Positions 1 to 64,000 of a stretch of 64,000 nucleotides of DNA are shown here, piece by piece. Positions within the stretch are counted from its first letter, which is position 1, and every line of letters begins with the position of its first letter. A model generated the notes under the pieces. The model had not been told where the DNA came from and did no database searches. It was given only the letters and a program-made list of their open reading frames with translations. The position numbers and the translations under genes are program-made. The stretch lies in assembly GCA_964270895.1 (NCBI GenBank), contig OZ185438.1, one strand, 5' to 3'. Origin of the DNA: Podarcis filfolensis (lineage: Eukaryota).

Positions 1-704
1 ATCTGAAGAACGTGAACAGCTGCTGCAAAAATTTCAGGCTCCTGCTCTCCTCCTCCCCACCACGGGCTCATATTTTAGGTAACACAGGAAACTTGAAGAA
101 AATGTAAAAGTAATTCAGCTTGTTTATTACTGTTTTCCCCTACAATGCAAATAGTTCCACTAAAGTCTAAAACCTCTTTTTTTTTTTTGGCATCTTAGCA
201 CTGTCATCCTATATACTGCACTGAAGTTAAAATGCAGCCTAAAACTATTCCCTGCTGTCTGCCTTGAACTTGTTCCAAGAGTGTTTATTTTTATATTTTG
301 TGTCTGTTTGCCTTTTTCGTTTCAGCTCTTGGCAGATATTTCTGCTCCTTTTCCCACTGGACATAGCTGCTACAGTCGGATGGCTCGCACGCAATCTTTC
401 CCATGCTTGGGCTTCTGGAGTTGTATAGTAGCTCACAGGCACTTTTAAGGGCACATCTGAACTGGTTATTTGCTAGGGGTCAATGCCTCTAAGCGGCACC
501 TAGAAGACTCTGCCTGCACTATAATGAAGAGCCGACCTGCACCATCCACACTGGCATAATAACCTAAACAAATATGTGTGATGATATTGTACAAGGATTA
601 ACCAAAACACAATGAAAACCCACCACCTGCTACTGTAAGAGGAAGTTGCTTCATAATAAAATTGTTGGAAAGTGCTTGAATATTATAAATCGTATGGTGC
701 AAAA

Positions 705-1054
705 GGCACGCGGGTGGCGCTGTGGGTTAAACCACAGAGCCTAGGACTTGCCGATCAGAAGGTCAGTGGTTCGAATCCCCGCGACGGGGTGAGCTCCTGT
801 TGCTTGGTCCCTGCTCCTGCCAACCTAGCAGTTCGAAAGCACATCAAAGTGCAAGTAGATAAATAGGTACCACTCCGGTGGGAAGGTAAATGGCGTTTCC
901 GTGCGCTGCTCTGGTTCACCAGAAGCGGCTTAGTCATGCTGGCCACATGACCCGGAAGCTGTACACTGGCTCCCTCGGCCAATAAAGCGAGATGAGAACC
1001 GCAATCCCAGAGTTGGCCACGACTGGACCTAATGGTCAGGGGGCCCTTTACCTT
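705..1054 (+). mobile_element. Sauria SINE, full length
   Basis: tRNA-like head (ggtggcgctgtgggttaaacc...ggttcgaatccc) and Bov-B-like tail ending (ACCTTT)n; TSD tatggYgcaaaa at 693-704 and 1055-1066. Confidence 0.92.
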
Positions 1055-3204
1055 TATGGCGCAAAAGGTTACTTACGCACCTACATTTTCTGCATTCACT
1101 TTTTTACACTCACTTTTTCATAGAAAAAAGGTAATGCTAGTCACATTATGATTTTGCAGAATGTGTGCCCTATTTTGCACCTCTTCCCACTATTTCTTGT
1201 AGACTAAGGTAAAACAGAAAATTTCATTCCAGCCCACGATTCTGCTGTCTGGTTTCTCACATAACCATGATCTTCTCAGCAAAAGCCTCAATCATTTCCT
1301 CATTTTGTAGACAAAGTAATGCACTAAATCACTTCTGGAAGAATCAAAACACTGAAAATTGCATACTGTAGTCCAATCCACTCAGTCAAAATGTATTTAA
1401 CCTCTATCTATGTACATTTAATTCCCCTCAACTGTGGTATGAGGCTTCACTGTAGATCCTTCCAGTGTATGTGGTTCTAAGATGTAGAATAAAACTTTCC
1501 TCCCCATATTATTTTAACGAAGGGAGCAGCTATAGCTCTCTGTTCTGTTTTTGAGCAGTGGACAGTTCTTGAGCTACCAGAGTATACCATGGCCCAACTT
1601 CCAACAGAAAAGAACATTGCCTTTGTACTTAGACTGATTCTTAGACTAATTTCCCACACAACAAGCCACTTTCAAGGAAGTTCCTCTTGATAGCTGTCCA
1701 TCACGATGGTTGTGCAATGTGCATCTAGTCTGTAAGAGCAGGTTCTGAACTTAGTCGTTCCGTATTTGGAACACTCTGGTGACATTCTTAGTCAGCAGAG
1801 AGAACTAGCAGAGAGAACTGAGAATTCATAGGTAGCAAGTTGCCTGAAAAGCAAATTTGGGAACTTGGAGCCACAGCTGGTTTCCTGCCCTGTCTGAAAT
1901 TCAGTGGGAAGGTTAATTTGCCTTGTAACTATAAAGGCCTATGGAAGGATAATTTGGGGGGGGATTGCAAACACATGGACGGGGGCAGAAGAGATGCATG
2001 AGGCATGGTGAGAATCAATGGATAGAAAATGCTCACCACTTCATACAACTATCTTTTGAAAGGCCATGGCGAGGGGAGGGGGAGAGGAGGCAGAGTTAGA
2101 GCATACACACAAACGTTTAAGGTCTCCTAACACCTCCACAGATCTTGAGCTGCTGGCAGGGACTCCAGGAGGAAGTGAAGGACTGTAGATGCCTCCATAT
2201 TTCAGGATTCAACTCCCCCACCTCACATTCTAAACCCAAGCTCACAAAAGGCAGCGTTTTAATTATATTATTTATTTAATTTCATTAATTAATTAATAGT
2301 TTATCACGAATGGCATAGAGCCTGGAGCTACGTATGAACAGTGAATGGCAACTTAAATGTCATCTTAGCCATGGACTCGCCAGCTACTGCTGTCTTGTTC
2401 ACCCTCTCCTCATCCGAAGGAAGGGATGGCAATAAAAATTTACCTTACAACAGGGTTTTAAGGACCAATAAGAGGATGTACGTTACAGTGTGCTAAACAC
2501 AAAAAGTTGCAAATATTATACGTTGCATAATACTTTTGGAGGGATTTAATAACAAAACGGCAAATGCTGTGCTTGTGTTGTTACATGCAGTAAAATGTGC
2601 ATTGCATCCCTCTGGAAGCCTCTGGTCAATGGATGTGGCTTTATTAACCAGGTTTAAAAATTATTTATATTTATTTTACTTAAACATATATTACATTGTT
2701 TTAAAATATTTAAGTTAATCTATTATTTTAATTTGCACATGGAATCATCTATGGAGTTTACCAGCCCGCAAGGTCAATAATAAGAATAAGAATAATTTTA
2801 ATTATACCCCGCCCTCCCCAGCCAGGGCTGGGCTCAGGATGGCTAACACCAAATATAAATTACAATAAAATGTAATGGGAGGGAAAACAGTTAATTAAAA
2901 TACGGCTTAAAATGCAGCCTCATTTCAGCAGTAGCCCAGTAGCTAGAGGAACACTAGCTTGACCATAAGGGAAATACTGGCTCAGGGGCAAAATGAACTG
3001 CTCCCTGAATCACAAAATGGGATAACCTGTGTAGTCAACTACAAATTTTACTTTACATCTGACGAGGGATGCTAGAGCAAAATTCTAAAAGGTTTGCAGC
3101 AGTGCTGCACGAACAGCTAGTTAAATCAATTAATCTCATATTTTATAGGTGAGGAACACAGAGTATGAGTGAGAAGCAATTAGCACAAGGCTAGATTTTT
3201 CCTT

Positions 3205-3555
3205 AGGGGACGTGGGTGGCGCTGTGGGTTAAACTACAGAGCCTAGGACTTGCCGATCAGAAGGTCAGCAGTTCGAATCCCCGGGATGGGATGAGCTCCC
3301 GTTGCTCAGTCCCTGCTCCTGCCAACCTAGCAGTTCGAAAGCACGTTAAAGTGCAAGTAGATAAATAGGTACCACTCCGGCGGGAAGGTAAACGGCGTTT
3401 CCGTGCGCTGCTCTGGTTCACCAGAAGCGGCTTATCATGCTGGCCACATGACCAGGAAGCTAAACGCCGGCTCCCTCGGCCAACAAAGCGAGATGAATGC
3501 CGCAACCCCAGAGTCGGTCACGACTGGACCTAATGGTCAGGGGTCCCTTTACCTT
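3205..3555 (+). mobile_element. Sauria SINE, full length
   Basis: Same consensus; perfect 13-bp TSD tagatttttcctt at 3192-3204 and 3556-3568. Confidence 0.93.
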
Positions 3556-4825
3556 TAGATTTTTCCTTGCTTTTCTAGCTGCCCTAGAAGGTTCTGGGGA
3601 GCCTCAGTATCCTGCGGTCCTACTTCATGTCAAGCATAAGATCTAGATCCTTCCTTATCTACCTTCTGCCATCCCTTTCATAGGAAGCTGAAAGTATAAC
3701 TTCAGATACCAATATAGAAAATATATTTTATTTTTGCCTTGGAATTTGTAAATTTCAGGCCAACGTACATCCTCACACATTTATTCTTACTCCTTTATGT
3801 TGCATCCTTTTTATTGGCATTGTATACTATGTTATTTCACCTTACTTGTTTTAAAACAAGCAGTTAAAAAGCTAAGTATAATGATTCATCCTGGATAGGG
3901 GAATGCAAAATGAAGAGAATGGGGGTGTCCTATCCTGCTTTCCCAGGAAGCAATCTCAGGCTGGTACAAAGCACGTCCGTTGCCCCTGGGAGGCTGAAAG
4001 GGTCAAAATAAGATCTCTTGTTTATATGCTCCATTCTCTTGCTGTGGAATAGAAGCCTGACAATTTTTTCCCCTTGATTGCTTCTACTGCGGCTGGACTC
4101 AGTTTCATGCCCTGACCACTCAAGCAACGCTATCCCCTTAAGATGACTTCAAAAAACAGAACACACAAAGTCTCATGATGGGAAAAGCAGTAAAACTAGG
4201 CCGTTGACTATTTTAGTAACTCCACTAGTGCAAAAAAACCAAAAGCAAAAAGATATGCAGGGAAGAACAATCAGATTGAGCTGTCTTGTACACAACTACT
4301 GAAAAAATATTACCAGCTGGCTCATACATAGGGCAGCTTGTGCAGCGGGTCTGCCAGACTAGTTGCCTGCAGAAATAGTTAGCGGCCCTGGGCAAAGAGC
4401 TAATTGCAAGGTTGCTAGAGAATGGTTATTAAAACCACCAACTGCTGCCAAAGCCAGCAGCCGAGGAGACACACATGATAAATGATACAGGAAATTCAGT
4501 AATCCGGCTTGACACATGAGAGAATATCTTCTGTTTATAATATACAAACAAAATTTTCGAGTGTGATATAAGGTGGCTAGAACAAATTAAGAAACCGTAT
4601 TAAAATAACTTCTGAAATAAGCGGGGAACGTGTACAGATTTGTAATCCACCCAAACACACTGGCTTTTTCATTCATTGTTATTTGAGATCCAGTCCATCT
4701 CGAAGTGGTAGCTGGGGAAAGCCTGTGTGAAACCCACAGGAAGTGGCGAGAATAAAAAGCCCATCTGAAAAAGAGCTGAAGGTTATTCAGCTGCATCCAA
4801 TGACAGCTGTTGCTGCAATAAATTA

Positions 4826-5059
4826 CAGTGGTACCTCTGGTTAAGTACTTAATTCGTTCCGGAGGTCCATTCTTAACCTGAAACTGTTCTTAACCTGAAG
4901 CACCACTTTAGCTAATGGGGCCTCCCGCTGCCGCCGGAGCACGATTTCTGTTCTTATTCTGAAGCAAAGTTCTTCACCCGAGGTAATATTACTGGGTTAG
5001 CGGAGTCTGTAACCTGAAGCGTATGTAACCTGAAGCGTATGTAACCCGAGGTACCACTG
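4826..5059. mobile_element. Tc1/mariner (pogo/Tigger-like) MITE, family A
   Basis: TIRs cagtggtacctc...gaggtaccactg, TA target duplication, internal (gtaacctgaa) repeats. Confidence 0.88.
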
Positions 5060-5188
5060 TAGTCCGTTTTGAAAGGTGCCACAGGACTCCTTAGCTATGC
5101 ATAGATTTCAGGAAGATTACTCCCAAATATGCCTAAGATCGTAATTCTACTCTTTGCTGCGAGACCAAACATGGCTGTTCTCTTAGAT

Positions 5189-5539
5189 CAGGAGTCAGCA
5201 ACCTAAGGCCCATGGGCTAGTAGCGGCCCACGAGGTTTGTCTAAAACTGGCCCATGGTGAGCCCTGCCGCCCCCACTCTTACCGGTGTTGTGAGCGACTT
5301 CCGGGTTGACCCAGATGTGCGCCGGAAATAGCGTGTGCACACGCATGTGGGACGCAGAAGCACTCGTGTGAATGCACACACACTATTTCTGGCGAACTTC
5401 CGGGTCGGAGCGCAGGAAATAGTGTGTGCGCACGCATGCTCCTCCAACTCAGAAGAGCGTGCGTGTGCCCACACTCCGGCCCATCCTTGGACGGACGAGC
5501 ATCGGCCGGCCCATCCTCTGATAAGGTTGCTGGCCTCTG
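5189..5539. mobile_element. non-autonomous hAT element
   Basis: TIRs caggagtcagcaacct / aggttgctggcctctg; 8-bp TSD tcttagat / tcttagaa. Confidence 0.8.
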
Positions 5540-6156
5540 TCTTAGAAGCTTTCAAAGTTACTTCGATGAAGAAGCCAGAAGCAAAGGAGAACTTAACTGA
5601 GATAACTTTTACACAGTCTGCTCGCATGTAGAATACACACTGCAATATTGGAATTTCATTTGTATTAAGGAAATAATTCTAGTCGAAACAAAACAAAACC
5701 AAGAAAATTGTATTAACAATCCAACTCAATTAAAACTTTCATGTGAATATTTTGTTTTGACCTCAGGTGCATCGGCATAGTTAAGATCTTGTTTTGCGAA
5801 ATAATTTATAGGCTCCGAAAAGTTGCTGTAGAAGCTTTTAACAGAACCTCTACCTGCATTCAAATGTTTTTGAAGTATAAAATGACACCAAAAGTTCCAT
5901 TTGCATTTCTCCTTTAAGATGTACTGCACATCATATACTAGATTGGTTTGCTCTGTTTTTCTCTGCCTGTGCATATAACAAATATATTTATATATTAGTT
6001 TTAACCAATATAAGGTATTCTGAGATGTAGGTCACTTTCTTTAGCATAAGAGAAATGGTCACTTTCCATACTATTTCATAAGACCTGCACGATACACTGC
6101 AAAATCGAAATACAGCACTTTGCAAAATTTCAGATTGTGAAATGAGTGCCACTTAC

Positions 6157-6878
6157 CGAAGATTCGCTGTCTCTGACAAGGAAGTCCCCTTCCGCTCCCC
6201 GTTCGTTTAGAGCACATTCTGCCTGATGCCGAGTAACATTCCCATAATACCATTCTCTTCCTGCAAACCGTCCTGTAGTAGAGGGCCCTGTGTAGCTTAT
6301 CGGAGGCGGGTGGGAACTGTTACTTGTAGGGCCATCACTTAAGATTACTACATAGTTTTTCGGAACGAGGCCAATTTGCCCTCGGGAATTTTTACATTTC
6401 CACCATTCCGGATCATTCTCAGGTTTCTCTATCACTTCCATGGTTTCGCCTTTCTCGAAGTTGAGCTCTTCTTCTGTGACAGAACTGAAGGGGTACAATG
6501 TCTGAACAACGTGAAGTACTTTCATGGCTTGGCCATTGCTCATGGAGGCTCCCTTCCTCAAGCTGAGAAAACTCGGCGAATCGGCAGTTGCTTCCTCGAC
6601 TTCTTCTACCACGTAGTTTGAAGGAAACCATCCAATTTGTCCGTTGTAACTCCCTCTCCACCAGCCATCGCTGCACTTTTCCATAACAATGACTCGGGAT
6701 CCTTTCACGAGAGAGAGTTCATCTTCCCTTTCTGCCACATAGGCAAATTTAACGTACGCTGGGATGTTCAGATCGTAAATCCGATCGGCGTTGCTACCGT
6801 TAGACGGGTACTCTGCATCAGTACTAGGGGTCGGTGAGGCGTCTCTGGCACTTGTCTTCCGCTTTGTTTTCCCCAAAC
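6157..6878 (-). CDS. NCK2: NCK adaptor protein 2, internal coding exon (722 nt; linker, SH3-2, SH3-3, N-terminal part of SH2)
   Basis: ORF 6130-6927 encodes [23 protein letters not shown]...[23 protein letters not shown]...[19 protein letters not shown]...RDSESS, which is the NCK2 sequence. Acceptor ttttttaacag|GT at 6879/6878 and donor TCG|gtaagt at 6157/6156. The phase-1 start fits the upstream exon; 226+722=948 nt is a whole number of codons. Confidence 0.97.
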
Positions 6879-8013
6879 CTGTTAAAAAAATAAAATAAAA
6901 GTTTCTAAAAAGCATTAAACAAAACATGGTTAAACACGTTGCAAACTTTGCATGAGAAATCAGGTTGGCAAAAACAGAACTCCACAGCGCCCTCTGGTGT
7001 CACCGTGTTAGAATGCATAAATAACACACATAAAATGTTTTTTCTTTGCCAATGTAGTCGAGTCCTAGATGTGTCAACAAAATAATGAAGACATAGAGGA
7101 ATTGTTCTATGATGCCAGAAAACTGCCAGAGGGGGAAAAAGTAACTTTTTAAGAAGCTTCTTTTCTTCTCAGAAGGGTAGCTACTAAATGAAGCTTTGAT
7201 GTGCCCTTTCAGTGCATTTCTTTCCGAAGTCACTAGAAAATGAATACACACAGAACTGTTGGCAGCATAGAACAGGAAATTACTCTTTTTATAACCAGTT
7301 AGTATTGCATTGTGGGATTAACAATTCTTTAAAAATGCAACCAACCGATTTTCAATCCATTTTAGTTGCAGAGAAAGAAGTTGAAACAAGGTACCAAAAG
7401 TTGCTTGTCTAAAGGTTCTGTGTGGTTCCCATTAACGTTCAAACTGATTCCACTGCAATTTCATAGAATAAAAACCATTTAAATCAAGAAATGGTGTGAT
7501 CATGCACAATACGTATACAAAATTATTTGTGCACATTTTATTGGTGAATTTTGACACTAAAATATGTACATGACCTACATTGTGACATGCACTGAATTCG
7601 TACAACTTGCTAATGTGCAGCCAAACTGAGATCTCAGTTGCAGAGTACAGCAGTAGGGCAATTCACTAGGTATGGTTCTGGATAAGAGTCAACACAGGAT
7701 AGTCAATGTCACAGCATTTCAGATTTTAGAGGTACAGTGCACCTAATAATCTCCTATTTTGCTTTTAGTTGTGTCTGATCTGCAGCAGCCAAAGGAGCTC
7801 ACAATTACTTAAAATAAAATAAAACCCACAGGAGTGCAATGTTTTGAAGCACAACACTTTCAAAACCTGCAACAGAGTACCAAGGTATTTATTAAACAGC
7901 TAGCAGCATAAAGAGTAATACAACCTTCACCAGCTCAAACAATAATATTAAATTCAAATGTTAATGTGATAAAGATCTAACACAGGAACTATTCTTTAAT
8001 GCTCCCTGTACGT

Positions 8014-8015
<2 letters not shown>

Positions 8016-8053
<38 letters not shown>
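8016..8053. repeat. (AC)n microsatellite
   Basis: Pure AC run of about 19 units. Confidence 0.95.
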
Positions 8054-8056
<3 letters not shown>

Positions 8057-10699
8057 ATTTTGCTTGTAAACCTCTGAAGGTAGTGAACTTCATTATGGAA
8101 TTTCAATTAGGTTGCAGGCTCAGTTTATCTGGGACAAGCAGAATTCAAGCGCTGTTTGGGATTTCAGCTGTGGAAAAACAAGGACAACACATAGAAAAAA
8201 AACCACTCAGCCATAATCTTACACATATATTTGGACTACAACTAGAGTGAGAAAGAATCCGACCCCTCCCCAGCCTTTCAGTGTGATACAGGATCTAGTT
8301 AAAGGGTTTTGGTTAACATAAAGGAAATAATTCTGATATGAGCAGACAAAAACACAAGGTATTTTAAAAATAAATCCTATTCTAAACAGTTGTCTCTCGC
8401 ACATGCCATTTTGGGTTGACTACATCACTGCTTAATTACACACCGAAAATAGTTCAAGTTAAACGCCTGTCTAGGGGTAGCTGAACATACCTGATGCATT
8501 CTGGCAGATTATTCACCTAAATGGCATAAACAAAAATCTGCTGTACCAAACCCAAGTTGAAACTGCAGCAGGAGGAATGGGGTGGGTGGGAATGACACAC
8601 AAGGATGCTTGTCAAATTAATCTACGGAGCTTCAAGTGTCACATTAACTAAATGAGGAAAATGTGATTCCTCCCGATACGTTCCACAGCTAACTCCCTTT
8701 CCCATCTTTCCGTGTGCTTATCTAAAGAACTGTAACTAAAGACTTCCCTCTAGCCTAAAAGTCAGTGGCCATGCAAGCTGGCAAAGTGACAGCAAAGAAA
8801 CCAAGCTATTGTGGTGTGTGATACAATTGCAGGAAAACAGTACTTCAGTCTGCAGTAGAAGCTGGCCACGGTCTGATCTATGATGAAAACTTCCCGACCG
8901 CCACTGAACAATGTCTTGTGTATCAACATACACAGCACTATTAAAAGGAACCAGAGATGGTAACTGGAGAAATATTACTATCAAGAGAATGGGTAGTAAT
9001 TGGACAAAGTACATATCTCAGGTTAATGACCTCATTATTTCCGCACTCAATGGCAGTGACTAAGCCATTTTCCACTTCAATGTACACTTCTAGCAATTAA
9101 GATTTCCAAATATTTATAACAAGTCCCTTCTAACAACAGTGAGAGAGTGCAATTAACATCAGGAACCAGCCTAAACCAACAAGAAAAACCCATGAACCAA
9201 TTTCAACAAAACAAGGCACTTGATATGTTCCAGTAACTAACAATTCAATAGTGAAATAATGCTTGAATTGAAGATTGCAACCTACCTTCTATTAAATGCC
9301 TCAACATCTGCAAACATTTGACCACTGTGAGAACTACGGTACTTTTTAAACTTTTCAACATGGAAGAGAAGGAAGGAAACTCACTGCTTGTAAAGATTTA
9401 TGCAATACTAGCAAAATGCTCAACGTTCTGACAAGCAGAGCAAGAGTTAAGAACCAGAGACCTAGCATACTGCAAGGACCATGGTGGGATTCTGGTCAGC
9501 TCTGATGGGACCACATACTGTCATGGAAGGGAATGCAGCCCATGGCCATGTTTGCTTCTGTATTACAAATAAAAGGTCAACATTTAACTGAACTGGGAGC
9601 AGATACATTCAATAAAAATTCATGAAAGCTTATAACAAATTACGTTTCTTAGTACTGAATCTTCTCACGAATAAAGTTTCAAATACATTACAATACTGGT
9701 TTAGAATTTGGCATTCAGGAGTCATAATATCTGAAATGGGTTGCTGTCAGGAGCACCATTCAAAATTTGCCAGGTGCATTTTGCACCTGGCTATCAGCCA
9801 CTTGTGACCAAGTGAAGATGCCCAGGCGCCATGATGCGCCTGACATATCCACCATCTGGAGGTGCGTGCCTGGGGATCCTTGGATCTTGACTGTTTTCAC
9901 ACACTAGCAACACATCCAGTAGAATTCTATCCATGGTATTTTATCTGCCCAATCAGAATGAATTTCAGGAACCAAAAAGTTGTACTGGAAAATAGGACTT
10001 TTGAGCCGTCTGGTCCCCAAATGGCAACTAGACATTCCGTTTTGGCGACCGTAACCCTGGTTTAAGGAGCCATTTGGCACCTAGCTTATATATCGGAGTT
10101 TCTAACACTGGTCGAGAGTCAGTGTCTCCTGCTCAAGTCCCCCCCTCCAAAACAAACAAACAAACCCATCTCAGCAGCACTGACATAGCTGGCAACATTC
10201 AGCACTATGAAGAAATCTGTACTTTTCATTCCATATATTTTGGCAGAAGATAAAGATACCTGTTTCTGCAGACTTATGCCATTTTTTAATTATAGTTTGC
10301 AACACTCGATTTGCAATGAAAGCAGGTTTATACCAAGCCTTCACATGTTTCTGCACATTCACAGGCTCTGCTGATTAGCTACTTCATTTCAGCAATTTAA
10401 ACTCTTGGTATTCTCTGGATGAAGGAGCAGAAATGCTGAAAGCAGTGGCTCTTCTGTTAGCGTACACTCCCCGGTATTTTATCTGTTATATAGGAGAGAG
10501 GCTGGCCAGCTGTTTTATTACTGAGTCATAGTTTTGGGTCATACAAGTCGGTACTGTCAGTTAATTGCAGAAGTTATTTGCCGAATATGGTGATTAGGAA
10601 TAGACTTTCCCCAAATGCAATTCAATACGTAAAATTCCAAAAAGAAACTGCTGGAAGGAAATCAGCGAAAGGTACTTTATACTTGGGCACCCAGCAACA

Positions 10700-10900
10700 A
10701 AACCGGCTCAAGGAACACCCCAATTTGCAAACTTGGTCCATGAGAAGTGCACAGCCATCACAAACAGATGGAATACCATCTCTCCGAATCTGTGAACTGT
10801 TTACCCACAGAAACTCCAGATTGTTAGACCTGAGTTTCCCATTACTGACCATCATCCAGCTTTGCATTATTATTTTTTTAACAAAGTCCAGACTTCCAGC
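10700..10900 (-). mobile_element. degenerate L2 LINE ORF2 fragment
   Basis: Minus ORF 10622-10867 contains WMMVSNGKLRSNNLEFLWVNSSQ...DGCALLMDQVCKLG, resembling the L2 RT motif WM..NKLKLN..KTE.L...LDGV.L...QVRSLG. Boundaries are approximate. Confidence 0.5.
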
Positions 10901-11700
10901 ACTTCACCTAATTCTGATGTCAGCCAAATCCCCAATATCTGAAAGTACAAATGACAAGCGGAGGGTACCCCACAGCAGAAGCGTCAAGCAGGAAATGAAG
11001 CAAAAAATCTCTTCTGGAAACAGCTCTGCAAGTTAAGAATGGAACAACTATATCACCATGTCCCAAACTTCCAAATCACAGAGCCAATTCAGAAACTTAT
11101 AATCACTAGATGGTATGGTATCAAAAGCCACAGCTGGACCACACTCCCCCATCCCTTTTCCCAGCATTGTCCAGCCATTAGGGGAAGGGGTGGGGAACTG
11201 TTTTAAGGCAGAAAGCTGTTGGGGGGGCACATTTCAGTAATTGGCAAGGCTGGCTCCAAACATGAAATGCTATTTTCCACAGAAACAAAGCCCTATATTT
11301 AATTCTTAGTAACTCCACTCAAGTTTCACCTTCCCTTTTCTCCACAGATTTCTTTTAAAACTCAGTTTGGGTGATGGAGTCCCCCCCCCCAGTTGGGGGC
11401 CCTTTCTCAATCCTGACAGGATTAAAGACAAATATAAACTCCATATTCCACGAAGCAGCGTGTAACGTGCAGCTGAACTGCAAGCCCTGCTTTACAAATG
11501 TTCAAAGCCTCCAACTCTGCAAATGCAATTGTATCCAGAAAAAAGTGCATGCTTGCAGCTGAAAAGTGCATGGATGGTTTTTGCATATTTTGCATATCTC
11601 TTGCTGAGGTATTTCCCATCTTTGGGGTAGCAAATAAAATGTTATATGCTGACAATATTTTAACCAGAGTGATTCTACTACTTAGGAGTATAATTCCTCC

Positions 11701-12123
11701 GATGTATGGAAGTGAGAGCTGGACCATAAAGAAGGCTGATCGCCGAAGAATTGATGCTTTTGAATTATGGTGCTGGAGGAGATTCTTGAGAGTCCCATGG
11801 ACTGCAAGAAGATCAAACCTCTCCATTCTGAAGGAAATCAGCCCTGAGTGCTCACTGGAAGGACAGATCCTGAAGCTGAGGCACGAATACTTTGGCCACC
11901 TCATGAGAAGAGAAGACTCCCTGTAAAAGACCCTGATGTTGGGAAAGATGGAGGGCACAAGGAGAAGGGGACGAGAGAGGACGAGATGGTTGGACAGTGT
12001 TCTCGAAGCTACCAGCATGAGTTTGACCAAACTGCGGGAGGCAGTGGAAGACAGGCGTGCCTGGCGGGCTCTGGTCCAGGGGGTCACGAAGAGTCGGACA
12101 TGACTAAACGTCTAAACAACAAC
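11701..12123 (+). mobile_element. Bov-B (RTE) LINE, 5'-truncated 3' fragment
   Basis: Encodes MYGSESWTIKKADRRRIDAFELWCWRRFLRVPWTARRSNLSILKEISPECSLEGQILKL; ends in (AAC)n; perfect 11-bp TSD ataattcctcc at 11690-11700 and 12124-12134; premature stop at 11924-11926. Confidence 0.93.
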
Positions 12124-13908
12124 ATAATTCCTCCCTCCCCTCAGAAAAAAATGGGCCAGTTGGCTCACACAGCTTTTGCGGCAAAACATCAACTACTTAA
12201 TGGAACAGTTGTGAAACTGGCAGTTTCTGTTTTGTTCTCTTGTTAGACACATGTATAAACCAGGCACTTATACAGGTCACTTACTTGCAACACTAAGTCT
12301 ACAGTCCTACCCATCCTTACCACTGGTATACTTCTGAGTAAACATGGACACAATTATGCTCTAGGTTTCCTGAAGACATAGAAGTTACTGGACAAAACAG
12401 CTTTTCTATGCCATTTGGAAAAGTAAATGTCACTGCTATTTGGTTGACAATAGAAATGGTCATAATTTGAACGATAAGAAGCAGAACACATCACCTATTG
12501 TGTTCTATTTATAACGGTTGATATCAGGAGTCGTCTTTTTGTCTCTGGTTAATGCTTTTACAGGGGAAAGTAGGGAATGACTCAAAGGGCATTTAATCCC
12601 TTTAAAGGCACAAGATGTCAATGGAATAGGTTAGTATGTCCAATTGTTATCCTTAAAAAAAACCCACCTTCAGTGACATCTTAAACTCTGCAGGGAGTGA
12701 AGGGCAAATAATACACAGACAGGATCAGGCTGAATTCTCCATAGCTTGTTTTGTCCCATGAAACCTAATTGAAACAGGCTGCAATTGACAGGACTCTTGC
12801 AAAATCGCTCCCACTAAGGAACTGGGATTACCAAGTTTAGTTCCCATTTCAAGAAGTGGTGCTCTGCATGTGGTAGCAAATCTTGTTTATCATGCCCAAA
12901 ATAAAGTAGGCTGGGCTCTATAGAAAGAAGCGAGATGGCCCAATATTTCTCTGGTGCAGAAGAAATTTTCTCTCTTTTCTCCCTCTGAAATAGACATATC
13001 TTCCAGCAACCACTTCTTCATTCTATACTCTCCCCATGACTGAAGGCATTTTGCTAGCTTTGTTAAAAAAAAAAATCGGGAACAATTGTCCTTGGCTTGC
13101 TTGAATTATTAGGCTTACTTTATTATACTATTTTAAACAAACAAAAATTAAAATGGAAAGGGAACTTGTGGTGCGTGAGGGAGAGCAGTTTCAATAGCCA
13201 GACCACTATTCTGAGCTTAGATGCGGAAAGAGAGAATTAGCTTATGTAACCTCAGTCAGGGAAAAGTCGCTTCGAAATTCTTCAAAAAGCTGTTTGCATA
13301 TGGTATTCAGTATTTGACAGTTTATCATGCTACACTCCATAAATAGAATTGCGTGTTTTATATCAGGCAACCATAACTTCCAAAAATGTCATCATTAACT
13401 ACCATACCAAGCGATCGAGAGACTGGCATGCTTAATCATCTCTTTATTATTTTCTGCAGGGCTTTTACTGCATCTGGTTGTAGGGGGCACAGGGACACAC
13501 ACACACAAGAAACAAAAGCTGGAACAAGCAGAGGAGGAGTCCCAGATTTAACATGTTGCTATTTCTGTAAATCAGGCTGATTTAATGTCATGTCACAACT
13601 TCGTTGATCTATAAGCAGATTCCCGCCTCACCTTCCATTGTTCACATAGCAGCTACAACACAACATTTAATGTTGGGCCCCCAAAGTCTAGAGCAGATGA
13701 TGTTTTGGGATAAAGTTTGCTGTTGGATGATAGACAGATGGATAGATAACAAACTTTACAATTAAAGATCCTTAAGGCTATGATTGACTGTGATGGCTGT
13801 CACTGGTTTACAGATATTATATTAGCCATTTTGATTTAACAAACCTGAAAACAATTTGTATAAAGCTATGTGGATTAGAGCGGTTCATTAAAAAGTCTTT
13901 TTGAAAAA

Positions 13909-14154
13909 GCCTGCTCCAAAGGTCTTACCTTACTACACTAGGGATTATATAGCTATATCTGAAATTTCATGCATATCAGTTAATATCTTGACCCTCCTCC
14001 ACGAAAATAGCTGTTTACTTGGCTGTTTTCCTATGTCATGAAGGCTGAAATTTCAATTCAGTGGAGCAGGGTAAAGATATTAACTGATATGCATGAAATT
14101 TCAGATATAGCTATATAATTCCTAGTGTAGTAAGACAAGACCTTTGGAGCAGGC
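13909..14154. repeat. long inverted repeat (94-bp arms, 58-bp spacer), unclassified foldback/MITE-like
   Basis: 13909-14002 is the reverse complement of 14061-14154 with 5 mismatches by manual comparison; imperfect A/T-rich extension to about 13884/14183. Confidence 0.85.
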
Positions 14155-14351
14155 ATTTTTTTTAAAAAAAGTTTTTTTATGAAGGGACAAAAGTTCCAGA
14201 GCATCCCTACTAGGAACTGAGTCTTGCTGAACTCAGCAGGAATTTATTTCTGGGTAAATATGCAGAGAATTTAAAAGTGCTATATTCCACATTTCCACCA
14301 AATATAAGTCTCCAAGGCAGCCCACAACAAATAGGTGCCATCCATTACAAC

Positions 14352-15082
14352 TGTTACCGGAAAAATCCGAGGGCTCCCTTGGACAAAAAGTAAAGACACC
14401 AACCAGAGTAACCTGGAGCAAATCAGCAGCCTGTAGGCTTGGCCTTTATTGAACTGTTGCAACAGGGTGTTCCCCTCACTTGCAGGAGAGAGGAAAGACA
14501 CAGAAAAATGGTGTGCAAGACCTTATAAAAACTTTTGAAATTCCCATCCCCTAGGTCAAGCCCACCCCCAGAAACATCATGCATACATTACAGAAAGGAG
14601 GGGTTGAGGGAGGAGTTGTGTTGGTAACCTGAGTGTCCTGTCACCTGGCTGGTTCCCTTCTCCTCCTCCCCCCCCCATGAGTCATTTTCTGAAGACAAAA
14701 GGTAGTCGCAGTTTCCTGCCCCCTGAGGGAAGATCTGATCATTGTCCTTTGTTCCAGTCCATGCTGAATCCACTCCCATATGCAAGTTCTTTGTGATCTT
14801 GATTGTCTTCTGTCTAGGACCATCAGGGTTGGCATAGCAACTGGGCAGGGCTCCTGTGGATGTGCTGGGATGGTGAAGGGATTATGGTTGGCCTGTATCA
14901 AACCTTCCCCATTTTGTAGTCCTTCCTTCATGGAGTAAAATAAAAGTGGAACAGTGCAAATCCGATGTATGGTTGATTTTCTATGAATTTATAACAGAAG
15001 CGTAGCGTATGTAGTGTGTGAGTGTGAATGTGTGTGAAGTTTGTACAAACTGAATGATGGGGGGGCGGGGTTTCCTGCTACA
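14352..15082 (-). mobile_element. solo LTR (ERV1/Gypsy-type, 4-bp TSD)
   Basis: TG...CA termini (minus TGTAGC...TAACA), 4-bp TSD caac at 14348-14351 and 15083-15086; TATAA (14523-14527) then AATAAA (14445-14450) on the minus strand near the 3' end. Confidence 0.65.
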
Positions 15083-16522
15083 CAACAAAATAAGAACCAG
15101 TGAATATAAACATAAAACAACAGCAGATCTAACAGCTGAACACCAAGTAAGCGAAACAAATAAACTAACTCCAATCAGATGCTGCCAAAGGTCAGGGCAA
15201 ATAAATTTTTAGGTTGCAGCTAAAAGATAACAAATGTAGGAATCTGATGAATATATAGTGTGTATATAGTTTTTGTTTGGCATATGCCACCTGCATGTTA
15301 ACTGAGTCGGTATCATTATTCTCAGAAATATTAAGCCAGTTTTAGCTGCTGAAAAATGGCAGCAGAATGGAGGGTGAACCTGGGCACGCAAGATTATTTT
15401 CTAAATAGCTGTTATGAACTAAAGCTTTAAAAAGCATTAAGAGCGTCAATGGTACATCCAGTTGACAATCGGAAGCAAAAATATAAGAATACAAAGGGCG
15501 AAATGAAGTGAAACAAAAACAAAACTTGACTGTGCAGAGAGAGAAAATGAGTGTGTTGTAAATCTGACTCTTCGCAGCTTCAGTGAGGATCACACCACAT
15601 TTCACACCTGTACACTTCCATTGTCATTAGTGATCTATAGGTGTTAATTGTCAAGCGAAAAAGCATTTGGTACTCCTGCAACACAGAGGGCCAGGGTCAG
15701 ACTTAGGTTATTTTGTTGACTCAGGTGAAGGAAAAGATGGTGTGTTTGCTTTAAGCATCCATATCTTGCTGTCCATCCCCTCATTATGCAAGAGCATTTC
15801 CTCAGCAGTGTCATGAAGTCATCCTGACATCTGGCTTAATCATGGCATCTCTTTTGAGATCTCTACAGAAAGTAGCTCTTCAGAATTTATCTGTATGTAC
15901 GATGCATCACAAGCTCTATTTTGTTCATAGAAATATCTGTGACCTGTTATCTCTTTGCAAAATGCAAAGCCAAAGCATGATTGAACAGTTGAAGAACTCT
16001 TAATTTTTATTATGTTCACTTTGGTTTTGAATGAAGTGCAAACTATAACTGGTACAATTAACTAACCTTAGTCAATTAAGACTTCTTTCTCCAGACTCAG
16101 GATAGGAAAATTAGTGCCGATACAAAGGCCTGAATAACTTTTGTGTGCTTTTAGAGCAAGATTATTCACTTTCCTCCCTTTACTTGTGACTTTACTGATT
16201 TTTTTATTGTTGGCTATCCAACGAAACCCCACACATATTCCCAGGTTTAGAGTGACAGATTCACACTATTTCCAAGTAACTAATTTCTTAATATTTCAAT
16301 AATTAAAATTTCGAAGTTATTGCAAATCCAGTTTTACAATGTTTTAAAAAAGAAAAAAAATCATTCTTGGTGCAGAAAGCGAAAGAACTTCATTTTAATT
16401 AGTAAACGTTTTAAATAATGTCTATGTTTTAAACTTCATACAGCAGTAGCATTTCCCATACTATGACAACCTGCCACACTTCGCTCTGACCTTAGAAGCA
16501 GCTTGACGTAAACACAAAACTT

Positions 16523-16773
16523 GTGGTGTAGTGGTTAAGAGCAGTAGTCACGTAATCTGGTGAACTGGGTTCGCGTCTCCGCTCCTCCACATGCAGCTGC
16601 TGGGTGACCTTGGGCTAGTCACACTTCTCTGAAGTCTCTCAGCCCCACTCACCTCACAGAGTGTTTGTTGTGGGGGAGGAAGGGAAAGGAGAATGTTAGC
16701 TGCTTTGAGACTCCTTAGGGTAGTGATAAAGCGGGATATCAAATCCAAACTCGTCTTCTTCTTCTTCTTCTTT
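16523..16773 (+). mobile_element. tRNA-derived squamate SINE (Squam3-like) with (CTT)n tail
   Basis: A-box tggtgtagtggttaaga, CORE-like gggtgaccttgggctagtcac, L2-like 3' part and microsatellite tail; related copies at 22778 and 57007. The family name is from memory. Confidence 0.8.
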
Positions 16774-17029
16774 TAGCGAATTGACTGTCAAATAAAAATT
16801 ACTCATTTCAAACCTTACTGGGAATTTCCCCCTTTCACCCATTTGCTCCTTGGTTCCCAGGGAGAAATATGGCAACGTAAAGATCACTAGGAAATGAGGG
16901 AGTCTGAAGGAGTGGAAGGGGATTGTGTAGGTGCTGAAATGGGTCTTGTGCATAGTCAAGTGTCATATATTCCCATTGGCTGATAGATCTGTTATGGTGA
17001 TGGAGTGCAACTAGGAGCAATCATGGCTT

Positions 17030-18090
17030 CAGCAAGGCACTCCAAAACGCGACTCTGCCTCTGTAGCAAGGCAGCTCTCTTGGCGATCCACCGCCCAAAA
17101 GCAGCATCTGACTGCCTCGTAGCGGTGTCCATCTGTTCACCGAACACTTGTACTGACATGCCTCATGCACCAGGCTGAAACTTGTCCGTCCTGAAATCTG
17201 TGCTCAGCTTTACATTTGTCCAGCTCATAAAAGGAGCTCTGACCGCCCTATTTTCTGTGTCTGTGGCAACATTTGCTAAGTTCTTTGTGATCTGTACACA
17301 ATCACAGTCTTCTTCCTGTTCCTCAGCCTTGCTGTCCTCTGTGCATTGGTTAATGGCACCTCTTCTAGCACTAACTCATGTTGCTGTGTGTGATTCTTGC
17401 CTTATAAGTGTGGTGGTGGGGGAAGAGTGAGAAGGGAATTGTTAGAACTCTCTTTTCTCATGAATTGGGTGCGAAGTTATGCTGGGAGAGTAAAGTGCAA
17501 TGTTCAGTTGGGCTTAGGGGGGGATAGGAACACACTGGTAGTGGGTGTGTTGCCTCTTTGCTTGAAGTGGAGCCGGTAGGACCAGACATTTCCTGAACAG
17601 CGGCATCAGCTATAGTGACCATTTCTTTCCTCTACTCGCGGCCTGAGAGCCAATTTGTAGGGAAGGCCTTAGTGAGTCACATGTTCCTGGGGCAGCTGGA
17701 GTCTGGTCTGGATGTAGTCACGGTACTGATCTGGGTCTATTCCACTGATACTGGTCAGAGACACTGATGCCAAAAACCACAATATAGAGGACCACCCTAG
17801 GTTCCACTCCCAAGTGCTTGTGAGTGGTGACCTCCTTCCAAACATTCATTTTCTTCCAACAGTAGGTGGCACTGCAGTGGCAGCTCCACAGGCACATCTC
17901 CTTGTTGAGCCAGGCAGAAATGATATATCTTGGCAAGACCAATGTGCTAGTGTGGCAAGATTCAGAGATCAATGAACACTGAGTGCTCTTCAAATGGCCA
18001 GAATTCTGCTCTTACTCTCTAGGATGCCATCTGTTGACAGCCATGGACTCTCATGATGGCACATCTGCTGGTTCCTTTTGTTGCCAGGGA
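17030..18090 (-). mobile_element. possible degenerate PIF/Harbinger Myb/SANT-type ORF remnant
   Basis: Broken minus-strand frames give LTNAQRTARLRNRKK, GHLKSTQC and a coiled-coil-like FGRWIAKRAALLQRQSRVLECL, loosely like reptile Harbinger Myb-like proteins; many stops; no TIRs found. Confidence 0.25.
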
Positions 18091-18108
18091 GATGATATTA
18101 TATCTCCC

Positions 18109-18392
18109 TGGGAAACACAGGCCTGCGAGCACTCCAACTGGAGAACAGCCTTTACCAAAGGCGTCATCGGTTTTGAAGACGCTCGAACTCAGGACGAAAG
18201 GGAGAAACGTGCTAAGAGGAAGGCACATCTGGCAAATCCTCACCGTGAGCAACTCTCACCCGGAAACCTACGTCCCCACTGTGGAAGGAAGTGTGGATCC
18301 AGAATTGGCCTCCACAGTCACTTACGGACTCGCTGTTAAAACTGTGTTTATGGAAGACAATCTTACTCGACTACAAGTGATCGCCAAAGAAG
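18109..18392 (+). mobile_element. RTE-clade LINE 3' end (family distinct from Bov-B)
   Basis: WETQACEHSNWRTAFTKGV...PHCGRKCGSRIGLHSHLRT* is the C-terminal C2H2-like motif of RTE ORFs, followed by a short 3'UTR. Confidence 0.85.
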
Positions 18393-19479
18393 GACTGTAT
18401 CATTATCATCATCGCCATCATTTATATCCCACCTATTTTGCAAAAAACATGGTGTACATGGTTCTCCCCTTCCTCATTTAATCTCCACAACAACCCTGTG
18501 AGGCAGAGGCTGTGCTGAAAGGTTTTCACTCTAATTCTACTACGGGTCTGGCAACTCCATATCTAAAAGTATATACAGGACTGCACATGTTCTGCATTTT
18601 TAAAACTTTCTCAGTTTTATCCATGTGAATGCCTGGTTTTATTTCTTCCAGATGACTGCACGTATAAATTGTTGCTACCATTTAATAAGGTTAAGTTGGA
18701 ATATCATTATATCCTGTTCATTAAACTTCATTGCTTTGCTATTTATCCCTCTACGGATGTTAGTAAGAAGTAGCGAGCTACGCCTCTCCTTGGCAGCATG
18801 GCACCTGCAGTGCAAAGCTGTTTCTTGTGAGGATGGGGAGGTAGAAGAGCGGGGTGGGGAAAAAGCTCCTTTCTAAGCAGAGTTAAGAGGAAGTTCTTCA
18901 GGCAAAGCACCATTGAAAGTCACTTAGACTTGAGCGTGATTTTTGTTTCCACACTGCTCTTGCAGCCGGGCTCTATAGGTTGGCATAAGCCTGGGGAGGG
19001 GCAGGCAAACAAACCATGCTGACGACATGCCATATTAGGACACGCCACAGTTCACAAGTCAACAAGAAACCATAGTCAATGGTTTGCATGATGAGACAAA
19101 CCACAGTTGGGTAAAAACCAGCTGTGTGAACCAGCTCAACATCTTCATTCCGATATCACTCCATTTGACAATTGCTTACTAGAGATTTGTGTAATCTTTG
19201 CTTATCCTTTTTCGAGATAGAACTCGATAAATACATGCGTGTGAATCAGCAACTGATAGCTTATGATGCACCAGCGCCATTAAAGACTATTGAAGAGAGG
19301 GGCTTCTCTGTGGCAGCCCCAAAATTGTGCACTTCTCTCCTCCTCACAGAGGTGTGCTCTGCATCAACATTACGCAGTTTCCACCACAAGCTCTTTATAT
19401 GGGCTTTGACACCATATCAGTAGATAGGACCCAACCTACTCTTGTGAGTAATTCACATTCAACTGTTTTAGCTCCATAA

Positions 19480-19626
19480 AGCTGGGTTAGCTCAGTTGGT
19501 GGAGCATGAGACTCTTACTCTCAGGGTTGTGGGTTTGAGCCCCACATTGGCCAAAGAGATTCCTAGATTGCATGGGATTGGACTAGATGACCCATGTGGT
19601 CCCATCCAATTCTACAATTCTATGAT
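19480..19626 (+). mobile_element. tRNA(Lys)-derived SINE with CR1-type (ATTCTATG) tail (Squam2-like)
   Basis: gctgggttagctcagttggtggagcatgagactctt... is tRNA-Lys(CTT)-like, joined to ctagatgaccc...ttctacaattctatgat. Confidence 0.8.
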
Positions 19627-20627
19627 ATTGTAATTTAAGCAACTGTAACACTCCATCTTTGGACCCCAAAGTAAATGGTAGGCCTGTTGTTGTTGTTGTT
19701 GTTATGCCTGAGCTAATGTCAGGGGATGTACAATCTCAGGCTTCTTGACTATTGAAGGATAGGAACAAATTTTAGAAATAAGCAAATGAATTACTGAATG
19801 CTGCACCTATTGACTGATATCTATCCATGCATGCATGCAATTTAATAATGCCAGTATCTAGTGATGACATCCAGTGTGAAGCAGCTCTCAAAATCAATTG
19901 GAAAACAAGAATCCTGACTTATTTCTGTACCTGAAACCAGATATCAGAACCATTTCTTCTGGACACCTTGGAAACAGGCCCACAAAAACCAATCGGCCAA
20001 TAAAAATAAATGGGTGGTTTTGAACTGGAAAAGGCTAATAAACTGTGTACAAAATGAAGGATCCTCAAATTTAAGGCTGTAGGCTCAAGAGTTGTTTGTA
20101 AACATTTGGTCACAATCCTATTAACTCCAGACAGAATGGCCATGCAAACCAAGACTGAAAAAGAGGTGAGTGCCTATAACAGGATAAAAAAGCCCTATAG
20201 CTCAGTGAAAGTCCTCAGACAACAAAGCCAACATCTGAACAAATGCTACATTTCCTTTGGTGGTGAAACGGGGAGGGGTGGCACCTGAGGCATCCTGGCT
20301 GCTAACAAAAGCACGTTGCTTCAAAAAAGGAAATAACTGACAGTTTCCAGCAAACTTTCAAACAAACAGGAAGCTAAGTGAAAAAAGAAAAAAAGAAAAG
20401 AAAAACCAAGCGACAGGCATACGGCGTATTTAGCTTCAAACAATCATAAAACTGTAAAGACAAGAACTGTGAATATCTGTGCTACCAAATCCAAATATTG
20501 CTGAAATAATCGCCATACTCAGTGTATTGGTGCATTTAAGCGCTGTTAAAGGGCAGGGACGTCCTATTATCAACAAAGACACCACAGCAAAAATTACAAA
20601 CAAATTCTGGACAATTTTTTTTAAATA

Positions 20628-20676
<49 letters not shown>
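20628..20676. repeat. (TATC)n microsatellite
   Basis: About 12 perfect TATC units. Confidence 0.95.
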
Positions 20677-21483
20677 CCAAAGTGTTTCAGGTACGGTTAA
20701 TTGTTGTGTTTTACTGTCACAATATCTGACAAAACCTATGGTCAAGATTTCAGAGTGCTGAAAGCCAGGGACAATTTTCACCGACACTATCTGGCTTTCA
20801 AAATTCATATCAAGCAATTCATGCCCTCATGAACTCAAGGCTATAAATATATTTTGAGCAAGGCTGAAGCTAGCGATAAATGTGGTGAGCCTTCTAACCA
20901 GAGAGGTCATTGCGAGCACACAGTATTGGCACGCTGAAACTCTGGCTTCCAGGCACAATTCATGAAACTTAGATTTGACCTATAAAGCATTTAGACCTAA
21001 ATGGCAAGTGCACATAAAGAGGAACTTTCCATGGCTGACCTACCAATTACAGAATTCACTCCCCTAGAAGCTAAACCTACCTTGAATGTGGCTGAGCTGG
21101 ATGGAGACAGTGAAGTGGGCAGGAATACAGTTCAATGGGTGGAGCCTTGCCATTTTTATTGTTCCTTCTGTCTTGCTGCCCTTCTTCACATTTCTTAAAG
21201 ACGCAAATCCATTAGGATCTCCATTTTTTAAAAAAACACAACCCAAGGAATTTATTAAGAACCAAGTAAGACTTTAACATGGCAGGGACCGCAGGAAGCG
21301 ATTAAACCTTCCCTCACTTCATGGTCTTCCTTCTGCTAGCTATTAACTGGCATGGAGGGCAGGTGAGGAAGAAGACTGGCATCCTTTGCCAGTGCCAATC
21401 CAATTCAGGGACCAAGTAGCCATTATTCTTTTAAAAAAAGAAAAAGAAAGATCCTAATCATAGATCTCCCATCACATCTATTA

Positions 21484-21837
21484 GGTAAAGGTAAAGGGAC
21501 CCCTGACCATTAGGTCCAGTCGTGACTGACTCTAGGGTTGCGGCGCTCATCTCGCTTTATGGGCCGAGGGAGCCGGCGTACAGCTTCTGGGTCATGTGGC
21601 CAGCATGACTAAGCTGCTTCTAGCGAACCAGAGCAGCGCACGGAAACGCCGTTTACCTTCCCGCTGGAGCGGTACCTATTTATCTACTCGCACTTTGATG
21701 TGCTTTGGAACTGCTAGGTTGGCAGGAGCAGGGACCGAGCAACGGGAGCTCACCCTGTTGCGGGGATTCGAACTGCCGACCTTCTGATCAGCAAGTCCTG
21801 GGCTCTGTGGTTTAACCCACAGCGCCACCCACGTCCC
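21484..21837 (-). mobile_element. Sauria SINE, full length
   Basis: Reverse-complement consensus; TSD atcacatctatta at 21471-21483 and 21838-21850. Confidence 0.93.
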
Positions 21838-22777
21838 ATCACATCTATTAAGATAAGGTAAAAGTTCACTTTTTATTTTTTTGAAATTATCATTCCCAAT
21901 TCATTGAAAGAGACATCTAAAATTGATGAAGCCATGGTTTATAAATAATTTGTATGTTGTTTGGATGAATACACAGTACTCTTTTTGGTGCTATATATTA
22001 TCAGTTTACATATACATGCTTTGGTGAGCATTGGGATAAATGTGCCTTTTAATTTTTTTGGGTCAAATTTTCAGGAAATGAACTGAGAGTGAAAAAGGAA
22101 AAGAAGCTATCTTGCTATAAAGAGGTAAACAAATCTTCGCTATTGGGCAAATGCTGTTAATTTGCGCGGTTTTTCTGTTTAAACAACTATCAGCAACTAC
22201 AATCAAAACACCAAACAGCACAATGTGTTCTGTTACATCAGCATCTAATTATACATCAGAACCATGTGTCTGAAGCCTTACTGCCTTCAAAGATATACAG
22301 CCTCATTTTCATTAAATGGAACATGAAGTCAAGACCTTTGATTGACAAGGCACTGATCACACTTCACGCAAGACACTCTAACCTAAAAAAACACGTCTCT
22401 GTTCTGATACAAATTCACACTCGGTTGCACATCTACAATGGAGTTCTCACCCAGGCCCTGTTGGACTGTGTGTGTGAGCATTTTGAGGTGGGCAGGATCT
22501 GTCTCCCCATTCCAGATTAATAGTTACCTACCACTAGGGCTAGAGATGAATCATGATATGGTTTTTGTCTCACTATCAACAGGCAAAATTAAGCTGGTTC
22601 ACTGAAAATCCAGGCAGGGGCATGGTGGGTGGGAATGATATCTTAACTGGTAAAAACTCTTGCTTTGTGTCATCAAAAGGACACTTTTTTAACATATATT
22701 TTTATTGGTAGATGCTGGGGCATGGTGAATTCTTAAAAGGAAGATGGGGCACCATCTTTACAGGATTGTATGCACAT

Positions 22778-23035
22778 GAAGAAGAAGAAGAAGAAGAGAA
22801 GAAGAGTTTGGACTTGATATCCCGCCTTTCACTCCCCTTCAGGAGTCTCAAAGCGGCTAACAATCTCCTTTCCCTTCCTCCCCCACAACAAACTCTCTGT
22901 GAGGTGAGTGGGGCTGAGAGACTTCAAAGAAGTGTGACTGGCCCAAGGTCACCCAGCAGCTGCATATGGAGGAGCGGAGACACGAACCCGGTTCCCCAGA
23001 TTACGAGACTACCGCTCTTAACCACTACACCACAC
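22778..23035 (-). mobile_element. Squam3-like SINE
   Basis: Reverse complement of the 16523-16773 family, with (GAA)n tail. Confidence 0.8.
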
Positions 23036-23733
23036 CGTTGAAGGCTGGCTAGTGAAGGACCCTGTGTGAGAGGCAGGGAAGGGAAGATTTCCTAAGGTGA
23101 GGGGGCTGGGAAAAGAGAGGATCCACCCACTTCTCAGTGAGACAAGGATTGAGATCTACCTTTGAATGAGGGCCTTCTATTTTCTTTGCTCTTCTTTGTT
23201 TGTGCTTTCAATTTAGATTAGTTTTCTTAATTGTATTGTATGATGAAAAGATTCACTTAAATTTATTGGGGGAACTAGGAAAACTTATTATCATTACCCC
23301 AGCATCATTATCCTGTCTACTTTTCCATTCTGTCAATCACAGCCAATTATGTGAAGTGGAAGTGGAGGAACACTGCAAAATGATATCAGGAAACTGCGTA
23401 AGTTTGGCAACTCAGTCTAGTACATTTAAAGCAAGCAATGAGTTGCATCATAAATAAGAAATCCCATATGAGAGAGAAAGACTATGTGCTTCTGGTACAT
23501 ATTTGCAAATAATCACATGAAATGCACCACCTATCCCACCACAGATTTGCATTTCTGCTCACTCATGTAAAGATAAAAAATTAGGTCTCCAGGAGGCAGT
23601 AACTGAATTCGGCAAAGGACAAAACATAGCAGCAAATAAATGGTAGTAATAAATATAGAAACATGGAGAGGAAGGAACACACAAACAAAAGGTATAGGAT
23701 TATAAAAGACAGGGAAACAGGCATCACTTAGAG

Positions 23734-24088
23734 GAGTGATTTTCAACCAGGGTGCCGTGAAGGGTGGTCAGAGGTGCTGCAAGCAACACTGGCCCCTGCA
23801 CCTCTTTCCTTCCATCCCTCTTCTGATGCCCTCTTATATCTCCTCTCAACTAAGGTTCTGGGGAGAAGTTCAGAGACCAGGTGTGGCAGCAGTGGCTGCC
23901 CAGAGGGTTCTCAAGGAGAGGAGGCTGAGGGAACACTCCACAAGGGAGGGTGTTCAAAAAAGGTGAGGGGCTGCCAGTTCTGCAGGCAAGGGGTGACATA
24001 AATGGGCTCCTGAGCCTCACAGGGGTGCCGCAGAATGAATGTAGTTGGTCAAGGGAGTCGTGGACTCAAAAAAGGTTGAAAACCTCTG
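23734..24088. mobile_element. older non-autonomous hAT element
   Basis: Imperfect TIRs gagtgattttcaacc / ggttgaaaacctctg; TSD eroded. Confidence 0.55.
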
Positions 24089-24987
24089 ACTCATATTCAC
24101 AATATTTATCCTCAAAGTACAAAGCAAGAACTGCTCGACTTCTTTGACGATCACATAAAATTGAGCAAATGCCACTTTTGGTTAAAGTAGAACAAAAAGC
24201 GTAACATGAGAATTTTAAGGAAATAAATTCCCAATGTAACAACTGGAGGATAAACGGAGATCATTCAACTCTTGCCGTCACTTTGGTACACGACTAGAGA
24301 AAATTCAGCATGCTATAAAACAAAGCCCAGGAGCCCACAGTCTGCACCACACGGAGGTAGCTGAGGAAGAGATAAGAGTGGTATTCAAGGATGTTGACAT
24401 TAATGGGCCCAAGTATAACTTAGTCTAATACCACTCAAAAGTTTCAGATGAGTCTAACAAATTGAAAGTTACCATGAAAGGAGACCAATCCAGCTAAAAA
24501 CAGGATCACCAGTCATTCTTCTTTAATCAGTGAAGTCCCCATGAGAAATTAAAAAATAAAGACCATTAAGAGATACGTAAAAGCTTTTGTAAATTTCACA
24601 ACAACTGCCCACGTGCACGACTCAACACAAGTATACCAACAAAAAACACAATCCAAAGTGTTGGCGCTACCAGTACACGTGACATATTTCAAAGTCTTTA
24701 TTTTTGTAGGGAAAAGCAGGGAGTGTAGCATGTGCATTCTTACGAAAATCTGATAAACAGATTAAGGACAAAAGAAAAATTTCTCTCTACTTGCATTTCC
24801 TCTTGATAATACAAAAATAGCTTCTTACAAAAACAAATTCTCTGCTGCTTAAAATTATGAGCTCCGAATTAAGAGCAAATATCCACACTCCTTTTCATAT
24901 GCAATGCTGACATGATGTTCGCCCTACAGGCGTTTTAACATAATTGGTTTCTGAAAAGAATTAATGCAAGACTCCAAAAGGACTTAC

Positions 24988-25213
24988 CCAATGTGTCTTT
25001 CAGATTTTTAACCAAGGAACCCTTCTTCAAGCTGTTCTTCCTCTCAACATAATTTGATGGCACATATCCTGTTTTGTTGGCTGCGTTTCTTACCCTCCAC
25101 CATGTTTTGGAATCATCTAACAGCCAGAGGCGTTCATTCTTCTTTATGTCAAGTTCTTGGTCCTGTTGTGCAGTGTAATCCCACTTTGCTATAACAATAA
25201 CTTCTTCTGTCAT
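24988..25213 (-). CDS. NCK2: NCK2 first coding exon (226 nt CDS, SH3-1); exon probably begins at 25229 with 16 nt of 5'UTR
   Basis: [76 protein letters not shown]. Donor TTG G|gtaagt at 24988/24987; acceptor tttcatgacag|AGGGACTCCATGAAAG-ATG. The intron 6879-24987 is phase 1. The terminal SH2 exon was not found in 1-6156. Confidence 0.97.
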
Positions 25214-25852
25214 CTTTCATGGAGTCCCTCTGTCATGAAACAAATACATTCATTGAAAAACTGCACATACTCCTCCGTTTCACCATTGAAGATTGAAAAC
25301 ATAGAGAAAGCTTTAAAAAGAAAGAACATCCTTGCAGAGCAAAAACGCTACGTTTCTGATGCAGCACTAAACCACATTCCCGTAGAATAGGTCCAGATCA
25401 GCCCCTCACCCTTTTTCTGATCTGCTTCCAACAACTTTGTGCACATGTGGCACAGTCTAAGCAGAAACTTACCTTGCCACCACACAGGTTGACTACTTCA
25501 TGATCCTACCTCAAGATTTCTCATAACACTGCATCCAATTTGTTGGGCTGCAATTCATTGCAGATGCTGGAAGTTTAGTTTCATTTTAGGGGAGAAGAGA
25601 TTATAAGCTTCAGGAGGATGTGAAGATTAGAATTAAGACAATGAGATGCAGAGTGAAAGGAAATACAACTTAAGAACGGCAAGATCAGACATTTTTGTTT
25701 TAATGGAACTCCCATAATATACTACTTGAAATCTAACCTGAACAATGAGTGTGGATGAAATATTTTGCTGAACTTCTCTAATATGATTGCTCATCCTTTG
25801 AATGAACCTGTTGTCATCCTTGGGTAAGTTTTAATCGGTTGCTAATGTTCCC

Positions 25853-26430
25853 TTTAAAAAAAATACAAAGACTTAAAATGCTCCAGAATTACTATCCTGA
25901 TCCAAAATCCAAAATTTTGTTTGTTTTCTTTTTTTCCAAATTTTGACAAAGTAATAATCATCAATAAATAATAATAAAAATGTGCACCCCTACACCGAGA
26001 CCGTTCCATTGTAACTATCCAACCTCCCAAAATTTCAACACCTCTTGCAATGGTTTGACCCCTTTCCGTTTCAACAGTACAAATTCTACAAACACCCTCC
26101 ATATCTCCTCAAAATCATTTCTCCTGCATATTCCCCATTTGCCTTAATGGCACATGTTAATTTATCATTAATAGCTATATCCCACACCTCTTTATACCAT
26201 TCTTCCATTTTATATTCTGCTTGCCCCTTCCACTTCCTAGCTATAATAATTCGTGCAGCTGTCAATAAATCTGTGAGCAAGTCCTTCATAGCCTGTAAAC
26301 CTTCCGCCCCATCGTAAATTGATAATAGTGCAACCTCTGGACTTTTGGTCAGCTTTAACTCAGTGATTTCTTTTGTTTGTTTTCTTTCATCTGAGAAGGA
26401 ACACATAAACCACAAGAGTCGAGAGTGCCA
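25853..26430 (-). mobile_element. L1 LINE ORF2 3' fragment
   Basis: EITELKLTKSPEVALLSI...LLTDLLTAARIIIARKWK...EEWYKEVWDIAINDKLT is the typical squamate L1 ORF2 C-terminus, followed by an A/T-rich 3'UTR. Confidence 0.82.
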
Positions 26431-27642
26431 ATGAGCACATAGAAAATCCCCATCCCATTCATGTGACAATTGGTTTTCCCCAGCTAGGTTAGCTCATTAC
26501 AATTTCTTTACTATACAGCTAGTCAGCATGTAGAACCTTTGACCCTCGCCCTCTCTCAGAATTCTGCACTCCTAATAGTCTACTGAAAAAACAATGCAAA
26601 ACATTTCTGCAACCTGAAATGGGCTTTTAAAATGAGGTGATGCAACTCAACGCAAGGGCTGATAAGATCTCCAAAAGAGCGCCAAAGAAACAAATACTAA
26701 CTGCTACTAGAAGAAGAAGAAGAAGAGCATATGGCAAAGAAAGAGATAGAGGGGAAAAAATGTAAAGGGGTTTCTTTCAACCAGAAGGGAAGGGTGTACA
26801 CCAAGTTTCATCAAAAATCCGAGACGGTGGGTGATGAAACTCTTGTTTTTTGCGTTGATTTGATGTGGAATGACCCTGTGACTTATCTTTTCAAAAGCAG
26901 AAAGATGTACTCAGCTTGCCTCTGCCTCATACGGGTTTTGGTGCCACTCAGTAATGGTCTGTAAATCTGCAAGCACCTCCTCAATTAAATCTTAATGTAT
27001 TAACAAATTGCAGAAATGGGCTCCCCATCACGCCTAGAGACATCAGCCGGCCCCCCATTCCTTCTTTCCTGACAAAAAGTTTTAATGGACTCAGTAACAC
27101 CTTGCATTTCAACATAGCAGCAACAAAACTATCTGCTCAGTGAAGGAATGGATTGCAGAACAGCAGACAAAACAGCTGTACTCTAGCTAAAATGACCGTT
27201 CTAGTTTTTAGGGTTTCTTCCATGGGAGTTGCGCAGAGCTAACACACAGTAATCACAAAATAGTCAAACCACAGGTCAATAAAATGACCTGGCCACAGGG
27301 AGATTACAATTGTGCCTGCTCTGGATCCTCTTACTGTCAATACACATTTAGATTAATTTAAATTATTCTGAACACGGGAAGCTGAAATTCTCCCATTAAC
27401 AACTACACTGTCAGCATGAACAGTTGCTAGGTTGTCACCCTGTAAGGGCATCCACTCACACGACCAAAACAAACTTAACACTAAAACCAAAACCAAAAGA
27501 ATTTTGCGTATTTTAAAACAAAACTTTTTTAAAAGAAAACAAGTTGCAATGTAACATAGCACTCTCAGTTGAACCAAGGACACATAATTGTTAACCTGAG
27601 CAGTCAGCCACATTTGGTCACTGCCAGAATTTTGTGATAGGA

Positions 27643-27930
27643 CAAAGGTGGCACTGTGGTCTAAACCACAGAGCCTAGGGCTTGCCGATCAGAAGGTCGG
27701 CGGTTTGAATCCCTGCGACGGGAAAGCACATCAATGCAAGTAGATGAATAGGTACTGCTCCGGCGGGAAGGTAAACGGCACTTTTGTGCGCTGCTCTGGT
27801 TCGCCAGAAGCAGCTTAGTCATGCTGTCTGCGGACAAACGCCAGCTCCCTCGGCCTATAGAGCAAGATGAGCGCCGCAACCCCATAGTCTTCCGCGACTG
27901 GACCTAATGGTCAGGGGCACCTTTACCTTT
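27643..27930 (+). mobile_element. Sauria SINE with internal deletion
   Basis: Consensus lacking about 50 bp after the B-box; 17-bp TSD agaattttgKgatRgga at 27626-27642 and 27931-27947. Confidence 0.88.
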
Positions 27931-28218
27931 AGAATTTTGGGATGGGAAGAGTGCCTAGTCTTCAACATTATTCTCAGCTTTGAAGGTACTTGCAGAATCA
28001 ATCCACAAGCTCCTTTTTTGTGTGGCCCCATACTATTGCTGTGCCATCACATTATGGACCAAACATATCTGTGGACATATTCCCTTTGACCTGATCTAGC
28101 AGAGATCCTGATCTGAACAAGCAAGAGTGTAGTGCAGAAACACAGAGACTATATACTACATGGATGGAAAAGCAATTATTAATGCTTTGCTGCTGCTACA
28201 GCAAAGTGACTGGGCAAA

Positions 28219-28325
28219 ATCATATAATTGTAGAGTTGGAAGAGATCCTGAGGATCATCGAGTCCAACTCTCTGCAATGCAGGAATATGCAGTTGTTCCC
28301 TTACAGGAACCAAACCTACAAGGAT
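28219..28325 (-). mobile_element. tRNA/CR1-tail SINE fragment (Squam2-like)
   Basis: atcatataattgtagagttggaagagatcc...gcaatgcaggaat matches the 3' part of the 19480 family. Confidence 0.65.
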
Positions 28326-30096
28326 AAGGTCCCAAATTTCCAAGTGATGCTAGTATTATTCATTTCTGGAAAAGGCACTCGGCTTTGAATGTCTACTCAG
28401 GCATATCAGCACATAATTACTATTTTTTAAGTTAAAGGCACAGTTGTTAATTTATGCAAAAACAGGCCAACTCCCACCATGACTTGGTGAAACATGCCAC
28501 TAGCTCCCTCTTAACAGAATTTCAAATATGGATGTTCCCACCGCATAGGACTGAGCAATCTGCGAAGCAAGTTTTCCCTCCCTAAACAGTTTGTTGACCC
28601 AGATTAAAGCAGAGCAGGATCTCTTCAAAACCATGGTTTGAACTGTAGCACAGAAATAGGTCAGAAGTCGGCTAGCAGAGTTGGAGGAGCCGAAGTTAAA
28701 CATCAAGACACACCTGCAAACACTCGTCCCTTTTTTCAGTGTTGCCCTATAATCCTCTCCACTGGTATAATATGTCTTTTGGCATGCCACCACATCACTA
28801 TTAAGATACAGCTTTTTGATCTGACGCTGGAGCAATGGAGGGGGTTACAGCAGAGACAAGAAAATCGAAAGACACACATGCACACAAGCTTTGTGTTCGT
28901 GCATTTGAACCTGGTATACATTACAAATTTTTAGCATCCGATACACTGTAATATCCACCACCATATTAGCAGCAATTTGAATATGGATTTTATGAATATG
29001 AACTTCATTTACTCTCTTTTAATGTAAATGCACTGAGAAAGGTCTACAATCGCAACAGATAAAATTTAGACAGGATTATATCCTCCCTCACCTTTACAAC
29101 TCTTCCACAGTTAGATACCATTCTAAGACTAAAAATTCCCACAAATGTGCCACCCATTTTACAGCAACATGGTTGGACATACCGTGTCAAGTGTCTTAAC
29201 CCTGTTCACATTGTTCCCCTGAAATGCAGGTGTTGGGTATGTAAAAGCCTGCTCTTTTGTCAAAGTGTGCAATGCAATGCGCACACAGCAAGCAGCCACT
29301 CTAACTTACATATCCTTTGTTTACAGGAAACCTCAAGTTATGGGCTACCTCAAAAGCTAAATATGCAGTTTCCTTACAAGACGAAAGAATGTTGCACACA
29401 CCACTACTAGCACAGAAGCTGTACATGCACATTGCATATATGTGGTTTTAAAACAGTATTGCAAAATGCACTGTGTACATCATATTGTTCAGCCTTAAAT
29501 CTGTTATTAATCATGAAATGATTCATCACAGAATGGATTTTTTTTTTTTTTTTTGGTATTCTGATGTGTGACCAGAGTGAAAAGGGGGGGGGGGAATCTG
29601 ACCGCAGTACCTTCTTGACCGTATTTTGTCCAGTTTTAACAGAAAAACTAACCAATCCTTATAACAGTTAACATAAACCCAGCTCACACAAACACACGAC
29701 TGCATCACCAGCTGTCCTTTCCTTGGCCAAAATGCATGGTTTCTGCCCATGAGTTGTAGGACAGCAGCGAGGAATGAAAGTTAAAAAGCACTCTGAAAAA
29801 ATAGGTGTGCTGGAGGTCAATGAGAAGGCAAGACAGATTCCATCAAGATGACAAAAACAAATGTTTTTTTTTGGAGGCAGTGAAGATGTTTTAAAGCAGT
29901 AACAAAAATACACTCCTGTACAATCCAAAACAAGAAGCTCCCCTATCCCTTCCAGCTAATTATCTGCAAAATCAACAACATGCCACTTAGAATACACATT
30001 GCTCTGGTGCTCTGTTTGCAGCGTTAACTGTACAATTGATATCAGTCAAATTTAAACTTGAAGTCTCCTGTAATATGCTATTGTTCAAAGAAAGTT

Positions 30097-30235
30097 TAGA
30101 ATCACAGAATTGTAGAGTTGGAAGGGACCCTCATCTAGCACAGCCCCTTGCAATGCAGGAATACACAGCTCTTCCTTACGTGGATCAAACTTGCAATCTT
30201 GGTGTTATCAGCACCATGCTCTAACCAAGTCCAGC
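30097..30235 (-). mobile_element. tRNA/CR1-tail SINE (Squam2-like)
   Basis: tagaatcacagaattgtagagttggaagggacc...catgctctaacc. Confidence 0.7.
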
Positions 30236-30256
30236 TGACTTTAGCCTAGAAAAGAA

Positions 30257-30362
30257 TTCTTCTTCTTCTTTGGCAATCACTCGTAGCCACATAAGATTGT
30301 CTTCCGTGAACACCGTCTTAACAGTGAGTCCATAAGCGACTGTGGAGGCCAATTCTGGATCT
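30257..30362 (-). mobile_element. RTE LINE extreme 3' fragment (same family as 18109-18392)
   Basis: Reverse complement matches 18295-18392 (tccagaattggcctccacagtc...gccaaagaag). Confidence 0.8.
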
Positions 30363-30560
30363 AAATGTTTTATGCAAGCTACTTGCAGGTCAGGACTCAC
30401 AGCCAACTCCCTTTTCTATTTGTTGCACTGCTACTCCTTCAACCCCACTCAACTATACTACCACTTATCCTACTAGTCTCAGCCTCCAAGGCCATCCTAG
30501 GAGTCTGTCCTGATTCAAGACGAACCATGCACAGTGCAGATTGGCAGTCTCAAAAGCCCC

Positions 30561-30869
30561 ATCATTCAGCCCGGACACTGAGGTCCAGCGCCGAGGGCCT
30601 TCTGGCGGTTCCCTCGCTGCGAGAAGTGAGGTTACAGGGAACCAGGCAGAGGGCCTTCTTGGTAGTGGCGCCTGCCCTGTGGAACGCCCTCCCAGGAGAT
30701 GTCAAGGCAATAAACAACTATTTTACTTTTAAAATACAACTGAAGGTGGCCCTGTTTAGGGAAGTTTTTAATGTCTGACGCTGCATTGTTTTCAACATTC
30801 AGTTGGAAGCCACACAGAGTGGCTGGGGAAACCCAGCCAGATGGGCGGGGTATAAATAATAAATTTATT
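30561..30869 (+). mobile_element. L2 LINE 3' fragment
   Basis: ARTLRSSAEGLLAVP...RAFLVVAPALWNALP...FKIQLKVALFREVF*, then 3'UTR cccagccagatgggcggggtataaataat. Confidence 0.88.
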
Positions 30870-32114
30870 GGGAAGTTCTGCCACTTCCCAAGTCATCCCA
30901 AGTTCAAGCACTGGCTCAAAGGACAGGTGGGTGAACAAATCGAGAATGCAGCTTCCACAGTGCTACCCTGTATTAAAGGAGGCAGTGTTACAGAAAGTGC
31001 ACACAGTTCTGTTTCTTGCTACAGGAGAAACATTGCTCTGGCATCTGAGTATAACTTGCAGAGAACCTGTTCGGTGCTAAACTACAAAGGCTGGTGTGGC
31101 TTTTTAAAAGGAAGAATGCATGAATACTGATTAACCAGATGTTCCTTGTCAAAATTATCACAGCTGGGAGAAAAAAAATGTCACTGATAAATATCAAACT
31201 GCCAAAAAAAGCAACCACAAGCGCCTAATATATGCTTATGTTCTCAGGCAGGAAAAAAACACTCCTAGAAACTTTGAACCTTTGTATCTTCTGAAGAAAC
31301 AATGAAATGCCACTTAACAACACACACACACAAATATACTACAAGATACAACTTTATCCCAATCAGAAAAGATGTTTCTATATCGGACTATCTTCAACTT
31401 ATTTCTATGGGTGATAATTCAACTAAGTCATGCTGTCGTTCTGGCCAGTAGAATTCTGTATCAATTCATTTTCAGTTCTAATTTAAGATTCTGGTATTAG
31501 TCTTTAAAGTCCTAAGTGTGGGTCGAGGTTATCTTAACAACCACCTGCACCTATATGAACCTGCCTGAGCTTTTAAGGTGCCTGGCTCCCTGCTTAGAGC
31601 TGTAATACTGACAAGCATTAAAGGACAAAGCCTTTTCTGTGGTGACCCCATATCCTTGGAATCATCCCCCCCTAAAAAAAAAAATACACATGGCATCTTC
31701 TTTGCTACGTCTTTAGGAGAGACTTGGAGACTTTTGTTGTTGTTGCTCAAGTCTTATTTTGGGTAATTTTATGGTGTTGTACTTTAATTATAGTTTTTAC
31801 TGCTGCTGCTGCTATTTTAATTTTGTTTCTGCAAGCAGCTTTGAGACCCAGATGAGGTAGTTTTAAAACAAATAAATGATCCGGAGTTTTTAGTATATAG
31901 TTATTTATTACTGACTATGTTGTGAGATGCCATTTAAGGAAAGATAATCTTAAAGCTGGGGAAAAAACCCAACAAGGCCCGTCTAGCTAGTAAACATATG
32001 AACAAATTTAACAACTGCCATACCCTGACAATTGTAAAAACCTGTTACCTGTGACTTTGTGTCACTGGAGGAACTGTTGCAGAATGAGACTATTGAAAAT
32101 GAGATTCTAAATTA

Positions 32115-32356
32115 CAGTGGTACCTCAGGTTAAGTACTTAATTCGTTCTGGAGGTCCGTACTTAACCTGAAACTGTTCTTAACCTGAAGCACCACTTTAG
32201 CTAATGGGGCCTCCTGCTGCCGCTGCATCGCCGCTGCACGATTTCTGTTCTCATCCTGAAGCAAAGTTCTTAACCTGAAGCAGTATTTCTGGGTTAGCAG
32301 AGTCTGTAACCTGAAGCGTATGTAACCTGAAGTGAATGTAACCCGAGGTACCACTG
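32115..32356. mobile_element. Tc1/mariner MITE, family A
   Basis: cagtggtacctc TIRs, TA TSD. Confidence 0.88.
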
Positions 32357-32399
32357 TAGTTTATACAAACCACTAGAAAAATCCTTCAGGAGTGACAAT

Positions 32400-33215
32400 A
32401 CACAATTCATACAGCCTACCTCCAGGTTAAACAAGCATTTTGTTTAGAATATAGGGCTCATTTGTCTTGCAACCACCGATAAAAACTTTGCCACTGCTAA
32501 TGTTCTAACATTTGTCCGGTCTTCCAGTAGGAACCTGACATAGTGAGCCTCTGATTTTCCCGGGAAAGGTACCAGCAAGGGTAGTATCAGTTCAGCCCTG
32601 GCTTGCTCATATTTTGCACAATGCAACAAAATATGTTTTATGGAATCGATGTCTTGAGCACACGAGCAAAGTCTGTCCTGGTAGGGAACTCCTCTCAACC
32701 TGCCATCCAACACTGCAGAAGGAAAGACATTTAGTCTGGCTTTGGTGAAAAGCCTTCGGTAGTTTGGTACTGTCAGGTTTTTAATGTTAGATGTTAACTT
32801 AAAGACATACCCATATTGAACTCCTACTGCCAGCGGACTACAGACTGCGTGTGATCGTGATCGCAAGTCACTGTGTGCATTATCCCATATTCTTTGCTTT
32901 GACATCTTTTGGGCACCTTCATAACCCAGGTAATACAGTTGGGGGCGGGGGGAGACAGAACAATTGAGGTGGCTTTTTTAGCCATGGTTTTCTGCCATTT
33001 GCTGACAAATTCCTCATCGGTCAGGTGTTGGTACAAACCCTTCCCTAGATTAAACACTGAAATCCTGAGCCAATGTTTTAGGGCAGCCCGCCATGCTTTA
33101 GTTGAAATTGGGCATTCACCAGCTTCTAACAGAAGTACGGAGTTGGGGACGCAGTTGGGTACTTTTATTTAAAATGCACCTCTGGGTTATTTGTGGGGCA
33201 TAGGAATTCGTTCAT
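32400..33215 (-). mobile_element. non-LTR retrotransposon ORF2 3' fragment, RTE-X-like
   Basis: IKVPNCVPNSVLLLEAGE...AWRAALKHWLR (frameshift at a C-run near 32945) ...YRRLFTKARLNVFPSAVLDGR...RLCSCAQDIDSIKHILLHCAKY carries a CxC..H..C knuckle typical of RTEX-like ORF2 C-termini. The clade assignment is inferred. Confidence 0.65.
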
Positions 33216-33227
33216 CCCCCCCCCCCC

Positions 33228-33324
33228 GGTGTGCTTTCGAACTGCTAGGTTGGCAGGAGCAGGGACCGAGAAACAAGAGCTTACCCTGTTGTGGGGATTC
33301 AAACCTCCAACCTTCCGATTGGGC
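33228..33324 (-). mobile_element. Sauria SINE fragment (3' part missing)
   Basis: Matches 37897-37993; abuts a C12 run and the RTEX-like fragment. Confidence 0.85.
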
Positions 33325-33883
33325 ACCACAAAACGAATTCCCTTAAATTCATGGGTTATTTGTACAAGATCTAGGGTTTCCCGAAGCAGCGCCCATGGGC
33401 AGCACAGCACCCAATGCCCCCTCGATGCCCATCAAAGCCCTCCGAACAAATAAATAAAATGTTGTCAGTTGTTGCCTACTTTCCTTTACCTTGATTAGCA
33501 GCAGGCTGGGCTAACTGGAAAAAAAGGAAGAGAAGGCTCCAAGCTGCCCCACCTTCTTCCCAGATAACCAGCTGTTGTTTCCTTTCTTGGAAAAGAAAGG
33601 GTCAAAAGGGGTTGGGGTGGCAAGGAGAGAGGGGAAAAAGAAACCGATATGCTCCACCTTGTATCCCCCCTCCAAATCTCTTCAGATAGGACCCTGCCAC
33701 TGGGGAATGAATGGGAGGCAGTAGGATGCAAAGTGAGTGCTGAGCCGGGGGGGTTCTTTTCGGAGTTTTTCTTTGCGTTTTGCCTCTCTTACTTAATTCT
33801 GGAGTAGGCGTGTGGGTCTTGGCCTCTTTTTTTGGTTTTGAAGTTGGGGGGGCGGCTTCCCTGTTTTGGGGGAGGGGGTTGTA

Positions 33884-34109
33884 CAGTGGTACCTCGGGTT
33901 ACATATGCTTCAGGTTACAGACTCCGCTAACCCAGAAATAGTGCTTCAGGTTAAGAACTTTGCTTCAGGATGAGAACACAAATCGTGCTCCGGCGGCGCG
34001 GCAGCAGCAGGAGGCCCCATTAGCTAAAGTGATGCTTCAGGTTAAGAACAGTTTCAGGTTAAGAACGGACCTCCGGAACAAATTAAGTACTTAACCCGAG
34101 GTACCACTG
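33884..34109. mobile_element. Tc1/mariner MITE, family A (in duplication copy 1)
   Basis: cagtggtacctc TIRs, TA TSD; counterpart at 38572-38821. Confidence 0.88.
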
Positions 34110-34695
34110 TACTCATTTTCTCAGGCAAGTTATTTGTTCTCTGGGACCAGATAGGCCCTCCAAGCGGTCATCTTGTTGTGGTTGCAAAACTGCCCCGTGA
34201 ACACCGATTTATGGCGGCGTTCACAACAGTTCTGCCGACTTCCAAACGTGCCCGCAGTCCCAAAAATGACCCACAAAAGAAGAAGCGGAAGGTATACAGA
34301 ATAGCGTGGGAGACATGAAAAGCGTGAACTTGGATGACGATAGTGACGGCTCCTTAGCACGATGCATGGGAGAGGAGGAGAGATTCCTCTGCTGAGTTTT
34401 AAGGGAGCAGGAAGATTTAGATTACGAGAAGGAAAATTTTACTTTCCAGTTCCCCAGTTCCAATGTCAGCCCACACCTGCCTACTTTAAATAATGAGCCT
34501 TCAGGGCATAAAATTACCTCTTTTACATAGCACTGTAAACTCCTAGGATTGGCTTGTTCCAAAATTAAAAGGTTTTCTCTCTTTCTCTTCTATTTCAAGT
34601 ATTGGAGTATTTCTTCTTTTCTTTCTTGTTCTTTATCTTCAGATATTAAACAAACGTTAATTTAAAAAATATTTCAAGAGGTGTATCTCTCTTAA

Positions 34696-34856
34696 AGACT
34701 ATCTGACTTTTAGAAGACATCTGAAGGCAGCCCTTTTTAGGGAAGTTTTTAATGTTTGATTGTTTTATCGTATTTTTAATGTTCTTTTGGGAGCTGCCCA
34801 GAGTGGCTGGGGAAACCCAGCCAGATGAGCAGGGTATAAATAATTATTATTATTAC
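34696..34856 (+). mobile_element. L2 LINE 3' end (copy 1; counterpart about 39408-39568)
   Basis: ctgaaggcagccctttttagggaagtttttaatg...cccagccagatgagcagggtataaataattatt, same family as 30561. Confidence 0.8.
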
Positions 34857-35130
34857 TTTAGGCACCCCAACCAGATCCTGAGCAGACCACAAGGGTCACA
34901 GGGTAGCCTACTTAATAGATTGGTTCTGCCTTACTCCAAATGTTCCTCACTGCTTTGTGGAGCAATCTGCTGAACAAACCAGGAAACTCCTTCCTTGATC
35001 CCTTGGAATTCAGCTTTTAAGAATGCACATTGTCCTTCCTTCCACATTTCTAGGCAGAGAAAGGCAATGAAGAGGATTTGGCCACAGGTTCCATATAAAC
35101 AAAAGAAGAGGGTGGAACTGAGAAATAAGA

Positions 35131-35343
35131 CAAAAAATTTTTTTTCCTTCCAGTAGCACCTTAAAGACCAACAGTTAGTTCTTGGTATGAGCTTTCGTGT
35201 GCATGCACACTTCTTCAGATACACTCCTTCAGATACACACGAAAGCTCATACCAAGAACTAACTGTTGGTCTTTAAGGTGCTACTGGAAGGAAAAAAAAA
35301 TTTTTGTTTTGACTATGGCAGACCAACACGGCTACCTATCTGT
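35131..35343. mobile_element. Penelope-like element (PLE) short insertion with inverted pseudo-LTR
   Basis: Perfect 15-bp TSD aactgagaaataaga (35116-35130, 35344-35358); empty site at about 39828-39842; arms 35131-35201 and 35236-35306 are inverted repeats; sequence resembles reptile PLE pLTRs (gaaagctcatacc...ctttaaggtgctactgga...ggcagaccaacacggctacc) and carries a hammerhead motif. Confidence 0.85.
35185..35222 (-). ncRNA. minimal type I hammerhead ribozyme motif
   Basis: Minus strand reads GUAU-CUGAAGA-A-GUGUGC-AU-GCACAC-GAAA-GC-UC-AUAC: stem I GUAU/AUAC, core CUGANGA, 6-bp stem II, GAAA, palindromic AGCU stem III and a CUC cleavage triplet. Confidence 0.85.
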
Positions 35344-36865
35344 AACTGAGAAATAAGAGTTCTGCTTGCAAAAGTACCTTCTCCAAAACAGAATCTGTGG
35401 CATTTTGGATATTATATAAGATGAGGGGAAATGAGTGGTGTGTGTGAAATCAACCAAGTCCCATGGATTTCACAGTTGGCAAATACACACTGCATAAAAA
35501 CAGAAAAGAATATTATGTTTACTCGCCTTTCCAATTCAATGTCTAAATCAAGACCATCGTGATCTGGGAATTTCCATGTTGGGTGCAGAATCACTGATCC
35601 TCTGTCTATAAGCTATCGTCACAGAATTTCAGTGTTTCACCCAGGCTCGGGTGGCAAGACACAATTCCCTTTACAACAGCTAAGTCCTATGTTTAAGGGA
35701 AAAGAGAAATAAATATCCGACTGGTCACCTGGTGCGTTGCAGTTATCCGCTCCAGCATGCAGATAATGGTTCATATATAGTGCAAGTCACTGCCAGTCTC
35801 AAAACTTTGAAGTTTGTATGAGATCTGGCCCTATCTGTTCTTTTGGCCTATTGATTTTCACATGAAAGAGCCGCTGCTGTTCTCAATTCACTTTTTCCAG
35901 AAGCATCGCAGCGCTGCTATCATTTGCGGGGGTGGGTGGGGTGGGGATTGGTTTCTAAACTGTGCAAATTTAACCTTGATCTTACCTACAAAGGACAAAA
36001 CTCCGAAACTTCTAATATTGCAAACCCGATTACTAATCCCCTAGAAAGCTATTACCTACTTTCTAAGGGAGTCTACTGTGTTGCTGTCTGTAAATGCTAT
36101 TACCGACCCTTCTGTCCTCTGAAAGGGAAACATGTATTCTAATCTGTATGATCAGAATACTGCAGATATTTTACAGTTTAAATAAAATTGCTAATTGGGC
36201 AGTGGGGGGGGGGGAAATCTCGCATAGATACAATACAATCAAGTTACTTATTTAGTTCGGGCATCACAGAAACAAATGTCACAACTGGTAGTATTCATAA
36301 TTTTTCTGTTCTTTCACAATCATAAATCTGATTGAGGAAATTGAGAGGAGTTAGGATTGCCAACTGGCCAATGAAACACGGCCTGCCCATGTCTCTTTAA
36401 GAGCAACTTGATATGCACGAATAACATCAAGTTAAAAACACAGCTAAGAAGGCTAGTTAAAACTTTGGCAACATCACAAGAGGAAAAGAAGAGAAGAATA
36501 GATTAGTGAAAGCCAGGCAAGGTTGAGAGTCAGGGATAAGGGAATGTAAATAAGCTGGATTATGACTCTGCCTTTTGCCCCTCGGTTGAAGAGCAGGGGC
36601 AGCTATTTAATAAATGATATGGATAAGGCAGGAAAAGCTGATTTCTTAAATGATACTGAAGGGCAAGGGATAGGGATAGCCTTACCAGATTTCTATCCAT
36701 CATGTAACATTACTTACAATAAATAAATAAAAAACAGGAGTAGCAATTTGTTCTATGTTTGGAGTCGCTTAAAAAATAATAATCGTATGGCTCGTGACTG
36801 CAGCCCACATAAGAAACAACAGGTGCTGTTTTCCCACTTAGCTTCAGAGACTGTTGAGAGCTGAT

Positions 36866-37065
36866 NNNNNNNNNNNNNNNNNNNNNNNNNNNNNNNNNNN
36901 NNNNNNNNNNNNNNNNNNNNNNNNNNNNNNNNNNNNNNNNNNNNNNNNNNNNNNNNNNNNNNNNNNNNNNNNNNNNNNNNNNNNNNNNNNNNNNNNNNNN
37001 NNNNNNNNNNNNNNNNNNNNNNNNNNNNNNNNNNNNNNNNNNNNNNNNNNNNNNNNNNNNNNNNN
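36866..37065. other. assembly gap (200 N)
   Basis: Run of N. Confidence 0.99.
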
Positions 37066-37684
37066 GTGTATGTTTAACTTACAGTAAGCATTCTAGGAAC
37101 TGATTTTGCTTCATCCTCTGAATTGTTGATATGTTCAGGAATTAATTTGAAGCTGAAGTGGGTTGAATGCTGAAAATACATGGTAAGATTTACTACATTT
37201 CTATCCTGCCTTTCCTACAAGGAGTTTTACATTCCCCCCGCCCCCCAGCCCATTTTATTTTTACAACAACCCTGTGAGGTAGATTGACCAGTGTTTGGAA
37301 AGTTCATTTTAAAAAGGAACTGCTTTTCCCCCGTTTATTCTGTGCAAAAATTTCCAGTCATACACTTGTAGTATAAAATGAATTCATAAAAAGCTCATGT
37401 AGGGTCTAAAAATAAATCAGGGGCAACACATAAGTAATAAAATGTCTGACAGATGAATGTCAGCAGATGCAGCTTTCCCCATAATTGTATTTTCAGACTA
37501 AGAAAGGTTTACCCTGTTTAATTTCTGCCTGCCACACAGCTGTTAGAGGCACAAGGCATCACTTGGTTCTTGTACCTGTATTTCCTGCTACAAACTGCTC
37601 CTGTGGGAAAAGAACAAATATCCTCATAGAGGAATATACAGTCATAACTCAGGTTACAGCCATTTCAGGTTGTGTTTTTTTTTG

Positions 37685-37993
37685 GGTAAAGATAAAGGGA
37701 CCCCTGACCATTAAGTCCAGTCGCAGACGACTCTGGGGTTGCGGCACTCATCTCGCTTTACTGGCCGAGGGAGCTGGCGTTTTTTCCGGGTCATGTGGGC
37801 CAGCATGACTAAGCCGCTTCTGGCAAAACCAGAGCAGCACACAGAAAACACCGTTTACCTTCCCGCCGGAGCGGTACCTATTTATCTACTTGCACTGGTG
37901 TGCTTTCGAAATGCTAGGTTGGCAGGAGCAGGGACCGAGCAACAAGAGCTTACCCTGTTGTGGGGATTCAAACCTCCAACCTTCCGATCGGGC
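37685..37993 (-). mobile_element. Sauria SINE, 5' head truncated
   Basis: Tail ggtaaagataaagggacccc at 37685; similarity is lost after ccttccgatcgggca. Confidence 0.88.
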
Positions 37994-40900
37994 ACCACAA
38001 AACAAATTCCCTTAAATTCATGGGTTATTTATACAAGATCTAGGGTTTCCCGAAGCAGCGCCCATGGGCAGCACAGCACCCAATGCCCCCTCGATGCCCA
38101 TCAAAGCCCTCCGAACAAAAAAATAAAATGAACAAATAAATAAAATGTTGTCAGTTGTTGCCTACTTTCATTTACCTTGATTAGCAGCAGGCTGGGCTAA
38201 CTGGAAAAAAGGAAGAGAAGGCTCCAAGCTGCCGCACCTTCTTCCCAGATAACCAGCTGTTGTTTTCTTTCTTGGAAAAGAAAGGGTCAAAAGGGGTTGG
38301 GGTGGCAAGGAGAGAGGGGAAAAAGAAACCGATATGCTCCACCTTGCATCCTCCCTCCAAATCTCTTCAGATAGGACCCTGCCACTGGGGAATGAATGAG
38401 AGGCAGTAGGATGCAAAGTGAGTGCTGAGCCGGGGGGGGGGGTTCTTTTTGGAGTTTTTCTTTGCGTTTTGCCTCTCTTATTTAATTCTGGAGTTGGCGT
38501 GTGGGTCTTGGCCTCTTTTTTTGGTTTTGAAGTTGGGGGGCGGCTTCCCTGTTTTGGGGGAGGGGGTTGTACAGTGGTACCTCGGGTTACATATGCTTCA
38601 GGTTACATACACTTCAGGTTACAGGTTACTATTTCAGGCTAACCCAGAAATAGTGCTTCAGGTTAAGAACTTTGCTTCAGGATGAGAACAGAAATCGTGC
38701 TCCGGCGGCGCGGCAGCAGCAGGAGGCCCCATTAGCTAAAGTGATGCTTCAGGTTAAGAACAGTTTCAGGTTAAGAACGGACCTCCGGAACAAATTAAGT
38801 ACTTAACCCGAGGTACCACTGTACTCATTTTCTCAGGCAAGTTATTTGTTCTCTGGGACCAGATAGGCCCTCCAAGCGGTCATCTTGTTGTGATTGGAAA
38901 ACTGCCCCGTGAACACCGATTTATGGCGGTGCTCACAACAGTTCTGCCGACTTCCAAACGTGCCCGCAGTCCCAAAAATGACCCACAGAAGAAGAAGCAG
39001 AAGGTATACAGAATAGCGTGGGAGACATGAAAAGCGTGAACTTGGATGACGATAGTGACGGCTCCTTAGCACGATGCATGGGAGAGGAGGAGAGATTCCT
39101 CTGCTGAGTTTTAAGGGAGCAGGAAGATTTAGATTACGAGAAGGAAAATTTTACTTTCCAGTTCCCCAGTTCCAATGTCAGCCCACATCTGCCTACTTTA
39201 AATAATGAGCCTTCAGGGCATAAAATTACCTCTTTTACATAGCACTGTAAACTCCTAGGATTGGCTTGTTCCAAAATTAAAAGGTTTTCTCTCTTTCTCT
39301 TCTATTTTAAGTATTGGATTATTTCTTCTTTTCTTTCTTGTTCTTTATCTTCAGATATTAAACAAACGTTAATTTAAAAAATATTTCAAGAGGTGTATCT
39401 CTCTTAAAGACTACCTGACTTTTAGAAGACATCTGAAGGCAGCCCTTTTTAGGGAAGTTTTTAATGTTTGATTGTTTTATCGTATTTTTAATGTTCTTTT
39501 GGGAGCTGCCCAGAGTGGCTGGGGAAACCCAGCCAGATGAGCAGGGTATAAATAATAATTATTATTACTTTAGGCACCCCAACCAGATCCTGAGCAGACC
39601 ACAAGGGTCACAGGGTAGCCTACTTAATAGATTGGTTCTGCCTTACTCCAAATGTTCCTCACTGCTTTGTGGAGCAATCTGCTGAACAAACCAGGAAACT
39701 CCTTCCTTGATCCCTTGGAATTCAGCTTTTAAGAATGCCCATTGTCCTTCCTTCCACATTTCTAGGCACAGAAAGGCAATGAAGAGGATTTGGCCACAGG
39801 TTCCATATAAACAAAAGAAGAGGGTGGAACTGAGAAATAAGAGTTCTGCTTCCAAAAGTACTTCTCCAAAACAGAATCTGTGGCATTTTGGATATTATAT
39901 AAGAAGAGGGGAAATGAGTGGTGTGTGTGAGATCAACCAAGTCCCATGGATTTCACAGTTGGCAAATACACACTGCATAAAAACAGAAAAGAATACTATG
40001 CTTACTCGCCTTTCCAATTCAATGTCTAAATCAAGACCATTGTGATCTGGGAATTTCCATGTTGGGTGCAGAATCACTGATCCTCTGTCGATAAGCTATC
40101 GTCACAGAATTTCAGTGTTTCACCCAGGCTCGGGTGGCAAGACACAATTCCCTTTACAACAGCTAAGTCCTATGTTTAAGGGAAAAGAGAAATAAATATC
40201 CGACTGGTCACCTGGTGCGTTGCAGTTATCCCCTCCAGCATGCAGATAATGGTTCATATATAGTGCAAGTCACTGCCAGTCTCAAAACTTTGAAGTTTGT
40301 ATGAGATCTGGCCCTATCTGTTCTTTTGGCCTATTGATTTTCACATGAAAGAGCCGCTGCTGTTCTCAATTCACTTTTTCCAGAAGCATTGCAGCGCTGC
40401 TATCATTTGCGGGGGTGGGGGTGGGGTGGGGATTGGTTTCTAAACTGTGCAAATTTAACCTTGATCTTACCTACAAAGGACAAAACTCCGAAACTTCTAA
40501 TATTGCAAACCCGATTACTAATCCCCTAGAAAGCTATTACCTACTTTCTAAGGGAGTCTACTGTGTTGCTGTCTGTAAATGCTATTACCAACCCTTCTGT
40601 CCTCTGAAAGGGAAACATGTATTCTAATCTGTACGATCAGAATACTGCAGATATTTTACAGTTTAAATAAAATTGCAAATTGGGCAGTGGGGTGGGAATC
40701 TCGCATAGATACAATACAATCAAGTTACTTATTTAGTTCGGGCATCACAGAAACAAATGTCACAACTGGTAGTATTCATAATTTTTCTGTTCTTTCACAA
40801 TCATAAATCTGATTGAGGAAATTGAGAGGAGTTAGGATTGCCAACTGGCCAATGAAAGACAGCCTGCCCATGTCTCTTTAAGAGCAACTTGATATGCACG

Positions 40901-41352
40901 AATAACATCAAGGTGCAGTTAAAAACACAGCTAAGAAGGCTAGTTAAAACTTTGGCAACATCACAAGAGGAAAAGAAGAGAAGAATAGATTAGTGAAAGC
41001 CAGGCAAGGTTGAGAGTCAGGGATAAGGGAATGTAAATAAGCTGGATTATGACTCTGCCTTTTGCCCCTCGGTTGAAGAGCAGGGGCAGCTATTTAATAA
41101 ATGATATGGATAAGGCAGGAAAAGCTGATTTCTTAAATGATACTGAAGGGCAAGGGATAGGGATAGCCTTACCAGATTTCTATCCATCATGTAACATTAC
41201 TTACAGTAAATAAATAAAAAACAGGACTAGCAATTTGTTCTATGTTTGGAGTCGCTTAAAAAATAATAATCATATGGCTCGTGACTGCAGCCCACATAAG
41301 AAACAACAGGTGCAGTTTTCCCACTTAGCTTCAGAGACTGTTGAGAGCTGAT
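37897..41352 (+). repeat. segmental direct repeat, copy 2
   Basis: Near-identical to 33228-36865; lacks the PLE insertion; several small indels and substitutions. Confidence 0.95.
38572..38821. mobile_element. Tc1/mariner MITE, family A (in duplication copy 2)
   Basis: TIRs and TA TSD; carries extra ttcaggttac units relative to 33884-34109. Confidence 0.88.
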
Positions 41353-41455
41353 CTCTTTCATCAACTGATGACGATGGTTTATGTATCATTTAAAAAAACT
41401 TTATCAAAATGAACTTAACAAGCAGAACACTGCTTTGGTGCTGGCAAGTACCTGT

Positions 41456-41809
41456 GGAGGGATGCGGGTGGCGCTATGGGTTAAACTACAGAGCCTAGGA
41501 CTTGCCGATCAGAAGGTTGGCGGTTCGAATCCCCGCGATGGGGTGAGCTCCCGTTGCTCAGTCCCTGCTCCTGCCAACCTAGCAGTTCCAAAGCACATCA
41601 AAGTGCAAGTAAATAGGTACCGCTCCGGCGGGAAGGTAAATGGCTTTTCCGTGTGCTGCTCTGGTTCGCCAGAAGCGGCTTAGTCATGCTGGCCACATGA
41701 CCTGGAAGCTGTACGCCAGCTCCCTTGGCCAATAAAGCGAGATGAGCGCCGCAACCCCAGAGTCGGTCACAACTGGACCTAATGGTCAGGGGTCCCTTTA
41801 CCTTTACTT
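41456..41809 (+). mobile_element. Sauria SINE, full length
   Basis: Consensus; TSD agtacctgt at 41447-41455 and 41810-41818. Confidence 0.92.
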
Positions 41810-42943
41810 AGTACCTGTTGATGGCCCCTGGCTACAAGACAGAAAGTCCACCTCTATCGTGAAAGAAAACGTCTGCAGTTTCCCTTTCACCTGAAACAAG
41901 CTTATCATGCACCTTGGAGAAAAGAAAGAAGCTTCTTCCTTTCCAGTTCTGGATATTTGGAGATGGCAGAGTTTACCAAGTAAAATGAAGCCACATTTTT
42001 CTAGGTTGATGGAAATCTACACAGGACTACTTAATTCTAATGGGTGTTGCTCCAACTCTTCAACATCTTGTTTCCCAGAAGAAGACTATCGAAGTGTAAT
42101 GAACCCTCAGATCCATTTTGCTTCTTTCCACTCCCTCCAGACCAGAGATTTCCATAATGGCCTTGTCCATTTGGTATTCCCTTTCAGAACACGGCTACCT
42201 GCACAATCAGCTTCAGAGTCAACTGCATCTTCCCATCTGAATTACGGGGATTATTAAAAATTACACTACAGTAATTGCTTCCCTTCTTACTAATGCCGGT
42301 GTTACAAATCTACTTATTTGGAATTATGGTGACAACATGAAGATAACCAATGATACCACAACTAACACTGTCTTCGCATTTGCAAATCGAAGGATGCACA
42401 GATAGATAATCAAACTTTGCTACTCAGAAAGGAAGCAAAGCCAATTATTTGATACACTTGGTTAATTTTACAGGCACCAGAAACTGTAACCTTATGGAGT
42501 GGTGATGGAAAGAAAATATGTGAGGAGGGAGGACAGAAATCCTTCCAAAGGAAGATTTTTGTCTTCCCCTTTCCAAAGGGAGAGGACAGAAATCCTTTCC
42601 AAGTTCTAAACATTTCTAAGATGGTTCCATCTCCACTGAGTAACACAACTGGTACTGCCTCCGTTGATGTTCACTCAGGAATGCATGACATTAAAGACCT
42701 CCTGCACTGTATCTTGGAACAAGTAGTTAAGGAGGCTAAGTTAAGGATTCCTCCCCATGTTTAAGAGTGAACACGAGCAATGTGACAGAAGTTACTATCC
42801 TGGAACTGATAGTATGGTTGCAGCCTTAAGTATACTAAATGATAAAAGCACTTGAGAAATGGAGGCAAGGCACAATTAGTCCAGCAATTTTAAGTGGGAA
42901 AGAGAGAAGTATTCTTAGTTCAAATGAAATCCATGTAACTTAC

Positions 42944-43014
42944 CTTTAGCACAATTCAGGATCCAGACACAGAAAGTTAAGACTCTTGAGCAAAGTTACG
43001 CTTGCGAGAAGGTT
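42944..43014 (-). other. candidate non-coding 5'UTR exon of NCK2 (71 nt)
   Basis: Minus strand has a CTAAT branch-point motif (A at 43042), pyrimidine tract gtgttttcgtttgtttcag, an ATG-free 71-nt body and a consensus donor AAG|gtaagt. It lies upstream of the ATG exon in the gene orientation. Confidence 0.5.
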
Positions 43015-43397
43015 CTGAAACAAACGAAAACACGCTTTTAATTAGAACGCTAAAGACAACACATGCTTTTAATCACTCTACTTTACTTGGTGCATGTGTT
43101 AATTTTAAATTAATGTAAACCAAAATGTAGATACGATTTCCATTTTCACAAGAAAAAAATTACACAGAAGAAATGTTAGGGAACTGTAGCCGGTTGAACT
43201 CAAGCAAACTTTATTGAGTTATCAGCCTTTGACCAAAGTAAACTATACTGTGGCAAAATCACACACAAACACACACACAGTTAGTCCCAAAGGGTGTACT
43301 TCTGAGAGTCATGAGCCGCTGGAACAAAGTAAGATTTCGTGTAGAGGGTTGCAGTAAGCAAATCAAAACAAAACCAGGTGCCCAACTATTACTATTA

Positions 43398-43638
43398 CGG
43401 TAGAACCTCGGTTGTCGAACGTAATCCGTTCGGAAGTCCGTTTGACTTCCGAAACGTTCGACAACCGAGGATCAAAGGGTTGTCGGCAAATCTCATTGAT
43501 AAAGAGAGAGAAACACGCCTCATAAGCCGTTCGACATCTGAGGCGCGTTCGAAAACGGAAGCAGTTACTTCTGGGTTGTTGGCGTTTGGCTTCCGAAACG
43601 TTCGGCAGCTGAGATGTTCAACAACCACAGATTGACTG
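43398..43638. mobile_element. Tc1/mariner MITE, family B-related
   Basis: TA-flanked; termini cggtagaacctcggttgtcgaac / gttcaacaaccacagattgactg; internal ttccgaaacgttcg repeats. Confidence 0.75.
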
Positions 43639-43648
43639 TAATTCTATT

Positions 43649-43652
<4 letters not shown>

Positions 43653-43686
<34 letters not shown>
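43653..43686. repeat. (AC)n microsatellite
   Basis: About 17 AC units. Confidence 0.95.
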
Positions 43687-43688
<2 letters not shown>

Positions 43689-46126
43689 TCACCATGAAGT
43701 CCCATGGCAGGTTACAGCAATGTAAAAAAATACGTGTTAAAATCAGTTAATAAAGAATTACAGTCAAGAGACTAGGGTGGATGCTAAACCATATACCTCA
43801 GGAAAGAGTAAAGATTTGTGTCTTCAGTATACAACTAAAGCGATACCATTGAAGTGCCGGGTGCACCTCTGTGGTGAGGGAATTCCATAGCTGAAGGGTC
43901 TTCTGAGCCACCACTGCCATAATTTCCAAGGGCAGTAGTGCTACCAAGAGGACCCCCCTCTGCACATCATAACACTGTAGAAGAGGTGGTCTTTCAGACT
44001 GCTGTTAAAAGTTTTAGTTGAAAAATACCTAATAATCAGTTACTGATTGCAACCCAAATGCTTTTCCTAAAAAAGGGGAAAATATTAGAGGGACACAGCT
44101 AATCTTCCTCCACTCCCAGGTCAGGTTAATCTTTAGGTACTGCAAGCATATTATATTATATTATATAACCATGTTTTATAATTAAAGGCAATGGACTCTT
44201 AAACTAAGGCCATGGCTGATACGTAGCTTTGTGGGGAGCTGGTAAAAGAGAAAACTTCTCCTTCAGAGCACTTCATTCATTATAGCACCAAAACAAAGAA
44301 ACAACTATACTAATTGAATGTAAAAGGACCAGACAGGAAGGATGAAAGAAACTGACAGCTTGTGGGAATGAGAGTGAGGTACAAGGAGAATGGGAGAAAA
44401 ATTACAGGAGATGGGTAAAAATATATTGAGAGACATGTTGGGGTGAGAAGGAAAAGAGTTAAATGAAAACATCTCCCTGCAGTATAACTTAAGGAAAGCC
44501 AAGTTATTGAACTCCCTGTCACAAGGGAAATGCTTTGGCGAAGAATTTAGCAATTTCTAAAGATGGATTAGAGATCATTTTTAAAAAATGCTAAACACTG
44601 CCTCCATCTACCACCAATTTTTGAATGGCTCTGCCACTGCACCACCATTTTGTGACTAGTGGACCTCAGTAATTTTCAGCTGCCTTAAGTGAACACTGAG
44701 GATAGGTTTTAAAACCTTCTGCACCTGACCTCTTCATGATCAAACATAATAATTAAAAAACTGTAAAAAGGGTTAAAGAAATTGGAAAGCATGTCAAAAG
44801 TTCTTTTAAGTATTTGGAGACGCTCTACAAAACGCACATATACTAAAACAGTAATATACCTGAAATGAGGCATTTGCTCTAAAAAACAAACACTGCTGTG
44901 ATGAATAGTTGAACATTACAGGTACATTTGGAATATTATTTCAACCATGACAGCTTTTGCGGTTAAAATGCACCATTGCATTCATAGGGAAGAAGATACT
45001 AAAACTCATGCTACATCTTTTTTCATGACCCTAACAAAAAGGAGATGCGTACTCAAATAATCAGCTATCTCCCAAGGGAAAAGACCACATAGTTGCCCCA
45101 AAACAGTACTGAGAAAGTGTATATAGAGTATTAGAGCATTTCAGATCCTACTTAAATCTACTCAGAAGTAAGCCTCGTTGTTCAGTGTAAATTACTCCTG
45201 GGTAAGTACATATAGGATTGCAGCCTGAAAAACATAGTGGACGTTGCAGAAGCACTACAGATTCACTAAGAAGGAGAAGTCGTTCTCCCGTATTATTCAG
45301 GGGTCTAGCCAAAGATCAAGCAAAAAAAGGTTTAAGCTTGAATTGGTGTAGCTTAAGAAACATAAGAATGATTAAAAAACCAGGAGCTGATCATAAAGAA
45401 TATTAAGCAAGTTTAACAATGTGATTCTTTATGCTGACGTAGTCAACAATAGCTTATCATACCCTAAAAATAAACAGGGTTAGAAATCCAGCAGCAATAT
45501 GGACTATGGCTTGATTAAAAAGCAAACTTACCCCTATTGTTGGACTTCCAAGGCTCCCTCCTTTTTAAATTTTGCTATATTGTATTTTGATTGTTGACTG
45601 TACTACTGTGTCAAAGACTAATGACAGAATGCTATAAATTGCTAAACAATATGCTGTTGCAGACTTGTCAATCTAATGGCACCTTCAGAGCTATCTGAAT
45701 ACAGTATCTGAGCACGAATCCAATCATGTCGTTTCTGCTTTTAAAACTCAAATAGAGAGTCCTGCAGGATTAGATGTGGAAATCATTCAAAAATATGGAT
45801 TAGTTTCATAAATAGTTCCAACTCTGACACAAACCCTGAGCTACATCCTGGTCTGCTCTCAACGTGGGAGGAAAGGAACATATTTTGTTCCAGCAAGAAT
45901 GAGACTAGCTGCTGCCTGAGCTGCCTTTGGTCCAAGCCCCATTAGCATGGGGTAAAAATCTGTCTCACATGATTAATTATAATTTTAAAATGCATATGTA
46001 TACAGAAAGAGAGAGAAAAAATAGCAACACAGTCCTAACTATGCCTACTCAGAAGTCTATTGGATTCAGTAGGGCTTACTTCCAGATTAAGTAGGGTGAG
46101 GATTTTCATTGTAAATAAAAACAACA

Positions 46127-46340
46127 CAGTGGTACCTTGGGTTAAGAACTTAATTTGTTCTGGAGGTCTGTTCTTAACCTGAAACTGTTCTTAACCTGAG
46201 GTACCACTTTAGTTAACGGGGCCTCCTGCTGCAGCCGCTTGATTTCTGTTCTCATCCTGAAGCAAAGTTCTTAACCCGAGGTACTATTTCTGGGTTAGGG
46301 AGTCTGTAACCTGAAGTGTCTGTAACCTGAGGTACCACTG
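46127..46340. mobile_element. Tc1/mariner MITE, family A
   Basis: cagtggtacct TIRs and family A body. Confidence 0.85.
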
Positions 46341-47189
46341 TACACTATAATCATAACAAAGGTTACTAAAATTTGCTTACAAAACAGAGTATTTTGTAAA
46401 TTCTGCACCGGGATAGCTGATGTTGTGGACTATAACACTCATCAATCCCAGCCTCCATTGCTAATGGTTAGGGAGGAGAGTTGTTCTGGAGGGCATCATA
46501 TTGGCTATTCCTGTTATCTACTATATATTTTGGAAAGTGGTTTGTCTGTTTGTTCTTCATAGGTTCAGCCGCCTACCCAGATATTGTCGCCAACCTCGGC
46601 GGAGGGCGGGGAGGGATCAGTGTCAATGTTTGAGTGCCAGGCACCATTATGAATCAAGATGGTGCACTAAAAGGTGACTTTGGTGTGAAGGTGCCTCTTT
46701 ATTGACATAGGCTTGGCCACCTCTAAAGATAACATTGCCAAACTCTGTGAAGACATTCCCCAAGGAGGGGGAAGCAGACTTCATTGCCATTGGTATGCTG
46801 GCTGCCATTTTGAATCAAGATTTCGAACCAAAAAGTGACTCTGGCATGATGGGTCTAAAGTGGCCAATTACACAATCCATTTAAAAAACACAGTATTTGG
46901 TGGGTTCTTTAAAAATCCCAGGCAGTGTCGAGTACTCCCTGTTAATATATCTTAGTTTCATGATGTTAATGAGAAGAATCCAATATTTTTCACAACTTTG
47001 ACCTGTCTATCCATCTTTATTCACACATACTCCTCTGAATATTTTGCAATTTGAGAAACCTTCCACACATACACTTGGATGCCACTGATTTTCATTAAGC
47101 ATGCCAGAATTTACTACTGTTAAAAGACTCCACGCTTGGTCATAATGCTCTTGAGTGAGCAATTGATTAAAGAATACATGCCTAATATT

Positions 47190-47500
47190 AATGGAAAGCT
47201 GGGGATGCTGTTAGTATCCTCCCATAAAGAAAACTCTTATCTTGGAACAATTCTACCAAATATATAAAATCTGCCTTTAGTCTGAGATTATATATAGAAT
47301 TTATGCTGCTGGAGCCTGTGTATCTGGTTTTATGTGGTACTGAATACCAGCAATATAAAATTTTATACGACTTTTCTTTCACATTAAAACATTATCAAGG
47401 CGATAATGCCAGTCCTTTTGTAAAGATTTCCTACCAGCTAATTTCTGCAGAGGCTATATTGATTCATAGAGAAGTCCTTATTAGTGAGTATACTTTAATA
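47190..47500 (-). mobile_element. old L1 ORF2 fragment
   Basis: MKEKSYKILYCWYSVPHK resembles the L1 ORF2 motif KEN.YK..YRWY.TP; degenerate; boundaries approximate. Confidence 0.4.
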
Positions 47501-47725
47501 AAATTGTAAATCCAGACTTCCTTTAGTTAACAGACTTATACATTTAATTTTTGAATGTCACATAGAGCCTAAGTGATTATGATGCTCAGTAAGAGTCTAG
47601 CCTACGAATGTTATAACCTAGATTGCTCACAGGAAAATCCTTCCACAAAGGATACCGAGATAAAATTAAGTTAGCTAGCTATGGTCACACCTTTCCTTCA
47701 AACCTTTTCAGAAAGCTTATTTCTA

Positions 47726-47966
47726 CAGTGGTACCTCAGGTTAAGTACTTAATTCGTTCCGGAGGTCCGTTCTTAACCTGAAACTGTTCTTAATCTGAAG
47801 CACCACTTTAGCCATTGGGCCCCCTGCTGCTGCCGCGCTGCCGGAGCTCAATTTCTGTTCTCATCCTGAAGCAAAGTTCTTAACCTGAGGTAATATTTCT
47901 GGGTTAGCAGAGTCTGTAACCTGAAGCGTACGTAACCTGAAGCGTATGTAACCCGAGGTACCACTG
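47726..47966. mobile_element. Tc1/mariner MITE, family A
   Basis: TIRs and TA TSD. Confidence 0.88.
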
Positions 47967-50262
47967 TATTTCCTTTGTCTTTCTCAAGCCATTCCCTACT
48001 TCGCGTGTTTTGAAATGCGTCCTGAAGAACAAGATCATGCTTAGCTTTCCTTACTGACACCATTGCCTATAGAAAGCTTTAAACCCTGAACAGCATTAAA
48101 TCCTAGGTGGAAATGAGCGCTCAAGGTAATTTGTTATCCAAGGTGCACATCTTAAGTCACTAAGCAAATAATGTTCTGAGCAACAGTCAAACCAGAGTGC
48201 TTAACCGTTAAGGCACGTTTCACAAAATTTCCAAGCACTTCACTTTCAAGTCATTGTTGGCGTACACTTCCATCATTTCTGAGAAACACTGTTAAGAAGG
48301 GAGATTCCTAAAAAGACAGTATCTTCTGTTAACAGACACCTATGGGCTTCACCTGAAGTAGCAATGTTCAGCAACAGACCAAATTTAAGCAGTACACGAG
48401 CAGCATGGGACCAATCCATACAAGAATAAAGATCAGTAATTTGTTCCCGGGACTTGCTTGAACTCTGCATAATGGTACCAGTAGAAACTACAATAATCAA
48501 TAAGAGATGGGAATTCGTCCTCATGCAGCTCTATGCTCTGTATTGTCTACCTGTGGCTCTCCAGATGTTGTTGGACCAGAACTCCCCAGCTAGCATCACC
48601 AAGGGTCAGGGCTGATGAGACTCCAATAACACCATGGCAGACTCCCGGTGCCCCATCCCTGATCTTTTTTAAAAAAAACCAAAGCTCTACACAGGAGCAC
48701 ACCCCCCCAAACGGAAAGTACTCCAAAACAGTTCAATTCCACAAGCCCATCCATAATTTGAGGTGCACCTTCTCCAGTTGTCCCCATCTTCAAAGGTTAG
48801 GCGGCTGGTGAGCAGACCTTTTCAGTGATGACACACAGTTGGTTTTATCAATTAAACTTTGTGGATTTCTTGTGTCAGTAGGCCAAAGTCTGAGGACAGA
48901 AGACAGGATGGCAGTTTAACGGAAACCAAGTAGGAATTCTGGCATATGTTCTTAGATAGTTATACTGGCTTTTAAATTTAACAAACATACATGCTGAAGA
49001 TTATTTTGGTTTATTTGCTGAAGCATTCAGCCTCACAAGAGAACAGGGAAGTTTTGCATTCCCAGTCCTTCTGATATTTTGGGCAGCCAGAAGAAAGCCA
49101 TGTAGAGTTTCCGTCACCCACCTGAATCCAGCCTAAACCTTTTGGGGAAGGAAAGGCCTTGGAAACAAGAGTCTGTCTCCAGGCACGACCAACCTAGAAA
49201 ACTGCCTTCTTTACATGCTTTTCAAGAGTAGCTCACGTTGGTGGAATTCCTTCCACAAATCCTCCTTGCGAGCGACTTCTTTCTGCCCTTGACCACATCA
49301 ATGCAAGCGCTTGTTCTGTCCTAGGGCAGTACAACAAACCTCTCAGTGGTATGCATAGTTTCATTTGAGATGTTATATTGCACACATTCCACTCCTAGCA
49401 GAGCATCAGTAAGCTCCAGAATTTGAATGATGTCTGCTCCATCAATGAATATAGATAACAGTGGGTGACTCATGCTGTAGCTGAGAAGTCTTCTATGCAT
49501 TACATTAAGTCACTGTTTTATATCCGGGGGCATTCTTACCGCAAAAGACAGTGAAGGAGGGCATACCTAACTTCTGCGTTCAGAGAAACCATCAAAATTC
49601 CTACCCTGTGTTTGGCCATCAAGTTATGAAGAGTGCACTACATGCTTTTTAAATTAATGCCAGTCTTTTTCTTTATTTCTTTCTTTTGACACCCTGGTTG
49701 TTTAGCTACAAAATAATGTTTTATTGTTCTGACTTTTGTTCACTTTTCTCCATAGTTAAACATCTCCATAGCAGAAGGTCTCCAATTGTCTTTGAATAGA
49801 TGGTCTTTATTGTTTAATCACTCTTCAATCACTACAAGTAAACAAGCACCTTTAGCAAATGCTGTCTGCACATTAGACATCTGATCACAGCAATGTGTTT
49901 CCATTTGTTTTCTTGTGTGCTGATGGGCTTCCTTAAATTCTGTTATTATTCTGGTAATTCTGGGTCCAACTAAACATTGTTATGACTGAGGTAAAGTGCC
50001 ACGGCTGGGGTACTGGTAAACTAACTAGGTTCAAACAGATCTTAAGACCTCTTAAAGAGACACCGTGAAATATTATCTAGAATGTTGGACTTGAGATCTA
50101 GGAGACCCAAGTTAAAATGTCTGCTGAGCCATGAAGCTCACGATGTACCGTTGAATCAATAGGCTAGCCTATGCCACACAACTGTTGTGATGATAAGTCA
50201 AGACTTCTACTCTTCTATTTCCTTGGATAGGAAAGCAAGATTGAAAGCTTATAAACACTATA

Positions 50263-50478
50263 CAGTAGTACCTCTGGATGTGAACGGGATCCATTCCGGA
50301 GCCCTGTTCACATCCTGAATGCGTGTGTCACAATTTGCCGCTTCCGCCCACGACATCATTTTGAGCGTCTGCGCATGCGGCGAAACCCAGAAGTAACGTG
50401 CTCCATTACTTCCGGGTCGCCGTGGAGCACAACCCGAAAATGCTCAACCGGAAGCTACTTTAACCCGAGGTATGACTG
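50263..50478. mobile_element. Tc1/mariner MITE, family C
   Basis: cagtagtacctc / gaggtatgactg TIRs, TA-flanked. Confidence 0.78.
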
Positions 50479-50480
50479 TA

Positions 50481-50722
50481 CAGTGGTACCTCGGTTTTCG
50501 AACATAATCCGTTCCAGAAGTCCGTTCGAGTTCCGAAATGTTCGAAAAATGAAAACCAAAAGCGGAAGCCTCAAAACAGAAAACTCAGAATGGAAGCCAC
50601 ATTTCCTGTTCGAGTTCTGAGGCGCGTTCAAAAACTGAGGCATTTCATGTACTTCCGGGTTTTCGGCGCTCAAGTTCCGAAACGTTCAACTTCAAAGGTG
50701 TTCGATAACCGAGGTACCACTG
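50481..50722. mobile_element. Tc1/mariner MITE, family B
   Basis: cagtggtacctcggttttcgaac / ttcgataaccgaggtaccactg TIRs, TA-flanked. Confidence 0.85.
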
Positions 50723-50837
50723 TATGTACATATAAATATGCAAGCTCTCCCTCCTGAAGACCGCTAAAGGACCACTACGGAATTAAAAATCTTCGCAAAT
50801 ATTACTAGTTGAAAATATAAAAATAGGGTTGTCTTCA

Positions 50838-50941
50838 AAGAAGGTTGCAGGTTTGATCCCCATGTGGGACAATTGCATCTTCCTGCACTGCAGCCGGGTG
50901 GGACAAGATGATCCTCAGGGTCCTCTACGATTCTATGATTC
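50838..50941 (+). mobile_element. tRNA/CR1-tail SINE fragment
   Basis: ggtttgatccccatgtggg...ttcctgcactgc...gattctatgattc. Confidence 0.6.
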
Positions 50942-51758
50942 AAACCATGCTTACAGAGGGGGTGGCAGCCCTTAAAAATCACTCCTGAGGCTCAGAGGGA
51001 ATTTCCAAAAAGGTTGTTTCATGCTAAACTGAAGCAGGGGGAAATTGCTGACCTCAACACGCCATAGATGCAAGTGAATGTACATAATCAGAACATTAAT
51101 TCTTTAGGATCCTATGCATAGAGATCCTATGTTACCTTCATTAAGTTACCGCTGTCTTTCAAACTAATGTTATTATTGTGTTATAGATCAGTTTTCACTT
51201 AAGGAAAGTCAAGTCCATGAGAAAGCCTTCACCCACCACCACTACTATTCATTTCTGCATAGCAGTTCCAACCCCTACCCCCCAAAAACAGAATCCTCAG
51301 GCTGAATTCCTGAGTCTCAAACTTGCCTTGCCCTCCCAGAGCAAAATAATCATGGTGATATAAAAAGCTCAGAAAAAGGCAAATTGTTTTGAATATTTTA
51401 TTAAAAAACAGCTTATAAATCACCCCCTGAATCTAAAGAGACAGCAACATTCTGAGATTAATTAAAGCGTTATAGAATGAAATCTTATCTGACTCTGGAG
51501 TCAGCATACGTCCTAGGTGTTTTATCTTCTTAAAATTCCATTACATGTTTTGCTTTTATTGTGATATGCGATAATACCAAATTCCTAGCAAGCAGAATAG
51601 TAGCCCGGGGGCATAGCAGAAATGAACAAACACCAGACACTAAATTCTGCATCTAACCAACCCCTACGCAACGGCCCCAGGATTTAGGCTGCTCTGCTGA
51701 GCAGTATAGTTACTTCTGAAAGCAATAACCCTAAATCTCTTTCTACCCCAGTAGCCTA

Positions 51759-52118
51759 AAGGTAAAGGTACCCCTGACCATTAGGTTCAGTTGCGGACGA
51801 CTCTGGGGTAATGGCGCTCATCTCGTTCTATAGGCCGAGGAAGCCAGCGTTTGTCCACAGACAGCTTCCAGGTCATGTGGCCAGCATGACTAAGCTGCTT
51901 CTGGCGAACCAGAGCAACCCACGGAAATGCCGTTTACCTTCCCACCGGAGCGGTACCTATTTATCTACTTGCACTTTGATGTGCTTTCGAACTGCTAGGT
52001 GGGCAGGAGCTGGGACCGAGCAATGGGAGCTCACCCCGCTGCGAGGATTCGAACAGCCAACCTTCTGATCAGCAAACCCTAGGCTCTGTGGTTTAGACCA
52101 CAGCGCCACCCGCGTCCC
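51759..52118 (-). mobile_element. Sauria SINE, full length
   Basis: 15-bp TSD taccccagYagccta at 51744-51758 and 52119-52133. Confidence 0.92.
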
Positions 52119-53133
52119 TACCCCAGCAGCCTAGTAACTCACAAACACACAACATGACTTGCTGGGGAGGGGAAATTTGCAAAAAGGCATCATGATATGT
52201 CGTGCTGACCAAGCAAAAAGAGACCTTTGGTTAAACCAGGCAAACTATCGTTCCATTTCATTTGCTTGTTTAGTTATAATATGACAACAATGAACATCAA
52301 GATACCAGAATGCAATCCGGAAAACAATGTGTGCTTCAAGTTCAAAACCCACACCAGTTTTACAAGGCAGGGAGAGCAAATGCAATGGGCAGAATTCAGT
52401 CCCACTGGTGGAAGCCTGAGCCACTCTCCCTTCCCCACTGAAACTGGCTCGGGGTGTGGGATGCTCTATGAGAAACACTGGAACAGTGCATGGGGCAGGA
52501 TGATCGTGCTATCTGGCAAACTGAAAAGGTTCAACCAATGTATGTATTCACTGAAGCCGGAAATACCAGATTGAAAATTAGACACATGCTCAAGATTCCA
52601 CTCTAAATATCAAGTTCAAATCTCAAGGGATGGACCACAGAACAGTGGCAGAGCACATGCTGCACATCAGTTTTTTTCATAGGGTCAAATCCTTCTTTTT
52701 TTCTTTTTTTAAAGCATAAAGCAGCAAGTAACACAAAAGATTCCTGCACAAGATCCTGCCGTGCCACTTCCAGTTGGAAGAGACATTATTGGTTGATATG
52801 GCCAAGTTGTCTGGCCTAGTATCAAGGAGTTTAAGGCATGTGTTTTCACTGCAATGGTCCATATGAAGTTCAAACCCTTGCTCTGTGCTCATTTTCAAGT
52901 TGGGAGGAGTGGTTTTTGTTTTTAACGAAATAGAATGTTTTCCTGAGGTAAAACCCTTCAAATGCTTTGCCAAAAATATTAGACATTACCAGAATAGAGA
53001 TGATATGGAAATATGGGACTGCTGTTTTCAGTGGCAGCCATGAGGCTCATATAACATCGGGTTAGGCCCTTACACATAAACTTTCTGCAGCCCTATGAAC
53101 TGAAAGTACTAGCTTAGCTTGTACCAACGCATA

Positions 53134-53643
53134 CATGGGGGGTAGGAACCTCTGGCCTGTGGGCCAATATTGGCTTGCCAAGGGGTCCCTGTTGGCCAAT
53201 GAGGCCATCTTCTCCAAACAATGTCCACCTGCCCATCAAGTGACATCACTTGCGACTTCAGCCAATAGCAGGGGGTGGGGTTAAGCCCAGAGTTGACTGC
53301 TTGCCTATTCTCAGCAGGGAGCAAAGGCACACAACCATATCTGCAGGATTTAAGGTGATGAGCAGGGAGTTAAATCCTCTTTAGTTTGGCAGGACTTCAT
53401 GCAAACCCCTTCATGATTCAGGAAACGTTTTGCATGAAATCCCCTGCTAAAATGAAGGGGGTGACACTGCCTTTAAGAAGGACCTTGCAAACTGAACTGA
53501 AGTCCATGGCCTTCAAAACATTTTGTACCTGATGCTGCTTCGACGCCAGGTTGTTTGACAGGTGGGCAGCCCAGATCCACTGTCATAAATTTTACCCACA
53601 AGACCAATCTAGGCCACGGAGCCTAAAAGGTTAGCCACCCCTG
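53134..53643. mobile_element. old non-autonomous hAT element
   Basis: Degenerate termini catggggggtaggaacc...ggcc / aaaggttagccacccctg; no clear TSD. Confidence 0.4.
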
Positions 53644-55972
53644 ACATACATGAACGGTTCAAAAAGAAGCTGTAAAGATTTAATGGGAGCACATAGCCAG
53701 CACCGTACATTTCACTGGTGAGAGAAGTTTTGTCATCTATAAGGAACTTAAAAAGCAGCTACTCCTTAGTGCATATACAGATGAAGGGAGCCAATACTAT
53801 GGCCAGCCATCCTAGTTCAATCTGTTCCCACAAGAAATCCTCCATTTAATGGACTGTGAAAGTGAACGTTATGAAGATGAAATATTGACATAGCTTTAAA
53901 GGAATTTGGATTTCTATAGATTCTTCCTGGGACAGAAGGGTAAGTGCTGGCCAGATTGTGGATGCCATACATCTCTAAGTTCCCTGATCCTTCCAAGCAT
54001 TTCTGGAATCTATATTTACTCACATCAACATGGGAGGAGAGGATTTCTTGTTCCTGATTTTAACCAATCAAAACAAGTGGCTTAGCATCTGCATTTTTAT
54101 CCCCAAGGCCTATCAGGTGAAACAATCATTTTATCTTCTTCTCAGCTAAGAAGGCTTGTTAAAATGTTTGTTTCTTCCTGGTATCTGTCATTTTGGAGCA
54201 GCTTTGTTACTCCCTCAAAAAAAAGACTGCACAAAAAGCACAGTGAAAAATAGTTTACGCTTTGAGACCAAAGAGAAATGAGGTTTAAATATGAAAGACA
54301 ATGACATACTAAGAAATTAAAAGGCAAAACAAGCTCCACAAACAGCTGGAGCAACGGTGTACTGACAATTTACTGTAAATAGATCACAGCTCTGTTACTG
54401 AGTGGGGGAAGGGAAGAGAGAAACGAAAAGGTGGAAGCAGCATTCGTTTTGATGTAAAGGATGAAAAAAGTCATTAAAATATTTATATAACCTGAACAGT
54501 GTGGAGTGGAACTCACCACCCAGAGAGCAACCTATGCACTACTGAAAGCTCTTAGCTGCAGTATCTATCATTCTCAATTCACTGCCTAATTGGAACACAA
54601 TCTCCTTGCTTGTCTAAATTTAGGAACAACTTTCACAATACTTTTTTTTGGAGGAGAGGGGGCAAAACGAATTCGCACTAAACACCTACCTTGCGGCAGG
54701 CCTTTTCAGTATTATTGGAAAATCACCTCCAGTTTTTATCTGCAATGTATTTGCCCAACCTATTTTAAACAAGTATGCAATTCCAATAATGTGGCATTTA
54801 TAGAGGACCGTCACTGTACACAGATGTGAACCGTACAAAGTAAATATCAAACATGCATAAAATGATACCAAGTGATATCAAGTTTCATTATTTACGTGGA
54901 CATTTTGCACTGGCAAATAGCAGAACAAGGCCATGGCGGTTCAAAACCCAAGTTAAATAAAGCACCTTGGGATGGGGAACTTTAATTAATCCACTGGTAA
55001 ATACAAATACAAGGGCCCGATTTTTTGATATATTTTTTAAAAAGCATGTTAAGAGCCTACCTTATTAATCAATTTTCATGCATACTTAAACACTGGGCAA
55101 AAAGAAGCAGCATTTCTCTGTGCTGGAGGTACATGTTTTAACAGTGGCTAAGGTTTTACACGAAAAATATATATACAAAATTCAATTTTAAATTCCATTT
55201 TCAAGAAATAAAGAATTTGGGGGTGGGGGAACAGGGACTGAGATGAAACCTCTTATCGGCACAGTAATTTATACTTTTATTCCCAAGGCAGGCAAGGGAT
55301 TCACGATGAAGTAAAACAATCCTTGATCAACTTAATATTTTCTACATGACAAAGATCAATAAGTGGCAATCAAATTACATACCATTAGTTAGGGCTTCAA
55401 AATGGAATTTTTCTACAGACAGGAATTTCACAAAGAGAGCCCTCATCATGAAGTGCACACATTTGATGGCATCTAAATGACAGGCACCAGGGAATCCTGA
55501 AGAGAGATCTGCTGTAGCAGAGTTCTTCAGATTTGACACTCGAGTGCTCATATTACTCCGATCAGCACAGTAAATTAATGTAACAAGGCCTCAGGTTATT
55601 GAAAAGATTCAGTTTCAATTACTAACTTGGTTCTTTAGTCTCATCATTCAGGTCAGGTGATCCTCCAAGTTCAGCATAACTTTGGGACTAACACGCATAT
55701 TACAGTTGCAAAGGCGATGGCACCAAAAAAAGCCAGCCCTCAGGTAAATTATCCTCACTCCAGCCAAAAGGCACCAACTTGCTAATCGCACAAATCTCCA
55801 TTATATGTATTTCTTTAAAAATTATAATAATAAATAACACATCATCTAAAAATAGATTTCAGGGTGGTATATAAAGAAATTTAAAGTTACAAAAACCATT
55901 AACCCACAAACCACCAATGCAATAAAATTAAGCAAAATAAAACCACTCAAAATTCTGCTGTTGCTTGCGGTA

Positions 55973-56328
55973 AGGTAAAGGTAAAGGGACCCCTGACCGT
56001 TAGGTCCAGTCGTGGCCGACTCTGGGGTTGCGGCGCTCATCTCGCTTTATTGGCTGAGGGAGCCGGCGTATAGCTTCCGGTTCATGTGGCCACCATGACT
56101 AAGCTGCTTCTGGCGAACCAGAGCAGCGCACAGAAACACCATTTACCTTCCCACCGGAGCAGTACCTATTTATCTACTCGCACTTTGACATGCTTTCGAA
56201 CTGCTAGGTTGACAGGAGCAGGGACCAAGCAAAGGGAGCTCACCCCGTTGTGGGGATTCGAACCGCCGACCTTCTGATTGCCAAGTCCTAGGCTCTGTGG
56301 TTTAACCCACAGCGCCACCCGCGTCCCC
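55973..56328 (-). mobile_element. Sauria SINE, full length
   Basis: 13-bp TSD gttgcttgYggta at 55960-55972 and 56329-56341. Confidence 0.92.
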
Positions 56329-56868
56329 GTTGCTTGTGGTAGCATGCCACTAAAAATAGGTTTTGTATTCCCCCCCATTCTATGTTGCTGTCTTGGTGTT
56401 TAAGAGCACTACACCTAAAAGAACAAGCCTAAAACTTGAGCATGTGAGAAGTTTGGGGAAGTCAAGGGCACTGCCACTGTTTAAAAAGGGAAGAGCTAAG
56501 ATTGCTAACAGCTTTCTCTCCCTCCCGCCATCTTCTCCCAATCATATACACACACATTTCCCCAATGAATAGTATAAAAATAGAAGGAAATTTTCTTATC
56601 TTTGCTGCAGAACGCAGCTGTTTTGCTCCATATGGTAAGGCGGACAGTCACACCTAAAGATAATCTCTGCGTTGCTCACTATTTGTTGTGAACCAAAATA
56701 ATTGATCATTTGCATTTGTTCCTTCTCTAGATCATTTGTCAAAGGACAAATTCCAAGTATCTCTCTATCCCATCCTGAATATGTGGGATTGCCAAATTTT
56801 ATAAGTAATATTTGTTAAGTGACAAACTGGCACAATCTACTTGCACGTTAAAGAAGTCCAAATTGATT

Positions 56869-57006
56869 NNNNNNNNNNNNNNNNNNNNNNNNNNNNNNNN
56901 NNNNNNNNNNNNNNNNNNNNNNNNNNNNNNNNNNNNNNNNNNNNNNNNNNNNNNNNNNNNNNNNNNNNNNNNNNNNNNNNNNNNNNNNNNNNNNNNNNNN
57001 NNNNNN
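56869..57006. other. assembly gap (138 N)
   Basis: Run of N, adjoining the tail end of a Squam3-like SINE. Confidence 0.99.
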
Positions 57007-57143
57007 CCGCTTTATCACTACCCGAAGGAGTCTCAAAGCGGCTAACATTCTCCTTTTCCCTTCCTCCCCCACAACAAACACTCTGTGAGGGGAGTGGGGC
57101 TGAGAGACTTCAGAGAAGTGTGACTAGCCCAAGGTCACCCAGC
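57007..57143 (-). mobile_element. Squam3-like SINE fragment
   Basis: ccgctttatcactacccgaaggagtctc...aaggtcacccagc; same family as 16523. Confidence 0.8.
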
Positions 57144-58543
57144 GCTAGATGGGAAAATGGAAGATAGAATCACATCTTAATAGTAGAAACGTAAAAATCT
57201 CCGGAAACATTTAAAGCTGTGGAGAAAAACTTGTTTTCCCATATTTCCCCACCACATTTCATTGGGAGGGAGGACACACACAAAATGGGTAGTGGGGAAG
57301 ATATGTGCAATATTTACTTCCTTATCCAAACGAAACTTTATTAGTTGCTCGAACAAATGAAATGCATCACTTTTAACTTAATTAAAATATAAAATTGTAC
57401 CATTTGGCCTATTTAAAACCATAAATGACTTTGTTTCATACCAACAAACTTGTGAATATACCCAGTTGTGCTCCACTTCCTTGTACAAGTCACCCAAATG
57501 GTTGAATCTTTTCCTCTGAGGTTTTGCCACCCATAAGGAGAATTTCTGAAGTTTCTGCCCTGCTTTCTTCTGACCTTTTTACTACCCAGCAAGGCAGGGC
57601 AATAACCTGATTGACTCCCAATGTGTAGGAGGGTGATTAGGAGACATGAAAAAGGTTAACCAGGAAGAGGTAGGTCAAGAGGAAAGCCGAAGCAGGCTAT
57701 TTGCTTCCAGCATCTCCAAACTAGATCAAAAGTCACTAGAAAAAGGCAATAGGCACTTCATGTGCGATGACGGCTTTTTATACTCCTGTCAGGAAGAGGG
57801 CAGCACCCTTGAGGCACAGAAATGCATCTTTGACTAGTTAGCTGTATGCCAGGATTGTGATTCTCTAATGCCATAGAGTATTTTACATTTTTAAAAAGTG
57901 TTTAAAAACATTGTACTCATTCTAAAAATATATATTTCAAAAGGTTTTTAAGTGTTCCCCCAAACTTCCAATTTTTCGAATAATTCTGAGAAGAAACACA
58001 AATGAGTAAGGACCATTTCCCTCCTTGAATGTTCCCAGAGTTTATTTCCCAGGATTTCATATCTCTACTCAACAGATGTGCAATAAGTTTGGTTTTTGTT
58101 TTTAAAAAGCAAATTGGCTAAACAGTCAACTTAAGACCCCTTCAATGGCTAAAGTATCTGTCCCTTACTGCTTGTGATACTGTTCGAGAATGGAGTTTTG
58201 TCCTTCGCTTAATTAAAAGTAACACATTTCAGAGGCCTATACACACTTTAAGCAGGATAAACCTTTCCCCACAGCTGAAGACTTTGGTTATTGACTTCTG
58301 CTGTTTATCCTTGGACATTTGCCAGGAAAATGTTTTGACTGTAGTTAAGAGAAATGATACATCGCTACATTTCAACAACAGCAGCATAGAGGAATGTGGC
58401 TTTTGGTGTATTATTAAACTCGTCACTGTTAGCTATACATGAAAATGTATTGCTTCACAAAATACCCACTCTTGTAATTTGGCCATGTCACACTGGCGAT
58501 TAATCTCAACAGAATACATTCTAGAGGTCTAAACACAATATTG

Positions 58544-58681
58544 CAGTGGTTCTCAACCTGTGGGTCCCCAGATGTTGTTGGACTACAACTCCCATCATCC
58601 CTGAGCTCTGGCCTTGCTAGCTAGGGGTGATGGGAGTTGTAGTTCAACAACACATAGGGACCCACAGGTTGAGAACCGCTG
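58544..58681. mobile_element. palindromic hAT MITE (138 bp)
   Basis: TIRs cagtggttctcaacctgtgggtccc / gggacccacaggttgagaaccgctg; perfect 8-bp TSD caatattg at 58536-58543 and 58682-58689. Confidence 0.9.
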
Positions 58682-59033
58682 CAATATTGGAACTGGGGTG
58701 GGAATAGACATGCCACTAGAACTTAAATCCCCTCTGTCGTAAGCTAGTTTAGTCAACTACTGACTTTTCATGAAATTGTTCATGGCATGAGAGCAGGAGG
58801 TCTGAAGACCCAGCAAAGGTCCAGGGCAGACCAATAGCCTTGTATACTTTCTGTCATCTCCTCCTGTCTCTGAGCCACTGCTGAGTCACTGTCTGAGAGC
58901 CAACCTAAAGGCTTGCCTTCAGGTCCACCGTGACCTTTGCTCTTGATGCCCAAAGGCAAAGGGGGAGAATCAGAGGATCTAAGCAGGGCTCAAAATTATT
59001 GTGGGAGCCAGGCAACAGGTCCTCCTGCAAATA

Positions 59034-59253
59034 CACCTTGGAAGTCGAACGGAATCCATTCCGGAACTTCGCTCAACTTCCAAAACGTTCGGAAACCAAA
59101 GTTCCGGCAGGAAGCCCTTGCAGCCAACCAGAAGCTGCGGAAGCCCTGTCGGACGTTTGGCTTCCAAAAACAGTTCGCAAACCAGAACAGTTTGCGGCGT
59201 TCGGGAGCCAAAACGTTCGATAACTAAGCTGTTTGGAAACCAAGGTACGACTG
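59034..59253. mobile_element. Tc1/mariner MITE related to 62277-62518 (left TIR damaged)
   Basis: accttggaagtcgaacggaatccattcc...ccaaggtacgactg. Confidence 0.75.
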
Positions 59254-59731
59254 CAGTTTAAGGTTGCAGCGTGAATATAAAATCTAGGGGAACCTGAGAT
59301 AGAAAACCTCACTGTGTGACGGGTCAGCAACGCAATGCAAGTATGTACACATGGCAATAAAGACTGTCTGCCTTATACTACAATCTTTCACATTTTACAT
59401 TAGCACTTATACAGCATATCTAACAGCATATGCAAACACAGTATTCTGATGTCCATTCGCACAGACTAGAAACAGCATCAGGTGCTGCTTCCCTTTGGTG
59501 CAATTCCATACATGGGTGAGGGCTGTAGTTGAATAATTTAATCAGGCGGGGAGGGGGAGAAAAGAAGCACTCTTGGTTCTTCGTATGCAACCAGCAGTCT
59601 TTCTTCCAGCATCCTGGCTGGGTCCAGACTTAGGGCTACATGGGAAAGAAGTCTCAAACCGTTTCAGATTCAGGATCCACTTTTAACCCCTAAATTGCAG
59701 CACCAAGCCCATTTAGCTCTTGCTGTATATA

Positions 59732-59940
59732 CAGCGGTACCTCAGGTTACATATGCTTCAGGTTACAGACTCCGCTAACCCAGAAATATTACCTCAGGTT
59801 AAGAACTTTGCTTCAGGATGAGAACAGAAATTGTGCTCCGGCGGCACGGCGGCAGCGGGAGGCCCCATTAGCTAAAGTGGTGCTTCAGGTTAAGAACGGA
59901 CCTCCGGAACGAATTAAGTACTTAACCTGAGGTACCACTG
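59732..59940. mobile_element. Tc1/mariner MITE, family A
   Basis: TIRs and TA TSD. Confidence 0.88.
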
Positions 59941-62276
59941 TATTGTTCTATGCATGTATTACCCTCTTTCTCCTTCCCTTAAAATGGGATGACAATGGTA
60001 GTGGCACAACAACTGTTGAGGAGGCTAACTCAACCTTCAAGACAATGTACACCTTCAAGCAGCTTTATGAAGGTTGTGTTCAGATGGTACTTTTTATTAA
60101 CCAAAACTCTGCCATTCATTTATTCATTCATTTGAAGGATCATTCTTCTATTAAAGAACTAGTCCAGGCACAAATCACAGCACCCCACAGGATTTCTTGG
60201 GAGCTGTTTGCAGGTACTTGGACTTGTCCTGCCTAGTCTTGTCTTAAAGGGCTGTGCAAAAAAGCACCTACAAAGAGAAGTAAGCAGTCAAACAGCAGTA
60301 AGATTAAGCTATCTGCCAGGAACATATTGTAACTTGGGAAGGTGAAAATCCAAGTTGCACTTCCATATAAAAATAAAGGCAGTTCCTAAAATAGGTGTGC
60401 TTTGGGAAATAGTTGCAGCAACGGTGCAGATCTGAGGAGGAAATAATAGAAAGGATAAATTGCAGCTTTTAAGCAAAAAACAAAAACAAAACACAAGCAA
60501 GCAAAAATAAATGATGAAGGCGATGCAGGAAAACGTCTGCTGAGAAATTATTCCTACATTTCTCCCCAGATCAGTGGTTCCAAATCTTTATGAGTACAAA
60601 GACCCCTTTCTCACCTCAAAAATGTTTTGTGAACCCCCACATGCTAACTATTGCAATTTCAGACTCAGTTAATTGAGAAAATACATAACAACAATAAACA
60701 TGCAAGGATCTGTGTTACAGAAAACACTGTCTGTCTCTCAGTCTAGATTTTAAGGAAGCAGAGGAAATGTAAATAAAATAAAATAAAGGTGTTCCTCAGG
60801 AAGGTTATAAGCACTATCAGCAGTAGGATCCCCCAGAAATAAAAATTCCTGATATTTAAAATTGTACTTTAAATATTCAGGCTTGAAGTAGAGTTCGGTG
60901 TAACTCCCCAGTTCAGTGAACGCTGGTCTGATCAATTATCTAATGAAAGATAATTCTTCTAACTTACCCTAATAATTCTGTTGCAATAAAGACTGCCTTA
61001 TTTTGAGCCGCTTTTTCTCAAAACCCCAACCCATCAGAAGGGTCTTCCACACTAAACCCCATCTTCTCTGTGACATATGGACTATTATTCCTCTTGAATA
61101 ATTCTTCTCTCTGCTCAACATTTTATAAGGTTCTTAAAAGGCTTCTATCTGACACACACACACATATCATCACTAGGGATTTGCATTAATGCTAACAACA
61201 GTTTATACTTAAAATAAAATAAAAATACACTGGTTGGTCTAAATAAGGGATCATTTGAGGTATGTCTATGAATGCTATATTAGTAGCACCTGAGTCCACT
61301 TGCTTTAATTGTGCTTATATAGAGGAATATTATACTTGTATTAGTCCATAGCAGCAACTCCCATTTCAAAAAGCATGGAAGTGCCCTTCAGCTGACATAT
61401 ACCCCTATCATCAAACTTTTCTATTTTTCTCTAATTTTATGGATAGTTCACTGAACAACCTATCATTCCATCAGCAAATCAGGCTCATTGGATTGGCTTT
61501 GGACTAGGCTAGCCACCAATCACTCAAAGTGGGGCGACCAATTTCCCCAATCCTCCCCTACCTACGAGAGCACCTTGCAATATCCCATTCTGCTGCAACT
61601 TTCAGGAGGTGCAAGGAGCAGTGAAAATCAGGGGGCCAGTCTTGCACGAGTGTTTCCCACTAGCACAAAGCAGCCATTGTGTACCTTTGTGCACATTCTA
61701 TTTTACCTTCTGATAAAAACAAGACTTGATCAGGAAATCTCTCAAACTTTCCCATCCATTTCAACTTTGGGGTTAAGATTTCCAAAGTGTATTTAAGATG
61801 GAGGCATTTGAACTGATTATAAAGCCAATAGACATGATTACATCCCCCCCCATCTCCTCCAAACATAGTAAGTGTAGGTGGTGAAGAGAACAAAATGTAT
61901 TGCTATGCTCAGCTGTCAGGCTAGAACACAGTCTTCTCTAACTTCTAATTCTGGATCATTTCCTGGCTAACTATGAAGATGATTCTCTACTAATCAACTG
62001 CAAAGTATCAACTGTTAACAGTACCACAGATTAACTTGAGAGTTCACTGGGTTTTTAACTGGTAATTAGTGTGTTAATGGTACTGAAAAGTACCTTATTT
62101 TACTTTCATTTGACATTTCAGCCTATAGATTTATACCTGCTGATATAAATTTATCAACACTCTTACGAATATATACAGAAGAACACTCTTGGCATCCTTG
62201 CTTAGCCATACTTAATAACAGTAAACTTTCGGGCAGTAATTCATCAACAGACTAAAATACTCCTCGAAAGTTAATA

Positions 62277-62518
62277 CAGTCGTACCTTGGAAGTTGAACG
62301 GAATCCATTCTGGAAGTCCGTTCAACTTCCGAAAAGGTTCAGAAACCAAAGTGGAGCTTCTGATTGGCTGCAGGAAGCTCCTGCAGCCAATCAGAAGCCC
62401 CGTTGGCTGTTTGGCTTCCAAAAAAAGTTCAAAAAGTGGAACAGTCACTTCTGGGTTTCGATCGCTCGGGAACGCATTTGTTCAGGAGCCAAGGCATTTG
62501 AAATCCAAGGTACAACTG
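62277..62518. mobile_element. Tc1/mariner MITE
   Basis: cagtcgtaccttgga / tccaaggtacaactg TIRs, TA TSD. Confidence 0.82.
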
Positions 62519-63294
62519 TACTGACATTAACCATAACAACCTACAAGTAAACGAATTAGTTAAAATTTCAGAACCACTTAAAACAGTATTTTATAGACCA
62601 CCAGATACAGTACCTAAATACCACAAAAATGTACTGGGTACTCACAACCACGAAGGAATTATTCAGCGGGGGGGGGGGGGGGGGCGGAAAAATTGTTACT
62701 AACAGAATCAGACAAATTCTTAGTTAGCAATATGCAAAGCTGCAAATTTATTCTAGCACGCTGTTTTATTCAGTTATGCATACGTTTTGCTTCCCTGATT
62801 GCTTCGAGCTTATGTTGGTTGATTGGCTGTTCCCATGCGTCATATTAAACTGTACATAATGTTTGATGTTCTGAGGATAAATGGGCGGAGGCAAGCGGGG
62901 GGAAGAAGAACCAGGGGTGCTGTCTTATTGTAAGAAAATAAAGGTCCCTGCGGAAAGGTGGGACAGAAATGTAATAAACTCGTCACTGGAGAAACAGTAC
63001 CCTTTGTTTCAACAATACTGAATGGAAAATGCATCCAAATGAATTGGGGACATTTTAGGATTACCGGGTCTTCTGCAAGAGGCAGCACCCATGCGTTTGA
63101 AAGAATTAAGCAAGGTTTGAGCTAACCGATCCAGTGCTCACGTTTCTTCTCTGCTCTCACTTGGTATGGGAAGAGGATACAGCAAAGTTATTCACTGAGA
63201 AAAGCAGCGGGAGGTGGGCTGGAACCACATTCAGTCTACTTAGAGGCATCACCTTTGGGTAAAGACCAGAAAGTCTCAGTGAGTATGCATTATA

Positions 63295-63535
63295 CGGTGG
63301 TACCTCGGTTCTCGAACGTCTCTGTTGACGAACGTTTCAGAACCCAAATGCCAAAAACCCAGAAGTAAATGCTTCTATTTTCGAACACGCCTCAGAATTC
63401 AAATGACTTCCATTGAGTGTTTTTCAATTTTCTCAACTGAATGTGCAGGCAGCCCTTTGAGCTTCAGTTTTCGGACGTTTCGGAACTCGAACGGTCTTCC
63501 GGAACAGATTATGTTAGAGAACCGAGGTACCACTG
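63295..63535. mobile_element. Tc1/mariner MITE, family B
   Basis: cggtggtacctcggttctcgaac / gagaaccgaggtaccactg TIRs, TA TSD. Confidence 0.85.
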
Positions 63536-64000
63536 TACTACCTTTACAATTCAAATAAAAGTAGTGTTGTTAAACTGGGGGAGACTCCTTCACTGAACAC
63601 GCCAACTTGAAGTGTGGACTACTTTGTTTAAAGTGCCTAAGCCTTGTGAGCCATCTCTGTATAAATTTTGAGTAGGGCTTCAAAAAACTAAAAAATCTTT
63701 GATCAACTGGGCACCTGAAAATCTGTTTTTCCCCTGTTCAGTTTTGCCTTCTAAATCCTAGCTCCAACACATAAAATTTGCAATATTTTCTAATCCTGAT
63801 TTTAATGTTTTGCTCCAATTAGCTGTCTATTATTTTGATAAAAGTGGAAAATCCACTACTATGTATCTTCCAAGATTATCGCAATGCAACACGTAAAGCA
63901 TAGACTGAATCCAAAGAAAAGTTATCTGTTTAGGTTTACTGTAAAACACTAGAGAATAATGCAGTGCATGACAAGATGATTAAATGTAATTAATTAAATC

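Follow-up and report, generated by a model that had tools for sequence, protein, structure and literature searches.

Genomic setting and anatomy of the insert

The stretch of DNA analysed in this study (64 kb; referred to below as the window) carries coding exons of NCK2 on its - strand. The exon at 6130-6927 encodes an SH3-SH3 module (SH3-2, SH3-3) together with the beginning of the SH2 domain, and its best match among solved structures is NCK2. The first coding exon, which contains the start codon, is located at approximately 24990-25220.

Several dispersed repeats were recognized in the window. A MITE-like element, which is approximately 230 bp long and has terminal inverted repeats of some 20 nt (TACAGTGGTACCTCGGGTTA...), is located at 33882-34111, and further copies of it are found at 4824-5061, 32113-32358, 38570-38823, 46126-46342, 47724-47968 and 59730-59942. 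The flanks of these copies are AT-rich, and the raw-read depth of the element in a related species is about 44,000, compared with about 0.7 for unique sequence. Members of a SINE-like family (approximately 350 bp, 81-92% identity among copies) are present at 704-1060, 3207-3558, 21469-21843, 37687-37989, 41452-41806, 51757-52118 and 55976-56327; position 33228, the left breakpoint of a duplicated region considered below, also lies inside a member. Besides the run of 200 N that separates the two copies of this region, the window contains a second N run (56869-57006, length 138); the repeat immediately after it recurs at 16595-16734 and 22822-22961.

The subject of this analysis is an insert of 213 bp (35131-35343). 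It lies on the 5' side of the first NCK2 coding exon, at a distance of about 10 kb, either in a 5'-UTR intron of this gene or upstream of it. The insertion is non-coding and probably inert, and nothing points to a host function; the ORFs within it are either shorter than 30 aa or continue into the unique flank. The insert and the features related to it are as follows:

33228-36865, no strand: copy 1 of the region, which bears the insert; its right end directly abuts the N run
35116-35130, no strand: left target-site duplication (TSD), AACTGAGAAATAAGA, identical at 15 of 15 positions to 35344-35358 and present as a single copy at 39828-39842
35131-35226, sense on the - strand: inverted element copy, whose reverse complement aligns with 35236-35306
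35185-35222, - strand: candidate minimal hammerhead motif, found with our own descriptor scan (match at 35189-35218)
35213-35238, + strand: palindrome turn, consisting of a 12-nt direct repeat plus a 3-nt CAC overlap
35236-35306, + strand: direct element copy, 5'-truncated inside hammerhead helix II and lacking the CUGAAGA box
35307-35343, + strand: AC-rich one-sided tail of 37 nt, with no partner in the inverted arm
35344-35358, no strand: right TSD, identical to the left one
36866-37065: run of 200 N between the copies
37897-41352, no strand: copy 2 of the region, with the empty site, probably the other haplotype
39828-39842, no strand: empty site, one copy of the AACTGAGAAATAAGA 15-mer with the same flanks

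All of these items were re-checked on the sequence. The initial annotation had described a 213-bp insert with a perfect 15-bp TSD, inverted arms of about 71 bp with one mismatch, a 12-bp repeat and a unique 3' end, and each of these elements was confirmed. The inverted arms (35131-35201 and 35236-35306) comprise 71 nt and differ at one position, within an A/T run (35137/35300); if they are stretched to 74 nt, the number of mismatches increases to two. The sense strand of the element corresponds to the + strand of the right arm. The inverted copy has a 3' end devoid of the tail, as it begins where the tail of the direct copy starts, and its 5' end reaches 25 nt beyond that of the direct copy, with the result that it keeps the whole hammerhead motif.

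At the turn of the palindrome, a 12-nt direct repeat, CTTCAGATACAC, is present at 35213-35224 and 35227-35238. It belongs to a 14-nt tandem repeat with one mismatch (35207-35220 and 35221-35234), and the antisense and sense parts of the insert overlap by the 3 nt CAC at 35236-35238. The 3' terminus of the element is CTATCTGT, with neither a terminal poly(A) nor a microsatellite, and the TSD is composed of 73% A+T. The hairpin predicted for the insert as RNA has a folding energy of -134.8 kcal/mol (z = -18.7), and the 28-mers tested from its structure have 0 matches expected in shuffled sequences; chance is thus ruled out as the source of these features. The predicted fold of an AC-rich stem-loop in the tail is weak, and no better than in shuffled sequences.

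Two copies of the region and the age of the insertion

The region bearing the insert occurs twice in the window, and the two copies share 96-98% identity. Copy 2 contains the uninterrupted target reported in the initial annotation, in the form of a single 15-mer at 39828-39842. This annotation placed the empty site in a copy 4.7 kb away; the site is indeed intact, but the copy that carries it is probably the other haplotype and not a paralogue. We lean towards the view that copies 1 and 2 are two haplotypes set in tandem by the assembler. In this case, the sequenced animal would be heterozygous for the insertion. The empty site most likely represents the second allele at this locus, and the pair 33228-36865 / 37897-41352 is, as a by-product of this analysis, a likely false duplication in the assembly.

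Three contig sets and one raw-read set (organism G, a related species) were aligned to positions 32900-36860. The alternative to two haplotypes, to which we assign a minor but appreciable probability, is that copies 1 and 2 are true paralogues, created by a nearby duplication, one of which received the insertion afterwards. The left breakpoint (33228) falls within a SINE-like repeat, which is found in full in front of copy 2, and the 831 bp preceding copy 2 (37066-37896) have no counterpart upstream of copy 1, as a non-allelic rearrangement would give; the haplotype reading therefore needs an extra structural difference at 33228. Against paralogues, the homology stops exactly at the 200-N run (36865 corresponds to 41352), and a conspecific individual and two related species have one version only, at single-contig depth, over the right 1.5 kb. 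Moreover, among the sites at which copies 1 and 2 differ, private substitutions number approximately 12 in copy 1, 15 in copy 2 and 12 in the conspecific sequence, and three sites unite these three sequences against the two other species. The about equal distances form a star of three alleles, without the pairing expected of orthologues and paralogues. A 17-bp tandem duplication, GAACAAAAAAATAAAAT, at position 33443 is shared by copy 2 and the conspecific contig, and is absent from copy 1.

Contigs bridging the empty site were found in the conspecific genome (i.e. one with the same species label) and in the two related species. The conspecific contig (1,930 nt) has a depth of 11.8, equal to that of neighbouring contigs, which speaks for a homozygous empty site in this individual; the contigs of the related species have lengths of 939 nt and 920 nt. 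None of the contigs listed for the three genomes contains a filled site, although contig breaks induced by repeats can hide a filled allele. Since a second individual with this species label and both related species have an empty site, the insertion is young and not fixed. This agrees with the very recent origin proposed in the initial annotation, and the alternative of an old, fixed insertion can be set aside. The copy-1 lineage has approximately 12 private substitutions in about 2.7 kb, which sets an upper bound for the age of the insertion.

Candidate hammerhead motif and affinity to Penelope-like elements

The inverted arm, and only this arm, retains a motif resembling a minimal hammerhead ribozyme (min-HHR). 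Read on the - strand, its parts follow in the order GUAU, CUGAAGA, a bulged A, GUGUG-CAUG-CACAC, GAA, A-GC-U and C, then the predicted cut site and AUAC. The motif thus consists of (i) helix I (GUAU/AUAC), (ii) helix II (GUGUG-CAUG-CACAC), (iii) a 1-bp helix III within the palindrome AGCU and (iv) the cleavage-site C, and all invariant core positions of the hammerhead are present. Our descriptor, which was composed after the motif had been seen, gave one match in the 64-kb window and 0 in 200 shuffled windows. The architecture fits that of the min-HHRs of Penelope-like elements (PLEs), which have a bulged base 5' of helix II and a short palindromic helix III such as AGCU (PMC4209133).

None of the hammerhead families of Rfam matched in a scan of 34500-36000 (E <= 1), a result to be expected of min-HHRs without helix III. 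The only hits in this interval were miRNA and sRNA models below the threshold, driven by the hairpin; identity as a miRNA was rejected, as these matches are sub-threshold and caused by the long hairpin. Folded in isolation, the motif is weak. Given this weak fold and the failure of the Rfam models, what we claim for the insert is a candidate min-HHR of PLE architecture at the level of a motif, and not ribozyme activity.

PLE insertions often consist of a copy adjoined by an inverted, 5'-truncated copy, and have a tail of 30-40 bp at one end only (PMC8557442). The insert displays the following traits of this group: (i) an inverted 5'-truncated copy beside a direct copy, i.e. a complex pLTR structure, (ii) a one-sided tail (37 nt, 35307-35343), which the inverted arm lacks, (iii) the hammerhead motif in the pLTR and (iv) membership in a dispersed multi-copy family with TSDs, here of 15 bp. 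The proposal of a Penelope-like insertion with an inverted pLTR, made in the initial annotation, is upheld by these features. The probable membership in the PLEs rests on such structural hallmarks; the insert is a clean but ordinary example of the known PLE insertion architecture.

Domains of RT or GIY-YIG were absent in a Pfam search of 8 of the 10 ORFs of at least 130 aa in the window, which matched only the NCK2 exon. Scanning metagenome_contigs (two patterns), genome_contigs and viral_contigs for exact patterns gave no match, as expected, because these metagenome, prokaryote and viral collections contain no lizard DNA. Three 17-21-mers of the element, one of them also in RNA letters, were not found in the full text of papers.

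The best point of comparison is Poseidon_Ac, a PLE of Anolis carolinensis. Its protein was shown in vitro to cleave and extend both DNA strands, and to start reverse transcription at two internal RNA sites, the interval between which is the tail; the main template is uncleaved, unprocessed RNA, and the cut site and the downstream start site are separated by 82-89 nt (Frangieh et al., PMC11167929). By our estimate, its upstream start site would lie about one tail length (30-40 bp) before the downstream one. The geometry of the insert is similar, its two 3' ends lying 58 and 95 nt from the predicted cut site. The hammerhead of Poseidon_Ac, which is active in experiments, also has the same layout, in which CUGAGGA is followed by one additional base, a long helix II and GAAACGUC. 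Its ORF starts at helix II, whereas the ATG in the helix II loop of the present element opens a frame of only 9 codons.

Taken together, the insert shares with Penelope/Poseidon insertions an inverted 5'-truncated copy abutting a direct copy, the one-sided tail, the TSD and the AT-rich target, as well as a min-HHR in which a bulged base precedes a long helix II, and helix III is palindromic and 1 bp long. Uncleaved RNA as the template, proposed below for the insert, would be a further trait in common with Poseidon_Ac. The element differs from Poseidon_Ac in having no sequence similarity outside the ribozyme core, and from Penelope/Poseidon elements in general in that its unit comprises only about 133 nt, with no ORF and no RT/GIY-YIG-encoding parent detected in the window.

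Short hammerhead-bearing repeats of vertebrates have been described as non-LTR retrozymes, or pLTR-derived non-autonomous elements, the reptile consensus sequences of which have an average length of 176 bp (bioRxiv 10.64898/2026.07.22.740005). The present element resembles them as a short hammerhead-bearing repeat of reptiles related to the pLTRs of PLEs. However, non-LTR retrozymes form direct tandem units with a hammerhead in each; identity with them was rejected, since the insert has one hammerhead, inverted arms and no tandem unit.

The family to which the insert belongs is abundant. In organism G the raw-read depth is approximately 3,200 over the insert, compared with approximately 0.7 in the unique flanks, and the family has about a few thousand copies at >=90% identity in this related species. 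Position 35222 is a recurrent breakpoint of family copies, with joints 35222->35326 and 35222->33882 observed in several contigs.

Proposed route of integration and alternative explanations

How PLEs transpose is still poorly understood, and current ideas on where the inverted copy and the one-sided tail come from depend mostly on a single in vitro study. In a young insertion whose empty site is known, whose ends are intact and whose junction is unaltered, the succession of steps can be read off directly.

Each arm of the insert contains sequence that is missing from the other: 25 nt located 5' of CACACGAAAG are found in the left arm alone, and the 37-nt tail in the right arm alone. Neither arm was therefore copied from the other, and both snap-back self-priming and an inverted duplication at the DNA level were rejected on this ground. 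The arm-specific sequences support the conclusion that both arms were reverse-transcribed from RNA, with start points that would lie 37 nt apart.

We infer that both target strands served as primers, that the enzyme slipped once and that the agent was a PLE enzyme. The following steps are proposed:

(i) The target would be nicked on both strands, 15 bp apart, which would give rise to the TSD.

(ii) The top-strand 3' end at 35130 would prime a tail-less cDNA from the upstream start site, generating the inverted arm. AAGA, the last four bases of this primer, could pair with the UUUU that opens the tail, given one G-U pair.

(iii) This first cDNA would pass the uncleaved hammerhead and reach a position approximately 8 nt 5' of the CUGAAGA box.

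(iv) The bottom-strand 3' end at 35344 would prime the second cDNA at the end of the tail, 37 nt further 3'; halting inside helix II, this cDNA would yield the direct arm.

(v) By a slip between two GUGU sites, the first cDNA would copy 12 nt again.

(vi) The two cDNAs would be joined via the 3-nt CAC/GTG overlap at 35236-35238, and then filled in.

The product would be a dead-on-arrival palindrome, the only hammerhead motif of which is masked by its own antisense.

The slip in step (v) may have left its trace in the 12-nt repeat, which fits such an event because GUGU, as read from the sequence, occurs twice in the sense RNA, 14 nt apart. The repeat could also be native to the source element. 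The initial annotation had seen in this junction micro-duplication a template switch or twin priming by reverse transcriptase; the part of this view that stands is the origin of the inverted structure by reverse transcription, to which the arm-specific sequences testify, while the slip is only a possible cause of the repeat.

We consider it likely, on balance, that the locus represents a recent, non-fixed insertion, in which the 3'-terminal part of a lizard PLE (short, abundant and hammerhead-bearing) was integrated via the two-strand-primed scheme. If correct, the two-strand, two-start reading would provide in vivo support for a model that has so far been based only on in vitro data for the anole element. 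A more specific version is put forward tentatively, and we would not rely on it: in one PLE integration event, each target strand would have primed at one of the two internal start sites, and the template of the family may be an RNA of about 133 nt, with its 5' end at hammerhead helix I (breakpoint 35222), this RNA being a minimal non-autonomous passenger of PLE enzymes.

It was also suggested in the initial annotation that the insert might be a ribozyme-bearing mini-element in its own right. According to this explanation, the palindromic 213-bp unit is itself the non-autonomous element, and an older palindromic copy was transcribed and inserted in one target-primed pass, making two primers unnecessary. 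The family is short and abundant, as this would require, and non-autonomous elements derived from pLTRs have been proposed for vertebrates (bioRxiv 10.64898/2026.07.22.740005). A propagating unit should, however, retain its inversion point, and other family copies carry different head-to-head junctions. One of them, 35172->35265, is placed at the internal palindrome AACTAAGTTAGTT, and another, 35222->35326, connects the antisense arm to the last 18 nt of the tail. This variation suggests that the palindrome forms anew whenever a copy integrates, and speaks against a palindromic unit that propagates as such. Furthermore, the insert begins on the left at the tail-less start position, a boundary to which a read-through transcript would not conform; the hammerhead is confined to one arm; and the RNA would be locked in a hairpin of -135 kcal/mol. 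Permissive blastn detected no further family copy, and thus no second copy of the unit, in the 64-kb window. This explanation is accordingly disfavoured, and we regard it as improbable. A joint at 35144/35301 ('opposite strands', 248 reads) was rejected as an inversion point, as it represents an ordinary arm-plus-tail copy whose arm aligns better to the inverted arm.

LINE-mediated events also show 15-bp TSDs, AT-rich targets and 5' inversion, the latter known from L1 twin priming. The insert combines all three (73% A+T in the target), and a LINE enzyme of the L1, L2 or CR1 type could have mobilised a SINE-like RNA, in which case the inversion would be classical twin priming and the resemblance to a hammerhead incidental. 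The use of both nicked target strands as primers, the 5' inversion and a microhomology junction are indeed common to L1 twin priming and the scheme proposed here. Nevertheless, the element ends in CTATCTGT, without the terminal poly(A) or microsatellite expected of LINE products. Twin priming takes the inverted part from RNA upstream of the direct part, whereas the two cDNAs of the insert cover the same 71 nt, from two defined internal starts 37 nt apart. The one-sided 37-nt tail and the PLE-type min-HHR likewise have no LINE counterpart, and a LINE origin appears very improbable.

A DNA transposon (a MITE or foldback element) with terminal inverted repeats, as the long inverted arms and the TSD might suggest, is hardly credible, since the right inverted repeat is not terminal (37 unique nt separate the arm from the TSD), a TSD of 15 bp is atypical, and the left arm runs beyond the arm homology into a hammerhead half.

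With regard to the template in the two-strand-primed scheme, both arms of the insert lack a TA dinucleotide that many other family copies have. They therefore belong to the same subfamily, and possibly were templated by the same RNA molecule. Within the family, the extra TA is located at the mirror positions 35172 and 35264. It is present in about 84% of family reads in organism G, whereas in organisms A, B and D its share of the contig depth is only about 18-29%; this difference between organisms may reflect a lineage-specific subfamily shift.

Follow-up and report, generated by a model that had tools for sequence, protein, structure and literature searches.

A minimal hammerhead motif on the NCK2-sense strand of Podarcis filfolensis is probably the passenger of a young Penelope-like element insertion

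Introduction

Does a hammerhead ribozyme motif that lies on the sense strand of a host gene, and in one arm of a long inverted repeat, act in the expression of that gene, or is it simply what a mobile element left behind on integration? This question is raised by a locus in a stretch of 64,000 nucleotides from Podarcis filfolensis (NCBI GenBank assembly GCA_964270895.1, contig OZ185438.1), which is referred to as the window in the following and which contains part of NCK2 on its minus strand. A preliminary description of the locus had proposed that the inverted architecture locks the ribozyme in a hairpin and thereby makes the insertion tolerable in a host intron, and that the ribozyme, once unfolded or dimerised, could cut the NCK2 intron in an allele-specific way.

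Both parts of the locus, the motif and the inverted repeat, are familiar from Penelope-like elements (PLEs). Insertions of these elements show strong 5' truncation, often adjoin an inverted 5'-truncated copy and often bear a tail of 30-40 bp at one end only (Craig et al. 2021, PMC8557442). For PAc, a Poseidon element of Anolis carolinensis, the purified protein was reported to cleave and extend both target strands at AT-rich sites, and reverse transcription was reported to begin at two internal start sites, the sequence between which forms the tail of 30-40 bp (PMC11167929). The cut site of the PAc hammerhead lies 26 nt into the open reading frame and the reverse transcription (RT) starts lie at 111-118, i.e. 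85-92 nt past the cut; cleavage by the hammerhead depended on addition of its protein, no RNA-seq reads ended at the hammerhead site, and catalytic mutants left insertion unaffected (PMC11167929).

The minimal hammerheads (min-HHRs) in the pseudo-LTRs of PLEs are characterized by an unpaired nucleotide before position 10.1, a G10.1-C11.1 pair, a long helix II (7-8 bp in Schistosoma, 6 bp in Drosophila virilis), a short helix I and palindromic positions 15.2/16.2 (Cervera & de la Pena 2014, PMC4209133). They occur in reptiles and are dispersed in thousands of copies, which are mostly single, with some opposite-strand pairs at a distance of 100-700 bp; single motifs showed no detectable self-cleavage, and dimers and trimers had low activity (PMC4209133). 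Cleavage by min-HHR dimers is attributed to Lunse, Weinberg & Breaker 2016, as cited in PMC6765202.

Results and Discussion

The motif is a complete minimal type I hammerhead

On the minus strand, positions 35222-35185 read GUAU / CUGAAGA / A / GUGUGC-AU-GCACAC / GAAA / GC / UC / AUAC, which constitutes a complete, loop-less min-HHR of type I with a length of 38 nt. All invariant hammerhead positions are present, with CUGAAGA at C3-A9, GAAA at G12-A15.1, U16.1 at 35190 and C17 at 35189, and cleavage is predicted between 35189 and 35188. Helix I (GUAU/AUAC) comprises 4 bp and is open, in keeping with type I topology; the next outward pair would be U versus C and does not form. Helix II (GUGUGC/GCACAC) can be drawn either with 6 bp and a 2-nt loop or with 5 bp and a 4-nt loop, is closed by G10.1-C11.1 (G35210 pairing with C35197), is preceded by a single unpaired A at 35211, and its sequence, GUGUGCAUGCACAC, is a perfect 14-nt palindrome. 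The hairpin of helix III is absent; A15.1-G15.2-C16.2-U16.1 form the palindrome AGCU at 35193-35190 with no loop 3, and a 4-bp helix III can be drawn only between two copies of the motif, via this palindrome. In this element family, core position 7 is an A.

A min-HHR descriptor applied to both strands of the 64-kb window matched once, at 35185-35222 on the minus strand, and matched none of 300 simulated windows generated with a first-order Markov model. Together with the core nucleotides and the AGCU palindrome without a loop, this bears out the preliminary description, which had recognized a PLE-type minimal hammerhead on the NCK2-sense strand. The same description had suggested an Infernal-type search with hammerhead models. 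As expected for a motif lacking the helix III hairpin, which the Rfam models require, none of Hammerhead_1, Hammerhead_3, Hammerhead_II, HH9 and HH10 matched the window at the gathering threshold or the interval 35000-35450 at E<=10. A full-text literature search with the motif sequence likewise gave no match.

Compared with the published min-HHRs of PLEs (PMC4209133), nothing of substance differs. The type I topology, the CUGANGA and GAAA boxes, the unpaired nucleotide, the G10.1-C11.1 pair, an open helix I of 4-5 bp, the long helix II, the missing loop 3, the palindromic 15.2/16.2 positions and even the opposite-strand pairing are shared, with the qualification that the partner arm is here cut off within helix II, leaving one full motif. 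The amniote intronic hammerheads HH9 and HH10 are a different case: they have the canonical form, including loop-loop contacts and a hairpin at helix III, they have been conserved between species, and Rfam models detect them (de la Pena & Garcia-Robles 2010, as cited in PMC7229834). The present motif resembles them in lying on the sense strand of what is plausibly a host-gene intron, but it has no Rfam match, and the insertion that carries it is absent from a second copy of the surrounding segment.

Two truncated element copies lie head to head between target-site duplications

The motif sits within an insertion of 210 bp (35131-35340), which is flanked by an 18-bp target-site duplication (TSD). 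The left copy (35113-35130, TGGAACTGAGAAATAAGA) and the right copy (35341-35358, TGTAACTGAGAAATAAGA) are identical at 17 of 18 positions, the mismatch being at 35343 in the right copy, and the target site is AT-rich (GAAATAAGA). The corresponding empty site is found in the window itself, at 39825-39842 in the second copy of a duplicated segment of 3.6 kb, where the 18-mer, identical to the left TSD copy, occurs once with nothing between the flanks. Here, identity is 100% between 35100-35130 and 39812-39842 and 96% between 35341-35367 and 39825-39851; in the longer alignments, 33228-35130 corresponds to 37897-39842 and 35341-36865 to 39825-41352. From the TSD and the precise empty site we conclude that the insert is exactly 35131-35340.

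Inside the insertion, two 5'-truncated copies of one PLE family are arranged head to head with their 3' ends outward, and they give rise to an inverted repeat with arms of 78 nt (35127-35204 and 35233-35310, 96% complementary) and a spacer of 28 nt. The left copy (35131-35226, minus strand) has its 3' end at 35131, bears no tail and contains the full hammerhead plus about 3 nt of the canonical sequence upstream of it, family reads matching it up to 35225. The right copy (35236-35340, plus strand) begins within the 3' strand of helix II (CACACGAAAGCUCAUACC), has no CUGANGA box and ends in an AC-rich tail of 34 nt (35307-35340, ...GGCAGACCAACACGGCUACC...), which extends past the end of the left arm and which belongs to the family according to the read depth in the bin 35304-35347. 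The complete hammerhead is therefore present on one strand only, the partner arm being truncated inside helix II. The spacer contains a 14-nt tandem duplication (35207-35234, ACACTTCTTCAGAT / ACACTCCTTCAGAT), which on the minus strand repeats the 5' half of the hammerhead (GUAUCUGAAGNAGU). These comparisons agree with the preliminary description, according to which the motif is part of an inverted arrangement, the ribozyme's 3' half has its complement in the upstream arm, and CUGAAGA is missing from the plus-strand arm.

Over the region shared by the arms, 70 of 71 nucleotides are identical, the sole difference being an A/T within a homopolymer run (A8T6 versus A9T5), and both arms are without a TA that is present in most family reads (after 35172 and 35264). 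Since the arms differ at 1 of 71 positions and lack the same TA, we conclude that they derive from one source in a recent event. At the same time, each arm has element sequence of its own, the 5' half of the hammerhead in the left arm and the tail in the right arm, which indicates that neither is a fold-back copy of the other and that both were copied independently from element RNA. Measured from the position of the cut site, the outer ends lie at 58 nt (no tail) and 92 nt (34-nt tail), distances that fit the two RT starts of PAc, although the PAc numbers are taken from the text of the paper and refer to an element of another species.

Taken together, the locus has a TSD with an empty site, 5' truncation with an adjoining inverted truncated copy and a tail at one end, as found in PLE insertions. 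In comparison with published PLE architecture and with PAc, the TSD, the head-to-head truncated arms, the one-sided 34-nt tail, the AT-rich target and the proposed use of both target strands as primers are alike, whereas the present copy differs in having neither an open reading frame nor a full pseudo-LTR, in its total length of 210 bp and in the A at core position 7. An open frame for reverse transcriptase plus GIY-YIG, as an autonomous element would carry, is found neither in nor beside the 210-bp copy, which is expected because the copy is truncated; the source could also be a non-autonomous derivative. Nor does the locus have the structure of a non-LTR retrozyme, which consists of two or more direct tandem units, each with a canonical type I hammerhead, and gives rise to circRNA, since it contains one complete motif with no other copy in the window, and its sole direct repeat is 14 nt long. 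A frame of 97 codons is open on the minus strand at 34931-35224, spanning the hammerhead and the left arm and running into the flank, and the frame is also open through the right arm and the tail. When the 34-aa peptide of the right arm was compared with 1.84 billion protein representatives, six repetitive proteins of odd composition were returned with 25-38% identity over multiple stretches and with no reverse transcriptase domain, and we see no evidence that the open frame at 34931-35224 is coding.

The segment around the insertion is present twice in the window, 4.7 kb apart (33228-36865 and 37897-41352), the two differing by indels and by mismatches at about 1.3-1.6%; an assembly gap of 200 N (36866-37065) cuts the first copy short. 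The copies further differ by the PLE insertion, which is in copy 1 only, and by a full versus a 5'-truncated SINE at the left boundary. They are possibly haplotypes that were assembled in tandem, or else a real tandem duplication. A DNA contig of run X1 over 35378-35900 is mosaic, agreeing with copy 2 at four sites and with copy 1 at three, and the contig across the filled right junction has a depth of 45 compared with 100.7 for the flank contig; the mosaic and the roughly halved junction depth favour alleles, whereas the 616 bp preceding copy 2 (37066-37681), which have no counterpart before copy 1, argue against them. The empty site may be the other allele.

The insertion belongs to an abundant and transcribed family

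The summed DNA word depth in the contigs of run X1 reaches 1.5-4 million over the element, compared with 72-100 in the unique flanks, and the copy number of the family is on the order of 10^4, depth not being an exact copy count. In raw RNA-seq data from two runs, about 3,500 reads per run fall on the stretch, and about 99% of these continue into sequence unlike the locus, from which we conclude that they come from other copies of the family and from the neighbouring repeat at 34688-34863. Transcripts of the family are plentiful, and they run in both directions. Over the hammerhead, reads match the present copy as far as 35225 and diverge from it there into an upstream sequence that they share with one another (296 and 197 reads, with an agreement of 0.92 and 0.89), from which we conclude that canonical copies extend beyond the 5' side of the ribozyme, as expected of a pseudo-LTR. 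A small share of the contigs of the family, both DNA and RNA, read through 35226 with a T; they amount to about 0.7% of the peak depth of the family and suggest a sub-family in which the 14-nt duplication was present beforehand.

The assignment to the PLEs is based on architecture, motif type and the literature; the source would be either a PLE itself or a non-autonomous derivative that a PLE mobilized. Among the supplementary sequences of the PAc paper, none matched the element. A degenerate hammerhead pattern gave four matches among metagenome contigs and none among viral contigs; the four matches are bacterial-looking and have no helix II, and they were rejected as family members and regarded as chance matches. 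Just left of the insertion, the repeat at 34688-34863 has a very high copy number of its own, with a DNA word depth of up to 13 million, which exceeds that of the PLE family, and with RNA reads in both directions.

The motif plausibly lies in the 5' intron of NCK2 and is predicted to be buried in a hairpin

The gene strand is set by the first coding exon of NCK2 (25213-24985, minus strand), which contains the start codon and the first SH3 domain, scores higher as NCK2 (133 bits) than as NCK1 (116 bits) and has NCK2 SH3 chains as its best PDB matches; a second coding exon lies within 6927-6130. Some 10 kb separate the start-codon exon from the motif, which lies upstream of it and in the sense orientation of the gene. 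RNA reads in the unique flanks are few and all have the first mate on the plus strand, as expected if the minus strand is transcribed and the library is of the standard stranded type. This handful of stranded reads makes a position inside the 5' intron of NCK2 plausible; no NCK2 exon was identified upstream of the motif. Across the whole window, Rfam models reach the gathering threshold only once, with a tRNA-like sequence of 44 bits at 19481-19553 (plus strand), which is antisense within the NCK2 intron between the two coding exons and which could be a tRNA gene or the head of a tRNA-derived SINE.

According to thermodynamic prediction, an RNA covering 35370-35100 folds into a hairpin with a minimum free energy of -138.8 kcal/mol (z -17.8). 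In this fold, the upstream arm takes up nucleotides 20-38 of the ribozyme with a pairing probability of at least 0.98, and helices I and II could form only at a cost of 30.6 kcal/mol. The sequestration of the 3' half of the ribozyme, as had been proposed, is thus reproduced as a prediction; it is, however, a trivial consequence of an inverted repeat of a kind that is routine in PLE integration. When two isolated 38-mers are combined, the double-hammerhead fold is predicted at -11.1 kcal/mol, compared with -30.6 kcal/mol for a competing dimer that forms via the palindromic helix II.

A proposed origin by priming from both target strands

We consider it highly probable, with a probability of roughly 0.85, that the locus is a young, single insertion of a PLE family in the form of two head-to-head truncated copies, with the hammerhead as a passive passenger and the hairpin as a by-product of integration. 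The target would have been cut on both strands with a stagger of 18 bp, whereupon each 3' end presumably primed reverse transcription of element RNA and the two internal PLE start sites would have been used, one of them giving the 34-nt tail and the other none. The two cDNAs would then have converged, one having passed the hammerhead and the other having stopped inside helix II, and would have been joined head to head, probably through a short microhomology of the ACAC/GUGU type, which the junction (...CAGAUACAC | ACGAAAG...) indeed offers. The expected product is that observed, i.e. two 5'-truncated copies with a 78-bp inverted repeat and a full min-HHR on one strand, this being the NCK2-sense strand by chance; transcribed within the NCK2 pre-mRNA, it would fold as a long hairpin. 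The 14-nt duplication at the junction is loosely explained by this sequence of events and may already have been present in the source RNA.

LINE-1 twin priming is a related process, in which inversion and 5' truncation arise when a second primer anneals internally on the same RNA, and which yields no long complementary arms. The two would have in common two cDNAs from staggered target strands, a join by microhomology and an inverted, truncated insert with a TSD; they differ in that both arms of the present insertion cover the same 3' region, which results in a long palindrome.

As an alternative to priming from both strands, a single cDNA could have folded back and primed itself at helix II, for which the perfect palindrome GUGUGCAUGCACAC would be suited. 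We regard this snap-back origin as quite unlikely and have rejected it, because the arms are not equivalent: of the element sequence, the tail at 35307-35340 is found in the right arm only, and the 5' half of the hammerhead in the left arm only. In addition, the centre of the inverted repeat (about 35218) does not coincide with that of the palindrome (about 35203), both outer ends abut the TSD at points where two PLE RT starts fit, and the tail belongs to the family by read depth. We give somewhat less weight still to an undescribed role at the DNA or RNA level, be it that the palindromic hammerhead region (helix II with its ACAC/GUGU flanks) is a preferred place for cDNA annealing, that transcribed intronic palindromes of the family supply dsRNA by which the family is silenced or the host gene influenced in an allele-specific way, or that a lock is under selection. 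If the annealing role were true, it would give the ribozyme sequence a function at the DNA level.

The ribozyme is expected to be silent

We expect the hammerhead to be catalytically silent at this locus, since it has no helix III, a helix I of 4 bp, no loop-loop contacts and no second motif in tandem, and lies buried within the hairpin. Cleavage assisted by the PLE protein is possible in cells where that protein is expressed, since the PAc hammerhead cleaved once its protein was added. In the RNA-seq data, 35189/35188 was not flagged as a pile of read ends, at depths over the motif of about 590 (run X23) and about 490 (run X24) reads, the threshold for a pile being a fifth of the local depth, so that minor cleavage below it is possible. 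These runs may come from an organism other than that of the window, and standard RNA-seq is not designed for 5'-OH and cyclic-phosphate ends. The sole flagged site was 35245 on the plus strand, where 8 read pairs begin in one run (with a depth of 23 beside it). This position lies 4 nt upstream of the right-arm counterpart of the cut site, and the read starts there are probably an effect of fragmentation or of the mapping of other copies.

Against this background, three functional readings can be weighed. In the first, the inverted arm would be retained, or such copies would preferentially survive, because it masks the sense-strand ribozyme, and the inverted form would be the one tolerated in introns; this is in line with the sequestration of the ribozyme 3' half in silico and with some selection against genic copies, a 2026 preprint having reported that retrozyme-type hammerhead repeats are depleted from Xenopus introns. 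Masking by an alternative fold is also known in principle, in that the hammerheads of viroids, satellite RNAs and newt satellite 2, whose helix III is unstable, show no activity as monomers or stable rods and become active only as transient double hammerheads (Forster 1988; Flores 2004, as cited in PMC4209133); their masking fold, however, is conserved and part of an RNA replication cycle, whereas the arm considered here is an accident of integration. Moreover, there is little to lock, because single min-HHRs are inactive in vitro and dimers are weak (PMC4209133), and the inverted form is the ordinary outcome of PLE integration at any location (PMC8557442), and the PAc protein cleaves and extends both strands (PMC11167929). 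The insertion is also young, with arms identical at 70 of 71 positions and a persisting empty site, which leaves little time for selection, and the strand that receives the full motif amounts to a coin toss, set by the points at which the cDNAs stop. We therefore consider a selected lock very improbable. Less probable still, and in our view close to negligible, is cleavage in trans or as a dimer with other transcripts of the family, by which the NCK2 pre-mRNA would be cut when it derives from the insertion-bearing chromosome only. Family transcripts are indeed abundant in both orientations, helix III can form between molecules via the AGCU palindrome, and the PAc hammerhead cleaves with its protein; but the double hammerhead at -11.1 kcal/mol would have to compete with the alternative dimer at -30.6 and the hairpin at -138.8 kcal/mol and has a helix I of 4 bp, the abundant antisense RNA of the family would equally compete, and read-end piles are missing both here, with several hundred family reads per run, and in the PAc data. 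Accordingly, the lock and the allele-specific cutting put forward in the preliminary description are unsupported and unlikely.

The third reading, which is compatible with a PLE origin, attributes activity to the hairpin itself, which as a near-perfect intronic dsRNA of 78 bp might be a substrate of ADAR or Dicer and thereby silence the PLE family or affect NCK2 processing. The hairpin is very stable, and reads in the flanks are consistent with transcription of the minus strand. Several models of miRNA precursors scored, purely on the basis of a long hairpin, but these and the other small-RNA models remained far below their gathering thresholds and were treated as noise. A>G differences occur in the reads, but the DNA contigs show them too, which points to variation within the family, and the locus itself is covered by few reads. 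On balance, we think that such a role is unlikely.

We thus return to a young insertion with a passive hammerhead, and in kind the feature is already known, i.e. an ordinary PLE insertion with a known min-HHR, and describing it is routine repeat annotation of a textbook case. Its modest value is that of a clean natural example, in which the empty site, the TSD, both RT starts and the junction can be read in one window, and which fits the action of a lizard PLE on both strands in vitro. If the copy is heterozygous, it would provide a natural test for the effect of an intronic PLE palindrome on NCK2 expression. The idea of a lock would become interesting only if a genome-wide bias in orientation and architecture were shown.

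Other repeats in the window

Apart from the insertion and the duplicated segment, the window contains two interspersed families. A SINE-like family of about 350 bp has at least seven copies in both orientations, which are 81-92% alike (705-1056, 3207-3557, 21486-21837, 37682-37991, 41459-41806, 51757-52118 and 55976-56327), and a second family of about 250 bp has copies that are 84-93% alike (4819-5063, 32113-32362, 33897-34111, 38570-38823, 46126-46330, 47724-47971 and 59742-59897). Two further stretches are palindromic in that they match their own reverse complement, namely 13884-14183 (about 300 bp, 80.5%) and 58536-58689 (about 154 bp, 86%).
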